Assembly: GCA_964414895.1 (NCBI GenBank)
Contig: CAYPXO010000005.1
Span: 1 to 56,738, forward strand
Source: an uncultured Pseudomonadales bacterium
GTDB lineage: Bacteria > Patescibacteriota > Microgenomatia > UBA1400 > CAYNMC01
Direction: 5' to 3'
Length of the DNA: 56,738 nt
In this document: positions 1 to 56,738 of the stretch, piece after piece
Position numbering within the stretch: position 1 is the stretch's first letter
Layout of the letters: each line of letters starts with the position of its first letter
Made by a program: the position numbers and the translations under genes
Notes under the pieces: generated by a model
What the model was told of the DNA's origin: nothing
The model's input: only the letters and a program-made list of their open reading frames with translations
Database searches by the model: none

Positions 1-699
1 CTTGTGTGAATGTTTAACAAAAGCCAGATTAGTGACACAAGCCAGTCCTAAAACTTTTAATCCTAAAGAGCTTGCCATAATTACCTCCGGACAAATACTC
101 ATACCAGCCACATCAGCCCCTAAAATTCTTAGGGCTTTTTTATCAGCAAAGCTCTCATAATGCGGCCCCCGCATATAAGCATAAACTCCTTGCCTAAAAG
201 GAATTTTCTCTGCCCTACAAACCTTTAAAACAATCTCTCGCAAGCCTTGATTAAAAGGTTGAGAAAGATCCTGAAAGGAAGCACCGGAAAGCGGGCTTTG
301 TAAAAATAAATTGAGAATGTCTTTAATGACAACCAAATCTCCTATTTTATATTTTTTATTTAGACCGCCGACTGCCGAAGTTAAAACAAGCCTTTTTGTT
401 CCTAACTTGGCAAAAACTCTTACCGGCAAAGTAACCTTATACGAAGAATAACCCTCATAAGTATGCAGCCGTCCAGCCATTAACAAAGTTCTCTTTCCTG
501 CCAGCTTGCCAACTACTATCTTCCCCAAATGACCAGAAACACCGGCATCAACCCCAAAAACATCTTTAAAAGAAAACTGCTGGGCAACCTTAACTTTCTC
601 AATAACTTTATTCCAGCCCGAACCCAAAACCAAAACAGTCCCGGGAAAATCCGGCACTTTTCTTTTCAAAAAATCAACGGCCCTCTTTTCTTCAACCAT
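1..699 (-). CDS. purine nucleoside phosphorylase family protein (C-terminus cut by window edge)
   Basis: Own translation of the minus strand from ATG at 697-699: MVEEKRAVDFLKRKVPDFPGTVLVLGSGWN..GRLHTYEGY..MRGPHYESFAD..GADVAGMSICPEV. It stays open to position 1, so there is no stop in the window and it is absent from the ORF track. The motif pattern matches PNP/MTAP-type phosphorylases. Confidence 0.8.
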   Translation of the reverse strand, partial: MVEEKRAVDFLKRKVPDFPGTVLVLGSGWNKVIEKVKVAQQFSFKDVFGVDAGVSGHLGKIVVGKLAGKRTLLMAGRLHTYEGYSSYKVTLPVRVFAKLGTKRLVLTSAVGGLNKKYKIGDLVVIKDILNLFLQSPLSGASFQDLSQPFNQGLREIVLKVCRAEKIPFRQGVYAYMRGPHYESFADKKALRILGADVAGMSICPEVIMASSLGLKVLGLACVTNLAFVKHSHK

Positions 700-703
700 A
701 AAT

Positions 704-1951
704 TCAAGCTTCAATTAGTTTCTTATATTCCTTAAATCGCCTTTCTACTTCTTTTAAAAGAGCTCCCTTTTTTGGCAAAGCAATAGTTGGATCAATATAT
801 TCTCCTTTCTTAGTATAAAACCCCTTGCCATAAGCTAAACCATATCTTTTGTCTCTATCAACTACTTTCCTTTGGAGACTTTTTAAAGTTTTTCTAATTT
901 TAAAAGAAGCCGGCTTTCGACCTTTCGGATCAAAATATAGCTTTTCTTTTGAAAGAGTTCTATCTATCCATTTCTTTTCCTGGATAATTACTTGTAAAAT
1001 AGCTGGCAGCAATTTTCTTTGCCACTTCTCAAAAAATTTCTTTCCAAAATCAGTAAAAAAATCTTTCTTGTTCCATTTTAACAAGGCAAACATTCCTGCC
1101 AAATTATCAGAAAATCCCCTTAACCCCATCTTCCAATTAAGATAATCTTCTATTGAAAGATCCGGGCGCATAAAATACCATTCTTTCCCAGGATTATTGC
1201 TCGCCATTTTTCTCGCCCGTCTAATGTAGCGCCTGATTGCTTGTTCGGGCGTCTTTCCTCCAACTGAGAGTAACTTCTCCATATCATGAAGTAGTCTGCC
1301 TGGCTCTGTCAGCAAAGAAGCTATCCCTTCTTTTTTTTGGCTTGCTTGTTCAATCGCATAATCATGAAGTAAAACATCCCAAAAGAGTCTTTGTCTATCT
1401 TGAATGCTTAAACCAAACCTACCTGCTAATAAACAGACTATGGCCGCCCCGAGCTCTGCATGATGAAGATATCTTAAATTAACACTCTCTTTTGTTTCTT
1501 TTCCCTTTTTATCTATCTCTGAAACGACCACTCGGCCAATATCATGAGCAACCGCCAGCACTTCCCAAACTTCACTATTGCCAATTTCAGGCTTTCTTCT
1601 CAAAATGGCAGTCAAAATATAAAGACTGTGGACAACGCCATGAGTGGAATCAAAAAAAAATTCAATTAAACTTCTATAAACCAAAGCCTTTGTCAAACCA
1701 TTTCCCAAAAGAGTCTCTTTAAATAGCTCATACCATCTGGGTAAATATTTTCTCTCTTTAGGAGTAAAATTATCTTTTATCTCTTTTAAAACCGTTCTAT
1801 AACTAACCGAAGGAATAAAAACTCCTAATTCTTTAGCTTCGTTTTTTAATTCCTTATAAACCTTTAAATAATCATTGCTCTGAAAACTGCTAAGCGGCGA
1901 GGCAGTTTTAATAGAAAATTTTCCAGAATAACCTTTTTTGCTTTTCATCAT
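704..1951 (-). CDS. HD-domain phosphohydrolase-like protein
   Basis: 415-aa ORF with H..HD..H..D pattern (VVHSL, AHDIGRVV, HHAELGA, LLHDYA). Sits in the nucleotide-metabolism block. Confidence 0.6.
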   Translation of the reverse strand: MMKSKKGYSGKFSIKTASPLSSFQSNDYLKVYKELKNEAKELGVFIPSVSYRTVLKEIKDNFTPKERKYLPRWYELFKETLLGNGLTKALVYRSLIEFFFDSTHGVVHSLYILTAILRRKPEIGNSEVWEVLAVAHDIGRVVVSEIDKKGKETKESVNLRYLHHAELGAAIVCLLAGRFGLSIQDRQRLFWDVLLHDYAIEQASQKKEGIASLLTEPGRLLHDMEKLLSVGGKTPEQAIRRYIRRARKMASNNPGKEWYFMRPDLSIEDYLNWKMGLRGFSDNLAGMFALLKWNKKDFFTDFGKKFFEKWQRKLLPAILQVIIQEKKWIDRTLSKEKLYFDPKGRKPASFKIRKTLKSLQRKVVDRDKRYGLAYGKGFYTKKGEYIDPTIALPKKGALLKEVERRFKEYKKLIEA

Positions 1952-1954
1952 TCA

Positions 1955-3751
1955 TTACTCCCACTGAACTTGAGCTGGCGGTTTATGGCTAACATCATAA
2001 AAAACAGCATCAATCCCCTCCAAGGCTTTAATCTTTTGAGCCATTTCTTCAACTACCGGCCAAGGCAGTTTGGTAAACTCCGAGGTCATCGCGTTTTCCG
2101 AACAAAGAGGTCGCAAAACAATGCTTTCTCCACCCCGAAGACTAACTGGAATCATCACTACTGGAAATTCATAAACTTGCCCCACCAAACCATGCTTCGC
2201 CAAAGTTTGATTGGCAATATAATCTGCCATACAATGTGGCTTAAGCCTCTTCTTTGTCAAAAAGCCTTTCTTCAATCTTATCCTGCCCAATCTTTGCGGC
2301 TTTAAAAGATAAACAACATGATTAACCTCGGCTACCTTATTGGTAATTAGTGTGGAAACTTCCTCCAGGCGATCCCAGTCCTGATCTCCATTCATCAAAG
2401 AGCAAGCATAAGCAAAAGTGCGATGATCTCCTTGAACACCAACTGTCTTAACAGGCAAAACCTTAGCTTTATACTTAAATCTGCCGACAATTTTATTAAC
2501 TCTTTGTTCTAGTGATTTCGTTTTTGGTAATCTGGTAGTCGGACTACATAAAGACTGAATTGCCAAGCCCGGTCCAGGAAAAGTATGACGCCAAACTATT
2601 TGCTTGGGCAAGCCCAACTGCTTGCCTACCTTTCTAACTTCATCCTTATAAAGGTTAGCCAAAGGCTCTATGACCTTACCAGCAGCTATTAGGTCCAAAA
2701 CCGCCTGAACGCGATTGTGATGAGTAAAAATCTTGGCTGAATGCTTGGTTGCTCCACTTTCAATCCGATCCGGATAAAGAGTTCCTTGCCCCAACAACCA
2801 TTTGTCAGGATCAACTTTCAACCGCTTAAGAACTCTATCCTGCACTTCAATAAAAACCGTGCCAATAATTTTCCGCTTTTTTTCTGGATCAGACACTCCT
2901 TTGATAGCCTGTAAAAAATCTTTACTAGCGCCAACAACAATAAAATTCTTCAATCCCAAATTTTCTAAACTTTCTTTAACTGTTTGGCTTTCTTTATAGC
3001 GCATAAAACCATTGTCAATATGAAGACCCAAAACCCGCTTCTGTCCTAAAGCCTTATTCATTAAAACAAAAGCAACTGTTGAGTCAACTCCGCCACTAAT
3101 AAGCAAAAGAACATTTTTTTCTTTTACCTGTTTTTTAATTTTCTTAATCGCTTGGGTAATGAAATTTTTAGGGTTCCAATCCTTTGAACAACGGCAAATT
3201 TTGAGAGCAAAATTTCTCAGCATCTTTACTCCTTGGCGAGTATGGCTTACTTCAGGATGAAATTGAAAACCGTAAATTTTGCGCCGCTGATGGGCAATCG
3301 CTGCTGTCGGACAATCGGCAGTCAAACCAATAACTTTAAATCCTGGAGGTAGCTTTACTATTGAATCACCATGGCTCATCCAAACGGTTTCTTCTTCAGC
3401 TAAACCACGAAAAATACCCTTCCTATTAATAATTTTTAATTTTGCCTTTCCATATTCCCTTGTTTTTCCACTTTTAACTTCCCCTCCCAAAGCATGAGCA
3501 ATAAGCTGATGACCATAGCAAAGACCCAAAATCGGCACTCCCAGAGAAAAAATTTTTTTATCATAATTGGGGGCACTTTGCTCATAAACAACCGCCGGCC
3601 CGCCAGAAAGAATAATCCCTTCGGCTTTTTTAAAATTTTCGGCTTTTGTTTCCGAAGAAAAAATTTCCGAATAAACCCCCAAGGAACGAATTTGTTTGGC
3701 TAAAAGATGAGTATATTGGCTACCAAAATCAAGAATGGCAATCATAAACAC
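1955..3751 (-). CDS. guaA: GMP synthase (glutamine-hydrolysing)
   Basis: GATase motifs GLCYGHQLI and FHPEVSHT, PP-loop SGGVDSTV, C-terminal ..QWE. At 598 aa it is longer than typical GuaA. Confidence 0.9.
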   Translation of the reverse strand: MFMIAILDFGSQYTHLLAKQIRSLGVYSEIFSSETKAENFKKAEGIILSGGPAVVYEQSAPNYDKKIFSLGVPILGLCYGHQLIAHALGGEVKSGKTREYGKAKLKIINRKGIFRGLAEEETVWMSHGDSIVKLPPGFKVIGLTADCPTAAIAHQRRKIYGFQFHPEVSHTRQGVKMLRNFALKICRCSKDWNPKNFITQAIKKIKKQVKEKNVLLLISGGVDSTVAFVLMNKALGQKRVLGLHIDNGFMRYKESQTVKESLENLGLKNFIVVGASKDFLQAIKGVSDPEKKRKIIGTVFIEVQDRVLKRLKVDPDKWLLGQGTLYPDRIESGATKHSAKIFTHHNRVQAVLDLIAAGKVIEPLANLYKDEVRKVGKQLGLPKQIVWRHTFPGPGLAIQSLCSPTTRLPKTKSLEQRVNKIVGRFKYKAKVLPVKTVGVQGDHRTFAYACSLMNGDQDWDRLEEVSTLITNKVAEVNHVVYLLKPQRLGRIRLKKGFLTKKRLKPHCMADYIANQTLAKHGLVGQVYEFPVVMIPVSLRGGESIVLRPLCSENAMTSEFTKLPWPVVEEMAQKIKALEGIDAVFYDVSHKPPAQVQWE

Positions 3752-3758
3752 CTCCTGG

Positions 3759-4304
3759 TCAAAACCTCAATTTTAAATAATAATCTACTTGCTCTTCTGG
3801 CAAGCCGATTTTCAAAAATCTTTTTTTTATCTCCGACTTACTCCTGCCTAATTTTAACCATTTCTGGCCGATATTGGCAATTGACTCTCTTATCTCATGA
3901 GGAAAAATAATCCAGGTTTTGGTCTGGCAAAGATAAAAATCAGGTTTGTAAACTGACCAAGGCTTGTAAAAAAGAGCTGCCGCTGTAATCTTTGAGGCGC
4001 CAGCCATTTGTAAATAACTTTTGCTAAAAGGCAAGCTTTTCCCACTGTCAACCACATCATCAAAAAGCAGCACTTTTTCTCCCTTTACCGCCACCGGCAA
4101 AGACTGCAACAAAACCGGCTCTTTTCTTGTTTTGAAAACATCGCCATAAAACTCCAGTTGAATGCTGGCAATTTTTTCTATCGCCAACAGATCGAGCATG
4201 TTTCGCGCCCAAGTCCAGCCGCCTTTAGCCAAAGTCACCAAACGATCAAAACTCTTTTTTGAGGCAATAATTTTCTTAGCCAGCAGGTAACAATACTCAC
4301 CCAT
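3759..4304 (-). CDS. purine (hypoxanthine/xanthine/guanine) phosphoribosyltransferase
   Basis: PRPP-binding loop VLLFDDVVDSGKS. The gpt-like N-terminal motif (..SYLAPSWEEM..) lies upstream of the first ATG, so the true start is probably upstream and non-canonical (see findings). Confidence 0.75.
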   Translation of the reverse strand: MGEYCYLLAKKIIASKKSFDRLVTLAKGGWTWARNMLDLLAIEKIASIQLEFYGDVFKTRKEPVLLQSLPVAVKGEKVLLFDDVVDSGKSLPFSKSYLQMAGASKITAAALFYKPWSVYKPDFYLCQTKTWIIFPHEIRESIANIGQKWLKLGRSKSEIKKRFLKIGLPEEQVDYYLKLRF

Positions 4305-4374
4305 TTCTTCCCATGAAGGAGCCAGATAAGAAACCTTATCACCACTAAATTTTACTCCTTTGAATTTTAAGATT

Positions 4375-5490
4375 TTATCTCCCTTTATAATTTGGTTCTT
4401 CTTTGAGCATCATCACTCCGTGAGGATGGCTTTCGGCCAAAGAAGCCTGGCTAATTTTTAAAAATTTGGCTTTTTTATAAAGCTGGTTAAGATTTCCCGC
4501 CCCTAAAAAGCCCATACCTGACCGTAACCCTCCTGCCAGTTGTTCTAAAACCTCAGCCACCGGCCCCTTATAAGGAACCGCTCCCTCTATTCCCTGAGAA
4601 ACTTTATTTACTGAGCCTCTTTTATAACTGTAGCGATTGCCGGTTTTTCCCTCAGAAAGAGCAGAAACTGATCCCATCGCTCGGTAATGTTTATATTTTC
4701 TACCTTTAATCTTAATCAACTTTCCCGGCGCTTCCAGGCAGCCGGCAAAAAGACTACCGGCACAAACAGCGACTGCGCCCGTTGCTAAGGCCTTAACAAC
4801 CTCTCCAGAGTGTTTTATACCTCCGTCGGCAATAATTCCCACTTTACATTTTTTGGCAGCGGCTACTGTTTCAAAAAGGGCTGTCATCTGCGGCACTCCT
4901 ACTCCAGCAACAATTCTAGTGGTGCAAATAGTGCCGTTACCCACTCCCACTTTTATTGCCTCAACTCCAACCTTGGCCAAATGTTTTACGCCTTCACTCG
5001 TGGCCACATTACCTCCAATAATTTCCTGGCCAGAGAACTGTCTTCTCAAAGCCAAAATCGTCTCAATGACATTTTTGGAATCGCCATGAGAAACATCAAC
5101 CGCCAAAGCATCTACACCGGCCTTAATTAAAGCTTTACCTCTTCTGACTGCCTCTTTACCGGCACCAATAGCAGCAATTGTCTGTAAAAATCTCCTCTTG
5201 TCAACCGTCGCCTTGCTTGTTTTTCCTTTGTTCTTTTTAACTTTTTTAACTTGATTGACTTCGTAATCAATTGAACAATTGCGATGGATAATCCCAATCG
5301 CTCCTGCCTGGGCCATCGCCACCGCCATTTGCCACTCGGTTACTGTATCCATGTGGATAGAAATTATGGGAATTTTTAGTTTTATCCTGGGAGTCAACTG
5401 AGTGGAAATATCCACTTCGCCCGGCAGGATAGTTGAATATTGAGGAATTAATAATAAATCGTCAAAAGTAAGAGCCTCTTGGATATTCAT
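4375..5490 (-). CDS. guaB: IMP dehydrogenase, short form without CBS pair (IMPDH/GMPR family)
   Basis: Catalytic loop GVGNGTICTTR, GGIKHSGEVVKALATGA, C-terminal flap. At 371 aa the CBS subdomain must be absent. Confidence 0.85.
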   Translation of the reverse strand: MNIQEALTFDDLLLIPQYSTILPGEVDISTQLTPRIKLKIPIISIHMDTVTEWQMAVAMAQAGAIGIIHRNCSIDYEVNQVKKVKKNKGKTSKATVDKRRFLQTIAAIGAGKEAVRRGKALIKAGVDALAVDVSHGDSKNVIETILALRRQFSGQEIIGGNVATSEGVKHLAKVGVEAIKVGVGNGTICTTRIVAGVGVPQMTALFETVAAAKKCKVGIIADGGIKHSGEVVKALATGAVAVCAGSLFAGCLEAPGKLIKIKGRKYKHYRAMGSVSALSEGKTGNRYSYKRGSVNKVSQGIEGAVPYKGPVAEVLEQLAGGLRSGMGFLGAGNLNQLYKKAKFLKISQASLAESHPHGVMMLKEEPNYKGR

Positions 5491-5633
5491 ATTTCGCTTG
5501 TATAGATAAGGTCATTAGAATCTAACTTTACCCTGTCATCCTGAACCCTGAAATTGTCATTCTGAACTCAGCTCAGAATCTCTTCAGGCCAAGTTTGATT
5601 CAGAACCTATAAAAATAGTTCTATTGACGCTAC

Positions 5634-6629
5634 CTATATAAATTCCTTATTAATAAAACTATTTTCAAAAGCAATCTTATTGGCTTTTAAAAGCTGTTTT
5701 TTGGTCATTATTTTGCTTTTATACAAAAACTCCATTTCTTTTAAAAGATCGGTTTTCAATAATTCCGGCCCGTCAGTATTAATACAAAACCTTACCTTTG
5801 CCTTGACAAAAGTTCTCATTATTTTTCTATATTCGTGGATACTTCCAACTACTCCTGTTTTAAGATTTGAAGTTGGGCAAATGGCCAACACTATGTCTCT
5901 CTCTCTTAAAACCTTCAATAGCTTTTTACTATAGGCCGCTTTTATTCCGTGAATTACTCGATGGGGGGAAAGACAATCAATCACTTCTCTCATCTCTTTA
6001 CTGCTACCTTCCTCTCCGGCATGAACAGACAAGCCCAAACCAGCCTCGGCTGCTTTCTCATACAAAGAGCGGTAACTATCATAAGAAAACTTTTTATTTC
6101 TAGGCCCGGCCAAATCGATACCAACTATTCCTCTTTTTTGATATTTGATTGCTTTTTGGACAATAATCTTATTTTCCTTAAAAGAAAATCGCCGGTCAAG
6201 AAAAAGAACAAGACCGGCTTTGAGTGGATATTCCAAAAGAGCCCTATCCATTCCCCTTAAGGCAGCCATAATTATGTGGTCCAAATCTTGTTCCCCCTCT
6301 CGGTTACGAAGCATCGGATTAAAACTGACCTCTAAAAGGGTAATATTGCAATTTCTATAAGCGCCGGAAATAATTTCGTAAATTGAACGCTCAATTGCCT
6401 GCGGACTTGACTGAATAAGCTCTGTCCAGTAAAAAAGTTTATGGTAATCGCTCCAGTTTATTTTATCTTTGGAAATGGTAATTAAGTCAACAAACTGCCA
6501 GAAATCCTTGGTTGGCAGGCGGATTCCTTGACTATGGGCAATGCTCCACATGATGGCCGGATCAACAGCACCACCAACATGGACATGAAGTTCGGCTAAT
6601 TCTGCCTTTCCAAAAAGATTATTCTTCAT
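5634..6629 (-). CDS. add: adenosine deaminase
   Basis: Metal-ligand motifs LHVHVGG, SVHAGE, CINTDGP. 331 aa. Confidence 0.85.
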   Translation of the reverse strand: MKNNLFGKAELAELHVHVGGAVDPAIMWSIAHSQGIRLPTKDFWQFVDLITISKDKINWSDYHKLFYWTELIQSSPQAIERSIYEIISGAYRNCNITLLEVSFNPMLRNREGEQDLDHIIMAALRGMDRALLEYPLKAGLVLFLDRRFSFKENKIIVQKAIKYQKRGIVGIDLAGPRNKKFSYDSYRSLYEKAAEAGLGLSVHAGEEGSSKEMREVIDCLSPHRVIHGIKAAYSKKLLKVLRERDIVLAICPTSNLKTGVVGSIHEYRKIMRTFVKAKVRFCINTDGPELLKTDLLKEMEFLYKSKIMTKKQLLKANKIAFENSFINKEFI

Positions 6630-6776
6630 TGCAACTTAAACTAATTAAAGCAATCTACAAAGCTCCCTTATCTATTAATCCAATCCTTTGTCATTCTCGA
6701 CTTGAAAGCGAAAGCGCTTCAAGATCGGGAATCTATAGCAGTAAATTGTCTCTATAAATCTCCATCAAAAATAAAA

Positions 6777-6803
6777 ACGGCCGCAAATGGCCGTTGTCTT
6801 TTT
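6777..6803. terminator. bidirectional rho-independent terminator-like hairpin
   Basis: ACGGCC-GCAAAT-GGCCGT stem-loop with an A-run upstream and a T-run downstream. Lies downstream of the minus-strand tmk-fusion gene. Confidence 0.5.
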
Positions 6804-6924
6804 AAAAACAATTTTTGGTTAAAAAAATAAGCTGGCTTCCCAACCATAATTAAATCTACAACAACTGCGCAGAAACTGTCAAGAAGAGAAAACGTATCTA
6901 TTCAGTTTTCCCCAATGAGATTTT

Positions 6925-7047
6925 GTCATTGCGATCCCGCAGAATGCGGGAGAAGCAATCTCTCAGACCTGCCTGCCTGTCCGGTCTTGCCTGCCGGCAG
7001 ACAGGCAGGCAGGGATCGCCACGGCTACTTCGTAGCCTCGCGATGAC
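6925..7047. repeat. composite palindromic element (GTCATTGCGA...TCGCGATGAC with nested CCTGCCTGCC..GGCAGGCAGG core)
   Basis: Outer inverted repeat plus an inner GC palindrome. The same two families recur at 9425-9478, 9605-9759, 38402-38478, 38613-38700, 39533-39637, 46751-46770 and 47306-47327. Confidence 0.8.
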
Positions 7048-7107
7048 AAAAATCTCCTTGCTAAAAATGTCAAATTTGACCCACGGCCGTGGGGGAAAAA
7101 TGACAGT

Positions 7108-8211
7108 CTAGAAAACCTTCCTTTTTCTCAAAATCGTTATGACTTCTTTATGAACTTCTTGGCGACTTTTCAACTTGCCTTTCTTATCCAGACAGTTAAT
7201 CATTACCCAGTGCAAGTATTTTTTAGCCAGCTGGCAATAAAGCTGAAACACTTTCCTTTGATACTTTAAACCTTCCTCAATATCTTTCTTCTTTCCTTTT
7301 TTGTATCTTTTCGCTTTTTGCAAAATCAGTTTATCACTGATCTCCGGCAAAACATAAAGAAAAAGAAGAATATCTTCCTTGGGCATTTTGTGCTGTTTGT
7401 ATTCCATATCATAAATCCAGTTAATAAACCTTCTTCTTTCCTTTGGCAAGAGTTTCGCCCCCTGATGAGCCAAACTCGAGGTCACATATCTGTCAGCGAC
7501 CACTATACGACCGTCATTTAGCCAATCCAAAATCTGATCTCTGGCAGTTAACCTATCCAAAGCAAAAGCCAAAGAAGAAAGGTAAGGACTGACCTCTTCT
7601 AGCTTGCCAAACTCACCACTAAGAAACCTGCCGACTGTTCGACCATGAAAGGAAGTATAGTAGCGAGGAAAGCTAATATAATTAGCTTTTATTTTTTCTC
7701 TTTTAAAATATTTCATCAGTAAATCTGTTTGTGTTGCCTTGCCAGAACCATTAGTGCCGTCAATAATAATCAACTTGCCCTTGCTTTTCTTTCGCAGACT
7801 AAAGTGTTTCAAGTTGGTCCGCAAAACAGTCGGCAAATTATCCTCATCATAGCTCTCTACATAAAGCTCCGGATGTCCCTTGACCATCATTGGCAGTTTG
7901 CCCCCATTGTCTTTATAAAAAAGGGCTAAAACCGGCTTGTTATTCTTCAAGGCATGTTCCATTAAAAAGGCCGTCCCCCAGGACGGCGCCGTTACTTCTG
8001 CAACCATCAAGTCCACTTTATCAATTGCTTTTGTCTCCCGCCTGAAAAGTTTTTCTGCCGAAAGACCATCACCAATCTTAAGTCGAGGATCAGCCACATA
8101 TTCAGAAATCACCTGATGTCCCTGCTTTTTAATCTCTTTAACAATTTTCTGATAAAGAGGCAAAAGTTTTCTTGTAAGACTAACTGCTGCTCCAAAATAA
8201 ACCTTCATCAT
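7108..8211 (-). CDS. tmk: fusion protein: N-terminal nucleoside 2-deoxyribosyltransferase-like domain + C-terminal thymidylate kinase
   Basis: N-terminal half resembles the NDT family (VDLMVAEVTAPSWGTAFLMEHA). C-terminal half has the P-loop IIIDGTNGSGKATQ and dTMP-kinase layout. Confidence 0.75.
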   Translation of the reverse strand: MMKVYFGAAVSLTRKLLPLYQKIVKEIKKQGHQVISEYVADPRLKIGDGLSAEKLFRRETKAIDKVDLMVAEVTAPSWGTAFLMEHALKNNKPVLALFYKDNGGKLPMMVKGHPELYVESYDEDNLPTVLRTNLKHFSLRKKSKGKLIIIDGTNGSGKATQTDLLMKYFKREKIKANYISFPRYYTSFHGRTVGRFLSGEFGKLEEVSPYLSSLAFALDRLTARDQILDWLNDGRIVVADRYVTSSLAHQGAKLLPKERRRFINWIYDMEYKQHKMPKEDILLFLYVLPEISDKLILQKAKRYKKGKKKDIEEGLKYQRKVFQLYCQLAKKYLHWVMINCLDKKGKLKSRQEVHKEVITILRKRKVF

Positions 8212-8411
8212 TTCTTAAGTATACAAAAAATTCATTTACTAGCAAATATAAAACCAAAAACTTTCTAGGCCTAATTTTTCCAGGTAAGCGGGAATTCTTT
8301 CCTGAGCCATAAATAAAGGCAGGAAAAAATAAATTATAATTTTTATCGGATTGGCGCTGTCTTTTTATAAAGCCAGAATTTTGAGTTCTTAAAATTCCTA
8401 CCCCTCCATCT

Positions 8412-9382
8412 TCATGTCCATTTGATTATCGGCCAGCTAGTTGAGAGCATCCCTGGCCGCACTAAATCATTACACTCTCCACACATTGGCGCATAATATG
8501 GGTTAATTGCCTCAACCAAACCAGAGAGATCGCCCATTATCGGACAAACATAATAGTTCCTACCATCAATTTCTACCTTCCAGTAATGGCCTTTTGTCAC
8601 CACACTAATATTCGCCAGCCCGCCACAGCCAACACATCTTGAATACCTTCGATTAATCAAAACTTTCCCTGGTTCCTGCTTCGCCCATTCGGTTAAGGCC
8701 GGTGTTGGCTCCCATGGCTCGCCTGAAGAAAAACGATCTACTCCTGTCAAAACTAGCTTTATTCCTTTTTTTTCTAAAACTTTTGCCATCAAAACCAGCT
8801 CTTGGCCAAAATCATTACTCTTTATCGCTTGTTTAAAATCATCCCAAAATTTTTCTGGTACACCAGCCGCTTCTAATGCAGCCTCTACGTCTTGCATTAT
8901 TTGTGACAAATAATCATCTCTAGAAAACAACAACAAACCTGCTTCTTCCAAAGCCGCCAATTTGAAATCTCCCTCTCTATTGGTAATCTTACTATTCACA
9001 AATCGCAAAAAATCCAAAAGTCCTTCTCAAGATTAATCTCAAAAGCCTTAGTCACTACTCTGTTAAACACTTTTGATTTTCCTGAACGCATCGCTCCGGT
9101 TAAAAAAACCACAGAAGTTCCCTCTTGTAAAGCAGAAACAATTAAATCGGTTGACTGACCAATACCTGGTTCTGTCCTTAAACCATCAAGTCTTTCAAAA
9201 TCAACAGCTACACATTTTTGTTCTCCTATCGTCAAAAGAAATCCTATCTCTCCTTCTCTTCCCAATATCTCTGCTTCCTGAACCTGCATAAGTAAGTCTG
9301 TTAAGACAGAAAGTTCTGTCCCATGCTGGAAAGGGCCAACAAATGAACCGATAGCTAGAGTCTCGCGTTTAGCCAAACTCAT
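8412..9382 (-). pseudogene. thymidine-kinase-like gene split over two reading frames
   Basis: ORF 8996-9382 ends with the P-loop LTGAMRSGKS. ORF 8412-9017 carries TK-like GVDRFSSGEPW and the Cys pairs CVGCGG / CGEC. The frames overlap at a T-run (9006-9012 on plus), and the total span of 971 nt is not a multiple of 3. Confidence 0.5.
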
Positions 9383-9604
9383 AATCCAAAATAACGCCTA
9401 AAATTATTTCAAAATTCCTCAACTGTTATCCCGCACCTGCCTACCGGTCTTGCCTGTCGGCAGACAGGCAAGCAGGCTTGACACGGGATCTATATAAATT
9501 TGAATTTTGAAATAGGCTTTTTAAATCGTCCCAAAAAAAATAGCCCTAAAAAAACCTGTCACCAAAACAGACAGGACAAATAAAGTTTCTTATTATTCAG
9601 TATA

Positions 9605-9759
9605 CAAATATTTGACTGGGGCATAATCATTCTTCTTGTCATTGCGAGGCGCCAAAGGCGCCGTGGCAATCTCATGAGATTGCTTCGCTTCGTCCTCGAC
9701 AAAACTTGGACTTCGCTCGCAATGACATAAGGTTGGATTATGTCCCGCCCATACAAATA
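9605..9759. mobile_element. MITE-like palindromic insertion splitting a conserved AT-rich palindrome
   Basis: Carries GTCATTGCGAG...CTCGCAATGAC inside. Flanked by the two arms (9590-9604, 9760-9774) of a palindrome that is intact at 21164-21198 and 49864-49898. CAAATA is directly repeated at both junctions. Confidence 0.6.
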
Positions 9760-9778
9760 TATACTAAATAATAACTCT

Positions 9779-10441
9779 TCAACAAAACAACTTCTCTACA
9801 TCATAAACTTTTCTCAAACTAATATCAGCCAGTTTTGACTTTCCCCAAACCAAACAAGTCCTCATCCCTATTTTTTTAGCCGGCACAAGGTCGGTTTTCT
9901 CCCGATCGCCGATAAACAAATGCTTCTCCGGTTTTAAAGCCGTATAATCCAAAATCGCTCTAAAAGGAAACAAGTCCGGTTTGAATCTGCCAAACATTTC
10001 TGCATTAGTAAAAATTTTTTCAAATATCTCCAAAGACAAACCCAATTTTTTGAGTTTTTTTATAGTTGGCGGGCCAGCCCCATTGGTGTCAATAATGTGC
10101 CTTAGGCCTTCAAGTCCTTTAAACATTTCCGCTAAACGCTCGTCTTTTTTTAGATATTTAAGCTGAATCTTACTATACCATTCTCCAGCCAAAACATACT
10201 CTCTATCCACTCCAAGAGCAATCAAGCTTTTAATACTACTGCCAAGCGTATGATAATTTTTCCAAAATAGCTTCTCCGCTTTCTGCCAAGACAAGCCTCT
10301 CGCCTTGACTACAAGCTCAATTACATTTTTATGGATTTCACTTTTAATCTCCGGAAGTTCTTTATACAAAGTGCCATCAAAATCCCAAACCAGAACTTTT
10401 ATTTGAGAAAGCCATTTTGGCTTTGTTAATCTATAGGCCAT
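9779..10441 (-). CDS. HAD-superfamily hydrolase (nucleotidase-like)
   Basis: HAD motif I VWDFDGTLY and motif IV GDREKTD. Confidence 0.7.
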   Translation of the reverse strand: MAYRLTKPKWLSQIKVLVWDFDGTLYKELPEIKSEIHKNVIELVVKARGLSWQKAEKLFWKNYHTLGSSIKSLIALGVDREYVLAGEWYSKIQLKYLKKDERLAEMFKGLEGLRHIIDTNGAGPPTIKKLKKLGLSLEIFEKIFTNAEMFGRFKPDLFPFRAILDYTALKPEKHLFIGDREKTDLVPAKKIGMRTCLVWGKSKLADISLRKVYDVEKLFC

Positions 10442-11057
10442 TTAATCTCTCTTTTATTTTATTTATCAAGCCATTAACATGATTGCTGTTCTCCACAAAA
10501 TTATTCTTCTGGGCATCAACAAACAAAACTCTATCCTTGGGCTGGCTTCTAACCCAAACTTTATTAAGATCATCCAAGGTTTTAAGATAAGAAAACTGAG
10601 GATTTTTATTAACACTTTCTGGTCTTTTTTTAATCCTTCTTATTAAAGTCTTGATAGGAACTCTCAAATAAACAATTAAATCTGGTTTTGGCAGTTGGCG
10701 GATAAAAGAAGAATAAATCTTGGTATAAAGAGTAAATTCAGCTTCGTCCATATTACCCAAAACAAACTGGGCCTTGGCATAAGACAAAACATCTTGATAA
10801 ATAATCGTATCTTGAACAACGCTTCTTTTTTTTAATATCTTTCTGGTTTCCAGCATTTGAACGATTTTTTCCATCAGATAAAAGGTTTGCGAATGGAAAG
10901 CCCAGCGAGCCATATCTTTATAAAAACGGGGTAAAAATTGATTTTCTCCAAATTTTTCCAATAGAAGATGAAAGCCCAGGTTTTTGGCAATCAGTTTAGC
11001 GACTGTGGTTTTACCACTTCCTATCGTTCCAGCAGTAGTCAGATAAAAACTCCTCAC
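10431..11057 (-). CDS. deoxynucleoside kinase
   Basis: P-loop GTIGSGKTT and a basic LID-like segment IRRIKKR. Size and layout match the dNK family. Confidence 0.8.
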   Translation of the reverse strand: MRSFYLTTAGTIGSGKTTVAKLIAKNLGFHLLLEKFGENQFLPRFYKDMARWAFHSQTFYLMEKIVQMLETRKILKKRSVVQDTIIYQDVLSYAKAQFVLGNMDEAEFTLYTKIYSSFIRQLPKPDLIVYLRVPIKTLIRRIKKRPESVNKNPQFSYLKTLDDLNKVWVRSQPKDRVLFVDAQKNNFVENSNHVNGLINKIKERLNGL

Positions 11058-11062
11058 TTCTT

Positions 11063-12397
11063 CTAAAAATACTCTTTTTTAATAGGAAATTTTCGGCAGA
11101 GTTTTTTAACTTCTAGTCTCACCTTTTTCACCTCTTTTGATTTTCTGATAATTTCCTCTCTCATCTTTTTCTTCCTCTCGTAATCTAGGCTGACTTTCAT
11201 CTCTTTCTTGATGCTGGCAATATCGCTAATCACTCGCCCCATAAGGCAAGCAACTAACCTCATCTCCTTCTCTTTCATTCCTCTGCTGGTCATTCCTGGT
11301 GTGCCCAGTCGTAATCCTGATGGAAAAAATGGCGGGTTAGGATCATAAGGGATAGCATTATAATTAGCAACCATTCCCGCCGCCTCTAAGGCCTCGGCCG
11401 CCAGCTTGCCGGAAACCCCCTGTGGTCTTACATCAATCAAGAGAAGATGAGTGTTGCTGCCGCCGGAACAAAGCTCAAAATCTTCTTTTTTCAACTCTCT
11501 AGCTAGAGCTTTGGCATTTTTGACAATCTGGCAGCCATATTTCCTAAAAGAGCTCTTGCTGGCCTCTTTTAGAGCAACGGCCACCCCAGCAATATTATTC
11601 TCATGCGGTCCACCCTGCAGACCGGGGAAAACAGCCCGCTCAATTTTTGTGGGCAAATCGGCATCTTTACGCAAGCCCTTTTTGGTCACCATAATTAAAG
11701 CGCCTCTTGGGCCACGCAAAGTCTTATGAGTAGTAGTGGTAATAATATGACAATAAGGAACCGGGTTAGGATAAGCTTTCGCTAAAACCAACCCAGCCAC
11801 ATGGGCAATATCGGCCATAAGAAAAGCACCAATTGAATCGGCCACCTGGGCAAATCTTTTAAAATCTAAAGCCAAAGGATAAGAAGTAATGCCGGCAATA
11901 ATAATCTTTGGTTTTTCTTTTTTGGCTAACTTTTCCATTGCTTTGTAATCAATCAAACCATCCTTGCCCACATGATAAAAAATACTTTTGTAAAGCTTGC
12001 CGGAAAAATTAATCTTCAAACCGTGAGAAAGATGGCCTCCCTGGTCAAGCCGCAAGCCCATGATTTTATCTCCCGGCTCAAGCAGGCCAAAATAAACGGC
12101 CGAGTTGGCCGGCGCGCCGGACAAAGGCTGAACATTAACAAAAGGCACGCCAAAAGCTTTTTTCACCCGCTCCTGGCATAAAGTTTCCAGCTTATCAAAA
12201 TTCTCCTGGCCTTGATAATAACGCCTGCCCGGATAGCCTTCGCAGTATTTGTCCTGTAAACAAGAACCAACAATCTGACGCACCGCCTCGGAACTATGAT
12301 TTTCCGAAGGAATCATCATCAAAGTTTCTTTTTGCCTTTTCTCTTCGGCTTTTAAAAGCCTAAAAACTTGTAGATCGGTTTTTTTAAGATAGTTCAT
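11063..12397 (-). CDS. glyA: serine hydroxymethyltransferase
   Basis: PLP-lysine motif TTTTHKTLRGPRG. Full-length similarity pattern to GlyA. Confidence 0.95.
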   Translation of the reverse strand: MNYLKKTDLQVFRLLKAEEKRQKETLMMIPSENHSSEAVRQIVGSCLQDKYCEGYPGRRYYQGQENFDKLETLCQERVKKAFGVPFVNVQPLSGAPANSAVYFGLLEPGDKIMGLRLDQGGHLSHGLKINFSGKLYKSIFYHVGKDGLIDYKAMEKLAKKEKPKIIIAGITSYPLALDFKRFAQVADSIGAFLMADIAHVAGLVLAKAYPNPVPYCHIITTTTHKTLRGPRGALIMVTKKGLRKDADLPTKIERAVFPGLQGGPHENNIAGVAVALKEASKSSFRKYGCQIVKNAKALARELKKEDFELCSGGSNTHLLLIDVRPQGVSGKLAAEALEAAGMVANYNAIPYDPNPPFFPSGLRLGTPGMTSRGMKEKEMRLVACLMGRVISDIASIKKEMKVSLDYERKKKMREEIIRKSKEVKKVRLEVKKLCRKFPIKKEYF

Positions 12398-12834
12398 AAC
12401 ATTTCTCCTTTCCTTTCCAAAAACTTTTTTAATTTAAACAAACAGTCTTTAAAATCTTCAAAAATAACTTCTTTTAAGACTGCTGGATTGCCCCGAGCCA
12501 TCCGAGAAACTCTACCGTCTTTTCTGTAAAGTAAAATACAAGGAACACCGTTATATCTGGCTATTTCCAATTCTGCCCCTACTCCTAAAGAAGGTTCATC
12601 TACATAAGCAATCAGCAAACAGGCATTCTTTACCAACCTAAAATCAGTAAACCAAACTTCCTGGGGAGAAATATCGGCGTTTTTCACTGGATCGGTTCTT
12701 AAATGAGGCACGTAAGGAGAAAAACCGGCCTCTTTGCAAACCTCTCCTATTTGCTCATAAAACTTTTTTACTTTCTCGGGTTCTTTTAACCTCGTTAAAG
12801 GACCGGAAATATAAATATATTTTTTTCTTTTCAT
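12394..12834 (-). CDS. nucleoside 2-deoxyribosyltransferase-like protein
   Basis: YISGPL.. and DEPSLGVGAELEIA motifs. ATG at 12834 is preferred because AAGAGGAAG lies upstream. The ORF track starts at 12858. Confidence 0.65.
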   Translation of the reverse strand: MKRKKYIYISGPLTRLKEPEKVKKFYEQIGEVCKEAGFSPYVPHLRTDPVKNADISPQEVWFTDFRLVKNACLLIAYVDEPSLGVGAELEIARYNGVPCILLYRKDGRVSRMARGNPAVLKEVIFEDFKDCLFKLKKFLERKGEML

Positions 12835-13010
12835 TATAGTCTTCCTCTTTTTGCCCATTTTCTTTCATTCTACGTATAGCTCTTTAAAAACAAAATGGCG
12901 GGTTTTTCAAAACCTATCCCTTGTCTTCCTTTGTCATTCCACACTTGATGCGGAATCTATAAAAATAGGTCTCCAAAAATTTCTCAATAACAAATCAACC
13001 ATGTAACCAT

Positions 13011-14678
13011 CTATCCATTTAATAATCTCCTTTTATATCTTTTCTCCAAACTCTGCAAAATCTTTTTATGAAACTTCTTCTCATAATCTTTTACCAAACT
13101 TTTGATCTGACCGCAAGATACCTCTTCGTGGCAAAAAGCGGTTTGTTGACATTTAACACTAATTGCCTCGGCTAATTCCGGCAAGCCTTTCTTTTTTAAA
13201 ACCTTTTTTATTGCTAAAACTTCTCCTTTACTTAAAGAAAGCAGTTGCTCCTCGACAGTTGAGCAAAGACGCAAAGGGTAATAACCGGCAATCAAATTAT
13301 AAAGATCATAGCTTTGCAAAACATCAATGCGGATGCCTCGGGGAATAATAAAAACCGCATCACGCGGCTTAACCCCTAACTTAAGTAATTTTTGATAACA
13401 ACCTAGCGAACCAAAAACAGACCGAAGATACTTTTTAAAAAAGTAAGGATTGTCTCGGACAGTTGGCGGAATAGAAAAAACCGAATCAATTTTATCTATT
13501 GTTCTATTGCTATATTGTTCTATTGCTATATTGTTAAATTTTGAATTTTCAATTTCAATTTTCAATTTCTTTAACAACTCGCAAGTACGATCTATGCAGT
13601 AGTATATCGATTCCACCACTTGCGGCACTGTCCGGTGACGCTTTTTGTCTCCCCAGACCCGCCAGGCAACCGAAGAGAGAGCTTTAAAATTAACTGCCAG
13701 GTTATAGTCGCGGCAAATTCTCCGCCTCATAGCCAACAGCTTTGGCCAATCTTTTAAAATTTTCTTTTTATCTTTGGCAATTTTCTTGGTCAAAGAGTTC
13801 AATCTCTTTAATTCCTGGCGCAAACCATTCGGGCTATCACAAAGAGTCATCCCTACAATGGACATCAAACCTGTAGGGGCGGGTCGTGACCCGCCCGTTT
13901 TAATTACGGGCGACCGACCGGTCGCCCCTACAAATGCCCTGACCAAATTTGAGGCTCTTGGATTTTTAAAGATATTAGGATAGGGGTAAATGTTTCGCGG
14001 GGCAACCAAACGGGTAGGGAAAAGCTGACCAACGCCCCACTTAGCAAATTGCTTCTCCAAAACTCCCAGAAGAATCCCTGCCTCCTCCGGCATCCAATCC
14101 TTTTCCAGCTCAAACTCCCGGGCAAAACCGACTACTGACTCGATAGGCAAAACCAAAATACCGGTGCCGTAAATACCGTATTGCAAAATCTTGCTCGCCT
14201 CATCTTTAGAAACACCCTTGCCCAAAAGCCAATTAAAGCAATTAATATTTTCCATTGACTGCTTTTGATAAATTTTTCTCGCTTTTTTGTTTTTCCAAAT
14301 AGCCGTTGGAGAAACAATATCATCAGCTTTTGTCCCTGTCCGCCGACCGGAGGCCATCAAAGCCGAGGCAAAAACAATACCTGTCATCATCGAGTCTATA
14401 AACTTACTTGCCTCATAAGTAAAAGCCAAAACTGGGGTAGTCGCAATTGAGGCATGGCCGCGCAAAGAAGACTTTTCCAAAATAACTTTCACTTTTTTGT
14501 CCAAATCTTGCCCTTTGCTATGAGTTTCTTTTAGAAGCTGTTTGACCGATTTTCCCTTGAAAGTCAAAAGCGCTGATAGAGCAACAATTTGCTCTGGGGT
14601 TAAAACACCAGTTTTATCTTGCAGGCGAGGAATAATTCCTAAGAATTGGAGTTTAAAGTTAGCCGTCTTTATCGACAT
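13011..14678 (-). CDS. ThyX-like (flavin-dependent thymidylate synthase family) protein, long form with in-frame repeat insertions
   Basis: RGHASIATTP.. and KKRHRTV segments resemble ThyX motifs. Context (glyA, dcd, tmk) fits. Divergent at 555 aa. Contains a REP-like element at 13873-13931 and simple repeats at 13501-13570. Confidence 0.5.
   Translation of the reverse strand: MSIKTANFKLQFLGIIPRLQDKTGVLTPEQIVALSALLTFKGKSVKQLLKETHSKGQDLDKKVKVILEKSSLRGHASIATTPVLAFTYEASKFIDSMMTGIVFASALMASGRRTGTKADDIVSPTAIWKNKKARKIYQKQSMENINCFNWLLGKGVSKDEASKILQYGIYGTGILVLPIESVVGFAREFELEKDWMPEEAGILLGVLEKQFAKWGVGQLFPTRLVAPRNIYPYPNIFKNPRASNLVRAFVGATGRSPVIKTGGSRPAPTGLMSIVGMTLCDSPNGLRQELKRLNSLTKKIAKDKKKILKDWPKLLAMRRRICRDYNLAVNFKALSSVAWRVWGDKKRHRTVPQVVESIYYCIDRTCELLKKLKIEIENSKFNNIAIEQYSNRTIDKIDSVFSIPPTVRDNPYFFKKYLRSVFGSLGCYQKLLKLGVKPRDAVFIIPRGIRIDVLQSYDLYNLIAGYYPLRLCSTVEEQLLSLSKGEVLAIKKVLKKKGLPELAEAISVKCQQTAFCHEEVSCGQIKSLVKDYEKKFHKKILQSLEKRYKRRLLNG
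13873..13931. repeat. 59-bp GC-rich REP-like palindromic element inside the ThyX-like CDS
   Basis: GTAGGGGCGGGTCGTGACCCGCCCGT..ACGGGCGACCGACCGGTCGCCCCTAC. 58/59 identical to 14767-14825. Translated in frame as VGATGRSPVIKTGGSRPAPT. Confidence 0.9.
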
Positions 14679-14702
14679 TTTGCGCTTAATGATACCATAC
14701 TT

Positions 14703-15083
14703 TCAATATCTCCTGTTTATATTCCTTGGATTTTCCTTATCATAGTCCCATTTTAAAGTCCCCAATGTAGGGGCGGGTCGTGACCCGCCCGTTTTGATTA
14801 CGGGCGACCGACCGGTCGCCCCTACAATTTGAATGATGAAATGTACATGGTTGGGCATCATTTGAAATATATCCAATACCACCTGATGGTGCTTTGGTAA
14901 TGACTCCCAAATGTTTCTGACAATTTCCCCAATCCAATTTAATACCATTTTCCCATCAACAATATTACCAAACAAACATTCCTTATCTTTTGTGCAAATG
15001 GTGACAAAATACCAACCTTCCGAAGAGTAATCATAATCCCTTAAACGAATTGATTTGCGCTGGGGTAAATCTTTCAAATTCAA
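14703..15083 (-). CDS. IS200-like / REP-associated tyrosine transposase (RAYT)-like protein, apparently truncated
   Basis: N-terminal KSIRLRDYDYSSEGWYFVTICT and HUH-type motif MPNHVHFII. Only 126 aa and the C-terminal catalytic Tyr helix is not seen. Contains the REP-like element. Confidence 0.6.
   Translation of the reverse strand: MNLKDLPQRKSIRLRDYDYSSEGWYFVTICTKDKECLFGNIVDGKMVLNWIGEIVRNIWESLPKHHQVVLDIFQMMPNHVHFIIQIVGATGRSPVIKTGGSRPAPTLGTLKWDYDKENPRNINRRY
14767..14825. repeat. 59-bp REP-like palindromic element inside the RAYT-like CDS
   Basis: Same element and orientation as 13873-13931, with one mismatch. Confidence 0.9.
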
Positions 15084-15125
15084 CGTTTGTAAATGCTTAA
15101 ATTGGTCATTGAAAATTGAAAATTT

Positions 15126-15641
15126 TCATACCTGCTCTTCTTTCTTTTTTGTCGTTACCCTCCCTCCCTGCCATTGGCCACGGTAAAGGGCAGTCTTGCC
15201 GGAAACACGGGCAAACATAAGATGAACTATGCGGGCACCTGTCTCAATCTTCACTTTGCAAGGGCCAAGATTGGCCATGCCGAAAGTCAACTCACCGGAA
15301 TAGCCGGGAGCAACTTGGGCGGTGCGTAAAAAAATACCCATTCGTTGCAAGCTACTGCGAGGTTTAAAAATACCTACCAAATCAGAAGGAAGATTGATTT
15401 TTTCTATAGTTTTCACCAGATAAAAATCACCGGGGTTTATAATAACACTTTTGACTTTTGTTATCTCACAAGTTTTCCTCTCCTTCACTCCCAAATACCC
15501 CTTCCCTTTAATTCGATAAACCTCGCCGACTCGTAAATCAAAACCACAACCCTCGGGATTTTCAAGCTCCCGCTGACAAAGTCCTTCAACGAGCTTTTTT
15601 TCCTTGACTAGCCTTAGTAGTTGATCAACGCCGAGGAACAT
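15126..15641 (-). CDS. dcd: dCTP deaminase family protein
   Basis: 171 aa with a Dcd/dUTPase-like pattern (..APGYSGELTFGMANLGP..). Confidence 0.8.
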   Translation of the reverse strand: MFLGVDQLLRLVKEKKLVEGLCQRELENPEGCGFDLRVGEVYRIKGKGYLGVKERKTCEITKVKSVIINPGDFYLVKTIEKINLPSDLVGIFKPRSSLQRMGIFLRTAQVAPGYSGELTFGMANLGPCKVKIETGARIVHLMFARVSGKTALYRGQWQGGRVTTKKKEEQV

Positions 15642-15644
15642 AAT

Positions 15645-15776
15645 AAAAAGCGAAAAGCTAAAAGTGCAAAGCGAAAAACTACAACGTAAAAGTCAAAACT
15701 TTCATCAAAATTACATTAAAATTAGCTTTACGCTTTGAGTTGTAGCTTTTACTTTTTAGCTTTTACTTTTTAGCTT
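15645..15776. repeat. AT-rich 7-bp-periodic hairpin element (AAAGC-type arms)
   Basis: Left arm ..GCTAAAAGTGCAAAGCGAAAAACTACAAC, right arm GTTGTAGCTTTTACTTTTTAGC... The right arm supplies the last codons (KLKSKS) of the Clp ORF. Related copies at 18568-18675, 21493-21545, 22634-22740 and 23270-23331. Confidence 0.8.
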
Positions 15777-17663
15777 TATCAAATATTCCCCCTCCCTCTC
15801 CTCCCACTCTACCTCAATCTCGTCTCCCCTTCGTATCCTTCCCCCCAGCATCCCCTTGGCAATCTCATCCTCAATCTTGTCAGCAATTACTCGCTTCATT
15901 GACCGAGCGCCAAATTCCGGCGAATAACCCTCAAGAACAACTTGCTTGATTACTGCCGGCCCAAATTTTAAAATAACATCTTTTTTAGTTAAGCGCAAAG
16001 CCAATTTAGTAAGCTGCAGACGGGCAATCTGTTCTAATTCTTTCCTGCCTAGAGGCTGAAAAACAACTACTCCGTCAAAACGGTTTAAAAACTCCGGAGA
16101 AAATAAGCCCTTGCTCTGGATATATTCTATTGTTAGGCTCTGTAATTCTTGTTTATTAACCCCCGCCTGAACTTTTTCTCGGATAAACTCACCGGCCGCA
16201 TTGGAAGTAGCAATAATAATAGTGTCAACGAAAGAAACCTTTCTATCCTGGAAATCAGTTAAATAGCCTTCGTCAAAAACGGTCAAGAAAATGTCTAAAA
16301 GCCGGCGGTGGGCCTTTTCCAACTCGTCAAGCAAAAAAACAGAAAAAGGGTTGTCTTTCGCTTTACTAACCAAAAGTCCTAAGCCGGCAGTTTGCGAACC
16401 GATCAACCTCTCCAAGCTCTCCTGCCTTTGATACTGACCCATGTCAAAACGGACCAGCCGCGACTCGTCTCCAAAATAAACTTGGGCTAAGGTCTTGGCT
16501 GTCTCTGTTTTCCCTACCCCTGTCGGACCTAGAAAAAGAAAAACTCCCATTGGCTTCTTGCGAGAAGAAACTTGCAACCGGGAGCGGCGCAAAGCAGAAG
16601 CCAACCGCCCAATAGCTTCTTGTTGGTTAACTACTCTTTTATGCAAACTTTCTTCTATTTTAACCAGCTTTTTTTCTTCCCCTGAAGAAATTGCTCCAAC
16701 TGGCACTCCTGACTTTTCAGAAACCAGTTGATCAATATCTTTGCTCGTAATCAACTTCTTCCTTTTAATCTCTTCAAACTTGCTAATTGCCTGATCAAGT
16801 AAATCAATCGCCTTTTCCGGAAAAGGAATCTCAGTAATTAAACGATCGGAAAGCTCAATAATCTTTTCTAAAGCTTGATAGCTAACCTTTACTTTCTTCC
16901 CTTGTTCGAAATCAGGCAAAATCGCCTGGAGAATTTCCAAGGCCTGCTCTTTGCTTGGCGGCCGGACACTAATCTTTTCAAAAAGCTTTAAAAACTCCTC
17001 ATTGCCAACTAAATACTTGTTAAAAGCCTCACTGCTGGCAAGAGCAATAAGCTGCAAGCGTCCGCTGGCCGCTGCTTTAGAAAAAATGCCTATCAGCTCA
17101 ACCTGTCCCTCGCCGGAAGAAACAAATTTGTCTATCTCCTCAATAATCAAAATAATGTGGCCGGCTGCAATCGCCTCGGCAAGCAAAGAAGAAAGTTTTT
17201 CTTTACTCTCTTGCAAGGCAGACTTTTTAATTATCCTGTTTAACTCAAGCCTAAGGACGCGCTTGTAAGCCAACTGAGGCCTAGTCTCTCCTTGATGAAC
17301 CAGCCGGGCAAACCCTAACACAATCGTCTGCTTGCCCACGCCCGGCGGACCAACGAGTAAAACATTGTTTTCTCCTTTTCTTCCCAAAACTTCTTCAATT
17401 TTACCAACCTCTTCTTCCCGACCAACCAACTGGTGAAAAAAAGGAGTCGGTTGAGTCAAATCAGTCACATATTCATCTAAGTTGGGAGTATAGCCAAAAG
17501 AAAAGCTCCAACCAATGCCCGGGCCTTTAAGCAAATTTTCTTTTTCCCAAAAACGAGCCTTTTTCTGCCTCTTTTTTTCCAGGCTTTCAAACCAGCGGGC
17601 AACTTCCAAAACATGCTCTGGTTTTATCTTTCGGTCAAATAAGAACCTCTTCTTCCCGACCAA
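15756..17663 (-). CDS. Clp/Hsp100-type double AAA+ ATPase (C-terminal part of a gene split by a tandem duplication)
   Basis: Two Walker A motifs (GPPGVGKQT, GPTGVGKTE) and ClpA/B-type D2 small-domain sequence. The track start is a TTG inside the duplicated segment. Confidence 0.85.
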   Translation of the reverse strand: MVGKKRFLFDRKIKPEHVLEVARWFESLEKKRQKKARFWEKENLLKGPGIGWSFSFGYTPNLDEYVTDLTQPTPFFHQLVGREEEVGKIEEVLGRKGENNVLLVGPPGVGKQTIVLGFARLVHQGETRPQLAYKRVLRLELNRIIKKSALQESKEKLSSLLAEAIAAGHIILIIEEIDKFVSSGEGQVELIGIFSKAAASGRLQLIALASSEAFNKYLVGNEEFLKLFEKISVRPPSKEQALEILQAILPDFEQGKKVKVSYQALEKIIELSDRLITEIPFPEKAIDLLDQAISKFEEIKRKKLITSKDIDQLVSEKSGVPVGAISSGEEKKLVKIEESLHKRVVNQQEAIGRLASALRRSRLQVSSRKKPMGVFLFLGPTGVGKTETAKTLAQVYFGDESRLVRFDMGQYQRQESLERLIGSQTAGLGLLVSKAKDNPFSVFLLDELEKAHRRLLDIFLTVFDEGYLTDFQDRKVSFVDTIIIATSNAAGEFIREKVQAGVNKQELQSLTIEYIQSKGLFSPEFLNRFDGVVVFQPLGRKELEQIARLQLTKLALRLTKKDVILKFGPAVIKQVVLEGYSPEFGARSMKRVIADKIEDEIAKGMLGGRIRRGDEIEVEWEEREGEYLIKLKSKS

Positions 17664-17884
17664 CCAACTGGTGAAAAAAAGGAGTCGGTTGAGTCAAATC
17701 AGTCACATATTCATCTAAGTTGGGAGTATAGCCAAAAGAAAAGCTCCAACCAATGCCCGGGCCTTTAAGCAAATTTTCTTTTTCCCAAAAACGAGCCTTT
17801 TTCTGCCTCTTTTTTTCCAGGCTTTCAAACCAGCGGGCAACTTCCAAAACATGCTCTGGTTTTATCTTTCGGTCAAATAAGAAC
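17406..17884. repeat. perfect 238-bp tandem duplication (2 copies, 3-bp AAC junction microhomology)
   Basis: 17406-17643 matches 17644-17881 by direct comparison. 238 is not divisible by 3. Confidence 0.9.
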
Positions 17885-18564
17885 TTGTTTAAAGGTTGCC
17901 AATCACGGCTGAGTTGAAAAAATAGGTCGGATAGGCGTGTAGGGGCGCGGTTTTCGCGCCCGTCATTGCGGTTTTCGCGCCCGTCAGACCAAACGGGTAA
18001 GGGAACCTCGCATGAGACGGGCGGGATGACCCCGCCCCTACGGATTGAATCCCCACCAGATGAGTCAACCAAACCATTGATCTCCTTTCCCTCAATCCCC
18101 AATCTCTCAATCACAAACCGGCCAATCGGCCGAGAAACAAGCATTAACAAAATCGCTGCCGGATCTCTGGTTTGGCTCAAAATCTTCTCCACTTCATTTT
18201 CCGATTTCCCTTTTATCCATTTATAAATCGGCCAGGACAAAAGAAAAGCAAACTGCCAGATCAGCAAAAAAGCCACTCCTAAGAAGACTAAAGCCAGCTC
18301 CGCCAGCAAGCCGATAAAAATCAGAAAACTGCGAACCAAAAAACCAATTACTCTAGAGATCAAATTAAAAGTTAATCTCTCTAAAAAGGCTTTGGGCGAG
18401 AAGCCGGTTTTTTCCAAAGAAACTACCCGCCGCCAGGGAGAAAAAAGAGTTTTTAGTAAAATTCCTATGGAGAAAAAATGCCAGCAAGCCAAAAGATAAT
18501 TTTTCCAAATCTTGAGGATAAATCTATTGACGGTCTGGTAGTGCCAAAAGAAATAAGAAATCAC
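17635..18564 (-). CDS. N-terminal membrane-domain fragment of the same AAA+ gene
   Basis: Hydrophobic N-terminus. The C-terminal ~80 aa duplicate the N-terminus of ORF 15756-17663 (FLFDRKIKPEHVLEVARWFESLEKKRQKK..). Confidence 0.6.
   Translation of the reverse strand: MISYFFWHYQTVNRFILKIWKNYLLACWHFFSIGILLKTLFSPWRRVVSLEKTGFSPKAFLERLTFNLISRVIGFLVRSFLIFIGLLAELALVFLGVAFLLIWQFAFLLSWPIYKWIKGKSENEVEKILSQTRDPAAILLMLVSRPIGRFVIERLGIEGKEINGLVDSSGGDSIRRGGVIPPVSCEVPLPVWSDGRENRNDGRENRAPTRLSDLFFQLSRDWQPLNKFLFDRKIKPEHVLEVARWFESLEKKRQKKARFWEKENLLKGPGIGWSFSFGYTPNLDEYVTDLTQPTPFFHQLVGREEEVLI
17939..18041. repeat. 103-bp REP-like element (GTAGGGGCG...CGCCCCTAC) in frame within a CDS
   Basis: Terminal inverted GTAGGGGCG/CGCCCCTAC with internal GCGCGGTTTTCGCGCCCGT duplicated. 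Translated as ..PVWSDGRENRNDGRENRAPT.. Confidence 0.8.
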
Positions 18565-18771
18565 TTAGAAGCTAAAAGCTTAAAGTGCAAAGCGAAAAAC
18601 CACAACTAAAAACTTAAAACTTCTCAGCTTTAAGCTGTAGTTTTTACTTTTTAGCTTTTAGTCTTTAGCTTAAAAACATCATACAAGAAATCCTGCCTTG
18701 TGCTCAAGAAGTAAAGAAGCAAGAAAATCCTCATGTCAAAATTTTAGATCCAGCTTTTTCTTTTATCATAT

Positions 18772-18993
18772 CTATGAATTTTCTATTCCAATTTCTCGAA
18801 TCATTTGGACGTCCTGAGCGCTAAAACGGATAACTCTTTGTGAGATAGTCGCTCCTATTCCTCCTTCTTTTACCATTCTAGTCAATTTTTCTAAAGAAAG
18901 TCCTGTCAGTTCGGCAACATGCTCCAAACTAAACATGAGGTGATTTGTCCCTGCTTGTCTTTCAACCACATACCAAAGTTCCTTTCCTCCCAT
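18772..18993 (-). CDS. small helix-turn-helix (excisionase/MerR-like) DNA-binding protein
   Basis: LEHVAELTGLSLEKLTRMVKEGGIGA..IRFSAQDVQMI resembles HTH_17-type domains. Start is uncertain (ATG 18993 or 18936). The track ORF overlaps the topA end. Confidence 0.4.
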   Translation of the reverse strand: MGGKELWYVVERQAGTNHLMFSLEHVAELTGLSLEKLTRMVKEGGIGATISQRVIRFSAQDVQMIREIGIENS

Positions 18994-19001
18994 ATCTAAA
19001 G

Positions 19002-21086
19002 TCAAGCAGGCCTCCGCCACGAGGCCCACTGGCATTTTGGCCAGCACTCACAGCCATAGAACTGCCTTCCTTTTCTAGTCTTTCTAATAATCACCGCTGC
19101 CCCACATTTGGGGCACTTTACTTTAGGAACTTTTTCCTTGTAATCATCCTTCCAATCGCAGTCAGGAAAACGTGAACAAGACAAAAACTTGCCAAAGCGG
19201 CCAGTGCGAATAACCACTTCTCCTTTTTTGCACTTCGGACATTTCCTGCCAGTTTTCTCTGCCTCTATCTTAACTCTTCTGGCCTTTTCCGCCACTTTTT
19301 TAAGCTTTTTTTCAAAAGGAGTATAAAACTCTTTTAAAATCGGCACCCATTTTCTCTCGCCTCTGGCGATCGCATCCAAATCCTCCTCCATTTGCGCGGT
19401 AAAAGGAATCTTTACAATCTCCGTAAATTCCTTTACCAAAAAGCGGTTGATTGCCTCGCCGATCGGCGTTGGCCAAAAACTACCCTCTTTTTTCTCTACA
19501 TAATTTCTTGCTTGCAGCAAAGAAATAATCGGCGCATAAGTTGATGGCCGGCCAATACCCTTGCTTTCCAAAGTCTTAACCAAAGAAGCTTCGTTGTAGC
19601 GCGGCGGCGGGCTGGTAAAGCTCTGATTGGGCAAGACATCAACCAGTTTTAATTTGTCACCCTTATTTAGTTTGGGCAAAAACTTTTCTTTCATCCTGCC
19701 ACCATAGAGCTTTAAAAAACCCTCAAAAAGAGTCCGCAGCCCAGAAGCTCTTAATAGATAAGGACCGGCTTTCACCTGCAGCCTGGTTTGAGCCAGCCGC
19801 GCTGCGGCCATCTGTGTTGCCACCGCCCGTTTCCAAATGAGAGCATACAAGCGCCTTTCATCTTTGCCGGTTGCCGGTTGCCGGTTGCCGGTTGCCAGTC
19901 GGCGAGTACTGGCTGCTGGCTGCTGGCTGCTGGCAACTACTTTAACATTCGTGGGACGAATGGCTTCATGCGCCTCTTGAGCTACTTTAGAACGAGTTTT
20001 GTAAACCCGCGGTTTTTCCTCGCAATACTCTTGCCCAAAATTATCCTTTATATATCTTCTCATCTGGTTAATCGCTCGGCTAGCTAAGGCAAAAGAGTCT
20101 GTCCGATGATAGGTAATGTAACCTTCTTCATAAAGCTTTTGCGCTAACATCATTGTTTTCTTGCCAGAAAAGCCGAAGCGATTGTGGGCTTTTTGCTGAA
20201 GAAGAGAAGTAGTAAAAGGCGGTGGTGGAGTTCTTTTCGTCTCTTTTTCCTCTATCTTATCTACGATAAAATCCTGTTTCTTTAAATCTCTCTCTATTTT
20301 CTTCACTTCTCTTTGATACTTGATACTTGATACTTGATACTTGTATTGTCCGGCAAAAAGATCCAAAATTATCCTTTTTTCATATTTCTTACCGTTTTTA
20401 GAATACAAAGAAGTAAGAAAATCAGCTTTTAGCTTGGAGCTTTTAGCTTTTAGCTTTGTTTCTATCGTCCAATATTCCTTCTTTTTAAACTTATCAATTT
20501 CCTTCTCTCTTTCCACAATCAAGCGCAGAGCAACCGACTGCACCCGGCCGGCAGACAAACCCCTCCTCACCTTTCTCCAAAGAAGTGGAGAAAGCTTATA
20601 ACCAACCAAACGATCCAAAATCCTCCTAGCCTGCTGGGCATGAACCAATTTTAGATCGATTTTGCCCGGACTCTTTAAAGCCTGTTGAACTGCCGATTTA
20701 GTAATTTCATGGAAGGTAATCCTTAAGAATTGGGAATTGGGAATTGGGAATTGGGAATTTGAGCACACCACGGTAACGTGGTGTGCGATTGCTTCGCCCT
20801 CCCTGTCCGGGTCAGTCGCCAAAATAATCTGCTTGGCCTTTTTCGCTCCCTTCTTCAACTTCTCAATTACTTCCTTTTTAGCAGGAATCAAAACGTATTC
20901 CGGCTTAAAGTTATGCTTCACATCAACAGCCAGCTTCTTTTTGGGCAAATCGCGAACATGTCCCATCGAAGCCATAATATTAAACTCTTTACCTAAAAAA
21001 CGGCCTAGAGTCCGTGCCTTGGTCGGCGATTCAACAATGACTAGGTTCATAATTTCTACCATACCCTTTCTGCACTTTTTTTGCAA
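19002..21086 (-). CDS. topA: DNA topoisomerase I
   Basis: Toprim N-terminus LVIVESPTKA, active-site region YITYHRTDS, C-terminal Cys4 zinc ribbons. The likely start is ATG 21062 or 21050 rather than TTG 21086. Confidence 0.95.
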   Translation of the reverse strand: MQKKCRKGMVEIMNLVIVESPTKARTLGRFLGKEFNIMASMGHVRDLPKKKLAVDVKHNFKPEYVLIPAKKEVIEKLKKGAKKAKQIILATDPDREGEAIAHHVTVVCSNSQFPIPNSQFLRITFHEITKSAVQQALKSPGKIDLKLVHAQQARRILDRLVGYKLSPLLWRKVRRGLSAGRVQSVALRLIVEREKEIDKFKKKEYWTIETKLKAKSSKLKADFLTSLYSKNGKKYEKRIILDLFAGQYKYQVSSIKYQREVKKIERDLKKQDFIVDKIEEKETKRTPPPPFTTSLLQQKAHNRFGFSGKKTMMLAQKLYEEGYITYHRTDSFALASRAINQMRRYIKDNFGQEYCEEKPRVYKTRSKVAQEAHEAIRPTNVKVVASSQQPAASTRRLATGNRQPATGKDERRLYALIWKRAVATQMAAARLAQTRLQVKAGPYLLRASGLRTLFEGFLKLYGGRMKEKFLPKLNKGDKLKLVDVLPNQSFTSPPPRYNEASLVKTLESKGIGRPSTYAPIISLLQARNYVEKKEGSFWPTPIGEAINRFLVKEFTEIVKIPFTAQMEEDLDAIARGERKWVPILKEFYTPFEKKLKKVAEKARRVKIEAEKTGRKCPKCKKGEVVIRTGRFGKFLSCSRFPDCDWKDDYKEKVPKVKCPKCGAAVIIRKTRKGRQFYGCECWPKCQWASWRRPA
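19864..19936. repeat. paired heptanucleotide tracts (TTGCCGG)x4-5 ... (CTGGCTG)x3-4 inside topA
   Basis: Counted directly. Translated as ..ASSQQPAASTRRLATGNRQPATG... The arms are partly complementary. Confidence 0.9.
20314..20346. repeat. (TGATACT)x4 heptanucleotide tract inside topA
   Basis: Counted directly at 20314-20341 plus a partial unit. Encodes ..YKYQVSSIKYQ.. Confidence 0.9.
20424..20458. repeat. (AGCTTTT)x5 degenerate heptanucleotide tract inside topA
   Basis: Counted directly. Encodes ..KLKAKSSKLKA.. Confidence 0.85.
20727..20761. repeat. (GAATTGG)x4-5 heptanucleotide tract inside topA
   Basis: Counted directly. Encodes ..NSQFPIPNSQF.. Confidence 0.9.
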
Positions 21087-21163
21087 ACAAAAAATTCTCT
21101 TTCTCCATTTATCCTACTTTAACAAATTTAACAAAGCGATAATCGTCAGCTCAAACAATAATC

Positions 21164-21198
21164 TTATTATTTAGTATACTATATATACTAAATAATAA
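21164..21198. promoter_or_regulatory. 35-bp perfect AT-rich palindrome TTATTATTTAGTATA-CTATA-TATACTAAATAATAA (candidate promoter/operator)
   Basis: 15-bp perfect arms. Lies ~80-110 bp upstream of topA. Recurs at 49864-49898 and, split, at 9590-9604/9760-9774. Contains TATACT -10-like hexamers on both strands. Confidence 0.45.
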
Positions 21199-21278
21199 CT
21201 TCCTATCTTTATTTTTTATCTACTTGTTAATTAATTGTTACTAACTTCCAATAAAATCCTGAAAAACCACAAAATAAA

Positions 21279-22403
21279 CTATAAACAATATTCACCATTG
21301 CCCAAATTTTTTATCATCCCCTTTAGTTCCATTTGTGTTAAAGCCGAAGAAACTTCTGAAGCTGATGAGCCAACTTCCCGAACAACCTCATCTAAATGCT
21401 TAATGCCGCTAGTCAGTGTCTGCCAAATCTTTTCCTCTGTTTGGTTGCTAAATTTGAGTTCTTTTTTCGCTGAAAAACTATTTGATTTTAATAGTTTTAA
21501 GTTTTGCGCTGTGGTTTTGAGCTTTGAGTTTTGAGTTTTGAGATTTATTAAAATGTCTTCCCCTTTCGTCACCAATTTTGCTCCTTCTTTAATTAACCTG
21601 CTTGGACCGGCCGAAAGCTGTGAAGTAATCGGCCCAGGCACAGCAAAAACCGGCCGGCCAAGCTCCTTAGCAAAACCAGCAGTAATTAGACTTCCTGAAT
21701 CTGAACTGCCTTCAACAACTACTGTTCCCAAACCTAAACCAGCCAAAGTTTTGTTTCTTGCCGGAAAATTGCCAGGTAAAGATGACAATCCCAAAGGAAA
21801 TTGGCTAATAAGAGCTCCCTGTTGACAGATCTTTTCAGATAAAGCTTTGTTCTCCGGCGGGTAGATAGTATCCAAACCATGGCCGACCACTGCCAAAGTT
21901 CGGCCACCATATTTTAGCGCCGCCCGATGGGCGGCGCTGTCCACTCCCCGTGCCAAACCAGAAACCACAACTACATTATTAGCTACCAAGCTGGAAACAA
22001 GTCGCTCGGTTGCCTGCCGACCGTAGCTAGTAATTCTTCTAGTTCCCACTACAGTTATAGCTAGTGAGTCCTGAACCTTAACCTCTCCTTTTATGTAAAG
22101 CAAAAATGGCCCTCTATCAGCACTTTTCAACAATCTTGGATACTCCTTACCCTCCAAAGTAATAAATCTTATAAGACTTTTTTCTAATCGAAGCTTATAC
22201 GAAGAAATACTAAACTCTTCTCTAAATTGCAAAAAACTCTCTTTTAATTTATCCGGAAAGTTGATTTCTTGCCAAATCTCTTTTTTCGCTTGCCAAGCTT
22301 TCTTGGCACTACCAAAGATTGCCAAAATCTTGGCAAACCTTTTTTTCCCAATGCCCTTAAAAACATTAAAGCCAAGCCAGTAGTCTTTTTCTTTAAGCCT
22401 CAT
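21279..22403 (-). CDS. dprA: DNA-processing protein DprA/Smf
   Basis: Rossmann-like core GLARGVDSAAHRAAL.. and a C-terminal winged-helix-like tail. In-frame repeat insertion at 21493-21545. Confidence 0.9.
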   Translation of the reverse strand: MRLKEKDYWLGFNVFKGIGKKRFAKILAIFGSAKKAWQAKKEIWQEINFPDKLKESFLQFREEFSISSYKLRLEKSLIRFITLEGKEYPRLLKSADRGPFLLYIKGEVKVQDSLAITVVGTRRITSYGRQATERLVSSLVANNVVVVSGLARGVDSAAHRAALKYGGRTLAVVGHGLDTIYPPENKALSEKICQQGALISQFPLGLSSLPGNFPARNKTLAGLGLGTVVVEGSSDSGSLITAGFAKELGRPVFAVPGPITSQLSAGPSRLIKEGAKLVTKGEDILINLKTQNSKLKTTAQNLKLLKSNSFSAKKELKFSNQTEEKIWQTLTSGIKHLDEVVREVGSSASEVSSALTQMELKGMIKNLGNGEYCL

Positions 22404-22469
22404 TTATCACAAAAGTTCTTCAAAATTTTTACCATACTTCATTTGCGGGTGCGAAAAAGTACGCTAATT

Positions 22470-23456
22470 TCAAAGCTTTAACTTTTTAAGTTTCTGTTTA
22501 TACCCTCTCATCACCACCTTTCTTTTATCTTCTGGGTGGAATAAAAGACGGTGGGCTTCAATTTTTTCTTTGGTTCGCTTGCCAGCCATATATTTGAGTT
22601 GCAACCAGCGCAAAAAATTCTCAATTAGAGAAAGGGCAAAGCTCAAAGCGCAAAGCGAAAAACTACAACTCAAAGCGCAAAACTTTTTAAAGTTTTTACT
22701 TTTACGCTGTCGCTTTACACTTTTAGCTTTTAGCTCTAAGCTTGGCAGGAAATCTTTTACCCAACTGTTTACTCCTAAAAACCTCCCATAAACTCCCCTC
22801 TCCCACAAAGGCCTCATCTGCCCCACCTCATGTGCCGTAAACAAATCTCTCTCCTTTGCCGGCACTCCCATCCCTATTTCATCAACAAACATATTGAGGC
22901 AAATTTTATCTTTGAATTTTTTATCTCTAGGCTTTCGCCGCCAACCAAGAAAATCAAAAAGAAGAGTAACTAAAAACCTTGTTGTCCATAAGGTGTTAAC
23001 CTTGCAAATAACAAAAAAATCAATATCATCATCTTTATCCACATTACTAACCGCCAGCCCGCCGGAAACACCAACCAATAAAACCGAAGGGAAAATCTTT
23101 AGCCACTTTGTTCTCTTCTCCGCCAGCCTCATTTTCTCCACTGCCCATTTTTCTTTTTGCAATCGTTGCTTAACTAAGTTCTTTCTTTCGGGAAGAAAGT
23201 AAAAATTGTCCTTTTCCCCAATTCTATTCTCTTTAACTAATTTCCTTAATATTGATTTAAATTGCTCTTTTTTAGTTTTAAGTTTTGCACTGTAGTTTTG
23301 AGTTTTTAGCTTTGCGCTTTGCGCTTTAAGGAAAACCTCGTTTTCCTTAATTGGCCAATCAAAAAGATCAGCATAAGCAAGGGTTTTCAAAATAGATTGC
23401 TCTATTACTTTATGTTGCCTCATTACTATACTATTGAATAACTCCTGAATAACCAC
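22470..23456 (-). CDS. hypothetical protein with nucleotidyltransferase-like motif
   Basis: GVSGGLAVSNVDKDDDIDFFVI resembles the pol-beta NTase G[SG]..D.D signature. Carries two in-frame repeat tracts (22634-22740, 23270-23331). Confidence 0.45.
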   Translation of the reverse strand: MVIQELFNSIVMRQHKVIEQSILKTLAYADLFDWPIKENEVFLKAQSAKLKTQNYSAKLKTKKEQFKSILRKLVKENRIGEKDNFYFLPERKNLVKQRLQKEKWAVEKMRLAEKRTKWLKIFPSVLLVGVSGGLAVSNVDKDDDIDFFVICKVNTLWTTRFLVTLLFDFLGWRRKPRDKKFKDKICLNMFVDEIGMGVPAKERDLFTAHEVGQMRPLWERGVYGRFLGVNSWVKDFLPSLELKAKSVKRQRKSKNFKKFCALSCSFSLCALSFALSLIENFLRWLQLKYMAGKRTKEKIEAHRLLFHPEDKRKVVMRGYKQKLKKLKL

Positions 23457-23636
23457 CGAATAACAATGAATTTTTATTCTCTTCTAAAACTCTAAAACAC
23501 TGCCTGCCAACAGGCGGATCTCTAACTCTAAAACTCTGACTATTTCTCTTAACTACTCTACCTTGCTTCGGAACTCTTGACAAGAAGAAGAAGAAGTAAA
23601 ATAGCCCCAAATTAAAAAATTTCATAGGAGGTGAAA

Positions 23637-23909
23637 ATGGAAAGTCAAGTAATTCCAGAGCAAGAAGTTCCAAAAAAAGTTGAAGGTTATATTATCGAAT
23701 CAGAGCCGGGGCAATACTTAACAAAAGAAAGATTTTGGTATAGGCATGAAGAATCTGAAGGGGAAAAACCTTATGTCCATCCTGCTGAAACCCTTGAAGA
23801 TATAAGAAAGAGTGCTTCAGAATGGAAATTCAAACCTAGAGAAATATATCCCGCTACCTACAACCCCCAGACAGCGCCCAAAATAGAAGGTGAGGCAAGC
23901 GAATTTTAA
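23637..23909 (+). CDS. small acidic hypothetical protein
   Basis: ATG preceded by TAGGAGGTGAAA. It is the only plus-strand gene inside a 28-kb minus-strand run. Confidence 0.5.
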   Translation: MESQVIPEQEVPKKVEGYIIESEPGQYLTKERFWYRHEESEGEKPYVHPAETLEDIRKSASEWKFKPREIYPATYNPQTAPKIEGEASEF

Positions 23910-24060
23910 TTAAAAAAGCGCTAATAAAAAAGGTGCGGCCGTGTCAAAAATACTACCACTTTTTACAATATAGCCCTTGCACCCGCAAGTCGTTTATGTA
24001 AAAATAAAAGAGATCCTTCGTCTTCGACAAAGCCTGCCTGCCGGTAGGCAAGGCTCAGGT

Positions 24061-25785
24061 TCAGGATGACGAGGGGCGGTTTTCAAACCACCATTTCAAA
24101 ATCTCTTTGGCAATTGGGCTGGCCACTTCAGAGCCCTCCCCTCCATTTTCCACCAAAACAGTTAAAACAATCTCCGGGTTTTCAATCGGCGCAAAAACCG
24201 TAAACCAAGCATGGGGCTCGGACTTTTCTCCCGGCGACTCCGCTGTTCCTGTTTTACAACCAACTTCTATCCTTTTGAAATCTGCCGAGGTGGTAGCCGG
24301 ACCACCCGTGCCAAAATCAAAAAAAGGAAAGCCCGTTCCATTTTTCTCTCCTTCTTTCTGTCCCCGCAAACACGCCTGCCTCATCCCTTCTCTTACCAAA
24401 ACTAAATTTTCCTCAGAAATTTCCAAAGAACGACAGCTTGAAGTACTCACTAGATCATGCGGCCGTTGGTCATAGTAAGTATCTTGTTGGCCGTTTTTAA
24501 TTGCCTTAAGCAATTTTGGCAAACATAATTTCCCTTGATTGGCAATAACTGTCGTCATCATATTCACCTGTAAAGGGGTAGCCAATAAATCTCCCTGGCC
24601 AATGGCGGTAATAAAATCATCTCCCAAAAACCAACTCTCGCCCTTAACCTCTCTTTTCCAGTCTTCACTAGGCACCAGGCCCTTGGCTTCACCCGGCAAA
24701 TCAATACCAACCACCTCACCAAAACCAAGCTTACCCGCCCAACTGCCCAACCTTTCTATCCCCAGTCTTTCTCCAACTCGATAAAAGAAAATATCATTAG
24801 AACGCTTGATCGCCTTAACAATATCCACCACCCCTTCTGTTCCTCCATATTGGCGATAATACCAGTTGCCAAAAACCCAATCACCTATCTTGATTTGTCC
24901 GCTATCTTCAATTATTGTATCTTTATCAATCTCCTTTTCTTGCAAACCAGCCAAAGCAGTAACAATCTTAAAGGTCGATGCTGGTGGATAAACGCCTGAA
25001 ATGGCCCGATTGAACATCGGCTGGCTTTCATCATTCAAAATCTTTTGAAGTTCTTCTTGACGCTTGACGCTTGACACTTGACGCTCTTTGCTAAAAACAT
25101 TCGGATCAAAGGAAGGCGTTGAGACCAAAGCCAAGATTTCTCCTGTATCCGCCAAACTGGCAACTACCGCCCCTTTTTTATCCTCCATTGCTTCAAAAAC
25201 CTTTTTCTGCAACTCTAAATCAACGGTTAACTGCAAGCTCTCCCCGGCAATCGGCTCTTTTCTTCCTAAATCTCTTATCTTTTCTCCTTGAGCATCAAAT
25301 TCTTCCAAAATACCACCGTCTCCTCCACGCAAAAGTAAATCATATTCCTTTTCAATCCCCATCTTGCCAATTAAGTCACCGGCAACATAAATGCAATCCT
25401 GAGGAGAAGTCTGACCAATTTTGTGAGCCTTCTCAATGCGAGCGCCGCTAACTTCCTCTAAAGCAGAAGAGTTTTCTCGCGAGTCTGATTCTGAAGGCGA
25501 TATCAAAATTGCGTTAGACGACTCCTCGCAAGAGCTTAGCTCCTCCTTACTTATCTCCCCAATATAACCCAAAAGATGGGCGAAAACCGATCCATAGACA
25601 TATTCTCTCCCCTCAGGCGTATTGCGCACCAAAAGCTCTCCAGTCCGATCATAAACAACGCCTCGCAAAGCAGGAATATTTTTAATTTTTATCCGATTGC
25701 CCTCTGCCAATTGGCGATAATAGTCTCCACGAACAATTTGCAGAACAAAAAGCCTGCTTATAAGAACCCCAAAACCTAGAATCAA
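24061..25785 (-). CDS. mrdA: penicillin-binding protein 2 (elongasome transpeptidase)
   Basis: SxxK (ASTFK), SxN (RSND) and KTG (CKTGTA) motifs, N-terminal TM. Adjacent to mreBCD. Confidence 0.85.
   Translation of the reverse strand: MILGFGVLISRLFVLQIVRGDYYRQLAEGNRIKIKNIPALRGVVYDRTGELLVRNTPEGREYVYGSVFAHLLGYIGEISKEELSSCEESSNAILISPSESDSRENSSALEEVSGARIEKAHKIGQTSPQDCIYVAGDLIGKMGIEKEYDLLLRGGDGGILEEFDAQGEKIRDLGRKEPIAGESLQLTVDLELQKKVFEAMEDKKGAVVASLADTGEILALVSTPSFDPNVFSKERQVSSVKRQEELQKILNDESQPMFNRAISGVYPPASTFKIVTALAGLQEKEIDKDTIIEDSGQIKIGDWVFGNWYYRQYGGTEGVVDIVKAIKRSNDIFFYRVGERLGIERLGSWAGKLGFGEVVGIDLPGEAKGLVPSEDWKREVKGESWFLGDDFITAIGQGDLLATPLQVNMMTTVIANQGKLCLPKLLKAIKNGQQDTYYDQRPHDLVSTSSCRSLEISEENLVLVREGMRQACLRGQKEGEKNGTGFPFFDFGTGGPATTSADFKRIEVGCKTGTAESPGEKSEPHAWFTVFAPIENPEIVLTVLVENGGEGSEVASPIAKEILKWWFENRPSSS
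25056..25083. repeat. (CTTGACG)x4 heptanucleotide tract inside PBP2
   Basis: Counted directly, one unit variant. Encodes ..SKERQVSSVKRQEE.. Confidence 0.9.
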
Positions 25786-25901
25786 AATAAAAAGAAAAAG
25801 TTTTTCTCTCAGATGAATAAATCCTTAGAAGTTAGAAGGTAGAAAATTGAAAAGAGAAATCTATCTTCTATCTTCTAAGTTCTACTTTCTATTCTAATTG
25901 T

Positions 25902-26348
25902 TTAAAAATCAGAAATTCTTAATTTTCCTCCTTCCTGCTCTCTTTCTTCAAAAAGACCTAACCGGCTAACAAACCAAAAAAGAGGCAAAGATAAAAAAGC
26001 CATTATTAATCCTTCTTTTAAGCGCCAGCCCTGCCCTTTAAGCAAACGGAAACTCAAACTTCCAAGAAAAAAAAACAAAAGCCAAAAAAATAAATTTCCA
26101 GCATGAAAGCGCTTTTTGTAAAAAATTATCAAAAAAGCGGCTGCCAGCAAAGCTAAACTGGACAAACCAAGCCGGTTGCCGGTAAATAAATCCAAAAGTA
26201 TCCCGCCGGCAAAAGCAAAAACTAAACCCTCCATCTCCAACCCAGTAAAATTCAATAACAAAACAAAAATAAGCAAAAAATTAAAATCAATAATTGTTGT
26301 TTGAAGAAGAACTAAAAGAAAAACCGGAAAAACCAACCACCATTTCAT
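25902..26348 (-). CDS. mreD: rod shape-determining protein MreD (polytopic membrane protein)
   Basis: 148-aa multi-TM ORF directly downstream of mreC. Assignment is positional. Confidence 0.6.
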   Translation of the reverse strand: MKWWLVFPVFLLVLLQTTIIDFNFLLIFVLLLNFTGLEMEGLVFAFAGGILLDLFTGNRLGLSSLALLAAAFLIIFYKKRFHAGNLFFWLLFFFLGSLSFRLLKGQGWRLKEGLIMAFLSLPLFWFVSRLGLFEEREQEGGKLRISDF

Positions 26349-26357
26349 AAGCCAATT

Positions 26358-27137
26358 CTAAATCCTAACCATCACTACTTTCAAGGCTTGATAATCAAGC
26401 AAAGACTTAACCTCTGCTTTTTTATAAAGCTTTACATCGTCTTTAAAAATTTCTTCAATTTTCCCTATAGGCAAATCTGGCGGATAAATAGCCTCTTCTC
26501 CGCTAGTAACTATTAATTGGCCATTTTCCAGCTTTACCTCTTGCAAAATTTCCTCCAAAACCAAACCGCTTGAAGAAAGGCCTCCCAAAATCCCCTTTTC
26601 TCCTGTTGGCAAAATCTTAACTTTTATCCTGCTCTCTTCGCTTACCGGCAGTAAAACTTGAGCACTATGGGGTGTTGTCTCTATTATTCTTCCTACTAAA
26701 ATCTTGCTACTTAAAACCACCGCTCCCTTATAAAGCCCATCTTTTTCTCCTTTATCTATCCTCATCAAACCATCAATAACTGCCAAATTTTTAGCCAGAA
26801 GTAAAGATTCTTTTCCGTTGGTCTTGACCGCTAGACTTTCTCTCAAAGCTTTATTTTCCTCCTCCAAGCTAGCCGTCTTTGCCTCAAGAACAGCTTTCTC
26901 TCCTTCTAAAAAGTCAATTTTTGACTGCAGGATAGCCGAATTTTGAGAAGAGTCTCTCTGAGAATAAAAAGCCTTAAACGGCTTACCTATCTCCCATCTA
27001 AGAGGATTGATTAACTTTTCTGTGGTTGCCCGCAATTCTTTTAGTAAAGAAAAATAATCGGCAATCATCAATAAAATAGAAAAGCCAGCGAGGATAAAAA
27101 ATAAACTTAAGTTTCTAGAAAAGGTGGTGGCTATCAT
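26358..27137 (-). CDS. mreC: rod shape-determining protein MreC
   Basis: N-terminal TM, coiled-coil, then beta-rich C-terminus. ATG 27135-27137 overlaps the mreB stop (ATGA), so it is preferred over the track start at 27200. Confidence 0.8.
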   Translation of the reverse strand: MIATTFSRNLSLFFILAGFSILLMIADYFSLLKELRATTEKLINPLRWEIGKPFKAFYSQRDSSQNSAILQSKIDFLEGEKAVLEAKTASLEEENKALRESLAVKTNGKESLLLAKNLAVIDGLMRIDKGEKDGLYKGAVVLSSKILVGRIIETTPHSAQVLLPVSEESRIKVKILPTGEKGILGGLSSSGLVLEEILQEVKLENGQLIVTSGEEAIYPPDLPIGKIEEIFKDDVKLYKKAEVKSLLDYQALKVVMVRI

Positions 27138-28183
27138 CTCAACCCCCCGACTACCTTTACTCGATCCAACAATTTCTGATTTTCCAAAAGCTTGCCGCAA
27201 CCACGAACAACGGCCGCCTGAGGATCGTCAACTATCCAAACAGGCATTTTTGTCTTTTCCGCTACTACCTTGTCAATTCCCGGCAAATAGGAACTCCCGC
27301 CAGCCATCACAATCCCATTTTCTAAAATATCGGCTACCAACTCGGGCGGAGTCTCCTCCAAAACCTCTCCCAAAACCACTATTATTTGCTGAACAATTGA
27401 AGCCAAAGCTTCCCTTATTTCTGTTGAAGTCAGTTTCAAAGAACGAGGCAAACCCGACTCCATGCTACGGCCGCGGACAACAAACTGTTTTTCTTTAGGC
27501 AATTTAACTACGGAGCCAATATTGATTTTGACCTCTTCGGCACTGGCAAGCCCGATGTGTAAACCGTGCTTTAATCTGACAAAATTAACTATTGCCTCAT
27601 CCATTTCATCCCCGGCTGTCCGCAGGCTTCTTTGCAAAACAATTCCCCCTAGTGAGATAACTGCTATTTCCGTCGTTCCTCCTCCAATATCAACCACCAG
27701 CTGTCCTTGAGCGTCTTCAACCGGCAAGCCGGCGCCAATAGCAGCCGCCATTGGCTCCTCAACCAAAAAACAAGCTCGGGCTCCGGCAGAAAGAGCGGCA
27801 TCGGCTACCGCCCGCCTTTCTACCTCAGTCACTCCGGCAGGAATACCAACTACTACTTTTGGCTTGGGAATTCTAGGAATAACTCCCGGCGATTGATGAA
27901 TAAGGCGAATGTAATGCTCAAGCATCGCCAAAGTGGCATCAAAATCAGCAATCACTCCATCTTTAAGCGGCCTTATTACTTCAATCTCTTCCGGGGTTTT
28001 GCCGGCCATCCTTTTTGCCTTGCTGCCGATAGATAAAATTTTTGCCGGTTTTTTTCTGGACCGGGCCACTACCGAGGGCTCATTGATAACAACCTCTTTT
28101 CCCCTAACCCAAACTAAAGTATTGGCCGTTCCCAAATCAATTCCCAAATCATAAGAAAAAAAAGAAAATAAAAAATCAAGCAT
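27134..28183 (-). CDS. mreB: rod shape-determining protein MreB
   Basis: Actin-fold motifs DLGTANT, VVDIGGGTTE, GIVMAGGSS. Confidence 0.95.
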   Translation of the reverse strand: MLDFLFSFFSYDLGIDLGTANTLVWVRGKEVVINEPSVVARSRKKPAKILSIGSKAKRMAGKTPEEIEVIRPLKDGVIADFDATLAMLEHYIRLIHQSPGVIPRIPKPKVVVGIPAGVTEVERRAVADAALSAGARACFLVEEPMAAAIGAGLPVEDAQGQLVVDIGGGTTEIAVISLGGIVLQRSLRTAGDEMDEAIVNFVRLKHGLHIGLASAEEVKINIGSVVKLPKEKQFVVRGRSMESGLPRSLKLTSTEIREALASIVQQIIVVLGEVLEETPPELVADILENGIVMAGGSSYLPGIDKVVAEKTKMPVWIVDDPQAAVVRGCGKLLENQKLLDRVKVVGGLR

Positions 28184-28283
28184 GCTTTCATTTTAGCACG
28201 GAAAAAAATTGACTAAAAGAATAAGCCAATAAAATAATTACCTACTTGACAAAAAAGCCTAAAATCCCTTTTAATGAAAGCTA

Positions 28284-29801
28284 ATGAAAAAGAAAATTTT
28301 TCTTTTGCTTGGCTTTCTGGCTGGTTTGTTTTTTATCGCTCTTTTCTTTATTATTAAAAGAAAAGCTCCAAAAGCCCCAGAAACTTTTGTCCAGTACATA
28401 GGTGTTAGTGAGCCGGATTACAACCAGCCTTTAAATACTTACTCCCAATATAGTGACAACCTAGGCAATGTGAGAATAATTTTTTCCCAAGGGCCGAGAT
28501 TTTGGACTTGTTACTATGACGAATCTGCCCCTTATCCGGGAGAGAAAAAAATCAACTGCATGTGGTCGGGAAGTCTAAGTGAATGGGGAGCAGGCATTGA
28601 CTGGAAAGGCTACCAAGAACCAAACTACGACCTTGTCTTAAATACTGTTTCTCAATGGAAAAAAGCAAATGGCCATGTGGGCACCCTTATTACTCAGGGA
28701 AACAATATGTGGAGTTTTGATTGGGATGCTGAGGCTTCCTCAAAAAAAACTACCTGTGAATGGCAAGGAACTATTAGTCAATGGGCAGATACTATTGACT
28801 GGGCTACTCATTGTCAAGGCCAAAGACCAACCAGTAGTTATTTTAAGGCAATCTCTCAATATCCCAAAAATAACGCAATAAAAACAGTTATTCTTGAAGG
28901 AGACAATGATATTTGGGCTTTTACCCAAGACTCTTCAGGCAATACTGTTTGTAATGCCGCCAATGTCAGCATTGATACCTGGTGGGAAGGAACGGTTACC
29001 AATAAAGGCAGTTGCAGCAAACCTTCCAGCTGGGATACCATTTCTCAATGGGAAGGAGATGACGGTGTTCTTTTAACTGCTATTAGTCAAGGAACTTCTG
29101 TCTGGAGCTTTGAAGAAAAAACCAGTGGCAGCAGTGTCACCACTACTTGTCTTGGCCAATATAGCCTTAGCCAATGGGGAGCCGGTATTCTTTGGGGAAA
29201 TCTGGATTCTGATGATGATGGCTTGCCTGATAGTGGTGATGCTTGTCCTAATCAGGCCGGACCAATCAGTAACAACGGCTGTCCCGAGGGTACTTCCCCT
29301 CAACCTTCGGCCTCAGCACTAATTTCCCCTTCTCCTTCTCCAAGCATATCCCCTTCACCAGGAATTTCTCCCTCCCCTTCTCCCTCCCCAGACTCCTCTG
29401 TTTCACCAAGCCCCTCTCCTAGTCCTAGCCCCTCCTCTTCACCCTCAACAGAGGCAGGCTTAGTATTTACCGCTTCCCTTGCTGGCTTATCCGAAGAAGG
29501 CCACCAATTGCTGGCTGCCACTCTCTATGCCGAAGGAACCGACTGGATAAGGCAGGCTATTCTTGATTATGAAGGCAACGGCTGGGTGGATATAAGTGAG
29601 CTTGACCAAAGTGAAACTTATAATTTCTTTTTAAAGATCCACCCTTCCTTTATAAGTGAAAAAGAAGTCGACCTGGCTAACCTGCCTGAGATTGTTGATT
29701 TTGGAGAGTTAAAAACAGGTGACCTTAACGCTGATAATGAAATAAATGGCCTTGACTGGTCTTGGATGAAAATGTATTTTGGAGAGGGAGGGGAAGAGTA
29801 A
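28284..29801 (+). CDS. secreted/anchored repeat protein: 4 x ~60-aa Trp/Cys repeats, TSP3-like Ca-binding repeat, Pro/Ser linker, dockerin-like C-terminus
   Basis: N-terminal TM/signal. Repeats contain ..SQW..G...T.I.QG...W.F. DSDDDGLPDSGDACPN is TSP type-3-like. The PS-rich linker is followed by GDLNADNEINGLDWSWMKMYF (DxNxDxxxxxxD EF-hand/dockerin-like loop). Confidence 0.7.
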   Translation: MKKKIFLLLGFLAGLFFIALFFIIKRKAPKAPETFVQYIGVSEPDYNQPLNTYSQYSDNLGNVRIIFSQGPRFWTCYYDESAPYPGEKKINCMWSGSLSEWGAGIDWKGYQEPNYDLVLNTVSQWKKANGHVGTLITQGNNMWSFDWDAEASSKKTTCEWQGTISQWADTIDWATHCQGQRPTSSYFKAISQYPKNNAIKTVILEGDNDIWAFTQDSSGNTVCNAANVSIDTWWEGTVTNKGSCSKPSSWDTISQWEGDDGVLLTAISQGTSVWSFEEKTSGSSVTTTCLGQYSLSQWGAGILWGNLDSDDDGLPDSGDACPNQAGPISNNGCPEGTSPQPSASALISPSPSPSISPSPGISPSPSPSPDSSVSPSPSPSPSPSSSPSTEAGLVFTASLAGLSEEGHQLLAATLYAEGTDWIRQAILDYEGNGWVDISELDQSETYNFFLKIHPSFISEKEVDLANLPEIVDFGELKTGDLNADNEINGLDWSWMKMYFGEGGEE

Positions 29802-29805
29802 AATT

Positions 29806-31236
29806 ATGACTACCAAAAAAGTCCTCTTTATCATCGCCATCTTGCTTATTTTCGCCATCCCCCTGGCTACTTTATTTGTTGGTCAAAGATTACCTAAACT
29901 GCCGGAAGTCTTTGTTCAGTATATCCATGTTGATGAGCCTGATTATGATCAATCCTTTAATACTTTCTCCCAATATATGAGCACCGAAGGACAAATTGGC
30001 ATTGTTTTTTCCCAAGATACTAGCATATGGAGTTGCTATTATGACGAGTCCGCTCCTTTTAGTGGCAAAAAAACTAATTGTGTTTGGAATGGTAGTTTGG
30101 AAGATTGGTTTAACAGCGTTGACTGGGGTGGTGTTCCTCAAGAATACCTGCCGGATGTAAGCCAACCTTTCAATACTGTCTCTCAGTGGAGAAGGATTGG
30201 TGATGACGCCGGCCATGTAGGCACTGTCATTACCCAAGGAACCAATATGTGGGCTTTTGATTGGAGTCCGGAGGCCGAATATAGTGGTTTACAGACTACT
30301 TGCACTTGGTATGGCACTTTTACCGACTGGCTTAATGAAATCGACTTTACTACCAATTGCCAAGGTAAAGAACCCTCGGCTACTACCCCTATTCAGGCAA
30401 TATCTCAATACGAGAACAACACCGCTTCCAAAGACACCAAAACTATTATCCTTCAAGGAAATAAAATCTGGGCTTTTACTCAAGAGCCCTCAGGAAACAC
30501 TGTTTGTAATGCTGCTGAGGTTTCTCTTGATGATTGGTGGACAAATACTGTTTCCAATCATGGAACTTGTAGTCAACCCTCCTCTTGGGACACAATCGCT
30601 CAATGGAAAAAAGCCGACGACAGCCTAGAAACAACTATTACCTATCAAAACAAAATGTGGAAATTTGAAGAAAGTGACTCAGAAACTAGTTGTCTTGAGG
30701 AAAAAAGCCTAAGTGACTGGGGAAATGAGGTCGCTTGGGGCCAATTGGATACTGATGAAGATGGCGTAGCTGATGTTGTTGATGACTGCCCCAATGAGCC
30801 GGGACCGGCAAGTAACAATGGCTGTCCGCTTTCTTCCTCTCCTGCTCCCTCCACTTCTCCAACCACTTCTCCTTCTCCTGCGCCAGAAGAAGCCTTAATA
30901 TTCACCGCTTCTCCCTCTGGTCTTCTGGATGAAGGCCAAAGCTTAATAGCCGCCACCTTGTATGCCGAAGGAACCGACTGGGTAAAGCAAACTATTCTGA
31001 ATTATGAAGGCAAAGGCTGGGTGGATATAAGTGAGCTTGACCAAAGCGAAACTTATAATTTCTTTTTAAAAGCTCATCCATTTTTGATTGTTAAAGAAGA
31101 AGTCGACCTGGCTAACCTGCCTGAGATTGTTGATTTTGGAGAGTTAAAAACAGGTGACCTTAACGCTGATAATGAAATAAATGGCCTTGACTGGTCTTGG
31201 ATGAAAATGTATTTTGGAGAAAACACCAATGAATAA
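29806..31236 (+). CDS. paralog of 28284-29801 (same architecture)
   Basis: Same repeat organisation. DTDEDGVADVVDDCPN. The C-terminal ~40 aa are identical to the first paralog. ATG 29806 follows GGAGGGGAAGAG. Confidence 0.7.
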   Translation: MTTKKVLFIIAILLIFAIPLATLFVGQRLPKLPEVFVQYIHVDEPDYDQSFNTFSQYMSTEGQIGIVFSQDTSIWSCYYDESAPFSGKKTNCVWNGSLEDWFNSVDWGGVPQEYLPDVSQPFNTVSQWRRIGDDAGHVGTVITQGTNMWAFDWSPEAEYSGLQTTCTWYGTFTDWLNEIDFTTNCQGKEPSATTPIQAISQYENNTASKDTKTIILQGNKIWAFTQEPSGNTVCNAAEVSLDDWWTNTVSNHGTCSQPSSWDTIAQWKKADDSLETTITYQNKMWKFEESDSETSCLEEKSLSDWGNEVAWGQLDTDEDGVADVVDDCPNEPGPASNNGCPLSSSPAPSTSPTTSPSPAPEEALIFTASPSGLLDEGQSLIAATLYAEGTDWVKQTILNYEGKGWVDISELDQSETYNFFLKAHPFLIVKEEVDLANLPEIVDFGELKTGDLNADNEINGLDWSWMKMYFGENTNE

Positions 31237-31882
31237 AAAAGAACTTATCATTGCCATCACTCTTTCGATTATCTTGATTGCCGAGTCTATCTGGTCTCTA
31301 AATTACCTTAAAAAAGCCAAAAAAACTGGCTCAAATCTTAAACCATCTTATTCGTTTCAGCCCCCCTATTTACAAAAAACTTCCTTAGCTGAGTTACAAA
31401 AAGCCATTTTTACCCAATCGGCCAGTAAACAGAAAAAAATGCCTCCTGCCGATGGACCGCAACTTTATCTCTCTGGAGAGAAGAAAAACTTTCTCACTGG
31501 AGAGGAATTCAAAATAAAAGTTGAGCTTGATCTTAAAAACAAAAGCGTTCAAGCAATAGATGCTGTTGTTCTTTTTGACCCCACCAGGCTAACTATTAAC
31601 GAGATTGCCCCTAGCATACAAAACCAGACAATAGAATATCCTCAGAACAGATTTGACAACCAAAAAGGAGAAGCAAAAATCAGTCTCATCTTTCCCCAGG
31701 AACCGCTGACAGGCGGACAAGTAGTTGTTACCGAAATTTCTTTTACTGCCTTGAAAGCGGGAAAAACCAATCTTTCTTTCGAATTTGAGCCTGGTCAAAC
31801 AAACGATTGCAATGTTGTATTGTATAATGAAACCGATGACTCTTTATCTAAAGTAAAGAATTTAGAAATATCCATACAATGA
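31229..31882 (+). CDS. membrane-anchored cohesin-like domain protein
   Basis: N-terminal TM. AIDAVVLFDPTRLTINEI.. and VVTEISFTALKAGKTNLSF resemble cohesin-domain strands. Confidence 0.5.
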   Translation: MNKKELIIAITLSIILIAESIWSLNYLKKAKKTGSNLKPSYSFQPPYLQKTSLAELQKAIFTQSASKQKKMPPADGPQLYLSGEKKNFLTGEEFKIKVELDLKNKSVQAIDAVVLFDPTRLTINEIAPSIQNQTIEYPQNRFDNQKGEAKISLIFPQEPLTGGQVVVTEISFTALKAGKTNLSFEFEPGQTNDCNVVLYNETDDSLSKVKNLEISIQ

Positions 31883-32541
31883 AAAACTGCCCAAAATTCC
31901 TTATCTTTTTTCTCCTGCTTACTGGTTGCTACTTATTAGTCCCTTCTCCTGCTTGGGCGGCCGCTTCTCTTTCTTTTTCACCGGCAAGCAAAACTGTTGG
32001 CTTAAATGAAACTTTTTCTGTCAATGTTATTCTTAATACTGGCGGCTCAGAAACCGATGCTACTGATGCCATCATCAACTACGATAATTACAAGCTGGAG
32101 GTAGTCTCCGCCACTCTTGGCAGCCTCTACGCTAACAAACTAAGCGAAGACACCTCCACTGCCGGCAAGGTTATCTTCCGGGCGACCAGCACTTCTGATC
32201 AAAGTTACAACGGCACCGGCACTTTTGCTACCATTTCCTTTAGAACAATTGCCGAGGGAACAGCCAATGTCTATTTCCAATTTACTAGCGGCTCAACAAC
32301 CGACTGCAATGTTGCCTACCAAGGCAGTGATCTTCTAGGCAGTGTTTCCAATGCCAGCTATACGGTTTCTTCTTCTAGTACCACAAGCAGTCCAGCTCCG
32401 GCCAGCAGCACTACTACAGGAACCGGTGGTACTACCTCAGCTCCTGTCAGCGGCTCAACCAGCCCAACTATTTTTCTTCTTGGGGGCGGTTTGCTTCTTG
32501 TCTTTCTTGGTGGCCTAAAAATGGCTTTCTTCAAAGGCTAA
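31879..32541 (+). CDS. cohesin-like domain protein with Ser/Thr-rich stalk and C-terminal TM anchor
   Basis: Signal peptide. FSVNVILNTGGSETDATDAIINYDNYKLEVVSATLG and GTFATISFRTIAEGTANVYF are cohesin-like. Ends in an S/T-rich stretch plus a hydrophobic tail. Confidence 0.6.
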   Translation: MKNCPKFLIFFLLLTGCYLLVPSPAWAAASLSFSPASKTVGLNETFSVNVILNTGGSETDATDAIINYDNYKLEVVSATLGSLYANKLSEDTSTAGKVIFRATSTSDQSYNGTGTFATISFRTIAEGTANVYFQFTSGSTTDCNVAYQGSDLLGSVSNASYTVSSSSTTSSPAPASSTTTGTGGTTSAPVSGSTSPTIFLLGGGLLLVFLGGLKMAFFKG

Positions 32542-32610
32542 ATACCTAGTTTCTAACTTTCTGAAACAAATTCTTTCAATAATATAACAACTTAATGTAT
32601 ACTTGCTTTT

Positions 32611-35196
32611 ATGAACTGGCTCAAGTTTCTTAACAAAACTATTGAGTATTCATTTTACTTTCTTCTTTTTACCATTCCTTTGATTTTAACCCCGGTAAAC
32701 TACGAGCTTTTTGAGTTTAATAAAATGATGCTTGCTTATACAATGACCGTTATTATCATCGGCGCTTGGATTGGCAAATGGATTATTGGTGGAAAGGTAG
32801 AAATTAAAAGAACGCCGCTGGATATTCCTATTCTAATATTCTTACTAAGCCAAGTTCTCTCTACTATTTTCTCTATTGATCGACATACTTCTATCTGGGG
32901 ATATTATTCTCGCTTCCATGGGGGCTTGCTGTCAACAATAAGCTATATACTATTATACTATGCTTTTGTAAGTAATATGGCAAAGTGGCAGGTGGCAGGT
33001 GGCAGGTGGCAAATAGACAATAAAAAATCCAAAAATAAAGATAGACAATCAGCCACAAGCCACAAGCCACAAGCAATAATAAACTGTCTCTATATCCTTC
33101 TTGCCTCCGCCACCCTCGTTACCTTTTACGGCATCCTGGAGCATTTTGGCATTGATGCCGACTTTTGGGTCCAGGATGTCCGCAATCGGGTTTTTTCCAC
33201 TCTGGGCCAGCCAAACTGGCTGGGAGCTTGGATTGATGCCCTAATCTTTATTCCAGTAGCAATGGCTCTCGCCATAAGCACCAAATCACAAGCACCAAAT
33301 TACAAGCAAGCACCAAGCACCAAGCACCAAATTATAAAAAAATCACAAAGAGTTTGGAACTTGGGATTTGGGATTTGGGATTTGTTTGGAACTTGGGATT
33401 TGGGATTTGGGATTTATATTCTATATTCTATATTCTATATTCTATATTCCTGTTTATTATTCACCGGTTCCCGTTCCGCTTTTTTTGGCTTTTTAGCCGC
33501 AGCCGCTGTTTTTCTTTCTCTCCTTGTAATTTCCCTGAGAAGGGGTTACCCCTCACGAGGGGTAACCCCTTTTATTTTTTCCCTATCCTCACTCCTCTTC
33601 GTCATCTTTTCCTTTCTCTACGAATGGAAAAAAATTCCCAGCTTAAAATTTACCAGCCTAGGCTTGCTGGCTACTACCCTTGTTTTCCTTCAAATCAATC
33701 TAAAAAAAAGCCTTCTTAGAATCATTAATGTTCTCCTTGCCGGCGTAATTGTTATTTCTCTTTTAATAGGTACCCCAATTACCCCACCAATTGGTAAACT
33801 TATCAAAATCAAAAGTAATTTGCCAGCGACCAGCGACCAGCGACCAGCGACCAATATTCTCCCTTTAACGCCTATTATCTCCAGGTCGTCTGATATCCGC
33901 AAAGTTGTCTGGAAAGGAGCGATTGATGTTTGGCGGCATTGGCCGATTTTTGGCTCAGGGGTGGAAACTTTTGCTTATTCCTACTATAACTTCCGACCGC
34001 GAGAACATAACGATCTATCAGAATGGGACTTTTTATATAACAAAGCTCACAATGAATATCTGAACTATTTGGCTACTACTGGCATATTTGGTCTGGGAAG
34101 TTATCTCTTAATGATAGGATGGTTTTTGGTATGGAACCTGAGAGAAATTTTCAATTTTCAATTTTCAATTTTCAATCAAGCACCAAACTCCAATAAAAGA
34201 AAGTTTGAAAATTCAGACATTGAAAATTCATTGAAAACTGAAAATTGGTCATTGATCATTTCTCTTCTCGCCGGTTACTCCAGTATTCTGGTAACTAACT
34301 TCTTCGGCTTCTCCGTTGTTCCTGTCGCCCTCCTCTTTTGGCTCTTTCCGGCCTTTGTTTTTAGTCTTGCCAATGCTCTACCCGAACAAGCTGTCATTTT
34401 CGCACTGCGGCCGCAGTTCAAATTTGACAGTCGAAAAGGAAAGAAAAAACCCAAAAAACCATTCAACTCTCTAGCCATTCAACCATCAAGTTCTCTCCAA
34501 TACTTCACTCTTTTTATCCTGCTGGCTGCTGGCTGCTGGCTGCTGGCTGCTTTATTCCGTCTCTGGCTGGCCGACTATAAATTCGCTCAAGGAAAAAAAT
34601 ATACTGCCAGCGGCTATTTGCTACCGGCTTACCAAAGCCTAACCGAAGCGGTCAATCTCAACAAAGGAGAACCTCTTTTCCACTCTTATCTTGGAGAAAC
34701 AGCCGCTATGGTCGCTCTAGCCTATCACCAGCAAGACGCCAGTCTGTCAGCTCAATTAGTTGACCAGCTCAGCCAACAAGCAATCGAGCAAAGCGAAAAA
34801 ACTCTAAAAATTAACTCTGTTCATCTTAACTATTATAAAAATGCTGCCAAAACCTATATTTACCTGGGACAAATAGAGCCATCTTTTACCCAAAAGGCAA
34901 TAGAAATCCTAAAGACGGCCACCAGTCTTTCCCCAACCGATGCCAAACTTAGTATTAATCTCGTTCTTTTATATCAGCAAGAAGAACAACTAGACAAAGC
35001 AATAGAAGAGTTGGAAAAAACGGTAGCTCTTAAACCAAACTATACCCGCGCTCATTTAATGCTCGCCAAGCTCTATCATCAAACAAGCCAACAGCAAAAA
35101 GCAATCGATCAGTTAAATTTCATCCTCACTCAAATCCGTCCAGAACATCAAGAAGCAAAAACCTTACTTGAAAAGTGGCAAAACAATCTACAATAA
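32611..35196 (+). CDS. O-antigen ligase (Wzy_C)-like polytopic membrane protein with C-terminal TPR repeats
   Basis: Multi-TM with NKAHNEYLNYLATTG (O-antigen-ligase-type motif) and a C-terminal TPR-like region. Five in-frame simple-repeat insertions. Confidence 0.75.
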   Translation: MNWLKFLNKTIEYSFYFLLFTIPLILTPVNYELFEFNKMMLAYTMTVIIIGAWIGKWIIGGKVEIKRTPLDIPILIFLLSQVLSTIFSIDRHTSIWGYYSRFHGGLLSTISYILLYYAFVSNMAKWQVAGGRWQIDNKKSKNKDRQSATSHKPQAIINCLYILLASATLVTFYGILEHFGIDADFWVQDVRNRVFSTLGQPNWLGAWIDALIFIPVAMALAISTKSQAPNYKQAPSTKHQIIKKSQRVWNLGFGIWDLFGTWDLGFGIYILYSIFYILYSCLLFTGSRSAFFGFLAAAAVFLSLLVISLRRGYPSRGVTPFIFSLSSLLFVIFSFLYEWKKIPSLKFTSLGLLATTLVFLQINLKKSLLRIINVLLAGVIVISLLIGTPITPPIGKLIKIKSNLPATSDQRPATNILPLTPIISRSSDIRKVVWKGAIDVWRHWPIFGSGVETFAYSYYNFRPREHNDLSEWDFLYNKAHNEYLNYLATTGIFGLGSYLLMIGWFLVWNLREIFNFQFSIFNQAPNSNKRKFENSDIENSLKTENWSLIISLLAGYSSILVTNFFGFSVVPVALLFWLFPAFVFSLANALPEQAVIFALRPQFKFDSRKGKKKPKKPFNSLAIQPSSSLQYFTLFILLAAGCWLLAALFRLWLADYKFAQGKKYTASGYLLPAYQSLTEAVNLNKGEPLFHSYLGETAAMVALAYHQQDASLSAQLVDQLSQQAIEQSEKTLKINSVHLNYYKNAAKTYIYLGQIEPSFTQKAIEILKTATSLSPTDAKLSINLVLLYQQEEQLDKAIEELEKTVALKPNYTRAHLMLAKLYHQTSQQQKAIDQLNFILTQIRPEHQEAKTLLEKWQNNLQ
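32985..33075. repeat. (GTGGCAG)x4 ... (GCCACAA)x3 paired heptanucleotide tracts in CDS
   Basis: Counted directly. GTGGC and GCCAC cores are complementary. Encodes ..KWQVAGGRWQIDNKKSKNKDRQSATSHKPQA.. Confidence 0.9.
33277..33449. repeat. compound simple-repeat block in CDS: (AAGCACCAAATYAC)x2, (AGCACCA)x3, 31-bp unit x2 containing (TTGGGAT)x3, (TATATTC)x5
   Basis: Counted directly. Adds about 58 aa of low-complexity sequence. Confidence 0.9.
33824..33851. repeat. (CAGCGAC)x4 heptanucleotide tract in CDS
   Basis: Counted directly. Encodes ..PATSDQRPATN.. Confidence 0.9.
34147..34248. repeat. hairpin element in CDS: (ATTTTCA)x4 left arm, TGAAAAT-type right arm
   Basis: The arms are reverse complements of each other. 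Encodes ..FNFQFSIFNQAPNSNKRKFENSDIENSLKTENW.. Confidence 0.85.
34519..34551. repeat. (GCTGGCT)x4 heptanucleotide tract in CDS
   Basis: Counted directly. The same heptamer family occurs in topA at 19909-19936 and in nadE at 39079-39106. Confidence 0.9.
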
Positions 35197-35223
35197 ACGC
35201 CTTGCGGGTGCAAGGCGTTTATT
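35192..35223. terminator. bidirectional terminator between convergent genes
   Basis: AATAAACGCCTTGC-GGGT-GCAAGGCGTTTATT is a perfect 14-bp-arm hairpin with A/T runs on both sides. Confidence 0.7.
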
Positions 35224-35303
35224 GTAAAACTTCTGCCACCCAATCCCAACCCATTCCAATCCTTGGGTTGGGAACAGACTAAACCTCAGAAAAAAAAGAG
35301 TCA

Positions 35304-36401
35304 TTAAGTCAAAAACAAAAGAAGCCAGAGAAAAGCTATTCCCCAAGTGCCATGGGAAAGAAAAAAATTGCCCCAAAGAGAACCCATTAAATTGTGAGGA
35401 TTTTTAATATTAACGGAAACTAGCAAGAAAGCAACGCCTAAAAAAACAAGCCAAAGCCGTTTTCTGCTATTTTTAACCAATTGCTGGTATAAAATTACCA
35501 TCGCCGGTAGCAAAAAAACTAAATGATGCTGCCAGCAAATGCCGTTTAACAAAAGATTGGCAGTTAAAATTAACAAATAATCCTTTGCAGGGGCGCGCCG
35601 TGGCGCGACCACTCTTATAAATGTCGAAACTAGGATCAAAACTACTGACATTATATAAACAGCCATTGTCACGGGCACTTTCCCCAATAATCTAGTAATC
35701 ATTGCCAAGAGCGATTGGTTATAGTAAAAACTGTTTCCAAAAGAATTAAAAAGCCTTGGCAGAGCAGTGAAAAAATAGTCTTGATAAACTGTCTTTCCAA
35801 AGAAAAAATAAGGAAAAATAAAAACCAACAATAAGCAAAAAAAGCACCAAAAAATCAGCCTAAATTTCTTTCTTAGTAAGAAAAAAGGCAGTAACAAAAC
35901 TGGTGTCATTTTTAAAAGCAAACTTAAGGCCAAAAATAATCCAGATAAAAAATCTTTATTTTTAAGAAAAAAGATCAAATTTAGAGTAACAAAGAGTAAA
36001 ATAAAATGGTTTATCTGCCCCATCCCAAAAGTAAATTTCACCGGAAAGGACAAAAAAGCCAAAGAAGTAAAAACAAAAAGCTCTTTTTTATTTTTAGCCA
36101 AAAGGCCAATAGAAACAAGCAGGCTTGAAAAAGAAAGCAAAGTCCAAAAAACCTGTAAAGGTAAAAGCGGCAAAAAAGACAAAAGATAAAAAACGAATAG
36201 AGCGGCCGGTGGAAAAGCCACCGGGTCAGTTGTCTTGCTATAAGGAATAATGCCGCTCCTTAAGTCCAAGCCCGACTGATAGTAAAAATCAGCCAAATCA
36301 GGCAAGACAAAGCCTCGCTGATAAACTTTCCCCAGAGAAAAAATAAGTTGAAAAAAAGAAAATAAAAAAAAGAGAATTAGTAAAAAGCCTGTTTTTTCCA
36401 C
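35304..36401 (-). CDS. polytopic membrane protein, GT-C-type glycosyltransferase-like (DUF2029/GT87-like)
   Basis: 365 aa with ~10 predicted TM segments, next to the O-antigen-ligase-like gene. Family assignment rests on general resemblance only. Confidence 0.45.
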   Translation of the reverse strand: MEKTGFLLILFFLFSFFQLIFSLGKVYQRGFVLPDLADFYYQSGLDLRSGIIPYSKTTDPVAFPPAALFVFYLLSFLPLLPLQVFWTLLSFSSLLVSIGLLAKNKKELFVFTSLAFLSFPVKFTFGMGQINHFILLFVTLNLIFFLKNKDFLSGLFLALSLLLKMTPVLLLPFFLLRKKFRLIFWCFFCLLLVFIFPYFFFGKTVYQDYFFTALPRLFNSFGNSFYYNQSLLAMITRLLGKVPVTMAVYIMSVVLILVSTFIRVVAPRRAPAKDYLLILTANLLLNGICWQHHLVFLLPAMVILYQQLVKNSRKRLWLVFLGVAFLLVSVNIKNPHNLMGSLWGNFFLSHGTWGIAFLWLLLFLT

Positions 36402-36414
36402 TTAATAAACGTCT

Positions 36415-37245
36415 CTAATCATGTCTCCGGGAAGAATGAGAGCGATGGCGTCCTTCGATCCCGAGCAACAATAATCCCGAAGCTACTAACAACCGCCGAT
36501 CAATTGTTGGCTCTTCGGTCACCAGCATATCATGTTTAAGAACAAAAGGATTAAAATGCTGGATTGTCCTGGCTACAACCCGACCACCAGTCTCTTCAAT
36601 AACATATTCTTGAGGCCAAGGAAGAATCCGACTGAGAAAAGCCCCCCAACCGCTTTTTTCCGTCAGCCGACCAATCTCCTCACCTTCGGGATTTAAAATC
36701 CTCCAAGTGTCTTTAAAAATTGACTTGAACCACTTTCTTTGCAAAGCACCAATAGGCCTTTCAGTGGTCGGATCAGTAACTGTATAAGTTGCTCCTAAAT
36801 CTAAAATATGAGAAGTTCCTATTTTTAGAATTTCTTCTTTTCTTTCCTTGTCCGGATAAACTCGAAACTTTTCTCTTAGGCGAAAAGGCTGTTGTTGCGA
36901 GTGGAGAACCAAACGGTCTCTCTTGTCATAAACATCAAAAGAACAACCACCAAAAATTCCGAGAAGATTAAATATCTTCCGCCTAAAGCGATAAAAATTG
37001 TGGCAAAAAGAGGGATGTAAACCTTCTCTTCTTTCTTCTTCCAAAGCTGGCTGATCCAACTCCACAGGAATGACTTCTTTCTCCTTTTTTCTTCTAGGCT
37101 TCCTTCTTTCTGCAACCAACCTCCTCTCGGGGATTGGCTCAAACTTAACTTCCTGCTTCCTTCTTTCTAAAAAAGGCGCTCTTTCTCCTTCCATAATCTT
37201 ATCCATTCTATCATAAAACCCATCTCTCTCAATCCCGCAAAACAA
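36415..37245 (-). CDS. hypothetical protein (scramblase/LURP-one, tubby-like C-terminal region?)
   Basis: 276-aa ORF. The basic/acidic N-terminus is followed by a beta-rich region. Weak recollection-based resemblance. Confidence 0.35.
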   Translation of the reverse strand: MFCGIERDGFYDRMDKIMEGERAPFLERRKQEVKFEPIPERRLVAERRKPRRKKEKEVIPVELDQPALEEERREGLHPSFCHNFYRFRRKIFNLLGIFGGCSFDVYDKRDRLVLHSQQQPFRLREKFRVYPDKERKEEILKIGTSHILDLGATYTVTDPTTERPIGALQRKWFKSIFKDTWRILNPEGEEIGRLTEKSGWGAFLSRILPWPQEYVIEETGGRVVARTIQHFNPFVLKHDMLVTEEPTIDRRLLVASGLLLLGIEGRHRSHSSRRHD

Positions 37246-37475
37246 ACTATTTTAAAAGTGGATATATCCGTCCTTCTATTCACCAATCAGAAGCTCCTTT
37301 TATTTTTCACGACTTTTTTACCCAACTTTTCACTGGCTTAAAAGCAAGAAGCTCGTAGTTTCCCGACTTCCCAAGCAAAACCTTATTATTTATTATCTAT
37401 GAGGTGGCTGGAAAGAACTGAATAGTTACCTAATTTCTTGTTTATTCCTCCAGGGAGTTTTGCTAAAATACGCTT

Positions 37476-38060
37476 ATGAAAATTGCTATTTTAGGTGGTT
37501 CTTTTAATCCGCCCCACTGGGGGCATCTCCTGGTCGCTTATCAAGTGCTTGGTTTTACTTCTACTAATCTAGTCTGGCTAACCCCCTGTTTTCAACATAC
37601 CTTCAATAAGGAGCTTGCCCCTGTAAACCAGCGGGTAGCAATGACAAAAATCCTCACTAATAGTAAAATTAAACTCTGCCTTGAGGAGGTCAAAAACAAG
37701 CTCTCTGGGAAAACTATTGAACTAATGGCTCTCCTTGAAAAAAAATATCCCCAGCATCAATTTTCTTTTATTATCGGCTCAGATAATCTGGCCAGTTTCA
37801 AAAAATGGGCTTCTTGGGAAAAACTGGTTAAAAAATGGAAATTTCTTGTCTTCCCCAGGCCAGACTTTAATCCCGGCCTGGCTAAATATGGCCTGGATAG
37901 ACCACAATACCGCTTTGAGGTAATAAAAAATTCCCTTCTGGTCACTTCTGATATCTCTTCGAGCAATATTAGAGAAAGAACAAAAAAAGATATATCTATA
38001 AATAGCCTGGTACCCAAAGAGGTAAAGGAGTATATAAAGATAAATGGGATATATGTTTAG
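37476..38060 (+). CDS. nadD: nicotinate-nucleotide adenylyltransferase
   Basis: GGSFNPPHWGH (HxGH) and the ISSSNIR motif. Confidence 0.9.
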   Translation: MKIAILGGSFNPPHWGHLLVAYQVLGFTSTNLVWLTPCFQHTFNKELAPVNQRVAMTKILTNSKIKLCLEEVKNKLSGKTIELMALLEKKYPQHQFSFIIGSDNLASFKKWASWEKLVKKWKFLVFPRPDFNPGLAKYGLDRPQYRFEVIKNSLLVTSDISSSNIRERTKKDISINSLVPKEVKEYIKINGIYV

Positions 38061-38202
38061 CGGTAACGAAGCCCGCCAGGTTACCGTACGGTACCTGGCC
38101 CGTATCGTCTCTCGGTTAGGGTTGCCGAAAGAAAAGAGAGGTAACCGCTAGACCTGACCGAAACGGGCAGCGTCACCGTAACCGATTAACATAACCCTCT
38201 GT

Positions 38203-39174
38203 ATGCTAAATATCAACTCTGTCAAAGAAACAACACGCATCATCTCTTTTATCCGCTCTACCCTTAAAAAACAGGGGTTTTCCAAGCTTATCCTCGGCCT
38301 TTCTGGCGGCGTCGATTCCGCTACCTGTGCCTTCCTGGTTTCAAAAGCCATTGGCCCGGAAAACCTTTATATTCTCCTTATACCTGTTACACACCTTCAT
38401 TGTCATTCCTGGCTTGACCAGGAATCTATAAAAATTTCTATAGATTCCCGATCTGGCTCGCAGCCAGTCGAGAATGACGAAGTGGACAAATTCTATCTTC
38501 CTCAAAACCAAGATATGTCTCCTGCCAGAAAAGTCATCCAAAACTTAAAAATCCCCAAGGAAAATGTTTTTGAAATCGATATTACTAAAGCAGTTAAAAC
38601 CCTACTCACTTTGTCATTGCGAGGGATGCCAATCCCGAAGCAATCCCAATCAGATTGCCACGCTCCTCCCGACGAAACGTCGGGATTCGCTCGCAATGAC
38701 AAGAAGGTGCAAAATCTAAATCCTCTTCTAAAAGGCAACATTATTGCCCGTACTCGGATGATTATCAGCTTTGATCTGGCCAAACGGCTCCCGGCTCTAG
38801 TCTGCGGGACAGAAAACCGCTCAGAGCACTTACTTGGCTATTTTACCCGCTTTGGCGATGAGGCTTCGGATATTGAGCCAATCCGCCACCTCTATAAAAC
38901 CCAAGTCTATCAGCTGGCTAAATACCTAAAAGTTCCTCAAGAAATAATCAAAGCTACTCCTACTGCCGGCCTCTGGCCTGGCCAAACGGATGAGGGAGAA
39001 TTAGGATTCACCTATAAAGAAGCTGACCCTGTACTTTATCTGTTGTTTGAGAAGAAAAAGAAACCAGAAGAAATAGTTGCCAGCAGCCAGCAGCCGGCTG
39101 CCAAGGTAAAGAGGATATTAAAGAGAGTTAAAGAGAATCTGTTTAAAAAGAAAATACCATATTCGCTTCTATAA
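38203..39174 (+). CDS. nadE: NH3-dependent NAD+ synthetase with three in-frame repeat insertions
   Basis: PP-loop GLSGGVDSA, ..GTENRSEHLLGYFTRFGDEASDIEPI.., PTAGLWPGQTDE. Insertions at 38402-38478, 38613-38700 and 39079-39106. Confidence 0.85.
   Translation: MLNINSVKETTRIISFIRSTLKKQGFSKLILGLSGGVDSATCAFLVSKAIGPENLYILLIPVTHLHCHSWLDQESIKISIDSRSGSQPVENDEVDKFYLPQNQDMSPARKVIQNLKIPKENVFEIDITKAVKTLLTLSLRGMPIPKQSQSDCHAPPDETSGFARNDKKVQNLNPLLKGNIIARTRMIISFDLAKRLPALVCGTENRSEHLLGYFTRFGDEASDIEPIRHLYKTQVYQLAKYLKVPQEIIKATPTAGLWPGQTDEGELGFTYKEADPVLYLLFEKKKKPEEIVASSQQPAAKVKRILKRVKENLFKKKIPYSLL
38402..38478. repeat. palindromic GTCATTCC..GGAATCTATA / TATAGATTCC..GAATGAC element inside nadE
   Basis: Same family as 39533-39637. 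Translated as ..CHSWLDQESIKISIDSRSGSQPVEND.. Confidence 0.85.
38613..38700. repeat. palindromic GTCATTGCGAG...CTCGCAATGAC element inside nadE
   Basis: Terminal 11-bp inverted repeats. Translated as ..SLRGMPIPKQSQSDCHAPPDETSGFARND.. Confidence 0.9.
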
Positions 39175-39181
39175 GCTGAAG

Positions 39182-39277
39182 TTTTTCAAAATTTCCAATT
39201 TACAAATTTACAAACGTTTGAATCCGCCAGCTGGCGGAGAAAATTCATTGGAAATTGGAGCTTGAAAATTGAAAATT
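39182..39277. terminator. long AT-rich hairpin with central TCCGCCAGCTGGCGGA palindrome between convergent nadE and rpmB
   Basis: Arms are TTTTCAAAATTTCCAATTT.. and ..AAATTGGAGCTTGAAAATTGAAAA. Position is consistent with a bidirectional terminator. Confidence 0.45.
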
Positions 39278-39285
39278 AAAGGGGT

Positions 39286-39525
39286 TTATTTTTTGACTGA
39301 AGAGTTGTTTTTCCCTTCTTTTTTTAACTTCCTCAGGCATTTCGTACACAACATCATTCGCCTCCAAGCTCCCTTATAAAAAACCCGTGCCCGGTGAAGA
39401 TTGGGCTTAAGACGCTTTTTAACCTTTTGCGCTCGGTTAGAAAACTTTTTACTGGCTACCCCTCGGGCGTGCTTGCTGGTTGCTGCCCTTAAAGAGCCTT
39501 TAGAACAAATCTGACACTTGGCCAT
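39286..39525 (-). CDS. rpmB: 50S ribosomal protein L28
   Basis: MAKCQICSKG...SKHARGVA..KPNLHR pattern typical of bL28. Start ATG 39525. Confidence 0.8.
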   Translation of the reverse strand: MAKCQICSKGSLRAATSKHARGVASKKFSNRAQKVKKRLKPNLHRARVFYKGAWRRMMLCTKCLRKLKKEGKNNSSVKK

Positions 39526-39724
39526 CTCAACTGTCATTCCAAACAGGCTTGCCTGTCGACAGGCAGGCTAACAGCATAATTTGGAATCTATACTAATAAT
39601 TCCATTTATATAGATTCCGGATCAAGTCCGGAATGACATCTGAAGTTTAAAAACTTACCAACGTGAGTTATAATAGCAGAATACTATCAGAAATTAAAGT
39701 GTTAATTTCTGAAAATTCCAAATT

Positions 39725-39922
39725 ACTAAAGTTTTGCACTTTTAAAGTAGACATCTTATTGTTCGAGTGAATCTCGAGCTTGCCTGCCATCAAGGCAGGC
39801 ATTGTCGAGAGAGTAATCGAGAACTTTTACAGCTAAAGCTTCTCGACTTCGCCCCGCACCGAATGGTGCAGGGCTTTGCTCGAAGAATAACAATCGCTTT
39901 CTAAAAAATTGCAAAACTTTAG
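39725..39922. repeat. ~200-bp composite palindromic element, copy E1
   Basis: Modules ACTAAAGTTTTGCACTTTT / TTATTGTTCGAGTGAATCTCGA / AATCGAGAACTTTTA / AGCTTCTCGACTTCGCC / GCTCGAAGAATAA / TTGCAAAACTTT. The inverted homolog is at 47492-47674. Confidence 0.8.
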
Positions 39923-39940
39923 AATTAAAAATTTTTCATT

Positions 39941-40597
39941 TTGAATTTTCTTTCCGATCTTTTTACCAATCCTTTTTCTTTTCTTTTTTGGGCGGTTGCT
40001 CTGGTAGTTTCTGTTGATGTTCATGAGTTTGCCCACGCTTGGGTAGCCGACAAATTAGGCGACCCGACTCCTCGAGTCAACGACCGGCTAACCTTAAATC
40101 CTATCGCCCATCTTGACCCAATCGGCACCTTGGCCCTTTTGATTTTCCATATTGGCTGGGGCAAACCGGTTCCCATCGATCCTTTTAATCTCAAAGACCC
40201 CCGGCGCGATACTGCTTTAATTTCTTTGGCCGGGCCGGCCAGCAATCTCGTTTTGGCCGGCATCTTAAGTTCTCTCCTCCGTTTGCCTGGAGTAATGCAA
40301 GTTCCGATCCTGCCAACTCTGCTTCTAACAACCATTATTCTCTCTGTTGGTTTGGCAATTTTCAATCTTATCCCTGTTCCTCCTTTGGACGGCTCAAAAA
40401 TTCTTTTTGGCCTTCTCCCCAGAGAAACAGCAATCGAGTGGGAAGAAAACCTAAACCAATATGGTCTTATAATTCTTATATTTTTGCTTTTTCCTTTTTT
40501 TGGCAACCAGCCGTTGATAGGTATTATTGTCTGGCCAATCATCAACTTTGTTTTGGGCATCTTACTACCTCCAGGTCTCTTTCTACCAATGGTGTGA
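39941..40597 (+). CDS. M50 (site-2 protease) family zinc metalloprotease
   Basis: HEFAHAW (HExxH) and NLIPVPPLDGSKI motifs. Multi-TM. Confidence 0.85.
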   Translation: MNFLSDLFTNPFSFLFWAVALVVSVDVHEFAHAWVADKLGDPTPRVNDRLTLNPIAHLDPIGTLALLIFHIGWGKPVPIDPFNLKDPRRDTALISLAGPASNLVLAGILSSLLRLPGVMQVPILPTLLLTTIILSVGLAIFNLIPVPPLDGSKILFGLLPRETAIEWEENLNQYGLIILIFLLFPFFGNQPLIGIIVWPIINFVLGILLPPGLFLPMV

Positions 40598-40686
40598 AGA
40601 ACCTACAACGGGCGCGAAAACCGCGCCCCTACAAATTCTCTTATCATAAAACTCTGAAACTCTCTAACTCTAACTATCTAAAATCT

Positions 40687-42243
40687 GTACCTACCCAATA
40701 CTTCGGTGTTTAATTGATTAAATTTGATTCTTCCCTTCCTGGTTTGATATAGTTTCATAGATGAAGTTAAACCTGCCCATTGTAGATATTGATCCAGATA
40801 GAATTAAAAGCCTTGGTGAAGCCAAAAAAGCCATCAATCAACTTCTAAATGTTTTTGAAGCTCTAGCCTCTCAAATGCAAAAACTGATGCTGGAGAATGA
40901 AAGATTAAGGAGAGAAAACGAGAGACTAAGAAAACAGTCTAAAAGACCTCTGTTTAGAAAAAAAACAGAACCTTCTTATGATTATTCTGCCACTAAAAGA
41001 ATGGAGAAAAGATTTTTAAGCTGGAAAAAATCTATAAAGAGAAAAAAGATAGAAATTGATAGTGAGGTTCAATTGAAAGAAACTGAAGAATGCCATTGTG
41101 GTTGTAAAAATTTTAAGACAATAAGAACTTGGGATAAAGTTGTTCAAGGAATAGCCATAAAAAGGAACAATACCAAATATTTAGGTAAGGATAAGAAATG
41201 TCTCTCCTGTGGGAAAATTTACCGTTCATTTATTCCTGATGAGATTAAAGATAAAGAGTTTGACAGCAATCTAACTACCTGGGTTTCAGTCTTGAAACAT
41301 GACTGCCGATTCAGTGAGCTTTTAATCTATAAATTCTTAACCAGTCTGGGAATAATAATAAGCAAGGGGCAAATAAACAACATTATTCTTAAAAACAGCA
41401 ACAAATTAGAAAATTCCTATTCTTATCTAAAATCCTCAGGGATAAAAAGAAGCCAATATCTCAACTCAGATGCTACTGGTTCTAAGAGAAGAAATAATAA
41501 AAAAGGTAATAGAAATAGTAATAGAAAAGTCATCAACCAGCATCTCCACTTTACTGGTCATAAATTCTTAAGTCTCTTTAAAATTACCAAGAAATACAAT
41601 TCAGAAACCTTAAACAACAAAGTCTTAGGTAAAAAAGCTAAAGATAAACTCTATGTTTCTGATGATCACGGGGCTAATGGGCAAAACCTTCAAATAGATA
41701 AAAAACAACTCTGCTGGTTACATGAGATAAGACACTTTCTTAAACTTGATCCTCAAACCACAGTTAATAAGGAAAGACTAAATAAAGTAATCAATCAACT
41801 CTGGCAGTTTTACCACCAAGCCAAGAAATACAGTCGAGATCCAACTAGAAAAAAGAAAAACAGTCTCCTTAAACAATTTGAATTTATTACCAACCAAAAA
41901 ACAGGGTATGACACCCTGGATAAAAGACTACTCTTTACAAGAAGAAAGGAAGAAAGATTACTTTTATTCCTTAACTACCCAGGACTACCAATCCAAAACA
42001 ATCTAGCAGAAAGAGATCTAAGACCAGCCGTAATCTTAAGAAAATTAACTGGGGGAACTAAATCTAAGGCTGGAGATAGAAGTTTTGAAAGACATCTCTC
42101 AATAATACAAACAATAAGGAAACAAGGATTAAATGTCTTTGAAACTCTTCATGGTCTTTTAAACAATCAACTTAATCCCTCTGTTCTTACTGTTAAAACC
42201 ACTCCTTGTATAAAACCCTTCACCTGAAGTATTGAGTGGGTAC
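40687..42243 (+). mobile_element. IS66-family insertion sequence (single-ORF type), 1557 bp
   Basis: Terminal inverted repeats GTACCTACCCAATACTTC / GAAGTATTGAGTGGGTAC. Flanking direct repeat CTAAAATCT (40678-40686 and 42244-52). Confidence 0.8.
40761..42227 (+). CDS. IS66-family transposase
   Basis: N-terminal leucine-zipper-like LENERLRRENERLRKQ, Cys-pair zinc finger (CHCGC..CLSCG), C-terminal NNLAERDLRPAVILRKLTGGTKS motif. Confidence 0.75.
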   Translation: MKLNLPIVDIDPDRIKSLGEAKKAINQLLNVFEALASQMQKLMLENERLRRENERLRKQSKRPLFRKKTEPSYDYSATKRMEKRFLSWKKSIKRKKIEIDSEVQLKETEECHCGCKNFKTIRTWDKVVQGIAIKRNNTKYLGKDKKCLSCGKIYRSFIPDEIKDKEFDSNLTTWVSVLKHDCRFSELLIYKFLTSLGIIISKGQINNIILKNSNKLENSYSYLKSSGIKRSQYLNSDATGSKRRNNKKGNRNSNRKVINQHLHFTGHKFLSLFKITKKYNSETLNNKVLGKKAKDKLYVSDDHGANGQNLQIDKKQLCWLHEIRHFLKLDPQTTVNKERLNKVINQLWQFYHQAKKYSRDPTRKKKNSLLKQFEFITNQKTGYDTLDKRLLFTRRKEERLLLFLNYPGLPIQNNLAERDLRPAVILRKLTGGTKSKAGDRSFERHLSIIQTIRKQGLNVFETLHGLLNNQLNPSVLTVKTTPCIKPFT

Positions 42244-42264
42244 CTAAAATCTATCCTATAATAC

Positions 42265-42292
42265 TTGACAAACTACATATTCGTGGTATAAT
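42265..42292 (+). promoter_or_regulatory. near-consensus sigma70-type promoter (TTGACA-16 nt-TGgTATAAT)
   Basis: TTGACA at 42265-70 and TATAAT at 42287-92 with a TG extension. Followed by hairpin CTTCAACA..TGTTGAAG (42301-42322) and AAGCGG..CCGCTT plus T7 (to 42351). Confidence 0.55.
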
Positions 42293-42466
42293 TTGCCTTG
42301 CTTCAACAGGAACTTGTTGAAGCGGAACTTTAAAAAAGAGCCGCTTTTTTTATGGGTATAAGTGGATCATAAATCAGCAAAAGCCGGAGGGTGAGCTCCT
42401 TTATATAAACCCTGTTGAAGCAGATTATATTATTTCGCTCGCCTTCCGACTTGTGTTGATTTTAAA

Positions 42467-42502
42467 AAGGACTGTCCTTGCAAGCTTGCAAGGACAGTCC
42501 TT
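42467..42502. repeat. 36-bp perfect palindrome AAGGACTGTCCTTGCAAG|CTTGCAAGGACAGTCCTT
   Basis: 18-bp arms with no spacer, and A/T runs on both sides. Confidence 0.9.
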
Positions 42503-42532
42503 AAAAAACTCGCTCTTTGACAATTAAATAAA

Positions 42533-42656
42533 AGTGCAGTTTTAGTAGAGAAGCTTGGGGAATGGAAAAGTAGCGAGAGGACTTAGGTGTTTGCACCTAT
42601 TTATCCATCACTCATTACTCATCATCCATTTCTCTCATATTCTCTACTAAAACGCT
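42533..42656. repeat. R0: rearranged member of the R repeat family (two TTTTAGTAGAGAA boxes in inverted orientation)
   Basis: GTGCAGTTTTAGTAGAGAAGC at 42533. ATTCTCTACTAAAACGCTTAA around 42637-42660 is the reverse complement of the R4-type left box. GTGCAG is the reverse complement of the R 3' end CTGCAC. Confidence 0.7.
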
Positions 42657-42870
42657 TAAAATACCTCCTTTTTATAGGTCTGAGAAACCCGGCGTTGTGG
42701 AATCTAAACTCCTTATAGTCAAGTTTGCAAATAAAAATAGCGTGCAATCCCCCGATTATTCAGATGCACGGCATGGCTGAATAAGCATATTCGCCGTGCA
42801 ATCTAGAATAAAAGGGGTATAACTAAGTCAAGATTGCCAAAAAATCGCAGAATTATTATCATGTTAAAGT

Positions 42871-43194
42871 ATGGTTATTGCTACCGCCGTTTCAAAAAAC
42901 AATATTATCATCCGCCTTACAGAAGAACGTTGGCTGCATATAATCTATTCCCATAGAGAGATAGACCCAACAGACTTCTCCTCCATCCTTGAGGTAATTG
43001 AAAATCCGGAAATGATCTTAAAGGGTGACCGAGGAGAACTTTTGGCAACAAAAAGAAAGCCTAGAAGCAAAAAATGGTTTGTGGTAGTATACAAAGAGAT
43101 CAACAAAAAAGATGGATTTATAGTCACCGCCTATCTTACTAAAAATGTGCGCTGGCTACTTAAGAGAAAAATCACATGGAGCAAACAATCGTAA
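42871..43194 (+). CDS. putative toxin-like small protein (partner of DUF2283-like gene)
   Basis: 107-aa ORF overlapping the next gene by 19 nt. The pair is flanked by inverted repeats at 42693-42717 and 43428-43453. Confidence 0.4.
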   Translation: MVIATAVSKNNIIIRLTEERWLHIIYSHREIDPTDFSSILEVIENPEMILKGDRGELLATKRKPRSKKWFVVVYKEINKKDGFIVTAYLTKNVRWLLKRKITWSKQS

Positions 43195-43421
43195 AATCAG
43201 CAACATCAGCCGCCAATGATCTTGTTCAATTAGCTCGCCTAGGAGCTTCTAAACTATGGGTCGATTATGACAAAAAAGCTGATGTTTTGTATGTCAATTT
43301 TGGACGGCCGCAAAAGGCCGATGATGCCTATCAAACAGAAAACGGCATTATTCAGCGGAAGAGAAAAAACAAACTCGTCGGTCTAACAATCCTCAATGCC
43401 AGTCAACTGGCAAAGCAGTAG
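43176..43421 (+). CDS. DUF2283-like small protein (putative antitoxin)
   Basis: YDKKADVLYVNFG...GLTILNAS pattern typical of DUF2283. Confidence 0.55.
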   Translation: MEQTIVKSATSAANDLVQLARLGASKLWVDYDKKADVLYVNFGRPQKADDAYQTENGIIQRKRKNKLVGLTILNASQLAKQ

Positions 43422-43553
43422 ATCTTCCTAGATTCCAGAACGCCGGAGTTTCTCAACTAAAATACCTCCTTTCCTTTGAGTGCTTGATATGAAAATTGGG
43501 TTTAGGTTTAGGTTTGGATGCTTGTTAGGGTCTAGAAGAAGGGTTTAGTGGGA

Positions 43554-43949
43554 TTAGTTTCTGGTTTTGAAATTAGTCCAAGACTGAGAGAGACGATAAA
43601 GTTGGCGAGCAGTAATATCATAAGCTTTAATCAATTTCTGACAGAGTTTTACATCAACTTTATGCGGATAAATATCTTTTATTTGTTCTAAACAGACTAT
43701 AGTTTCATTACATTCGGCTAAGGCATCGTCAAGATATTTTTGAAAACCTCTTTTTTGATGACGCTTAGCATAGCCTTCAGCAATTAGTCTAGGAATCGCT
43801 TTACAAGCTCTTGATAATTGACTAACTAAATCATATTTCTCACAACTAGGCAACTTGGGAATAATTTTGGTCATTACTAAAATACAAGCTTTATAACTGT
43901 TCTGGTAAACTTCTAAATCTCTGAAGCTTCTGATTGGTTGGTTGACCAT
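43554..43949 (-). CDS. four-helix-bundle protein (23S rRNA IVS protein / Avd-like family)
   Basis: FRDLEVYQNSYK...LVSQLSRACKAIPRLIAEGY...ECNETIVCLE pattern of the TIGR02436-type family. Confidence 0.8.
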   Translation of the reverse strand: MVNQPIRSFRDLEVYQNSYKACILVMTKIIPKLPSCEKYDLVSQLSRACKAIPRLIAEGYAKRHQKRGFQKYLDDALAECNETIVCLEQIKDIYPHKVDVKLCQKLIKAYDITARQLYRLSQSWTNFKTRN

Positions 43950-44163
43950 TAATGTTATGCTAACAGATTCTTACACCAACTTCCAAACCTCATTTCCATA
44001 CTAGCATCCACACCCAAACCAATACCCCTATCCAAAAATCAAGCATTGGAAGGAAAGGAGGTGAGGCCTATCGAAAAATAAAAAGGCCAAAAGTCGTTTT
44101 TTCAAACCGCGCAGCCTCTCGGTCGGAGGCCTGCGCCAAATCAAAAGCCCAAGGAGGCTAAAA

Positions 44164-44808
44164 ATGTTTAACGGAAAGTTCAAAAAAGTTCTGTTCGTAG
44201 TTGCGATCGTGGCCATCGCCGGCCTGTCCTTTATGGCCGGCCCGGCCCAAGTAGTCCTGGCTGAGGAGCCTGAGGAAACGTCGGAAATCACCCTTACTTT
44301 CTACGAAGATACATCCTTCAAAATCAAAGTTGTTGAGGGTGACTCCGAAGAGTTCATTAGGAGCCTGGAGGACGTGCTCGAAAGGCTCAACTGTCCAGAG
44401 GATTTGCTCAAGATCGAAGAGGACGTGCCAGCCAACCCCAGCACAACCACCATCACTGTTAAGGTGGTCAATATGGCTTCCAGGTTTTTCGATTTTGAAA
44501 TCGAGGGGCAATGGCCGGATGGGCTTGACCTCCACATGGCATTGGTTCCCAAGGACAAGCTCCCTACAGTAGAAGTCCGAGAAGGTAACGCCGAGGCTTG
44601 GTTCTCGAAGGCCGGACCTGGCCGGCTTGAAATCCCGACACAAAGTGGGCAATACGCCGTGTGGGGCCGGCTCGAGAAAAATAACGAACACACCCGCGCT
44701 GATTGGCCTCTCAACAATGACGTTGGTCAGGTAACCAACAACTGGCTTAACGGAGGCCTCGACGGCCTTCATCCTGGAGTGTTAGAACTCCAGGTGCCAA
44801 CCGAATAG
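44164..44808 (+). CDS. secreted hypothetical protein in a GC-rich segment
   Basis: AAGGAGG RBS 7 nt upstream and an N-terminal signal/TM (VLFVVAIVAIAGLSFMAGPA). G+C is visibly higher than in the surrounding sequence. Confidence 0.6.
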   Translation: MFNGKFKKVLFVVAIVAIAGLSFMAGPAQVVLAEEPEETSEITLTFYEDTSFKIKVVEGDSEEFIRSLEDVLERLNCPEDLLKIEEDVPANPSTTTITVKVVNMASRFFDFEIEGQWPDGLDLHMALVPKDKLPTVEVREGNAEAWFSKAGPGRLEIPTQSGQYAVWGRLEKNNEHTRADWPLNNDVGQVTNNWLNGGLDGLHPGVLELQVPTE

Positions 44809-45096
44809 CCCAGCGCCGAGCAATCCAGACGCCGGCCCCCGTGACGAGGCGGGCCCGACGCTAACGGATCTCCGGATCCGGTCGGGCCCGCCTGGGGGCC
44901 ATCGTGGGAGCGAGCCTCCAAAAAGCAGCCCTCCCCAAGATAAGCTGCGGAGGACTCGCTCCCCAACCCAGGGGCCAAAAGCCCCGCCTCCGCTCTCGAG
45001 GTTTCACATCGGCTTATTCAGCCGCGTTTACCTCGGGATGCTTCGGCGGGCAAGCTAAAAAAGCAAAAATCGGTCCACTGGCTGGACCACCCATTT

Positions 45097-45181
45097 TTGC
45101 CTTGCTGGCTTAGTTTTAGTAGAGAAGTTTCTTAAGAGTCTAAATCCTTTGGACTTTTAAGAGACAAAAATAAAACTGCAC
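45097..45181 (+). repeat. R1: structured cassette-boundary repeat
   Basis: TTGCCTTGCTGGCTTAGTTTTAGTAGAGAAGTTTCTTAAGAGTC-TAAATCCTTTG-GACTTTTAAGAGACAAAAATAAAACTGCAC. Confidence 0.9.
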
Positions 45182-45250
45182 TAGAAGATAGAGTTTTAGA
45201 TAGTTAGAGTTTTAGAGTTTTAGGGATTAGGGGAAATTGAAAATTTGCGG

Positions 45251-45279
45251 TTGACAGAAGAAAAGCTTTTTGCTATAAA
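45251..45279 (+). promoter_or_regulatory. sigma70-type promoter TTGACA-17 nt-TATAAA reading antisense into the 3' end of ORF 45336-45806
   Basis: Hexamers at 45251-56 and 45274-79, spacing counted as 17. Confidence 0.45.
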
Positions 45280-45335
45280 TATAGTTGACCGAGCGGACTG
45301 CGAATCCAGGTAACCACTCCTGGTGTAACAGTTCT

Positions 45336-45806
45336 TTAGGTCCTTTTAAGGACTCTCGGTCTTTTTTTATATCTTTTTATAACTATATCCATAATCTCCT
45401 TCTCCTTAATAAGGAAGTCAACTTTGAGCTTTTTCTTATAAGTGAAGTAAGCTTTTTTGTGTGCTGGCGACTTTTTACCAACCGACTTAAATCTAATTTC
45501 TGGACGATAGTTTAGATGTTGATAAATAATACTTTTTATTGTCTGTTCATGGCCTGGATATTCAATATCAATAATTAAAACTGCTGGTTTTACCTTCGCT
45601 TTTCGGACAAGAACTACAAGACAACAGGCAAAAGTGCGGATGGCAAACAGTTTGGGCTTTCCCAAAGCTCTAAATATCTTCTGGATTTTTCTTTTGGTTC
45701 GCGACTTAAGACAAACACTGAAGGCAAAGTCTTTATCGGCAATAGCAATAATCGTATTTCTCTGAGTTTCTTCAATTCTGCCAGATTGGTCAATTTCCCA
45801 AGCCAT
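45336..45806 (-). CDS. hypothetical protein (cassette between R1 and R2)
   Basis: 156-aa ORF filling the R1-R2 interval. No recognisable domain. Confidence 0.5.
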   Translation of the reverse strand: MAWEIDQSGRIEETQRNTIIAIADKDFAFSVCLKSRTKRKIQKIFRALGKPKLFAIRTFACCLVVLVRKAKVKPAVLIIDIEYPGHEQTIKSIIYQHLNYRPEIRFKSVGKKSPAHKKAYFTYKKKLKVDFLIKEKEIMDIVIKRYKKRPRVLKRT

Positions 45807-45849
45807 AAATCCATTCTATCACCTTTTATTAACTAAGTTGGAATTTTAC

Positions 45850-45928
45850 GCCTTGCTGGCTTAGTTTTAGTAGAGAAGTTTCTTAAGAGTCTAAATCCTT
45901 TGGACTTTTAAGAGGTAAAAAACTGCAC
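45850..45928 (+). repeat. R2: structured cassette-boundary repeat
   Basis: GCCTTGCTGGCTTAGTTTTAGTAGAGAAGTTTCTTAAGAGTCTAAATCCTTTGGACTTTTAAGAGGTAAAAAACTGCAC. Confidence 0.9.
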
Positions 45929-46039
45929 TTTTCCCCACTCGTCATTCTAAGCTTGCCTGAGATAAAACTCAGAGATCGTTCCCCGCATTATCTGCGGGGC
46001 CAGGATAACAAATAATTTGATGGTTAAATTGTGGGAGTT

Positions 46040-46378
46040 TTACTCCTCCTTCATCTGTTTAAGTTGTTCTTTTAACCGCGGAATGTCTTCTTGAATGGTC
46101 TTCCAAAGAATCCCTGTATCGACTACAAAATATCCATGAATAACTTTATCTCTTGTGCCAGTAATCTCTTTCCATGGTATTTGCCGATGCTTTAGTTTAA
46201 CCTCTTTAGGAAAATTCCTTGCTGCTTCTCCAATAATCTCTAAATTCCTCACGACTGCATCAATTGTTTTTTGATCTTTGTTAAAATCGTCAAAAGTCAG
46301 TCTCTGAGTATATTTTTTAATTCTCTCGATTGAATCTTTAATATCCTCAAGATAGAGAGCAAAACTTCTTTTAGACAT
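46040..46378 (-). CDS. hepT: HepT (DUF86) toxin of a MNT/HepT type VII TA system
   Basis: RNLEIIGEAARNFP and TRDKVIHGY (RX4HXY-like) motifs. Overlaps the upstream MNT gene by 8 nt. Confidence 0.8.
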   Translation of the reverse strand: MSKRSFALYLEDIKDSIERIKKYTQRLTFDDFNKDQKTIDAVVRNLEIIGEAARNFPKEVKLKHRQIPWKEITGTRDKVIHGYFVVDTGILWKTIQEDIPRLKEQLKQMKEE

Positions 46379-46667
46379 AAACCACCTCTTTAAGAACTTC
46401 CTTTTTAATCATTGGCTTAAGAGCCCTTCTGGTTACAAGGTCAACTTTCCTTCCCAAAATCCTGCCCAAAAAATTCTCTAATTCAATAAATTTAAAAAGG
46501 CCAACTGGCTCCGATAAATCCACAAGAATATCTATATCACTGCTTTTTGTTTCTTGACCTTTTGTCACCGAACCAAAAATACCAATATTTTCTACTTTAT
46601 AATTCTCCTCAAGAAAATCTGAATGTTTATCAATAAGGTTGGTAATCTCTCTCATTCTTCCATTCAT
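46371..46667 (-). CDS. mntA: MNT nucleotidyltransferase antitoxin
   Basis: GIFGSVTKGQETKSSDIDILVD (GS..D.D NTase motif). Confidence 0.85.
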   Translation of the reverse strand: MNGRMREITNLIDKHSDFLEENYKVENIGIFGSVTKGQETKSSDIDILVDLSEPVGLFKFIELENFLGRILGRKVDLVTRRALKPMIKKEVLKEVVYV

Positions 46668-46740
46668 AAATCAAAATATAACATAAAAGAAGCCTGCTGA
46701 CAATCCAGCCAGGTTTAAAGCTTCGTTTTTCGGAATTTTT

Positions 46741-46837
46741 GCTTGCTGGCCTGCCTGCCGGCAGGCAGGCTTAGTTTTAGTAGAGAAGTTTCTTAAGAGT
46801 CTAAACCCTTTGGACTTTTAAGAAACAAAAACTGCAC
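46741..46837 (+). repeat. R3: structured cassette-boundary repeat with a 20-bp palindrome insertion
   Basis: Like R1/R2, but CTGCCTGCCGGCAGGCAGGC (46751-46770) is inserted after GCTGGC. Confidence 0.9.
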
Positions 46838-46876
46838 TTTTTGACATGATTTTCTCTGTGTGGTAGATTAAGACTA

Positions 46877-47080
46877 ATGAGAAGGTCAACCGTTGAGTAT
46901 GAGGTATATTCTGAATTTTTGACTAATGGAGCGGTGGCCTGGTTTTCGGCCGGAATTATTGGTCTTTTATTTCTTAAAGCAATTGGCCTAAAAGAAATCA
47001 TTGCTTCAATTATCTCTTTTCTTTTTTGCCTTGTATTTTTAAAATTAGCCGCTTTTTTCAGGAAGGAGGGAAAGAAATGA
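46877..47080 (+). CDS. small two-TM hydrophobic protein
   Basis: 67-aa ORF with no clear RBS. First of three consecutive hydrophobic mini-ORFs in the R3-R4 interval. Confidence 0.35.
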   Translation: MRRSTVEYEVYSEFLTNGAVAWFSAGIIGLLFLKAIGLKEIIASIISFLFCLVFLKLAAFFRKEGKK

Positions 47081-47169
47081 TAGAAAATAATATCTTGGTT
47101 GCTTACAGTATTGGAGTAATCATTAGTAGTTTAATTATTATTTATATGTATTTTCGTTTAAACAGATAA
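47077..47169 (+). CDS. 30-aa single-TM peptide (MIENNILVAYSIGVIISSLIIIYMYFRLNR)
   Basis: Own translation. The ATG overlaps the preceding stop (ATGA), and GGAAGGAGGG lies 7-16 nt upstream. Confidence 0.3.
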   Translation: MIENNILVAYSIGVIISSLIIIYMYFRLNR

Positions 47170-47176
47170 ACTTATT

Positions 47177-47266
47177 ATGATGTTCTTGGAAACTCTTATC
47201 TATATTTTGGCAGTGATCTTGGGTGGAGTTGTCCTTTATATCACCTTCTTTAAATTAAGAGCCTAA
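47177..47266 (+). CDS. 29-aa single-TM peptide (MMFLETLIYILAVILGGVVLYITFFKLRA)
   Basis: Own translation. Starts 7 nt after the previous stop. Confidence 0.25.
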   Translation: MMFLETLIYILAVILGGVVLYITFFKLRA

Positions 47267-47292
47267 TAAAAATCTGGCCTCACTCCCCATCT

Positions 47293-47473
47293 TTGCCTTG
47301 CTGGCCTGCCTGCCGACAGGCAGGCTTTAAGCGTTTTAGTGGAGAATATTTTTCTTAAGAGTCTAAATCACTTTGCCTGTCCGCCGAAGCATTACGAGTG
47401 CAAACACGGCTAAATCGCCGAGTGAGCAATTCGAAAGCGAAGGCGGAGACTTTTAAGAGATAAAAAACTGCAC
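47293..47473 (+). repeat. R4: structured cassette-boundary repeat with expanded loop
   Basis: Same ends and same CTTAAGAGTC/GACTTTTAAG stem (47354-63 / 47448-57), but an 84-nt loop and a palindrome insertion at 47306-47327. The left box variant is GTTTTAGTGGAGAAT. Confidence 0.85.
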
Positions 47474-47491
47474 TTGAAATTAGTAGCTATA

Positions 47492-47674
47492 AGAGTTTTG
47501 CAGTTTTCATAAAAGAGGTCTTTATTCTTCGAGCGAAGCCAGGTACCAGACGGTACCTGGCGAAGTCGAGAAGCTTCATCTATAAAAGTTCTCGATTCCT
47601 CTCTCTCCGGCGCAGCCGGATCGAGATTCACTCGAACAATAACAGATTTATGGCCAAAAGTGCAAAACTTTAGT
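47492..47674. repeat. ~185-bp composite palindromic element, copy E2 (inverted relative to E1)
   Basis: The reverse complement aligns module by module with 39725-39922. The central hairpins differ. Confidence 0.8.
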
Positions 47675-47717
47675 AGTTAGCAGTTAGTATTTAGGGATTA
47701 GAAAAACTAGAAGGAAA

Positions 47718-47942
47718 TCAAAGAAGTTTTAGAAACTCTTCTTTAGAAATCTCTGTCTGATTAAGAATAGCGCTTAGGGTTCCTTTGGCAATTGGTTTAT
47801 TGTGAATAGCAACCGAGGTATGCCGACCATCAGGATGCTTTAGCCAAAGATGACTGCCTTTGCCTTTTCTGGCAATGTAAAAGCCTGCTTTTTGGAGTGT
47901 TTTGACAACATCTTTAGGTTTAACAATAGGCAGTTTTGTCAT
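47718..47942 (-). CDS. hicA: HicA toxin
   Basis: LQKAGFYIARKGKGSHLWLKHPDGRHTSVAIH pattern of the HicA/YcfA family. Confidence 0.85.
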   Translation of the reverse strand: MTKLPIVKPKDVVKTLQKAGFYIARKGKGSHLWLKHPDGRHTSVAIHNKPIAKGTLSAILNQTEISKEEFLKLL

Positions 47943-48235
47943 ACAAAACCAAATAACTTCCCATTTTTGGGGAAGGAGACACCAATATGAGTACTAATGA
48001 CTTCTTCAGAAACATTATCAATAGGAATTTCCAAACCTTCGTCAGCAAGACATTTAAGGTGAAACTCAATTAATCCTTTGATATTCTTTAATGTTTCCTC
48101 AACATTTTCGCCATCAGCTGCCAATCCTAAAGTCGGACATCGGGCAGTAAAGCAAGCCTTACCGCTAGCGATTCTTTTGTCAGGCTCAATAATAATCCGA
48201 TAATTTTTGATAGTTTTTTCGATTTTCTTTGCCAT
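47939..48235 (-). CDS. hicB: HicB-family antitoxin
   Basis: YRIIIEPD..CFTARCPTLGLAADGENVEETLKNIKGLIEFHL. 4-nt overlap with hicA. Confidence 0.75.
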   Translation of the reverse strand: MAKKIEKTIKNYRIIIEPDKRIASGKACFTARCPTLGLAADGENVEETLKNIKGLIEFHLKCLADEGLEIPIDNVSEEVISTHIGVSFPKNGKLFGFV

Positions 48236-48283
48236 AATGGTTTTATTATAAAATTGCTTTTTTTCTTTTCAACCAGCAAACTT

Positions 48284-48565
48284 TTAAGAAACAGCCAACT
48301 TGGAACCTTTTGTATTTTTTAGTTTATCAATTAACCAAATCCGAGCCAAAGTTGACAAATTTATCCCATAATTTTTAGCAATTTTCTCCATTCTGTTTTT
48401 CAAAGTTGGCTGCACTCTGATAGTCAAAATCTCTTTTTTTTCACTCTCAAGATCAACTTCTAACTTAACCGGTTTTAACTCGGAAAGATAGTCGGTCACA
48501 TCATGAATGTCCCAAAACTTAGCCTCTTGACGTATTGATTTGAATTTAGGAATTTTTTTAGGCAT
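48284..48565 (-). CDS. brnA: BrnA-like (CopG/RHH) antitoxin
   Basis: EAKFWDIHDVTDY.. N-terminus and a C-terminal RHH-like segment. Directly downstream of the BrnT-like gene. Confidence 0.7.
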   Translation of the reverse strand: MPKKIPKFKSIRQEAKFWDIHDVTDYLSELKPVKLEVDLESEKKEILTIRVQPTLKNRMEKIAKNYGINLSTLARIWLIDKLKNTKGSKLAVS

Positions 48566-48566
48566 T

Positions 48567-48845
48567 TTAATTCTCCTTTCTATAATATTTTCTTTCTTTT
48601 TTACTCATATCTCTGGCGGTAACGAGGTAATATTTGTTATCTTTTTCTGGCGCCAAGACGACGGTCAATAATCTTTTATTCTTTGTTTTACCCAAGATTA
48701 GTAATCTCTTCTGATAACTTTTCAAGGTCTTTGTTTTTGATTTCAATACCTGGTTGACTTCTTCTGGCTTAACCTGATGTTTCTTAATATGATCAACATT
48801 CCAATCATCCCAAAGCAACTGCTTTACCCTTATCTTAATCATCAA
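48567..48845 (-). CDS. brnT: BrnT (DUF497) toxin
   Basis: LLWDDWNVDHIKKHQVKPEEVNQV..LVTARDMSKKERKYY pattern. Confidence 0.75.
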   Translation of the reverse strand: MMIKIRVKQLLWDDWNVDHIKKHQVKPEEVNQVLKSKTKTLKSYQKRLLILGKTKNKRLLTVVLAPEKDNKYYLVTARDMSKKERKYYRKEN

Positions 48846-48928
48846 TTATAATGTATAACATTGTAATACGATTGTCAAGAAGGAAAAATAAGCTGTTAAA
48901 CCTATACTAATCTTGTATAATAATTTCG

Positions 48929-49801
48929 ATGAAGCTAACTAAGCTGCAGAGGAAAAAAATCACAACCGCCCAGAAAAACGAAATAACAGAATACTTCATC
49001 TATCAAAAACTGGCCTCTTGCGCCCGGCATGGCAAAAACCGCCGGGTCTTAAGAAAAATCGGCCAACAAGAAAAAAGGCATTATCAGTTTTGGCAAAAAC
49101 TAAGTGGAGAAAAAGCCAATCCTGACAGAAAAGAAATTTTTCTTTATTCTCTTCTGGGCCGCTTTTTAGGACTCAACTTTGCCTTGCGTCTAATGGAAGC
49201 CGGCGAACAGTCAGCGCAAACTTTTTACAAAAACCTTATTAAACTTGACCCCAAAGGAGTGAAAAAAATCATCCATGAGGAGGAAAAACACGAAGAAAAA
49301 CTACTCAACCTTCTTTCTCAAGAAGAGTTAGAATACACCGGTTCAGTTGTCTTGGGTTTAAATGATGCCTTGGTTGAGTTAACCGGCGTTTTGGCCGGCT
49401 TGACTTTTGCCCTGCAAAACACCAACTTGATTGTCCTAACCGGCCTGATCACCGGCATTGCCGCTTCTTTTTCCATGGCCGGCTCTGAGTATCTTTCTAC
49501 CAAAGAAGAAAAGGGTAAAAATCCCCTCAAGGCCAGTCTTTACACCGGTCTTGCCTATATTTCAACCGTCTTTGTTTTAATTCTGCCCTATTTCCTCCTT
49601 GGCAATCCTCTTTTGGCTCTATCAGCAACCATTTTCTTTGCCTTAATTATTATTTTTATCTTTAACTTTTATATAGCCGTTGCCAAAGGCTTGGAGTTCA
49701 AAAAGAGGTTTTTGGAAATGGCTACCATTAGTCTCGGGGTAACTGTCTTAAATTTTATCATCGGCTCGCTGGTAAAAAAGTATTTCAAAATAGAAATCTA
49801 G
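48929..49801 (+). CDS. VIT1/CCC1-family iron transporter with N-terminal ferritin-like domain
   Basis: Ferritin-like EITEYFIYQKLA..EKRHYQFW, VIT motif GLNDALVELTGVLAGL, and a C-terminal TM bundle. Confidence 0.8.
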   Translation: MKLTKLQRKKITTAQKNEITEYFIYQKLASCARHGKNRRVLRKIGQQEKRHYQFWQKLSGEKANPDRKEIFLYSLLGRFLGLNFALRLMEAGEQSAQTFYKNLIKLDPKGVKKIIHEEEKHEEKLLNLLSQEELEYTGSVVLGLNDALVELTGVLAGLTFALQNTNLIVLTGLITGIAASFSMAGSEYLSTKEEKGKNPLKASLYTGLAYISTVFVLILPYFLLGNPLLALSATIFFALIIIFIFNFYIAVAKGLEFKKRFLEMATISLGVTVLNFIIGSLVKKYFKIEI

Positions 49802-49863
49802 ATAAAAATCTAGCTCTCACTCTCTCGCTTTCAAATCCTTAAATCTCTTCCCCTCCCTCTTTC

Positions 49864-49898
49864 TTATTATTTAGTATACTATATATACTTTATAATAA
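49864..49898. promoter_or_regulatory. second copy of the AT-rich palindrome (2 mismatches)
   Basis: TTATTATTTAGTATA-CTATA-TATACTTTATAATAA, 30-65 bp upstream of the PP-loop gene start. Confidence 0.45.
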
Positions 49899-49928
49899 CT
49901 AAAGGTTCTTATTGTTTATAATAGAACT

Positions 49929-50954
49929 GTGAATGTAGGTAAAACTGTGAAGTCTAAAAAAAAAGTAAAAGGTCTGGTTTTGTTTTCCGGCGGATTGGAT
50001 TCCAGTCTGGCTGCTAAGTTACTGGTTGAGCAGGGAATCAAAGTTAGCGGCTTGATTTTCCAAAGCTTTTTTTGGAATGTTAAACAGGCAGAAAAGGCCG
50101 CCAAAAAACTTGGAATTGAATACAAAATCATCAACTTCGCAAAAAAACATCTCAAAACAGTTAAAAATCCCTCTTATGGCTATGGCAAAGCGGCCAATCC
50201 TTGCCTTGACTGTCATATCTTAATGCTTAAGGAGACAAAAGAAATAATGAAAGCCAAAGGCTACAGTTTTGTCGCTACTGGTGAAGTCTTGGGTGAGCGG
50301 CCTTTTTCCCAAAACAAAAAAGCACTGGAGCTTATTGCCAAAGAATCCGGCTTGAAGAACCATTTAGTCCGCCCTTTATCTGCCCGTTTACTTTCTCCTA
50401 CTCTACCAGAAAAGAAAAATTGGCTAGACAGAAAAAAACTACTGGCAATTCAGGGACGATCACGAAAAATTCAACTATCCTTAGCCAAAAAATATAAGCT
50501 TGACTTTCCCCAGCCAGCCGGCGGCTGTATTCTCACGGAAAAAGAGTTTGCTAAAAAGCTCCTTGATCTTTTTAGCCACTGGCCAGATTGCACTGGTGAC
50601 GATGTAAAGCTGCTTTTTTTGGGAAGGCATTTTTGGGCGCCTACCAGTCGGCACCCGCTGGGAGCGGGCACAAGAACCAAAGATGCCCCTGGGGTATCAA
50701 TTCAGACACCCCTGGAGTGCCAAAAGGCGGCAAAGATCGTTCTTGGCAAAAATCAGCAAGAAAACGAAAAACTGGAAAACTCCGCCAGAAAAGGAGATTT
50801 CTTGATAAAACCAGCAAACTTTCCTGGCCCAACCGCCCTTATTAGAGGAGAAAATATTGACAAAAAAACTTTAAAAAAAGCAAAAAAACTACTTCTTAAA
50901 CACAGCAAAAAACTACCTTCCAGTAAACCATCTTTTAACCATCTAGCTATATAA
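49929..50954 (+). CDS. PP-loop ATPase (ThiI/MnmA-like tRNA sulfurtransferase family)
   Basis: LFSGGLDSS PP-loop and NPCLDCH. GC-rich in-frame insertion at about 50636-50735. Confidence 0.6.
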   Translation: MNVGKTVKSKKKVKGLVLFSGGLDSSLAAKLLVEQGIKVSGLIFQSFFWNVKQAEKAAKKLGIEYKIINFAKKHLKTVKNPSYGYGKAANPCLDCHILMLKETKEIMKAKGYSFVATGEVLGERPFSQNKKALELIAKESGLKNHLVRPLSARLLSPTLPEKKNWLDRKKLLAIQGRSRKIQLSLAKKYKLDFPQPAGGCILTEKEFAKKLLDLFSHWPDCTGDDVKLLFLGRHFWAPTSRHPLGAGTRTKDAPGVSIQTPLECQKAAKIVLGKNQQENEKLENSARKGDFLIKPANFPGPTALIRGENIDKKTLKKAKKLLLKHSKKLPSSKPSFNHLAI

Positions 50955-51356
50955 CTATGTAGTCATATTCCTATTTTTGACAGCATGATATAATGGCTTT
51001 GGCTGCCCTACGAAAAGACCGAAAGGGGTGAGGAATTTTTCCTCCACACCTTTTTTTTAGAGGCAACAAAGTTCTTGTAAAACCATTGTGTTTTGCCAGA
51101 CAGTTGCCCACCTTGGATTCATCCGGGGAAAAACCTTGCCACCAACGGCTGATATTGTAGGGTGGCTTCTTTTTATCTCTCCTCATTTTCCCCTGCTTTC
51201 GAATCGCTGACTCTCTCTCCTTAAATTATTATAGAATGTGGCGATCGCAGCATAAAGTAATAATATTCTGGACAATGAATGAATCAGTCTTTTCCTTTTT
51301 ATAACTTATTGATAAAATAATAACTATCTTAAAAACTCAAACTAAGTATTAAAATT

Positions 51357-51432
51357 GCCGGGGTAGCTCAGCGGCTAGAGCACTTGTTTTGTAAACAAGG
51401 GGTCGTGGGTTCGAATCCCACCTTCGGCTCCA
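51357..51432 (+). tRNA. tRNA-Thr (anticodon UGU), CCA encoded
   Basis: Hand-folded cloverleaf: acceptor GCCGGGG/CTTCGGC, D arm GCTC..GAGC, anticodon arm CTTGT-TTTGTAA-ACAAG, T arm GTGGG-TTCGAAT-CCCAC. Confidence 0.9.
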
Positions 51433-51596
51433 TTTAAAACCTCTCCTTGCCCCCTTGTTTTTTTATTTTTTTCTGTTTTATAATGGAAACTAATAAATAG
51501 GTTAGTCATTTGGTTTAGGTTTAGAAGCTAGTATGGAAGTAGCAAGCTTTCAAACCTAAACCCATTCCCAATCCAGAAGGGAGGTGAAAAACAAAA

Positions 51597-51974
51597 ATGG
51601 ACTCAGGAAATACACCAAAGGTTCCCAATGTGCCCGGAGTAAAGCCGGCAGGCACTACTCCCTCTCCAACTGGAAGTCAACCCAGTGGAACTCCTGCCCC
51701 TAAACCGGCAGGGTCAACACCAACACCTATTCCTCCAAGACCAGGAGCAACAACTCCCGGTTCAACAGGAGTAGGAACTCCAGGAGGAGTTAAACCAGGA
51801 ATTTCTACCCCTAAGCCAGGAGGTATGCCAAGCGTTGGCCCGATCCCAAATGGACCGAAACCAGCAACACCAGCTCCAGGAGGAGACAGCCCTAAGCCGG
51901 GCATGCCATCAACTCCCAGCCCAATGGGGGGACAAACTCCCGGCGGAACTCCAGGAACAAGTAAACCCTTATAA
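51597..51974 (+). CDS. Pro/Gly/Thr-rich low-complexity protein
   Basis: GGGAGGTGAAAAA RBS. 125 aa of PG(T/S)P-type repeats. Lies between two tRNA genes. Confidence 0.45.
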   Translation: MDSGNTPKVPNVPGVKPAGTTPSPTGSQPSGTPAPKPAGSTPTPIPPRPGATTPGSTGVGTPGGVKPGISTPKPGGMPSVGPIPNGPKPATPAPGGDSPKPGMPSTPSPMGGQTPGGTPGTSKPL

Positions 51975-52069
51975 AAACTAACTTAAAAATCCCCCGAGAA
52001 TTCTTATTCTTAAGAAATCCTCGGGGGAACTCCTACTTTTAAATCTGTTATAATCAAGTGGCGTTTATT

Positions 52070-52154
52070 GCCGGGATGGCGGAGCAGTCAAACGCACCGG
52101 TCTGTAAAACCGGCGGTCGAAAGGCCTACCTAGGTGCAAATCCTAGTCCCGGCA
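52070..52154 (+). tRNA. tRNA-Tyr (anticodon GUA) with long variable arm
   Basis: Hand-folded: acceptor GCCGGGA/TCCCGGC plus A, anticodon arm CCGGT-CTGTAAA-ACCGG, long variable arm, T arm CTAGG-TGCAAAT-CCTAG (unusual G at T-loop position 55). No encoded CCA. Confidence 0.8.
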
Positions 52155-53754
52155 CAGACAGACTGTCGCGGGATGTCCGAAAGCCTGCCGGCAGGCAGGG
52201 GCTACGGAGGTTTGAATCCTTACCGCGGCACAAGTTGCGATTTGTCGGGTGCGCCGCTAGGCTCGCCCATGGTTTTTGCCAAGAAAATATTATTTTTTTA
52301 TTCTTTAAAGTCAAGTCCGAGCCAATGGAAGATAAATATTGGCGTTTGGCTTTAAAGTTATTCTCTTCCCCAGCGATTTTGACTGCTAAAGCAGCCTTTT
52401 TTATAAAACTTCTATAAAGTCCGAGCCATTTGGTATTTATTGAGCTTGAACTGGCTTTGGAAAGCTTTTGTTTGATTTCTGTTTTTTGGTTAATAAGGTT
52501 GGCTTTTTTGATTAGGTAGTGTTCTTTGACTATTTCCCCTTCCAGGTGTAAATCAAGAAGTCTTTCTAGTTTGGCAGTAATCTTGAAAAGTTGTTTTTGG
52601 AGAGCTTGGCTTTGTTTTTGATAGGTTTGGTTGATTTGGTTTTCTTCTTTTTTAAGCCAAAACAAAAGCTTTTCTGCTTGTTTGTTTTTTAAAGAAACTT
52701 TTTGAATCGCTTGGTTGATTTGCTTGACCAGTTCTTTTTGAGAAGTAAAAAGTTGATTGCAGGTTTTTTGTTTTCTTTTGCCTTTTTTGGTACAGCGGTA
52801 GTAAATATAAGTTGCTGTTCTGTTGGTTCCTTTATAGTATTTGCTTTTTCTTTCTGCGGTAATAGCATAACCACACTCGCCACATTTAAAAAGATTGGTG
52901 AAGGCAAAATTATTGCCTCTTTTTTGTGGTCGGGAGCGTTTTTTAATAATACTTTGGACTTTATCAAAAAGTTTCTTGCTAACTATTGGAAGATGACTGC
53001 CTTCATAGAGTTCTTTATTGTATTTAAAAACTCCATAATAAAAAGGGTTAGCTAGCATGTTTTTAACAACATCAATAGCTAAAGGAGAATTTCCTTTGCG
53101 GTTTAAGACTTGATTTTTGGCTAAAAATAAAGAGATTTGTTCATAAGTATAGTTACCAGTGCTATAGAGTTTAAAGGCTTTTTTGATCGGTTCAAACTTT
53201 ATTGGGTCTTTGATGATGTCTCTTTGTTTGGGGTCATTGAGATAACCTGGAGGAGCCCAACCAGGAAATTCTCCTCTTTTGCATTTTTGTCTTTGGGCTC
53301 TTTTGATGTTTTCCGATAAATTATCAGAGAAATACTTTGACTGACCAAAAGCAATTTGTAAGAAAAACTTACCCTGTGGAGTCGGTTCAAACCAAAAAGT
53401 AGGAAACTTTAAAGAAGTGATTATTCCTTGATCAAGAAGATAAACAATTCTGCCTCCATCAATACTGTTTCTTGCTAGCCTGTCTGGGTGCCAAGCAACA
53501 ATACCAGAAACTCCTTCTTTCTCCATCTGTTCAAGCATAAGGTTAAAAACTGGTCTGCCTGGGACTTTGGCGGTTTGGCTCTCAGTGAATTGGTCAACAA
53601 TGAAGAGATTTTCTTTACTGGCATACTCTTTAACTTCAATAAGTTGGTCTTGAATTGAGCGGACTTGTTTGTCTTCTTCATCTGTTGATTTGCGGGCATA
53701 GAGAAAGTATTTAATTTCTTGAAGATTTTGAGATGGTTGGCTTTGGGCAGGCAT
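52126..53754 (-). CDS. large serine recombinase
   Basis: Resolvase catalytic domain (YARKSTDEE, DRLARN), recombinase domain, zinc ribbon (CGECG..YYRCTKK..C) and coiled-coil. The last ~50 codons read through IR-L, the tRNA-like remnant and the 3' end of tRNA-Tyr on the opposite strand. Confidence 0.85.
   Translation of the reverse strand: MPAQSQPSQNLQEIKYFLYARKSTDEEDKQVRSIQDQLIEVKEYASKENLFIVDQFTESQTAKVPGRPVFNLMLEQMEKEGVSGIVAWHPDRLARNSIDGGRIVYLLDQGIITSLKFPTFWFEPTPQGKFFLQIAFGQSKYFSDNLSENIKRAQRQKCKRGEFPGWAPPGYLNDPKQRDIIKDPIKFEPIKKAFKLYSTGNYTYEQISLFLAKNQVLNRKGNSPLAIDVVKNMLANPFYYGVFKYNKELYEGSHLPIVSKKLFDKVQSIIKKRSRPQKRGNNFAFTNLFKCGECGYAITAERKSKYYKGTNRTATYIYYRCTKKGKRKQKTCNQLFTSQKELVKQINQAIQKVSLKNKQAEKLLFWLKKEENQINQTYQKQSQALQKQLFKITAKLERLLDLHLEGEIVKEHYLIKKANLINQKTEIKQKLSKASSSSINTKWLGLYRSFIKKAALAVKIAGEENNFKAKRQYLSSIGSDLTLKNKKIIFSWQKPWASLAAHPTNRNLCRGKDSNLRSPCLPAGFRTSRDSLSVPGLGFAPR
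52166..52230 (+). other. tRNA-like remnant (acceptor + T-arm-like ends around a CCTGCCGGCAGGCAGG palindrome)
   Basis: GTCGCGG..GGAGGTTTGAATCCTTACCGCGGCA has acceptor pairing and a T-loop-like sequence, but no D arm and no anticodon loop. It abuts IR-L. Confidence 0.4.
52228..52283. repeat. IR-L: 56-bp inverted repeat flanking the serine recombinase
   Basis: GCACAAGTTGCGATTTGTCGGGTGCGCCGCTAGGCTCGCCCATGGTTTTTGCCAAG. 54/56 identical to the reverse complement of 54175-54230. Confidence 0.9.
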
Positions 53755-54174
53755 GAGTTTCTCCTTTCTTGGATAACTTGGTAACTAAAATGGCCGATTG
53801 GGTGCTAAGGAATCCAACGGATTCTGTTTCCCAAATCGGCCATTTAAAAATCCGTTGTTAACTCCTTAGCAACTTTAATATTGCATTTTAAAAAGAACGT
53901 GTCAAGTACGAGTGAAGCATGTTTGAAGAACGTTTGAAGCATGGACTGAGAGCAGGTGAGCAAATCAAAAGAGGCTTTTGGTCAGTCTTTAAATCTTAAG
54001 AGAATTAAATAAAATCGCTGGGCTCCGACCTAAAGTCGGAGTAAATAAAAAAATAATAAAAGATTATTTCTTGGTCTAGTTGACCCGCCAAACTACAAAG
54101 GAGATGAAGAAATAATCTTTTCCTCTTTGATGATTAAAATTGGCAGATTTATCAGTCAAATTTTAATCATCTTT

Positions 54175-54230
54175 CTTGGCAAAAACCATGGGCGCGCCTA
54201 GCGGCGCGCCCGACAAATCGCAACTTGTGC
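54175..54230. repeat. IR-R: 56-bp inverted repeat partner
   Basis: CTTGGCAAAAACCATGGGCGCGCCTAGCGGCGCGCCCGACAAATCGCAACTTGTGC. Contains the internal dyad GGGCGCGCC-TAGC-GGCGCGCCC. Confidence 0.9.
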
Positions 54231-55328
54231 ACCTTTCACAAGTATGCTCGGACTTTCTTTATCAATAAAGCTTTAGAGTGTTGATTCTGGTTGTTATTCT
54301 ATCTCAAGTTGCGATAATTCGCAAACAGGTTGGCGACATGGCGAGCCCTAGGGCTTGGTCTCTGAGAGTCTAAGGGTGAACTATGAGCAAAACTGAGGGT
54401 TTAGGGATTTTAGCTATTTTTTAATATTTCTAGCATTTTTGTTAATTTTGGCTTTTTTGCCATTTTTAGGCTTTTTCTTTATTTAGGCCATTTTGAGGGT
54501 TTAGGGGTTTTGGGAGGGTTCTGGAAGGTTTCCGGGAAGACTTCCTCTGGGAAGGGTGCTGGGAAGGGGTTGTGGTAGTCATTCTAAAAGGCTATCTAGA
54601 AACCCTTGCTGGTTAGACTAATAGGAGGTATAGGAGAGATAGGTTTGAGATTTTGCTTGTTGTTGTTGCCCGCCTCTTCGCCTCCGCTAAAGCTACGGCG
54701 AACTAGGCTGGGCAAAGAAATCCTAAACTCAAACCTTGGTGCTGCTAATGATAGGCTGTTTAACTCCAAAACTAAATACTGCTAATGAAAGGCAATACTT
54801 AATCCAAATCTCATGTTGTTAGCGCTAGGCTTCCTAGTTCCGAAAGTCTGTTCTCCTCCATGAAACTTAGTGTGAGCAACCAGAAGGCTAGTCTCATCCC
54901 ACACCGCTATCTTTTCTAACAAAGGCTATACTAACCCCATACCTTAATACTTGCTTCCGTAATCTCTAACCCCAACCGCTACACTACAAACCCGAATGGC
55001 TATCATTTCTAAAACCTCAAGATTAGACCGCCAAAACTTTGTTCTAAATTCCAGAGTTTTGGCGTTTTGCTAGACTTTGTTGTTGTTATTGCTCCTCCTT
55101 CATGTCCCCCGACTAACGTCGGGGGACAATTCAGGAGGAGTTGCCGCTTTACAAAAAGTTATTTTTATTTTATTTTTGCGGGGTCAGGAGGAAATCCTGA
55201 TAAAGGGATATAAAAGACATGTGGGAAAATAATCTGTAGTCTTAAAGGAAGTTAAACTTTCAGTAAAAGGTCTAATTTTTCGGTTTCGTCTTGAGTAAAC
55301 CGCTCTTGGAGCGGAAGAAATGAAAAAT

Positions 55329-56036
55329 TTAATCTGAAAATGCTTTTAAAAGGTTCATATAATCCCTTTCTGTAATCCCTATAAGTTTGCCTTCCTTAAT
55401 TTTTTCTAGCCATGTCCTTATCTCTCCAGCTTTTCGGCGGTGTGGCAAATATTGCCAAGCATTCTCAGGATCTTCTTTTAGTGCTCTTTGGTGCAATTGC
55501 TCGTATGTATACAATTCTCTCTCATTTTTTGTTGGGGTAATGAGTATTTTACGAGGCTTAATCTTAAATCGAAATTGTTTATAAGTAGGATCAATTGTCT
55601 GCCAATCCTCCTTTCCAACCCGAAATCTAATAATATGGTGATAATGTTTGTATCTTTCTGAAATATCTTTATCTTTTTGGGTATCCATATCAGTAGTTAT
55701 GAAACGAAATAAGGCAACTTCCATACGATTACCATATTTGTTGCGCAAAACTTCCTCTATTACCCCACAGGCGATTGTACACAAGCCCGCTCCGGTGAAT
55801 TCTCCCCCTCCACCTATTTTTGGATAAAAAAGACCTTGTTTCTGAGCTTTCTCCCATTCTTCATCATCCAAAATTCTTTGAAAACCACTTTTATCTTTTT
55901 TAGCAAAAGCTTCCAAGGCATCCAAAAAATCAACCTGTTTTGATCTGAACCAACGCTTTACCTCTAAAGAAGTTAATTTAGGTTCTTTCAAAGGAGGACT
56001 GTCTGTTGTTAAAGTTGAATCAAGAAATTCAGACAT
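55329..56036 (-). CDS. transglutaminase-like (Cys-His-Asp) domain protein
   Basis: GAGLCTIACG (Cys), KHYHHIIRF (His) and DWQTIDPTY (Asp), with spacing typical of the transglutaminase-like cysteine protease fold. Confidence 0.5.
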   Translation of the reverse strand: MSEFLDSTLTTDSPPLKEPKLTSLEVKRWFRSKQVDFLDALEAFAKKDKSGFQRILDDEEWEKAQKQGLFYPKIGGGGEFTGAGLCTIACGVIEEVLRNKYGNRMEVALFRFITTDMDTQKDKDISERYKHYHHIIRFRVGKEDWQTIDPTYKQFRFKIKPRKILITPTKNERELYTYEQLHQRALKEDPENAWQYLPHRRKAGEIRTWLEKIKEGKLIGITERDYMNLLKAFSD

Positions 56037-56357
56037 AAAATAAAATTTTGCTATCTAACAATTTTATTTTAGCAGAAAAGTTAATAGCCCGCACGGCGGC
56101 GAGAAAACTGGCACATTTGCTAGGAAAAAAAGCTCTTGAAATAATAAGTGAAAAAATTGATGAAGGTATAAAAAGGGTAAATTCGGAATTAAAAGTAAAC
56201 AGTTTCTGGGAGATTAATTTCCACCCTCAAAGGCAAAAAGATTTTTGCATCTGGGGGTGAAACGTGATGAATATGGTAAGAAAATTGCAAGAGTGACCAA
56301 GACTGGTCAAATTGCAACTTGTCCGCCAAGCTGTTCATCACGTTCCCCCGACTGAAA

Positions 56358-56720
56358 TCAGTCCATACTAACTCGAGCACTCCGAGGATTCCAAACTCTG
56401 ACCGTCCAAAGGACGGGAATCAACGGCGATTCCCCTGTCAGAAAGAAAAGCCCTTGAATTCCAGCATTATCCTCTGCGAAGGTCAAAGTGAATACCGACA
56501 GACTTTGATCCAGCCACGGGCCAGGCCCAATGAGCTGGGTCGGAGTCATTTTGTTTCTCCCGCAGAAGAAGAAAGGATATCCCTCTAAGACTGGATGTGT
56601 CTTGCGGGTGAACTTCGCAGCAGCCCATTCCTGCATTCTTTGGCGGTATTCACCACCGCTGCCCAAATCACCCAGATATTCCTCCCTGACCTTACCCCAC
56701 TTTCTTCTTAAATAACCCAT
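56358..56720 (-). CDS. hypothetical protein in a GC-richer segment
   Basis: 120-aa ORF with GGGAGG ~13 nt upstream of the ATG at the window edge. No recognisable domain. Confidence 0.3.
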   Translation of the reverse strand: MGYLRRKWGKVREEYLGDLGSGGEYRQRMQEWAAAKFTRKTHPVLEGYPFFFCGRNKMTPTQLIGPGPWLDQSLSVFTLTFAEDNAGIQGLFFLTGESPLIPVLWTVRVWNPRSARVSMD

Positions 56721-56738
56721 TAGACAAAAAAACCTCCC

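Follow-up and report, generated by a model that had tools for sequence, protein, structure and literature searches.

It has been shown that the tnpA-REP genes of subclass 2.4 carry double-foot REPs inserted in frame within the gene itself, and that their products are marked by the HuH motif NH[IFV]H, the W motif WQ and the Y motif YIxNNP (Quentin, Siguier, Chandler, Fichant 2018, PMC6006769; motifs in Table 1). In the same study, GTAG-tagged or double-foot REPs have a 5' GT[AG]G that abuts the foot of a GC-rich stem and a C[TC]AC 3' end. REP dimers of the GTAG/CGTC type lying wholly within ORFs, where they encode 20-30 aa, have also been described, often in genes for DNA synthesis or repair and presumably in tolerant loops (Di Nocera, De Gregorio, Rocco 2013, PMC3733652); the in-frame Rickettsia palindromic elements (RPE) of R. 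conorii genes are cited there as well. REPINs consist of two inverted REPs with a short spacer that can form one long hairpin, and a RAYT is their presumed mobiliser (Bertels and Rainey 2011, PMC3116915). Here we describe a 56,738-nt contig of an uncultured Patescibacterium (CAYPXO010000005.1, analysed whole and called the window below) in which a REP dimer occurs in a RAYT-like gene and again in the neighbouring gene. Both behaviours involved, REPs within subclass 2.4 tnpA-REP genes (PMC6006769) and ORF-internal GTAG dimers (PMC3733652), are already published, and our literature search found no paper joining Patescibacteria and REPs.

The 59-bp REP dimer and other hairpins of the window

The first-pass annotation had reported two nearly identical 59-bp stretches in the same orientation, one in a thymidylate-synthase-like ORF (13873-13931) and the other just after the HUH motif of an IS200/RAYT-like ORF (14767-14825). 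This was borne out: only one of the 59 bases is different (13902 A / 14796 G), and each stretch lies inside a minus-strand ORF and is translated as VGATGRSPVIKTGGSRPAPT. The identity tract extends past the element by 1 nt on its left side and 2 nt on its right (62 nt in total), and the TT...A flank common to both copies may have been copied along with it; no target-site signature is definable from the two copies. Each 24-nt half of the element occurs twice in the window, against none expected from shuffles. Its GC content is 68% versus 40% in the window, and as single-stranded DNA it is calculated to fold with -23 to -24 kcal/mol (z = -4.3 to -5.5). In the plus-strand reading, the copy in the ThyX-like gene is made up of a left arm (13873-13896, GTAG+GGGCGGGT-CGTG-ACCCGCCC), an 11-nt spacer (13897-13907) and a right arm (13908-13931, GGGCGACC-GACC-GGTCGCCC+CTAC). 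With REP feet at both ends (GTAG-GGGCGGGT...GGTCGCCC-CTAC) and inverted 24-nt arms around the 11-nt spacer, as in the REPIN layout, the unit is a GTAG...CTAC double-foot REP dimer, that is, two inverted GC hairpins with 8-bp stems separated by 11 nt. The earlier description of it as REP-type DNA is supported by the GTAG/CTAC feet and the two GC stems. That both copies are read in the same frame is also correct, but the observation carries no information: on either strand the remaining two frames are interrupted, by TAG in the foot and by TAA in the spacer, and since the VGATGRSPVIKTGGSRPAPT frame is the only open one, its sharing is forced. The common frame was therefore dropped as evidence for gene conversion.

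Besides the two copies of this dimer, the window holds one related dimer and one single REP. The related dimer (17939..18041, minus strand, 103 bp) is bounded by GTAGGGGCG...CGCCCCTAC with GTAG...CTAC ends, and contains two other hairpin types and an internal 21-nt tandem duplication. As had been noted for an AAA+ gene, it is translated in frame, giving 35 aa (RRGGVIPPVSCEVPLPVWSDGRENRNDGRENRAPT) in a ClpC-like protein, within the variable linker that connects its membrane domain to the AAA+ body; this linker has about 20 extra residues in the window compared with 12 orthologues. The single REP (40608..40632, minus strand, GTAG-GGGCGCG-GTTTT-CGCGCCC), which had been recognised as a 3' hairpin, is extragenic, lies 12 nt past the stop codon of ORF 39941-40597 and matches the left arm of the 17939 element over 25 identical nt. 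The third element that had been grouped with them, a GC-rich hairpin whose translation, VVAPRRAPA, falls within a loop in a GT-C-like membrane protein (35589..35614, minus strand), fared less well. Its feet are GCAG/CCAC (GTGG/CTGC-type) and not GTAG, and the protein has no excess of length over 11 orthologues at this place, so that a related insertion is unsupported and kinship to the GTAG family is doubtful.

The RAYT-like gene and its own REP segment

The ORF at 14703..15083 (minus strand, 126 aa) was assigned to the RAYT/TnpA-REP proteins from its family scores and from homologue alignments. Its matches to Pfam Y1_Tnp (E=1.3e-3) and NCBIfam REP_Tyr_transpos (E=6e-5) both stay below the cut-off; on the latter model, the best-matching NCBIfam family for RAYT-like homologues, it reaches 22.9 bits and intact homologues 58-62 bits, with a cut-off of 80. 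A total of 1,895 homologues were found (best E=1e-40). The HUH motif is present as PNHVHF at residues 77-82, and the REP dimer, 58/59 identical to the copy in the neighbouring gene, begins five residues after HVH and occupies residues 87-106. Full-length homologues (181-187 aa) continue with WQ and YIxxNP after NH[VI]H, and the closest ones contain WQRNYYEH and YIKTNP/YIINNP, while in the window the region of WQRNYYEH and YIxxNP, with the catalytic Tyr, is gone. The gene had been suspected to be internally deleted and to lack this Tyr, and the alignments agree; the in-frame gap of about 51 codons begins three codons past the palindrome (LGT|LKW) and not directly after it, as had been thought. 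Since this deletion has removed the W and Y motifs, the ORF is a dead relic of the family rather than a functional member.

Both the motifs and the internal REPs of this family fit subclass 2.4, a C-terminal HTH extension is missing, and an assignment to TIRYT or subclass 2.1 was discarded for these reasons. Subclass 2.4 is identical with group 4 in the RAYT classification by Bertels et al. 2017. The window gene resembles this subclass in its NH[IFV]H motif, in homologues of about 185 aa with WQ and YIxNNP-type motifs, and in a GTAG/CTAC-footed REP placed in frame between the HUH and Tyr motifs. It differs in being a 126-aa relic without W and Y motifs and in lacking flanking REPs: no GTAGGGG/CCCCTAC was found in its intergenic flanks of 24 nt and 42 nt, where a REPtron layout would place them. 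It also differs in that a second copy of the gene-internal dimer sits in a neighbouring housekeeping gene, and in its host, since the distribution given for the subclass (Cyanobacteria, Bacteroidetes, "various phyla") does not name the Patescibacteria (PMC6006769).

The first-pass annotation had regarded the palindrome as mobilised DNA in the RAYT-like gene as well. For this gene the claim did not survive, because intact homologues have the segment at the exact site, as expected for ancestral coding sequence, the alternative that the annotation itself had named. Four homologues (L004, L005, L021 and L046) carry the REP pair at the same post-HUH position, another (P0122) has VGATRGSPASIKTGGSRPAPTLG at the position matching the window's segment, and the 30-nt AAAACGGGCGGGTCACGACCCGCCCCTACATTGGG-type right half of the pair is identical in L005. 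Among RAYT homologues, identity at third codon positions is 0.8-0.9 over the REP versus 0.32-0.68 in the flanking coding blocks. Judged from these alignments, the palindrome is a family-typical, nucleotide-conserved native segment and no intrusion; since the site is a conserved family site, the RAYT copy is inherited and not a new insertion.

Such conservation invites a more far-reaching reading, in which the RAYT-embedded pair is a selected master copy, dual-coded as protein loop and as DNA hairpins, that seeds new copies, with the thyX insert as its local product. In its favour, though indirectly, the REP arm is conserved at the nucleotide level in RAYT genes from MAGs labelled as different phyla, and the same 24-mer, the REP-a arm, turned up in 37 stretches from genomes of many phyla in a scan covering genomes other than the window's own. 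We regard this reading as rather unlikely. If true, it would guarantee the co-inheritance of enzyme and substrate and would describe a phylum where REP/RAYT systems have become largely intragenic.

An in-frame insert in the ThyX-like gene

The neighbouring ORF (13011..14678, minus strand, 555 aa) encodes a fused, two-half flavin-dependent thymidylate synthase of the ThyX type, as indicated by Pfam, the structural model and orthologues. It matches PF02511 (Thy1) with E=1.8e-13 and 51 bits (cut-off 24.8), has the RHR/RHRT motif in its C-terminal half, and yields a predicted structure with a pTM of 0.84 whose top 50 PDB fold matches are all ThyX/FDTS. Its orthologues, annotated as FAD-dependent thymidylate synthases, are about 536 aa long, and an exact-protein look-up returned no record identical to the window protein. 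At one relative's locus, dcd is followed by an unrelated ORF and then thyX, with no RAYT.

The REP dimer encodes residues 250-269. It had been proposed that REP-type DNA entered this gene in frame and is tolerated as a loop, and that orthologue alignment and fold modelling would tell; both support the proposal. The 20 residues are missing in all 23 aligned orthologues (identity up to 68%), and the linker that contains them measures 25 aa versus 6-15 aa in relatives. Residues 255-270, where one half of the fused protein is joined to the other, have a pLDDT below 50 in the predicted model. By this comparison the 20 residues are a lineage-specific in-frame insertion, which on the model is placed in a disordered inter-domain linker and tolerated as a loop; the enzyme with the insert is presumably still functional. 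The segment is family-typical in the RAYT gene, which fits an ancestral coding sequence at that site; for ancestry at both sites, however, the 23 orthologues without the segment and their typical length of about 536 aa are decisive. An ancestral origin in ThyX is refuted by this absence, and we give the two-site version practically no credence.

The repeat in thyX could also be produced by a mis-join in the de Bruijn graph or by a chimera. We checked the junctions on Logan contigs and unitigs of the source run, and these break inside the repeat, which leaves room for such an artefact, as does a perfect 238-bp tandem duplication with a low-depth junction on the same contig. On the other hand, the source run gives one unitig for each of three flanks, with equal depths (13.3, 13.2 and 12.4), the one-base difference between the copies marks distinct loci, and once the 60 nt are taken out, the linker has a normal length. 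Moreover, ThyX sequence runs in correct order on both sides of one copy and RAYT sequence on both sides of the other. Because the unitigs break inside the repeat, it is this coding continuity, together with the original assembly, that supports the gene order; an artefact seems extremely improbable. A 2,638-nt contig of the source run spans 14.9-15.6 kb, where the depth table has zeros, and these were taken as a display limit.

Origin of the ThyX copy and its meaning

At a likeness of at least 90%, source-run contigs contain the 59-bp element in only two contexts. At 85% likeness, one loose end was found at 13932, continuing as GATCCTAAGCCC..., so that the sample may hold a third, more divergent copy. 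Among contigs of JGI metagenomes, six sister dimers were found. Five of the six lie in frame within long ORFs (topA-like, dprA-like), all reading VGAT...GGSRPAPT, and none of the six has the window's combination of left arm and spacer. The coding-strand orientation is identical in these five and in both window copies; as a sign of strand-specific insertion it was set aside, since the cases are too few and the 37 genome matches to the REP-a arm are mostly extragenic or ambiguous.

These counts bear on the idea that both copies are independent insertions out of a dispersed, genome-wide REPIN pool, with no role for the RAYT copy as source. Such a pool would agree with the GTAG-bounded elements of other sequence types at 17939-18041 and 40608-40632, with the loose end at 13932, and with the spread of the REP-a arm, which lies in RAYT genes in 2 of its 37 stretches. 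It is at odds with the two contexts in the source run, with the conservation of the RAYT site across the family, which indicates an inherited copy, and with a left arm and spacer common to both copies and seen nowhere else; we hold it to be very improbable. REPINs are extragenic, exist in tens to hundreds of copies and accompany an intact single-copy RAYT, whereas the element of the window has two copies at 90% likeness or above, both intragenic, beside a dead RAYT. Because only two copies exist at 90% likeness or more, the element is unlike a proliferating REPIN population.

We favour, and consider likely, an account in which a REP dimer of the subclass 2.4 type, at home in the RAYT gene, was copied once into the ThyX linker, most likely through cutting and joining by a RAYT. 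Genes of this subfamily house an inverted REP pair in frame, after the HUH motif and ahead of the Tyr motif, with its DNA sequence almost unchanged; here the pair would have been copied as a discrete unit of 60-62 nt to a same-strand site lying 894 bp downstream, the direction from RAYT to ThyX being the probable one. It landed in the short, variable, disordered linker that joins the halves of the fused ThyX, where it now forms a tolerated 20-residue loop. Most likely a RAYT did the copying, by cutting and joining a single strand at the feet of the hairpins, and the acting enzyme may have been encoded by the window gene prior to its in-frame deletion or by a different RAYT gene of the genome, working in trans. 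A discrete unit is suggested by the identity of the copies, which ends 1-2 nt outside the feet. As only one base differs, the ThyX copy is probably recent, and it survived because the GTA-GGG... frame is the only open one and 60 nt keeps the frame.

What is established for RAYT proteins in vitro is the cleavage and rejoining of REPs only, so the mechanism is applied here by analogy; to our knowledge, RAYT-driven REP transposition has never been directly demonstrated, E. coli included. The adjacent RAYT, without catalytic Tyr, counts against it. The same loss of catalysis would suit copying without a transposase, in which the hairpin pair triggered replication template switching or short-patch gene conversion from the RAYT gene to thyX over 0.9 kb. 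The distance of 894 bp, the shared strand and orientation and the restriction to two copies at 90% likeness or above would suit it as well, and TTGTAGGGATGAC, which follows the ThyX insert at a distance of 18 nt, resembles the element start TTGTAGGGGCGAC and could offer microhomology. This microhomology, however, is 18 nt from the junction rather than at it, the flanks of the two copies have no shared homology, and gene conversion is not expected to respect limits within 1-2 nt of both feet. In addition, other organisms have dimers of this kind in unrelated genes, likewise in frame, which points to a general insertion process. Copying of this kind is unlikely in our judgement, and catalysis by a RAYT remains the preferred, though inferred, mechanism.

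The thyX case represents a known phenomenon, now in Patescibacteria, since housekeeping genes with GTAG REP dimers in their reading frames have already been published (PMC3733652), and the current understanding of REPs and RAYTs is unchanged by it. In comparison with those dimers, the elements of the window are alike in lying within ORFs and differ in host phylum and targets (a fused thyX and a ClpC-like gene), and the source copy can here be traced to the adjacent RAYT gene. With RPE, the element shares the nature of palindromic selfish DNA in frame in protein genes, expressed as surface loops in the case of RPE; RPE-1 is longer, unrelated in sequence and has neither a GTAG foot nor an association with RAYT, which puts the 59-bp element outside the RPE family.

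The locus offers a clean, datable case of REP-type selfish DNA entering an essential gene, with the source gene adjoining and one base of difference, and three conditions for survival can be read from it: a single open frame, a length that is a multiple of three, and a disordered inter-domain linker. For annotation, it means that VGAT...APT-type peptides in such proteins are to be taken as repeat-derived loops and not motifs. The biology of REPs and RAYTs of subclass 2.4 is extended to the Patescibacteria, where genomes are small and intergenic space is scant, and where repeats seem to build up in the linkers of proteins such as ThyX and the ClpC-like protein.

Anatomy of the two REP dimers

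The two copies of the 59-bp element, at 13873-13931 and 14767-14825, are direct repeats whose sole mismatch lies at 13902 (A) versus 14796 (G), as the first-pass annotation had described (one difference in 59 positions, same orientation), and the identity tract runs on for 1 base to the left and 2 bases to the right. Exactly two occurrences of each 24-nt half were counted in the window, against a chance expectation of none. The GC content of the element is 68% versus 40% for the window, and as single-stranded DNA its calculated folding energy is about -23 kcal/mol, 4-5 SD below shuffled sequences. On the coding (minus) strand, it consists of GTAG-GGGCGACC-GGTC-GGTCGCCC, an 11-nt spacer GTAAT(T/C)AAAAC, and GGGCGGGT-CACG-ACCCGCCC-CTAC, forming two inverted hairpins with 8-bp GC stems and a GTAG foot adjoining each, which could fold either as two hairpins or as a single long one. 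This layout of two inverted REPs is shared with REPINs, and the element matches the "double foot" REP (5' GT[AG]G ... C[TC]AC 3') of TnpA-REP subclass 2.4 (Quentin et al. 2018, PMC6006769).

Both copies lie inside minus-strand ORFs and are translated as VGATGRSPVIKTGGSRPAPT. One supplies residues 250-269 of the 555-aa product of 13011-14678, in which Pfam recognises a Thy1 domain; the other, 5 residues past the HVH motif, supplies residues 87-106 of the 126-aa product of 14703-15083, which matches Y1_Tnp weakly. The shared reading frame stressed in the annotation was thus found, but it is uninformative. Since the other two frames on either strand are stopped by TAG (GTAG foot) or TAA (spacer), it is the sole frame in which an intragenic copy could survive, and it is silent on the mode of copying.

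A REP site in the RAYT gene family

For the RAYT-like ORF, 1,895 homologues were found, the best of them 58-61% identical and 181-187 aa in length; in several sources they bear the name REP element-mobilizing transposase RayT. In the alignment, the intact homologues show NH[VI]H, WQRNYYEH and YIxxNP, which correspond to the subclass 2.4 signature (NH[IFV]H, WQ, YIxNNP; median 194 aa) of Quentin et al. 2018 (PMC6006769). They also contain the same segment at the same position, as in the homologue P0122 (HFVIQI-VGATRGSPASIKTGGSRPAPT-LGTIIGLFKSE). At the DNA level, a stretch of another genome, L005, carries a GTAG...CTAC dimer that agrees with the window at every position over 30 nt, spanning the right arm and the bases that follow it, and the RAYT gene of L004 holds a related dimer. 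The two arms are apart in L021 and L046, from MAGs labelled Gammaproteobacteria and Saccharibacteria, where they bracket the HUH region; the right arm GGC GGG TCA CGA CCC GCC CCT AC is unaltered. Third-codon-position identity to the window was 0.8-0.9 in the REP arm versus 0.32-0.68 in two flanking coding blocks, indicating that the arm is kept constant as DNA, beyond the protein level. Judging from these sequences, the palindrome is native to the RAYT gene family and did not, as had been proposed, enter a decaying gene.

The copy of the gene in the window is itself, from the alignment, a relic. Its product passes from APT-LGT directly to LKWDYDKENP, which aligns with the family C-terminal LMWNRDRNNP, so that about 51 codons are lost in frame and the W and catalytic Tyr motifs are gone; the internal deletion and missing catalytic-Tyr helix noted earlier are hereby confirmed. 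No REPs flanking the relic were found in the window. In a relative with a 64%-identical ThyX, the dcd-thyX slot holds an unrelated 128-aa ORF, and therefore the presence of a RAYT gene there is lineage-specific.

The RAYT genes of L021 and L046 have one arm past the FGxI turn and the other past the HUH motif. At the former of these sites, after the FGxI turn, L005 bears a third REP (201-224), and homologues P0121, P0135 and P0143 contain an extra VGATRGSP-type insert directly ahead of WQRN, which gives the gene three recurrent REP-accepting loops. Another homologue, P0176, is present on 24 contigs. In L006 (5207-5761) and L007-L011 it lies between two giant ORFs (1-5205 and 5758-10365), abutting or overlapping them, as though it had landed within a single, very large gene for a surface protein in a Roizmanbacteria-like genome.

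The ThyX insert and its origin

For the ThyX-like gene, 457 homologues were found, mostly of about 536 aa and, where named, FAD-dependent thymidylate synthases. The 20-residue segment is absent from 23/23 aligned orthologues (up to 68% identical). It follows the conserved block PYPNIFKNP..NLVRE and belongs to a variable segment that measures 25 aa in the window versus 6-15 aa in relatives, and 5 aa without the REP-encoded residues. In an AlphaFold model built on the orthologue alignment (pLDDT 82.6, pTM 0.84), all of whose top PDB fold matches are ThyX/FDTS, residues 253-271 form a coil flanked by a helix and a strand, and pLDDT falls below 50 at 255-270. The segment, missing from orthologues and modelled as a low-confidence coil, is therefore a lineage-specific addition to a disordered linker between the two ThyX-like halves. 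The earlier view of REP-type DNA brought into coding sequence and tolerated as a peptide loop hence holds for thyX but not for the RAYT site; conversely, the alternative of an ancestral coding segment applies to the RAYT site and not to ThyX.

A second variable loop of ThyX (13495-13569, residues ~370-395) is made of short tandem repeats of period 16 (TATTGTTCTATTGCTA) and 7/13 (AATTTTC/TTTCAATTTTCAA), resembling heptamer tracts of the genome's intergenic regions; orthologues P0001 and P0061 have their own repeat-like inserts there (..SPAPFGAGQ.., ..CHPELGSGSKEMPKQVWHDE..). At 13843-13856, the minus strand (ATTGTAGGGATGAC) matches the first 14 nt of the RAYT copy (ATTGTAGGGGCGAC) at 12/14 positions; this segment encodes native, structured SIVGMT, and the match could reflect chance, target preference or microhomology.

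In the sequencing run behind the assembly, one unitig per flank was recovered (13000-13932, 13904-14826 and 14798-17435, at depths of 13.3, 13.2 and 12.4). No further context of the element was found in the run's contigs at ≥90% likeness, and at 85% there was one additional loose end at 13932. When JGI metagenome contigs were scanned for GTAGGGGCG-N15-45-right arm, 6 dimers were found, none with the left arm and spacer of the window. The two window copies are therefore mutually closest relatives and, since the RAYT site is inherited, the most economical reading is that the RAYT gene's dimer was copied once, locally, into thyX. Where the two window copies differ, the base in thyX is that of L005 (ATTAAAAC), which suggests that the synonymous change arose later, within the relic. 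Five of the six metagenome dimers lie in frame within long ORFs (topA-like, dprA-like and others) and read VGAT...GGSRPAPT, so dimers of this type recurrently enter housekeeping genes in other organisms too.

That identity ends within 1-2 nt of the feet is consistent with a discrete unit having moved. If IS200/IS605 and E. coli TnpA-REP are taken as models, the copy was probably made by RAYT-catalysed single-strand cutting and joining at the GTAG feet, either by the adjacent RAYT prior to its deletion or by another acting in trans. We know of no demonstration that REPs themselves transpose. The chief competing explanation is template switching, needing no transposase, between two sites that lie close together and fold strongly. 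A near-match to the element's first 13 nt (TTGTAGGGATGAC), 18 nt downstream of the ThyX insert, may bear on this; it lies away from the junction, inside a native, structured segment.

Other repeats in the window and wider distribution

Of the related elements reported earlier, the one at 17939-18041 was confirmed: this GTAG...CTAC dimer is 103 bp long, combines two other types of hairpin and contains a 21-nt internal duplication. It encodes 35 aa in frame in a ClpC-like AAA+ protein, within a variable linker past the membrane domain that is about 20 aa shorter in 12 orthologues. The half-copy proposed as a 3' hairpin is a single REP (40608-40632), 12 nt past a stop codon and identical to the left arm of the 17939-18041 element. 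For the GT-C-like gene the claim was not supported: the hairpin near 35590 has feet of another kind and brings no extra length compared with orthologues. In P0318, an orthologue of ORF 35304-36401, an extra ..YRFRVKPGMTRK.. in the loop of the window's GC hairpin resembles the translation of a palindromic repeat of the GTCATTCC type, which points again to repeats settling in membrane-protein loops of this group. The ClpC-like gene is also split into ORFs 15756-17663 and 17635-18564 by a perfect 238-bp tandem duplication (17406-17881), not a multiple of 3; with one copy taken out, a single ORF of ~856 aa results, which is colinear with the ~820-aa orthologues. The duplication junction appears among the source-run contigs as a unitig of 57 nt, with depth 4 versus 12-15 in the flanks, and the repeat unit has a depth of ~10, not ~26. 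Because of these low depths, the duplication probably represents either a minority variant or an artefact of assembly.

REPs inserted inside tnpA-REP itself are unique to subclass 2.4 (Quentin et al. 2018, PMC6006769). Intragenic GTAG REP dimers that contribute 20-30 aa to the encoded protein, many in genes for DNA synthesis and repair, have been described and related to Rickettsia RPEs (Di Nocera et al. 2013, PMC3733652). The RAYT-internal REP and the in-frame thyX dimer are thus instances of described phenomena. No paper linking Patescibacteria with REPs was found in the literature searched, and what is new here, locally, is the host phylum, the target genes and a traceable source-copy pair.

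The right-arm 24-mer GGGCGGGTCACGACCCGCCCCTAC occurs exactly in 37 MAG stretches of many phyla (L012-L048), versus a chance expectation of ~0.004 matches in 596 Gb, and 2/37 lie inside RAYT genes. The MAG labels include Uhrbacteria, Saccharibacteria, Peribacteria, Chloroflexia, Gammaproteobacteria, Thermoleophilia, Omnitrophota and Fibrobacteres, and in the gammaproteobacterial MAG JABDGN01 the 24-mer is present at least 8 times, paired with a left arm of another type (VGAARERPA). A bolder, less likely idea, compatible with this spread and with the nucleotide-level constancy within RAYT genes, is that the REP pair in the RAYT gene would be a gene-embedded master copy.

Follow-up and report, generated by a model that had tools for sequence, protein, structure and literature searches.

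Heptanucleotide arrays translated in frame within housekeeping genes of an uncultivated ultra-small bacterium: a probable product of 7-nt mutational bias filtered by selection

According to the summaries of Mrazek et al. 2007 in PMC4679880 and PMC4692102, heptanucleotides are the most abundant class of long SSRs in most prokaryotes, and a polymerase contact of ~7 nt was proposed as the origin of the slippage. As far as that survey of prokaryotic LSSRs (Mrazek, Guo and Shah 2007) is summarised there, coding regions favour units in multiples of three, and heptamers are mainly intergenic. The heptamers of Xanthomonas and Nostoc (GGGAATC and GGGGA(T/C)T; PMC4692102), like the cyanobacterial STRR, combine a 7-nt unit with about four units per array and inverted stem-loop pairs; each genome has its own G-rich unit or small set of units, enriched in non-coding and depleted in coding DNA, and G-quadruplex formation was invoked to explain the preference for four units (PMC4692102). 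The TAACTGA repeats of marine Beggiatoaceae (PMC4679880) are direct repeats of 2-6 copies of a single fixed heptamer; most precede start codons, a role in regulation having been suggested, and a few copies are translated, at the protein periphery. In neuO of E. coli K1 and the hmw1A/hmw2A promoters of H. influenzae, gain or loss of 7-nt units alters frame or expression; these loci are dispensable surface or virulence genes with variable, often larger copy numbers and documented ON/OFF alleles. Borg genomes contain perfect, apparently recently homogenised in-ORF tandem repeats with flanking partial repeats, all with units divisible by three, which add disordered loops, often in membrane or extracellular proteins (PMC9879509). 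Rickettsia palindromic elements are dispersed copies of one conserved family, translated at permissive sites of intact housekeeping proteins. A literature search found no published description of coding, in-frame heptamer arrays in CPR bacteria.

The 56,738-nt stretch of DNA analysed here (56.7 kb, hereafter the window) comes from an uncultivated ultra-small (CPR/Microgenomates-type) sediment bacterium with many short 7-base repeat runs, which are translated in frame within topA, PBP2, nadE, dprA and a Wzy-like gene. Thirteen perfect period-7 tracts of at least three copies were detected in the window, far more than chance would give, with none at periods 5, 6 and 8-15 and none in dinucleotide shuffles; with 3.3-5.0 head-to-tail copies, these tracts fall within the LSSR definition (5-11-nt unit, at least three copies). 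When mismatches were allowed, 16 strong arrays were recovered at lag 7 and none at lags 4-6 and 8-11. All 16 lie inside ORFs, which make up 79% of the window (Wzy-like gene, n = 9; topA, n = 5; dprA, n = 1; PBP2, n = 1). The repeat statistics covered the window and the fetched loci, with a control panel drawn from TopA scans of metagenomes and genomes (mostly distant loci of at most 56% identity, many from Chloroflexota); this panel served as a control only and not for orthology, for which closer relatives were obtained by exact-protein look-ups. Array density was ~280 per Mb in the window vs ~18 per Mb in the 2.4 Mb of other loci, where 43 tracts were counted at period 7 vs 0-15 at each other period, the period-7 tracts being concentrated in Patescibacteria contigs.

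The excess of 7-nt over neighbouring unit lengths and the diversity of the units agree with the LSSR survey as summarised, whereas the location of the strong arrays (16/16 in genes, those of housekeeping enzymes included, in frame and at ~280 per Mb) departs from the mainly non-coding position of its non-triplet units. About four units per array and inverted arrangements are shared with Xanthomonas and Nostoc (the copy-number mode of the perfect tracts was 4.4-5.0); however, the arrays studied here are coding and comprise 19 unit classes among 28 arrays, mostly not G-rich, rather than a single consensus heptamer, or a handful, specific to the genome. As in Beggiatoaceae, heptamers form short direct repeats whose stop content dictates where they lie within genes, but here the units are many and internal to genes. 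Perfect in-ORF copies that appear recently homogenised, with flanking partial repeats, recall those of Borgs; since the unit is 7 nt and not divisible by three, all three frames of a unit are translated and the peptide repeats every 7 aa, once per three units. The translation of repeat DNA at permissive sites of intact housekeeping proteins resembles the Rickettsia elements, although the units here are site-specific. Dispersed copies of an RPE-like or MITE-like kind were found only for an intergenic AAAAGCN/NGCTTTT element (three copies); the topA block described below was single-copy in the X1-X3 contigs, and the coding arrays had unshared flanks except in topA and nadE.

Every tract that the original prediction had listed in topA, PBP2, nadE and dprA was located, in agreement with the coordinates given, and all the host ORFs stay open through their tracts as it had claimed, with gene identities backed by Pfam. 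The heptamer blocks that it reported in an O-antigen ligase, the Wzy-like gene, were likewise recovered, although they number eight to nine instead of five. Its remark that housekeeping genes are an odd place for contingency loci was judged right.

The topA gene and its arrays are as follows:
19002..21086, minus strand: topA, type IA DNA topoisomerase of 694 aa with five heptamer arrays; Pfam Toprim, Topoisom_bac and Zn_ribbon_Top1, E 6e-124
20727..20759, minus strand: site 1, (GAATTGG)x4.7, perfect, encoding SNSQFPIPNSQF
20424..20457, minus strand: site 2, (AGCTTTT)x4.9, 85% match, encoding KLKAKSSKLKA
20313..20343, minus strand: site 3, (TTGATAC)x4.4, perfect, encoding YKYQVSSIKYQ
19909..19934, minus strand: site 4a, (CTGGCTG)x3.7, perfect, encoding VASSQQPAAS
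19864..19896, minus strand: site 4b, (TTGCCGG)x4.7, perfect, encoding LATGNRQPATG

The four array sites coincide with the four length-variable segments of TopA, and control segments were length-invariant in 120/120 homologues. Relative to 6OZW, the best PDB match of TopA (E 2e-143), and to 4RUL, sites 1, 3 and 4 fall at gaps; site 4 was modelled as a disordered loop (pLDDT 31-51) and site 3 as a confident beta strand (E246-253). The site 4 loop (4a plus 4b) measures 33 aa vs a mode of 19 aa in the 120 homologues, a difference of +14 aa that was also found against L082 and L083 and that rises to +21 aa against L081; at sites 1 and 2 the modal loop lengths are offset by +7 aa. Strict 7-aa quantisation everywhere failed, since the segment at site 3 is 12 or 20 aa long and the difference is 18 aa in loop 1 of the Wzy-like protein and ~2 aa in nadE.

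Relatives whose TopA is 58-68% identical to that of the window were compared in codon alignments, which revealed, at sites 1 and 3, related but decayed units in an unchanged register. At site 1, L082 and L085 carry decayed arrays of an AAnTCAA unit (lag-7 identity 0.74, 99th percentile, same codon register) and L081 a weaker one (92nd percentile). At site 3, the lag-7 signal of the aligned 33 nt reached at least the 95th percentile of the gene itself in 7/9 relatives, and at site 2 a near-perfect AAAATCA array, of a different unit, was found in L166. The possibility raised beforehand, that relatives would show ordinary conserved segments lacking any 7-bp structure, thus does not hold. Because decayed same-register arrays occur at three sites in relatives, the topA arrays at those sites are old and have been re-homogenised in place, and the orthology at sites 1-3 indicates local evolution; the proposal of a copied or templated origin, as opposed to local slippage, therefore fails as a general rule, and only the topA/nadE pair described below has a non-periodic flank and the frame in common. 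No counterpart of site 4b was found in nine close relatives. On the plus strand, site 4a pairs in register with 19864-19896 in a hairpin of -23.1 kcal/mol, with 0/200 shuffles as good, although hairpin z-scores, here and below, overstate significance because shuffling destroys the repeats. A mobile two-armed element in topA was ruled out, there being no second copy in the X1-X3 contigs at 90% likeness or above.

In the other housekeeping genes, the following arrays were recorded:
25056..25085, minus strand: PBP2, (CTTGACG)x4.3, encoding ERQVSSVKRQE
21493..21546, minus strand: dprA, (AGTTTTG)x7.9, 77% match
39079..39103, plus strand: nadE, (GCCAGCA)x3.6, encoding VASSQQPAAK

Relative to the L082 orthologue, the PBP2 array adds a net length of 7 aa exactly (21 nt, three units). 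As a separate observation, GC-rich inserts like the in-frame palindromic ones of Rickettsia were also present in PBP2 and nadE. The Wzy-like gene carries these arrays:
32985..33074, plus strand: paired (GTGGCAG)x3.9 and (AGCCACA)x3.4, complementary over GTGGC/GCCAC, hairpin z -4.76
33307..33449, plus strand: cluster of (CAAGCAC)x3.4, then (TTGGGAT) twice in a 32-nt duplicated block, then (TATATTC)x5.0
33823..33853, plus strand: (CCAGCGA)x4.4
34146..34176, plus strand: (AATTTTC)x4.4, encoding EIFNFQFSIFNQ
34519..34551, plus strand: (CTGCTGG)x4.7, the unit of the topA 19909 array, with no flank in common

The paired arrays at 32985-33074 form a net insertion in an inter-helix loop, and the cluster at 33307-33449 is largely absent from relatives. 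At 34146-34176, where relatives encode FKFEIFNK or FKFLISKQ, the array has its unit in common with an array at 13537-13568. The CTGGCTG unit recurs at 19909, at 34519 and, complemented, at 39079, as had been noticed beforehand, and other units are re-used within the window as well (AAAAGCT x4, AAAATTG x4, AGCAGCC x3).

Heptamer periodicity extends to AT-rich intergenic elements, as foreseen, and the elements found were:
15645..15780, no strand assigned: palindromic element with heptamer-periodic arms (AAAAGCN)n ... (NGCTTTT)n; further copies at ~18568-18675 and 22630-22745
25825..25892, no strand assigned: inverted array pair (TTAGAAG)/(TCTATCT), 6/7 complementary
39185..39280, no strand assigned: hairpin element after nadE with heptamer-like arms and the GC core CCGCCAGCTGGCGG, fold z -3.0

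No Rfam family matched at the palindromic elements, the arms of which share their unit with topA site 2 (AGCTTTT). The claim that many arrays are partly complementary neighbouring pairs was confirmed with a test of adjacent vs non-adjacent pairs, used in place of hairpin z-scores against shuffles and based on only seven adjacent pairs: complementarity of at least 6/7 was observed in 3/7 adjacent pairs vs 4.3% of non-adjacent pairs.

The reading that we favour, with moderate confidence, is that the tracts are heptanucleotide microsatellites arising from a lineage-wide bias towards realignment in 7-nt register and filtered by selection, and not programmed switches. DNA synthesis or repair would tend, across the lineage, to realign in 7-nt register, slippage or realignment being the probable generating step. 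For an array to survive, its unit would have to lack stops in every coding-strand frame, since all three are used to read it; the net length change would have to be divisible by three, through the gain of three units (21 nt, 7 aa) or through an out-of-register conversion that leaves the length unchanged; and the array would have to fall within a protein segment tolerant of change. Established arrays may then last long at one site, decay by point mutation and occasionally be re-homogenised in place (concerted evolution), presumably by conversion, which would explain why perfect copies occur here where relatives show decayed ones. The filter is visible in the units, 15/16 of which are stop-free on the coding strand vs 10/16 on the antisense strand (random expectation, 0.62). 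The sole stop-containing unit is mended by a deviant unit; at topA site 2, AAGCTCC in place of AAGCTAA (coding strand) removes the in-frame TAA of a perfect array. Newer arrays either lengthen the protein by exact 7-aa quanta (PBP2, topA site 4) or replace existing sequence while barely altering its length (nadE).

Essential genes would be expected to lose non-triplet microsatellites, and here these are dense, translated and long-lived. The organism has a very small genome, and in its core enzymes they give 7-aa modules to loops and even to a beta strand. The arrays thereby make the influence of a mutational bias on protein evolution concrete and testable. When CPR metagenome-assembled genomes are annotated, such tracts are especially prone to frameshift miscalls, and they are markers for strain typing.

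Several results do not fit slippage and selection easily. Array birth needs a multi-unit step, because stepwise slippage cannot cross intermediates of +7 and +14 nt in single-copy essential genes, and that step was not observed in these data; the question raised is how an array with four to five perfect units is born in such a gene without lethal intermediates. The length spectrum of perfect runs is flat at 16-27 nt, has its mode at 31-35 nt and contains none longer, with no decaying tail. In addition, 14/16 arrays are in two genes, a concentration for which tolerance alone may not account, and both the re-use of units within the window and the excess complementarity of neighbours sit uneasily with purely local slippage, as do the nadE observations that follow.

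Some of these results also speak for an alternative that we regard as rather doubtful, in which patches of ~31-35 nt are actively written from a template in 7-nt register, each in one event, and selection keeps those that are in frame and stop-free. Possible routes would be reiterative copying in gap repair, ectopic short-patch conversion between arrays and intrastrand template switching (hairpin, quasi-palindrome). The peak of perfect tracts at 31-35 nt counts in its favour, although one seed unit plus three, with longer, more unstable arrays selected against, may equally account for this mode. The nadE array consists of 10 aa in place of a conserved ~8-aa segment (~+2 aa, almost length-neutral), and its motif was absent from 119/119 relatives. 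Moreover, nadE 39074-39095 and the topA 19909 array have 22 nt in common, including a 5-nt non-periodic flank, within a patch of ~31 nt that matches at 28/31 positions in the same reading frame. This is, however, the only array pair with a common non-periodic flank (chance probability ~0.01 given three arrays with that unit), and other same-unit arrays share none. The (CTGGCTG)n array of site 4a was found in two further X1 contigs of the source metagenome, at a similar depth (13x), but the two-armed topA block, as noted, has no second copy there. Neighbour complementarity also counts in its favour, and the topA and Wzy-like pairs fold in register.

Site 3 is perfect here at the exact length of the decayed arrays of all relatives, with no length difference, which looks like overwriting; as a sign of a new process this argument is weakened, because relatives carry decayed arrays there, and local evolution accords with the related same-register units seen at sites 1 and 3. 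A four-unit preference is also known for the intergenic heptamers of Xanthomonas and Nostoc (PMC4692102), where frame cannot explain it because they are intergenic. A candidate enzyme for patch-writing was not identified. A templated component may still contribute to the arrays; that CPR, and perhaps other heptamer-rich lineages, have a single-event DNA transaction that writes or overwrites ~31-35-nt patches in 7-nt register is a conjecture that we consider about as doubtful. If true, it would explain perfect arrays in essential genes without frameshifted intermediates, and would account for clustering at four to five units even where frame is irrelevant, for neighbour complementarity and for the ~31-nt patch of topA and nadE.

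The original prediction had seen in the 7-nt units the hallmark of contingency loci, in which gain or loss of one unit would reversibly switch genes and create population heterogeneity, a role that is improbable here and, for the housekeeping genes, not supported. A one-unit change within these ORFs does shift the frame, because 7 is not a multiple of 3, heptanucleotide switches are known (neuO, hmw promoters), and the Wzy-like envelope gene, of a class that is typically switched, carries nine arrays. It is, however, the only host that resembles a dispensable surface gene; topA, PBP2, nadE and dprA are housekeeping genes, and the first three are expected to be indispensable. Every array is in frame, at three topA sites throughout relatives separated by 32-42% protein divergence, where decay proceeds by substitution, and the arrays reach at most five perfect units, whereas known switches are usually longer. 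Neither length variants nor frameshifted or ON/OFF alleles were seen in two samples, as judged from contigs, which hide rare variants: a Logan contig of 3,338 nt (run X1) reproduced 19000-21100 without any difference, and in the second sample (X2) 2x fragments spanning the tracts at 20424 and 20727 had the same copy number, with no indels listed. A look-up of the exact protein of the neighbouring MreB, as a route to a second strain, returned only a contig from the same sample, 100% identical to the window.

Slightly less credible again is selection at the protein level, by which 7-aa-periodic peptides would be retained for their use as linkers or disordered loops, a proposal made for Borg repeats. 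Loops do hold most of the arrays, disorder is predicted for site 4, and similar peptides (NSKIKNQ, FQFSIFN, VKRQVSS) recur in relatives. What is conserved, however, is the DNA register and not the peptide, with units that differ between lineages at the same site, and intergenic hairpin elements contain the same kind of periodic array. Antisense stops at chance level and diverse units point to a mutational source with a minimal filter, and perfect identity of units, synonymous positions included, is not expected from selection on peptides.

That the tracts are assembly or sequencing artefacts has a negligible probability: one probable assembly artefact does exist elsewhere in the window (a 238-bp tandem duplication at 17406-17884), but the tracts, at 35 nt or less, are shorter than the reads and the assembly k-mers, the independent assembler reproduced them exactly, the second sample agreed at two of them, and arrays were found at the same sites in relatives from other studies.

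An exact-periodicity scan of the window (GC content 40%, from a sediment metagenome) detected 13 perfect tracts of at least three copies with a period of 7, and none at periods 5, 6 and 8-15; dinucleotide-preserving shuffles of the window contained no period-7 perfect tracts. A mismatch-tolerant scan (lag matches at 18 or more of 21 positions) yielded 16 arrays (head-to-tail runs of 7-nt units) at lag 7, against zero at lags 4-6 and 8-11. Every tract named in the original prediction was recovered with matching coordinates, and the reading frames were, as it held, uninterrupted: all array-bearing ORFs were open. ORFs cover 79% of the window and contained 16/16 of the arrays, distributed as follows.

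Genes carrying heptanucleotide arrays
topA, 19002-21086, minus strand: five of the 16 arrays (site 1, 20727-20759; site 2, 20424-20457; site 3, 20313-20343; site 4, 19864-19896 and 19909-19934)
Wzy_C/TPR membrane protein (Wzy-like), 32611-35196: nine of the 16 arrays
dprA: one of the 16 arrays
PBP2: one of the 16 arrays
nadE: one array, weaker than the 16

The possibility that the tracts were assembly artefacts was discarded, since a Logan contig from the source-sample run X1 (3,338 nt, 14.8x depth) showed zero differences from window 19000-21100, and assembled 2x fragments from a second sample, X2, spanned two of the tracts, 20424 and 20727, at unchanged copy number. Another X2 contig matched window 20313-20343 by the (TTGATAC)n tract alone, both flanks being unrelated, so that this array also exists in a different setting within the community. 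A perfect 238-bp tandem duplication (17406-17884; 2.0 copies, 100% identity) lies at the overlap of ORFs 15756-17663 and 17635-18564, which together resemble one Clp-type AAA+ ATPase; its unit formed a separate 241-nt Logan contig whose depth, 9.95, is not doubled relative to the flanks (12.4 and 14.8), and an assembly artefact that splits the ATPase gene is therefore the probable explanation. ORF 17635-18564 also holds 1.9 perfect repeats of a 21-nt GC-rich unit, GCGGTTTTCGCGCCCGTCATT (17947-17986).

The best supported reading, and a reasonably probable one, is that the tracts are heptanucleotide microsatellites: a lineage-wide realignment bias in 7-nt register would generate the arrays, those in genes would be retained only if stop-free, frame-neutral and located in a tolerant segment, and concerted evolution in place would maintain them. 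Because 7 and 3 are coprime, translation through an array uses each cyclic trinucleotide of its unit as a codon. On the coding strand 15 of the 16 units were stop-free, the sole exception being AAAAGCT at 20424; there, a TAA would fall in exactly the one copy that deviates (AAGCTCC). Read antisense, 10/16 were stop-free, equal to the random expectation (0.62). This pattern is what a mutational source with a minimal filter predicts.

In an alignment of 120 TopA homologues, the four tract sites corresponded exactly to the four length-variable segments of the protein, whereas control segments were of constant length in 120/120. Sites 1, 3 and 4 fell at gap positions relative to the solved enzymes 6OZW and 4RUL, and the catalytic motifs aligned cleanly. 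An AlphaFold2 model (mean pLDDT 75.6) placed the site 4 double array (residues 385-405) in a disordered loop (pLDDT 31-51) and sites 1 and 2 in loops of reduced confidence; the site 3 peptide YKYQVSSIKYQ was modelled as a confident beta strand in a lineage-specific hairpin, so the tracts are not all floppy. The Wzy-like protein has 90-190 extra residues, a large share of them due to arrays located between predicted helices. At 33352-33415 its ORF carries a tandem-duplicated 32-nt block, itself holding a (TTGGGAT) array; 32 not being a multiple of 3, the copies are read in different frames (WNLGFGIWDL, then FGTWDLGFGI), and, the array having no stop in any frame, the ORF is not interrupted.

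The nearest proteins to the window TopA were labelled Microgenomates-group Patescibacteria (e.g. Beckwithbacteria, Chisholmbacteria, Levybacteria), with identities of at most 68%. An alignment by codons, against relatives with 58-68% TopA identity, revealed period-7 arrays that share the register but have decayed, so these topA arrays are older than the split of those lineages. AATTCCC x4.7 at site 1 corresponded to AACTCAA|AATTTAA|AATTCAA|AATTTTT in L082, and AAGTATC x4.4 at site 3 to AAATATC|AGAGTTC|AACTATC|AGAAATC in L083 (L numbers designate loci of relatives). At site 3 the lag-7 identity reached at least the 95th percentile of their own gene in 7/9 relatives, the segment being always 33 nt; sites 1 and 2 showed lag-7 signal in subsets of relatives, and in L166 an array of AAAATCA units, almost perfect, occupied site 2. 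Judged from these alignments, the older arrays decay by substitution, and in the lineage of the window they appear to have been re-homogenised, a changed unit spreading to all copies, which would be concerted evolution in place. The arrays of topA site 4, PBP2 and nadE were lineage-specific. PBP2 was exactly 7 aa (three units) longer than its L082 orthologue, and site 4, with its two arrays, was 14 aa longer than in L082 and L083 and 21 aa longer than in L081, its loop being 33 aa long where the mode of the 120 homologues is 19 aa. At sites 1 and 2 the modal loop length was offset by +7 aa; exceptions to this 7-aa quantum were site 3, with 12 or 20 aa, and loop 1 of the Wzy-like protein, 18 aa off relatives.

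The length spectrum of perfect period-7 runs showed no decaying tail: it was flat from 16 to 27 nt and peaked at 31-35 nt (4.4-5.0 copies), with no longer runs. One seed unit plus three, decay, and selection against longer, less stable arrays explain this spectrum; a process writing ~33-nt patches would also explain it. Intergenic heptamers of Xanthomonas and Nostoc are reported to favour four units as well (PMC4692102), and there reading frame cannot be responsible. Within the window (28 arrays) some units recurred (AAAAGCT x4, AAAATTG x4, AGCAGCC x3). The copied or templated origin originally proposed for identical heptamers fitted the arrays at topA 19909 and nadE 39079, which have flank and frame in common, but not most other same-unit arrays, whose likeness was confined to the periodic part. 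A stretch of 22 bases (TAGTTGCCAGCAGCCAGCAGCC), which includes five bases outside the repeat, is identical in the topA/nadE pair; overall the pair matches at 28/31 positions in the same frame, both encoding VASSQQPAA. On sequence grounds it resembles a copied patch (probability by chance on the order of 0.01); alternatively, we infer, CTGGCTG, a near-CTG-triplet motif, may simply be expansion-prone. The encoded motif was present in 0/119 NadE relatives, and in the window 10 aa take the place of a conserved ~8-aa segment, a nearly length-neutral change; X1 held two further contigs of similar depth with this array in other contexts. Less probably, an active or templated patch-writing component contributes to the arrays; it would let a perfect array arise in an essential gene with no need to pass through +7 or +14 nt intermediates. 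A switch function of the arrays in topA, PBP2 and nadE was not supported. NadE (38203-39174) has 323 aa versus about 255 aa in relatives, with two more in-frame inserts unrelated to heptamers (residues ~60-100 and ~137-168), one encoding SLRGMPIPKQSQSDCHAPPDETSGFARNDKK, which is how a GC-rich palindromic repeat found in many uncultivated bacteria typically translates.

Complementary pairing of arrays and 7-bp periodicity of the AT-rich intergenic elements, both predicted, were borne out. The site 4 arrays paired in register on the plus strand (6-bp helices every 7 nt; -23.1 kcal/mol, with equally good folds in 0/200 shuffles), a pairing not expected in the mRNA strand because it includes G·T pairs, and the pairing of the first two Wzy arrays runs via GTGGC/GCCAC. 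Shuffles being a weak null, random array pairs were used for comparison: complementarity of at least 6/7 was found in 3/7 adjacent array pairs versus 4.3% of non-adjacent ones. The intergenic elements comprised two other hairpins and one palindromic element in three copies, none matching an Rfam family.

Palindromic element (~110-135 nt)
15645-15780: copy
18568-18675: copy
22630-22745: copy
~23273-23327: partial copy

The three copies have a common core, AAAGTGCAAAGCGAAAAAC[TC]ACAAC, and arms of AAAAGCN / NGCTTTT heptamers; two are intergenic and one lies within ORF 22470-23456, in its 3' part; this ORF had no Pfam match. PBP2 residues ~92-130 (~25380-25500) form an in-frame insert, ILISPSESDSRENSSALEEVSGARIEKAHKIGQTS, the same element as the TopA inserts of relatives P0012/L167 (ILMSPSESNSRKTLSASEKDSGARIAKSHKIGQTS) and P0007/L168; it is a dispersed GC-rich element, translated within different housekeeping genes of different genomes.

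Heptanucleotides are the top long simple-sequence-repeat class in most prokaryotes, ~7-nt polymerase contact being the proposed cause, and triplet-multiple units are favoured in coding regions (Mrazek et al. 2007, as summarised in PMC4679880 and PMC4692102); the period itself is therefore known. This cannot be said of a dense, in-frame placement of heptamer arrays within genes, on which a literature search found no paper for CPR bacteria. In a panel of 1.4-2.4 Mb of other loci retrieved via TopA (mainly Chloroflexota and other phyla, some Patescibacteria), 7 was the most frequent period (43 arrays versus 0-15 for each of periods 5, 6 and 8-11). These panel arrays were concentrated in a few contigs, mostly of Patescibacteria, and their density was ~18 per Mb against ~280 per Mb in the window. 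In one relative's contig (L087, 3384-3423) there is a (CAGTCCC)n array; its unit is a rotation of CCCCAGT, the STRR1 heptamer of heterocystous cyanobacteria, a likeness that may be coincidence.

What the first reader, a model, noticed from the sequence alone, without database searches (positions are those of the whole stretch)
52070..54355. Large serine recombinase bracketed by 56-bp near-perfect inverted repeats beside tRNA-Tyr: an invertible or minimal mobile module
IR-L (52228-52283) and IR-R (54175-54230) are reverse complements at 54/56 positions. Together they enclose 2003 bp that contain only the recombinase gene and its ~420-bp structured leader. Each repeat has an internal dyad GGGCGCGCC-(GCTA/TAGC)-GGCGCGCCC with an asymmetric centre, as expected for a serine-recombinase crossover site with polarity. 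Two such sites in inverted orientation predict DNA inversion. The alternative is that the pair are attL/attR of a minimal integrated element whose attP and attB are nearly palindromic. IR-L abuts a tRNA-like remnant (52166-52230) and tRNA-Tyr, a classic integration neighbourhood. The recombinase ORF has no stop inside the element. It reads through IR-L, the remnant and the antisense 3' end of tRNA-Tyr. In the flipped orientation the same frame through IR-R would end after TFHKYARTFFINKALEC, so the C-terminal tail would depend on orientation. A third partial site lies just outside IR-R: CAAGTTGCGAT at 54304-54314 and CATGGCGAGCCCTAGG at 54336-54352.
Basis: partly seen in the sequence, partly recalled or inferred. 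Interest (0 to 1): 0.75.

Follow-up and report, generated by a model that had tools for sequence, protein, structure and literature searches.

The report
tRNA-end-targeting serine recombinase module
The inverted repeats are real and mark a typical member of a very large, apparently undescribed family of recombinase genes in ultra-small (Patescibacteria) bacteria that sit at the 3' end of tRNA genes between two inverted recombination-type sites, but the recombinase gene itself was never found flipped.

Summary
A 59-nt inverted repeat (57/59) at 52228-52286 and 54172-54230 brackets an intact 542-aa large serine recombinase (LSR).

It is not a one-off. In 141 of 161 homologous loci (43-56% identical proteins, mostly Patescibacteria), the LSR gene lies between long, mostly 100% identical inverted arms.
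- The 3' arm overlaps the ORF end and abuts the 3' terminus of a tRNA or tmRNA gene in 84 of 111 loci with both flanks.
- The 5' arm is preceded by a conserved block that carries a T-loop-like GTTCGA box. That box lies 4-5 bp further out than the real T-loop, matching the published attP-versus-attB zinc-ribbon-motif shift.

Three-site comparisons place strand exchange at tRNA positions 72-74. They read IR-L as an attL-type junction and IR-R as half of an intact attP-type site. In at least half of the relatives, an attR-type site lies beyond a cargo segment that has its own inverted arms.

The LSR segment has the same orientation in 111 of 111 loci. The adjacent cargo segment is inverted between samples in one relative.

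Verdict: this is the recombinase module of a tRNA-end-targeting integrative island. It is a new variant of a known kind. What the inverted duplicate site does remains inferred.

The parts
52070..52155 (+). tRNA-Tyr (gta). The LSR ORF terminates inside its antisense 3' end.
   Evidence: ARAGORN. Rfam tRNA hit at 57 bits. ORF end at 52126.
52166..52230 (+). Degenerate tRNA-like sequence that serves as the outer (B-type, 't') half of the tRNA-proximal site T. It has acceptor-like pairing GTCGCGG/CCGCGGC, a T-loop-like box GGTTTGAATCC at 52209-52219, and a discriminator-like A at 52230.
   Evidence: Not called by ARAGORN or Rfam. The fold is not a cloverleaf. In 84 of 111 relatives a real tRNA or tmRNA occupies the same position. 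The box G lies 21 nt from A73, equivalent to 24 nt with CCA, as in real tRNAs.
52228..52286 (+). IR-L, arm a1 at the LSR 3' end. Together with the tRNA-like end it forms the attL-type junction T. It encodes LSR residues ~489-508 (QKPWASLAAHPTNRNLC) on the minus strand. It contains the imperfect GC dyad at 52247-52268, followed on the plus strand by ATGGTTTTTG.
   Evidence: conserved PWAAL..P..R motif. for the three-site logic in relatives.
52126..53754 (-). Large serine recombinase gene, 542 aa. It has the catalytic Ser in YARKST, the recombinase domain, a 4-Cys zinc ribbon, and a long helical insert.
   Evidence: Pfam. All 76 family-invariant columns are retained in alignment A1. The RD-ZD region matches the A118/LI integrase structure 4kis at E=2.6e-6.
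53755..54171 (-). 417-nt leader inside the unit. It holds the best sigma-70-like site, TTGACA-17-AATATT with a TG extension, at 53905..53877.
   Evidence: This is a consensus match only.
54172..54230 (-). IR-R, the second copy of arm a1. It is the inner half of the attP-type site J. Read in the LSR sense it forms a perfect 9-bp GC hairpin plus T-run, a terminator-like structure facing into the gene.
   Evidence: (terminator-like, 54211..54190 on the minus strand). (z = -2.7).
54231..54270 (-). Conserved non-repeated block a2, the outer (P-type) half of site J. Read on the minus strand it is TTGATAaagaaaGTCCGAgcatacttgtgaaaggt. The T-loop-like box GTCCGA is at 54253..54248, 26 nt from the A73-equivalent base. 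That is 5 nt further out than in the tRNA-like half.
   Evidence: conserved across loci whatever the host or tRNA. (4-5 nt shift in 80 of 88 loci). PMC3783163 for the 5-bp rule.
54305..54352 (+). It is a possible relic and is not needed for the model.
   Evidence: marginal significance and no analogue in relatives.

Best explanation
The 2-kb unit is the recombinase module of an integrative island family that targets the 3' terminus of tRNA and tmRNA genes. The family is widespread in Patescibacteria.

Every recombination-type site has the form left half - core - right half. The core is tRNA positions ~72-74 (plus CCA).
- Site T: IR-L plus the tRNA-like end. It is attL-type, host tRNA half 't' joined to element arm a1.
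- Site J: IR-R plus the block outside it. It is an intact attP-type site (a2 + a1). It lies in inverted orientation just upstream of the gene.
- Site L: attR-type (a2 + the native sequence downstream of the tRNA). In relatives it lies beyond a cargo segment.

The visible inverted repeat is arm a1 present in both T and J. Arm a1 also encodes the conserved LSR C-terminus.

Inferred mechanism:
- The zinc-ribbon domain reads the universal T-loop box GTTCGA in the tRNA half. In a2 it reads a mimic placed 5 bp further out.
- Strand exchange occurs at the acceptor end or discriminator.
- Integration leaves the tRNA intact because a1 begins with the tRNA's terminal bases.
- T stays usable as a docking site, so islands pile up in tandem at the tRNA.

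T and J are inverted, so the enzyme could only flip the gene segment, not excise it. Flipping is either rare or selected against.

For J, the most likely roles are a recombinase-binding operator and insulator in front of the gene, and the partner site for cargo inversion. The arms would be kept identical by gene conversion.

Shown: the anatomy, its conservation, the tRNA adjacency, the box geometry, the three-site relationships, tandem islands, and cargo inversion in a relative. Inferred: which protein domain reads which motif, the exact crossover, gene conversion, and the role of J.
For: Family-wide inverted arms: 141 of 161 loci from two independent collections have arms of at least 40 nt, mostly 100% identical, although the proteins are only 43-56% identical to the query.

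tRNA adjacency: the 3' arm abuts or overlaps a tRNA or tmRNA 3' end by 4-9 nt in 84 of 111 loci. These cover 18 isoacceptor families plus tmRNA.

ORF read-out: the LSR stop codon lies beyond the arm in every locus where a stop was found. The C-terminal tails GFEP and DSN are antisense T-loop.

Conserved a2 block: it is present outside the 5' arm whatever the host or tRNA.

Box geometry: the GTTCGA-like box in a2 lies 4-5 nt further from the core than the tRNA T-loop in 80 of 88 loci, and the window fits. This matches the 5-bp zinc-ribbon-motif shift between attP and attB (PMC3783163).

Three-site comparison in 12 loci:
- T and J share the core plus a1.
- J and L share a2 plus the core.
- T and L share only a 3-11 nt core at the tRNA end and lie in direct orientation.
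- The flank x at L is a native terminator hairpin or the next tRNA gene.

Tandem islands at tRNA-Asn, with the newer island between the tRNA and a resident LSR.

Cargo is accessory or defence-like: HTH_3, restriction-modification, HNH, proteases, ThsB-TIR.

The enzyme is intact and matches the A118 integrase RD-ZD region.
Against: - No empty site, circular form or orientation variant could be examined for the window itself. Only one identical contig exists.
- The window's tRNA partner is not a functional-looking tRNA.
- No attR-type site or second a2 copy lies within the 2.5 kb available on the cargo side.
- The window's arms carry two mismatches, so this copy may be old or inactive.
- An intact attP-type site inside an integrated element is not part of the textbook serine-integrase scheme, and its origin is unexplained.
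- If a free circle carried two equivalent attP sites, both orientations should integrate. Only one is seen.
- Arm a1 has its own TTCGA-like box at attB-like distance (my reading). That does not fit a simple P' assignment.
- Fewer than 10 of 2.9 million viral contigs carry the family. The same protein sits in the same context across samples. Recent mobility is therefore not shown.
Confidence: 0.55

Rival explanations
1. Self-inverting switch. The LSR flips its own 2-kb segment between the two inverted sites. This changes its C-terminal tail and which outside transcription reads into it, in the manner of Hin or Gin.
For: The two sites are inverted and have an asymmetric core. The architecture is conserved. 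The neighbouring cargo segment is inverted between samples at 99.9% identity, and in L079 relative to its relatives. L113 and L122, with 92.6% identical LSRs, carry the same outer block on opposite sides of the gene. That implies at least one historical flip.
Against: No locus among 111 with both flanks is flipped. None is flipped among 16 and 11 contigs that carry identical proteins from different samples. The enzyme is a 542-aa integrase-type LSR, not a ~190-aa invertase. Cargo inversion could instead come from homologous recombination between arms of 80-400 nt.
Confidence: 0.15
2. Autonomous minimal IS-like transposon of 2003 bp bounded by terminal inverted repeats. It would excise as a circle whose junction is a perfect palindrome and reinsert at tRNA ends.
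For: Many contigs of 1.6-2.1 kb consist of exactly arm-LSR-arm. Several divergent copies occur per genome at different tRNAs (three loci in CAYNHQ01). Related elements sit at different tRNAs. A relic in L077 joins the two interior ends as if the arms had been lost from a circle junction.
Against: The short contigs have arms equal to assembler k-mer lengths (55, 77, 141). Any inverted repeat of at least k nt produces this artefact. The conserved a2 block lies outside the repeat in every locus. The cores at the two ends are inverted, so excision would need a palindromic crossover dinucleotide, and the arm ends do not consistently supply one. No near-identical copies at different sites were found.
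Confidence: 0.12
3. Immobile, domesticated recombinase gene. Its flanking repeat would be a pair of inward-facing terminators and insulators with no current recombination role.
For: A terminator-like hairpin plus T-run faces inward in the window's 5' arm. The same feature occurs in 34 of 141 arms, against 10 facing outward and 8 in shuffled sequence. Context is stable across samples. The window copy has a decayed tRNA partner and two arm mismatches.
Against: Only a quarter of arms pass the terminator test. The three-site core logic, the native flank at L, the tandem islands and the insertions into other LSR genes all indicate real site-specific integration. The catalytic and DNA-binding residues are fully conserved.
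Confidence: 0.1
4. The repeats are a generic palindromic repeat family unrelated to the recombinase.
For: None beyond the GC-rich hairpin shape.
Against: The core occurs only at these two places in the window. The arms are different sequences in different loci but always pair across an LSR gene and include its 3' coding end.
Confidence: 0.01

Closest known systems
Phage and ICE serine integrases (A118/LI, Bxb1, phiC31, SPbeta)
   Same: Same domain order: resolvase catalytic domain, recombinase domain, zinc ribbon with a long helical insert. The RD-ZD region gives a sequence match to A118 integrase. The sites are built from two halves around a short core. A recognisable motif sits 4-5 bp further out in the element half than in the host half, as described for attP versus attB (PMC3783163).
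   Different: The target is the 3' terminus of tRNA or tmRNA genes, with the T-loop as the apparent motif. From my own knowledge, serine integrases usually target protein-coding genes and tRNA targets are typical of tyrosine integrases. An intact attP-type site persists in inverted orientation inside the integrated element. The att arm encodes the enzyme's own C-terminus, and the ORF runs out into the host tRNA. The family is almost absent from viral contigs. No directionality factor was identified.
Hin/Gin/Cin/Pin invertible segments
   Same: The recombinase gene lies within or beside a segment bracketed by inverted crossover sites. A neighbouring segment is found in both orientations in a relative.
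   Different: Those enzymes are small serine invertases with 26-bp sites and an enhancer. Here the enzyme is a 542-aa integrase-type LSR and the arms are 50-400 nt. The recombinase-bearing segment was never seen flipped.
LSR transposons Tn4451 (TnpX) and Tn5397 (TndX)
   Same: An LSR moves a discrete element through a circular form (my own knowledge, not tested here).
   Different: Those elements are many kilobases long, have short imperfect end repeats and do not target tRNA ends. Here a conserved block lies outside the repeat, and the end cores are inverted.
tRNA-targeting genomic islands with tyrosine integrases, including tycheposons (bioRxiv 10.1101/2020.12.28.424599, listed)
   Same: Insertion at a tRNA 3' end. 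The integrase gene lies next to the tRNA. A short direct repeat of the tRNA end marks the far boundary. Cargo is accessory or defence-like, and islands can stack in tandem.
   Different: The enzyme class is serine, not tyrosine. The shared core is only 3-11 nt. The internal inverted site copies and nested inverted repeats are not features of those islands.
Yeast 2-micron plasmid FLP/FRT and plastid inverted repeats
   Same: Long, perfectly homogenised inverted repeats divide the DNA into two unique segments, one of which encodes the recombinase (analogy from my own knowledge).
   Different: The enzyme is a tyrosine recombinase, both isomers occur in equal amounts, and the biological context is unrelated.

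Membership tests
Large serine recombinase / serine integrase | N-terminal resolvase-type catalytic domain with the nucleophilic serine | tested here: met
   PF00239 at E=4.8e-18. R21, S23 and the other catalytic-domain columns are invariant in 24 homologues.
Large serine recombinase / serine integrase | Recombinase domain plus zinc-ribbon domain with four Cys | tested here: met
   PF07508 and PF13408. C291, C294, C321 and C332 are invariant. Matches the 4kis RD-ZD region at E=2.6e-6.
Large serine recombinase / serine integrase | Coiled-coil motif inserted in the zinc ribbon domain | tested here: inconclusive
   A ~100-residue low-conservation helical-looking stretch follows the last Cys. No structure prediction was run.
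Large serine recombinase / serine integrase | attP and attB halves with the ZD motif shifted 5 bp | tested here: met
   The GTTCGA-like box lies 4-5 nt further out in a2 than in the tRNA in 80 of 88 loci, and in the window (21 versus 26 nt). The rule is from PMC3783163. That the zinc-ribbon domain reads this box is an inference.
Large serine recombinase / serine integrase | Unidirectional attP x attB integration, with excision needing a directionality factor | not testable with these tools
   Needs biochemistry. No candidate factor was identified.
tRNA-targeting integrative island | Insertion at the 3' end of a tRNA or tmRNA gene that leaves the gene intact | tested here: met
   84 of 111 relatives. 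In the window the partner is a degenerate tRNA-like sequence 10 nt after tRNA-Tyr.
tRNA-targeting integrative island | Direct repeat of the tRNA end at the distal boundary, followed by native downstream DNA | tested here: inconclusive
   Met in 12 relatives. For the window no distal site lies within the 2.5 kb before the contig end.
tRNA-targeting integrative island | Empty site, or excised circle, in related genomes or reads | tested here: inconclusive
   No close relative of the window genome exists in the collections. L036 against L071 (tRNA-Ile/tRNA-Ala adjacency) was not clean.
Hin/Gin-type invertible switch | Small (~190 aa) serine invertase with a C-terminal HTH | tested here: not met
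   542-aa LSR architecture.
Hin/Gin-type invertible switch | Both orientations of the bracketed segment present in populations | tested here: not met
   0 of 111 loci are flipped. The context is identical in 27 contigs of two proteins. The window's own population was not testable.
IS / TIR-bounded transposon | The inverted repeats are the element termini, with nothing conserved outside them | tested here: not met
   The conserved a2 block lies outside the 5' arm in essentially all loci. Homology between related elements extends 30-470 nt beyond the arm.
IS / TIR-bounded transposon | Multiple near-identical copies at different sites | tested here: not met
   Only divergent paralogues occur per genome. 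No pair at 92% identity or more with different tRNA contexts was found, apart from L113/L122.

The most novel reading that the evidence does not exclude
This LSR family may be a combined integrase and invertase platform. The recombinase gene is permanently flanked by inverted att-type sites that read the universal tRNA T-loop. It would dock at any tRNA or tmRNA 3' end, keep the docking site reusable, and build tandem arrays of invertible accessory and defence cassettes. That would be a serine-recombinase counterpart of integron and shufflon logic in the streamlined genomes of Patescibacteria. Each locus would also display its own attP, attL and attR side by side.
Probability: 0.3. Interest if true: 0.8.

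Novelty: new variant of a known kind. Interest (0 to 1): 0.66.

Why it matters
The family is large. Six full-text literature searches found no description of this architecture.

If the site model is right, three things follow.
- It would show how a serine integrase can use a universal RNA-gene feature, the T-loop box, to reach many different tRNA genes. That would extend the attP/attB zinc-ribbon-motif rule to a natural and very diverse series.
- Each chromosomal locus carries an intact attP-type site next to attL- and attR-type sites. Cognate attB and attP pairs for hundreds of orthogonal recombinases could therefore be read directly from genome sequence, which is useful for genome-engineering toolkits.
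- It would identify tRNA-proximal LSR islands as a main route by which genome-reduced Patescibacteria acquire and rearrange restriction-modification and other defence-like genes.

Tried and rejected
- Rfam, at gathering and E-value thresholds, found nothing in the remnant, leader or right flank except tRNA-Tyr. A weak Mu-gpT-DE hit at the ribosome-binding site is chance.
- I first read the a2 block as the LSR's sigma-70 promoter and have withdrawn this. The TTGAyA to TATAAT spacing is 21 nt, and the scan tool does not call it in the window, L022 or L086. Promoter-like sites lie inside the leader instead.
- The arms as host-derived DNA: rejected, because their inner parts encode the conserved LSR C-terminus.
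- The 1.1-kb ORF-free stretch right of IR-R as a decayed LSR copy: no significant tblastn signal with 60 family members.
- The third partial site as a family feature: not reproduced in 20 relatives.
- A second inverted repeat on the window's cargo side: none up to the contig end.
- Population variants of the window: the only other contig is 100% identical and ends at the same place.
- Phage origin: only 6 of 2.9 million viral contigs carry a relative, all at contig ends or as fragments.
- A clean empty site from L036 against L071: the distal boundary in L036 could not be defined.
- Palindromic symmetry between a2 and a1, and a mirrored T-loop box in the native flank x: no convincing match by eye.
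- Arms as universal terminators: only 34 of 141 pass.
- Literature: six searches found no paper on this architecture.


Full report
**1. The observation**

The window holds one long inverted repeat in this region. The arms are 52228-52286 and 54172-54230, 59 nt long and 57/59 complementary. The GC-rich dyad inside them is perfect in IR-R. In IR-L it carries both mismatches. With up to three mismatches it occurs nowhere else in 56.7 kb, where none is expected by chance.

Between the arms lies a 542-aa ORF on the minus strand (53754..52126), plus a 417-nt leader. The ORF has Resolvase, Recombinase and zinc-ribbon domains. It runs through IR-L and the tRNA-like stretch, and stops inside antisense tRNA-Tyr (52070-52155).

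The 'remnant' at 52166-52230 has a 7-bp acceptor-like pairing and a GGTTTGAATCC box. No tool calls it a tRNA, and it does not fold as a cloverleaf.

**2. It is a family trait**

The protein has more than 7,900 relatives at E≤0.001. Nearly all are about 500 aa, and where a source names them they are Patescibacteria.

I fetched 81 loci from genomes and 80 from metagenomes and scanned each for inverted repeats around the gene.
- 141 of the 161 scanned loci (160 relatives plus the window) have arms of at least 40 nt, up to 179 nt, and most are 100% identical. The proteins are only 43-56% identical to the query. Most loci without arms are cut by a contig end.
- Many short contigs are exactly arm-gene-arm, with arms of 55, 77 or 141 nt. 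That is what a de Bruijn assembler produces for any inverted repeat longer than k. It is not evidence of mobility.
- The stop codon always lies outside the 3' arm.

**3. The flanks**

ARAGORN places the 3' end of a tRNA or tmRNA gene on the opposite strand, overlapping the outer 4-9 nt of the 3' arm. This holds in 84 of the 111 loci with both flanks, covering 18 isoacceptor families plus tmRNA. Most of the remaining loci carry tRNA fragments, or tRNAs that I suspect contain introns.

Both arms begin with the tRNA's own terminal bases: the last acceptor bases, the discriminator, and CCA. The C-terminal tails of the proteins (GFEP, DSN) are antisense T-loop translations.

No locus has a tRNA at the 5' arm. 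A conserved block, which I call a2, sits there instead, whatever the host or tRNA. It contains a GTTCGA-like box.

In 80 of the 88 loci with a good box on both sides, the a2 box lies 5 nt (61 loci) or 4 nt (19 loci) further from the tRNA-end-equivalent base than the real T-loop box. The window fits: GTTTGA at 21 nt in the remnant, GTCCGA at 26 nt in 54231-54256.

This is the geometry Rutherford et al. described for serine integrases. The zinc-ribbon motif in attB is shifted 5 bp toward the centre relative to attP (PMC3783163). With the box at that spacing, the centre falls at tRNA positions 72-74.

**4. Three sites**

In at least 22 of 44 loci with enough upstream sequence, a second inverted repeat of 80-400 nt and about 100% identity has one copy equal to a2. 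That copy abuts or overlaps the 5' arm. The other copy lies 0.6-3.7 kb further out.

Writing each site in its own sense gives three forms:
- T = tRNA half, core, a1
- J = a2, core, a1
- L = a2, core, x

T and L share only the core. It is 3-11 nt long and always includes positions 72-74. They lie in direct orientation. J lies between them in inverted orientation.

The flank x is a terminator hairpin immediately after the tRNA end, or the next tRNA gene (L071, L067, L057, L068). It looks like the DNA that originally followed the tRNA.

This is the pattern expected from attB (t+x) recombining with attP (a2+a1) to give attL (T) and attR (L), with one extra intact attP-type copy (J).

**5. Cargo and dynamics**

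The segment between J and L carries a small HTH_3 gene next to J, followed by variable genes. These include DNA methylase with Mrr, HNH, T5orf172, S49/SDH proteases, radical SAM, a glycosidase, and many unknowns.

For one LSR found in eleven contigs at 99.8-99.9% identity, the 3.2-kb cargo segment is inverted in one contig relative to three others. L079's cargo is inverted relative to its relatives.

L185 has two islands in tandem at tRNA-Asn. The newer island, which includes a ThsB-TIR gene, lies between the tRNA and a resident LSR. T therefore stays usable as a target.

In a few loci the 3' arm joins another a2-type block instead of a tRNA (L008, L113, L137, L176). L113 and L122 (92.6% identical LSRs) carry the same outer block on opposite sides of the gene, so the LSR segment has been flipped at least once in evolution. 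Even so, 111 of 111 loci show the gene's 3' end facing the tRNA or its stand-in.

**6. What I withdrew or could not settle**

The a2 block is not a canonical promoter. Its hexamers are 21 nt apart, and the scan tool does not call it. The best promoter-like sites lie in the leader (window 53905..53877).

In the window, the 5' arm read toward the gene is a terminator-like hairpin. Across the family this holds for only 34 of 141 arms, against 10 facing outward.

I could not find an empty site, a circle, or any population variant for the window. Its only other occurrence is an identical contig that ends at the same point. No second a2 copy lies before the contig end.

Why an intact attP-type site is kept upstream of the gene, and why only one orientation is seen, remains inference. 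My preferred reading has three parts:
- The site acts as an operator and insulator in front of a gene whose real attP overlaps its own 3' end.
- It is kept inverted because direct repeats would delete the gene.
- It is homogenised with its partner by gene conversion.

**7. Comparison and verdict**

The enzyme is a bona fide large serine recombinase. The system works like a serine-integrase island that targets tRNA ends.

It is not a Hin-type switch. The enzyme class is wrong, and no flipped form was seen. It is not a TIR-bounded insertion sequence, because a conserved block lies outside the repeat. It is not a generic repeat.

Six literature searches found nothing on this architecture. I rate it a new variant of a known kind, and of above-average interest. 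The reasons are the size of the family, the T-loop-based targeting, and the fact that each locus displays its own attP-, attL- and attR-type sites.

Noticed in passing
P0002-P0016; L104 579-3293; L101, L102 (L102 51-410): ORFs of 865-932 aa consist of a complete LSR fused in frame, right after its arm-coded C-terminus, to residues ~131-end of a second LSR. Viral contigs L101 and L102 hold the complementary N-terminal fragment (aa 11-130). It breaks just after ...TTCTGGTTTGAAAGCACGCCACAAGGCAAATTT. LSR islands therefore also insert into resident LSR genes, after the invariant FWFEPTPQGKF box. The DNA of that box (TGGTTYGAA) resembles a T-loop box about 26 nt from the break.
   Followed up: partly
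L086 3-3248 versus L088 1-3246: A 3.2-kb segment with a 912-aa protein of no known family plus a small ORF, immediately upstream of the LSR, is inverted between metagenome samples at 99.9% identity. L088 also lacks about 107 nt of the right-hand arm. This could be a locked variant or an assembly effect.
   Followed up: partly
L185 491-7542: Two LSR islands in tandem at one tRNA-Asn. The newer island carries HTH_3, a ThsB-like TIR protein, 8xMP and unknowns. Its 317-nt second arm overlaps the 3' end of the older LSR.
   Followed up: partly
L013, L020, L033, L042 (downstream flanks): The tRNA next to the LSR is not called by ARAGORN. It ends like tRNA-Asn and contains ...GATGATATAGTCC...GATAAGYGTAACC.... 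From memory this resembles group I intron core elements, so these may be intron-containing tRNA genes.
   Followed up: no
window 56358-56738: The contig ends here in two assemblies: the window at 56738 and a Logan contig at the equivalent of 56713, inside a 120-aa ORF with no family match. This suggests a repeat or variable boundary 2.5 kb from the LSR, possibly the island's far arm.
   Followed up: partly
window 54270-55330: A 1.1-kb stretch with no ORF of 60 aa or more, and G-rich direct repeats (TGAGGGTTTAGGGRTTTT at 54394 and 54494). There is no Rfam hit and no LSR remnant.
   Followed up: partly
window 51597-51974: A 125-aa proline- and glycine-rich ORF with repeated PG..P units, lying between tRNA-Thr and tRNA-Tyr. 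It has no family match.
   Followed up: no
window 40761-45806: An IS66-family transposase ORF (40761-42227), a 23S rRNA intervening-sequence protein gene (43554-43949), and a 1-kb block of 55.6% GC (44001-45000) with long ORFs on both strands, in a genome otherwise at 35-45% GC.
   Followed up: no
window ~47.7-48.9 kb (L096 104-1228): HicA-like and BrnT/CopG-type toxin-antitoxin gene calls lie just upstream of the VIT1/rubrerythrin gene.
   Followed up: no
L077 3694-3749 (and ~15 other subfamily loci): A conserved ~55-nt patch upstream of the a2 block is the reverse complement of the two interior ends of the LSR segment, joined head to tail with the arms missing. It could be a relic of a circle junction that lost its palindrome, or a fold-back element that pairs with the LSR 5' UTR.
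   Followed up: partly
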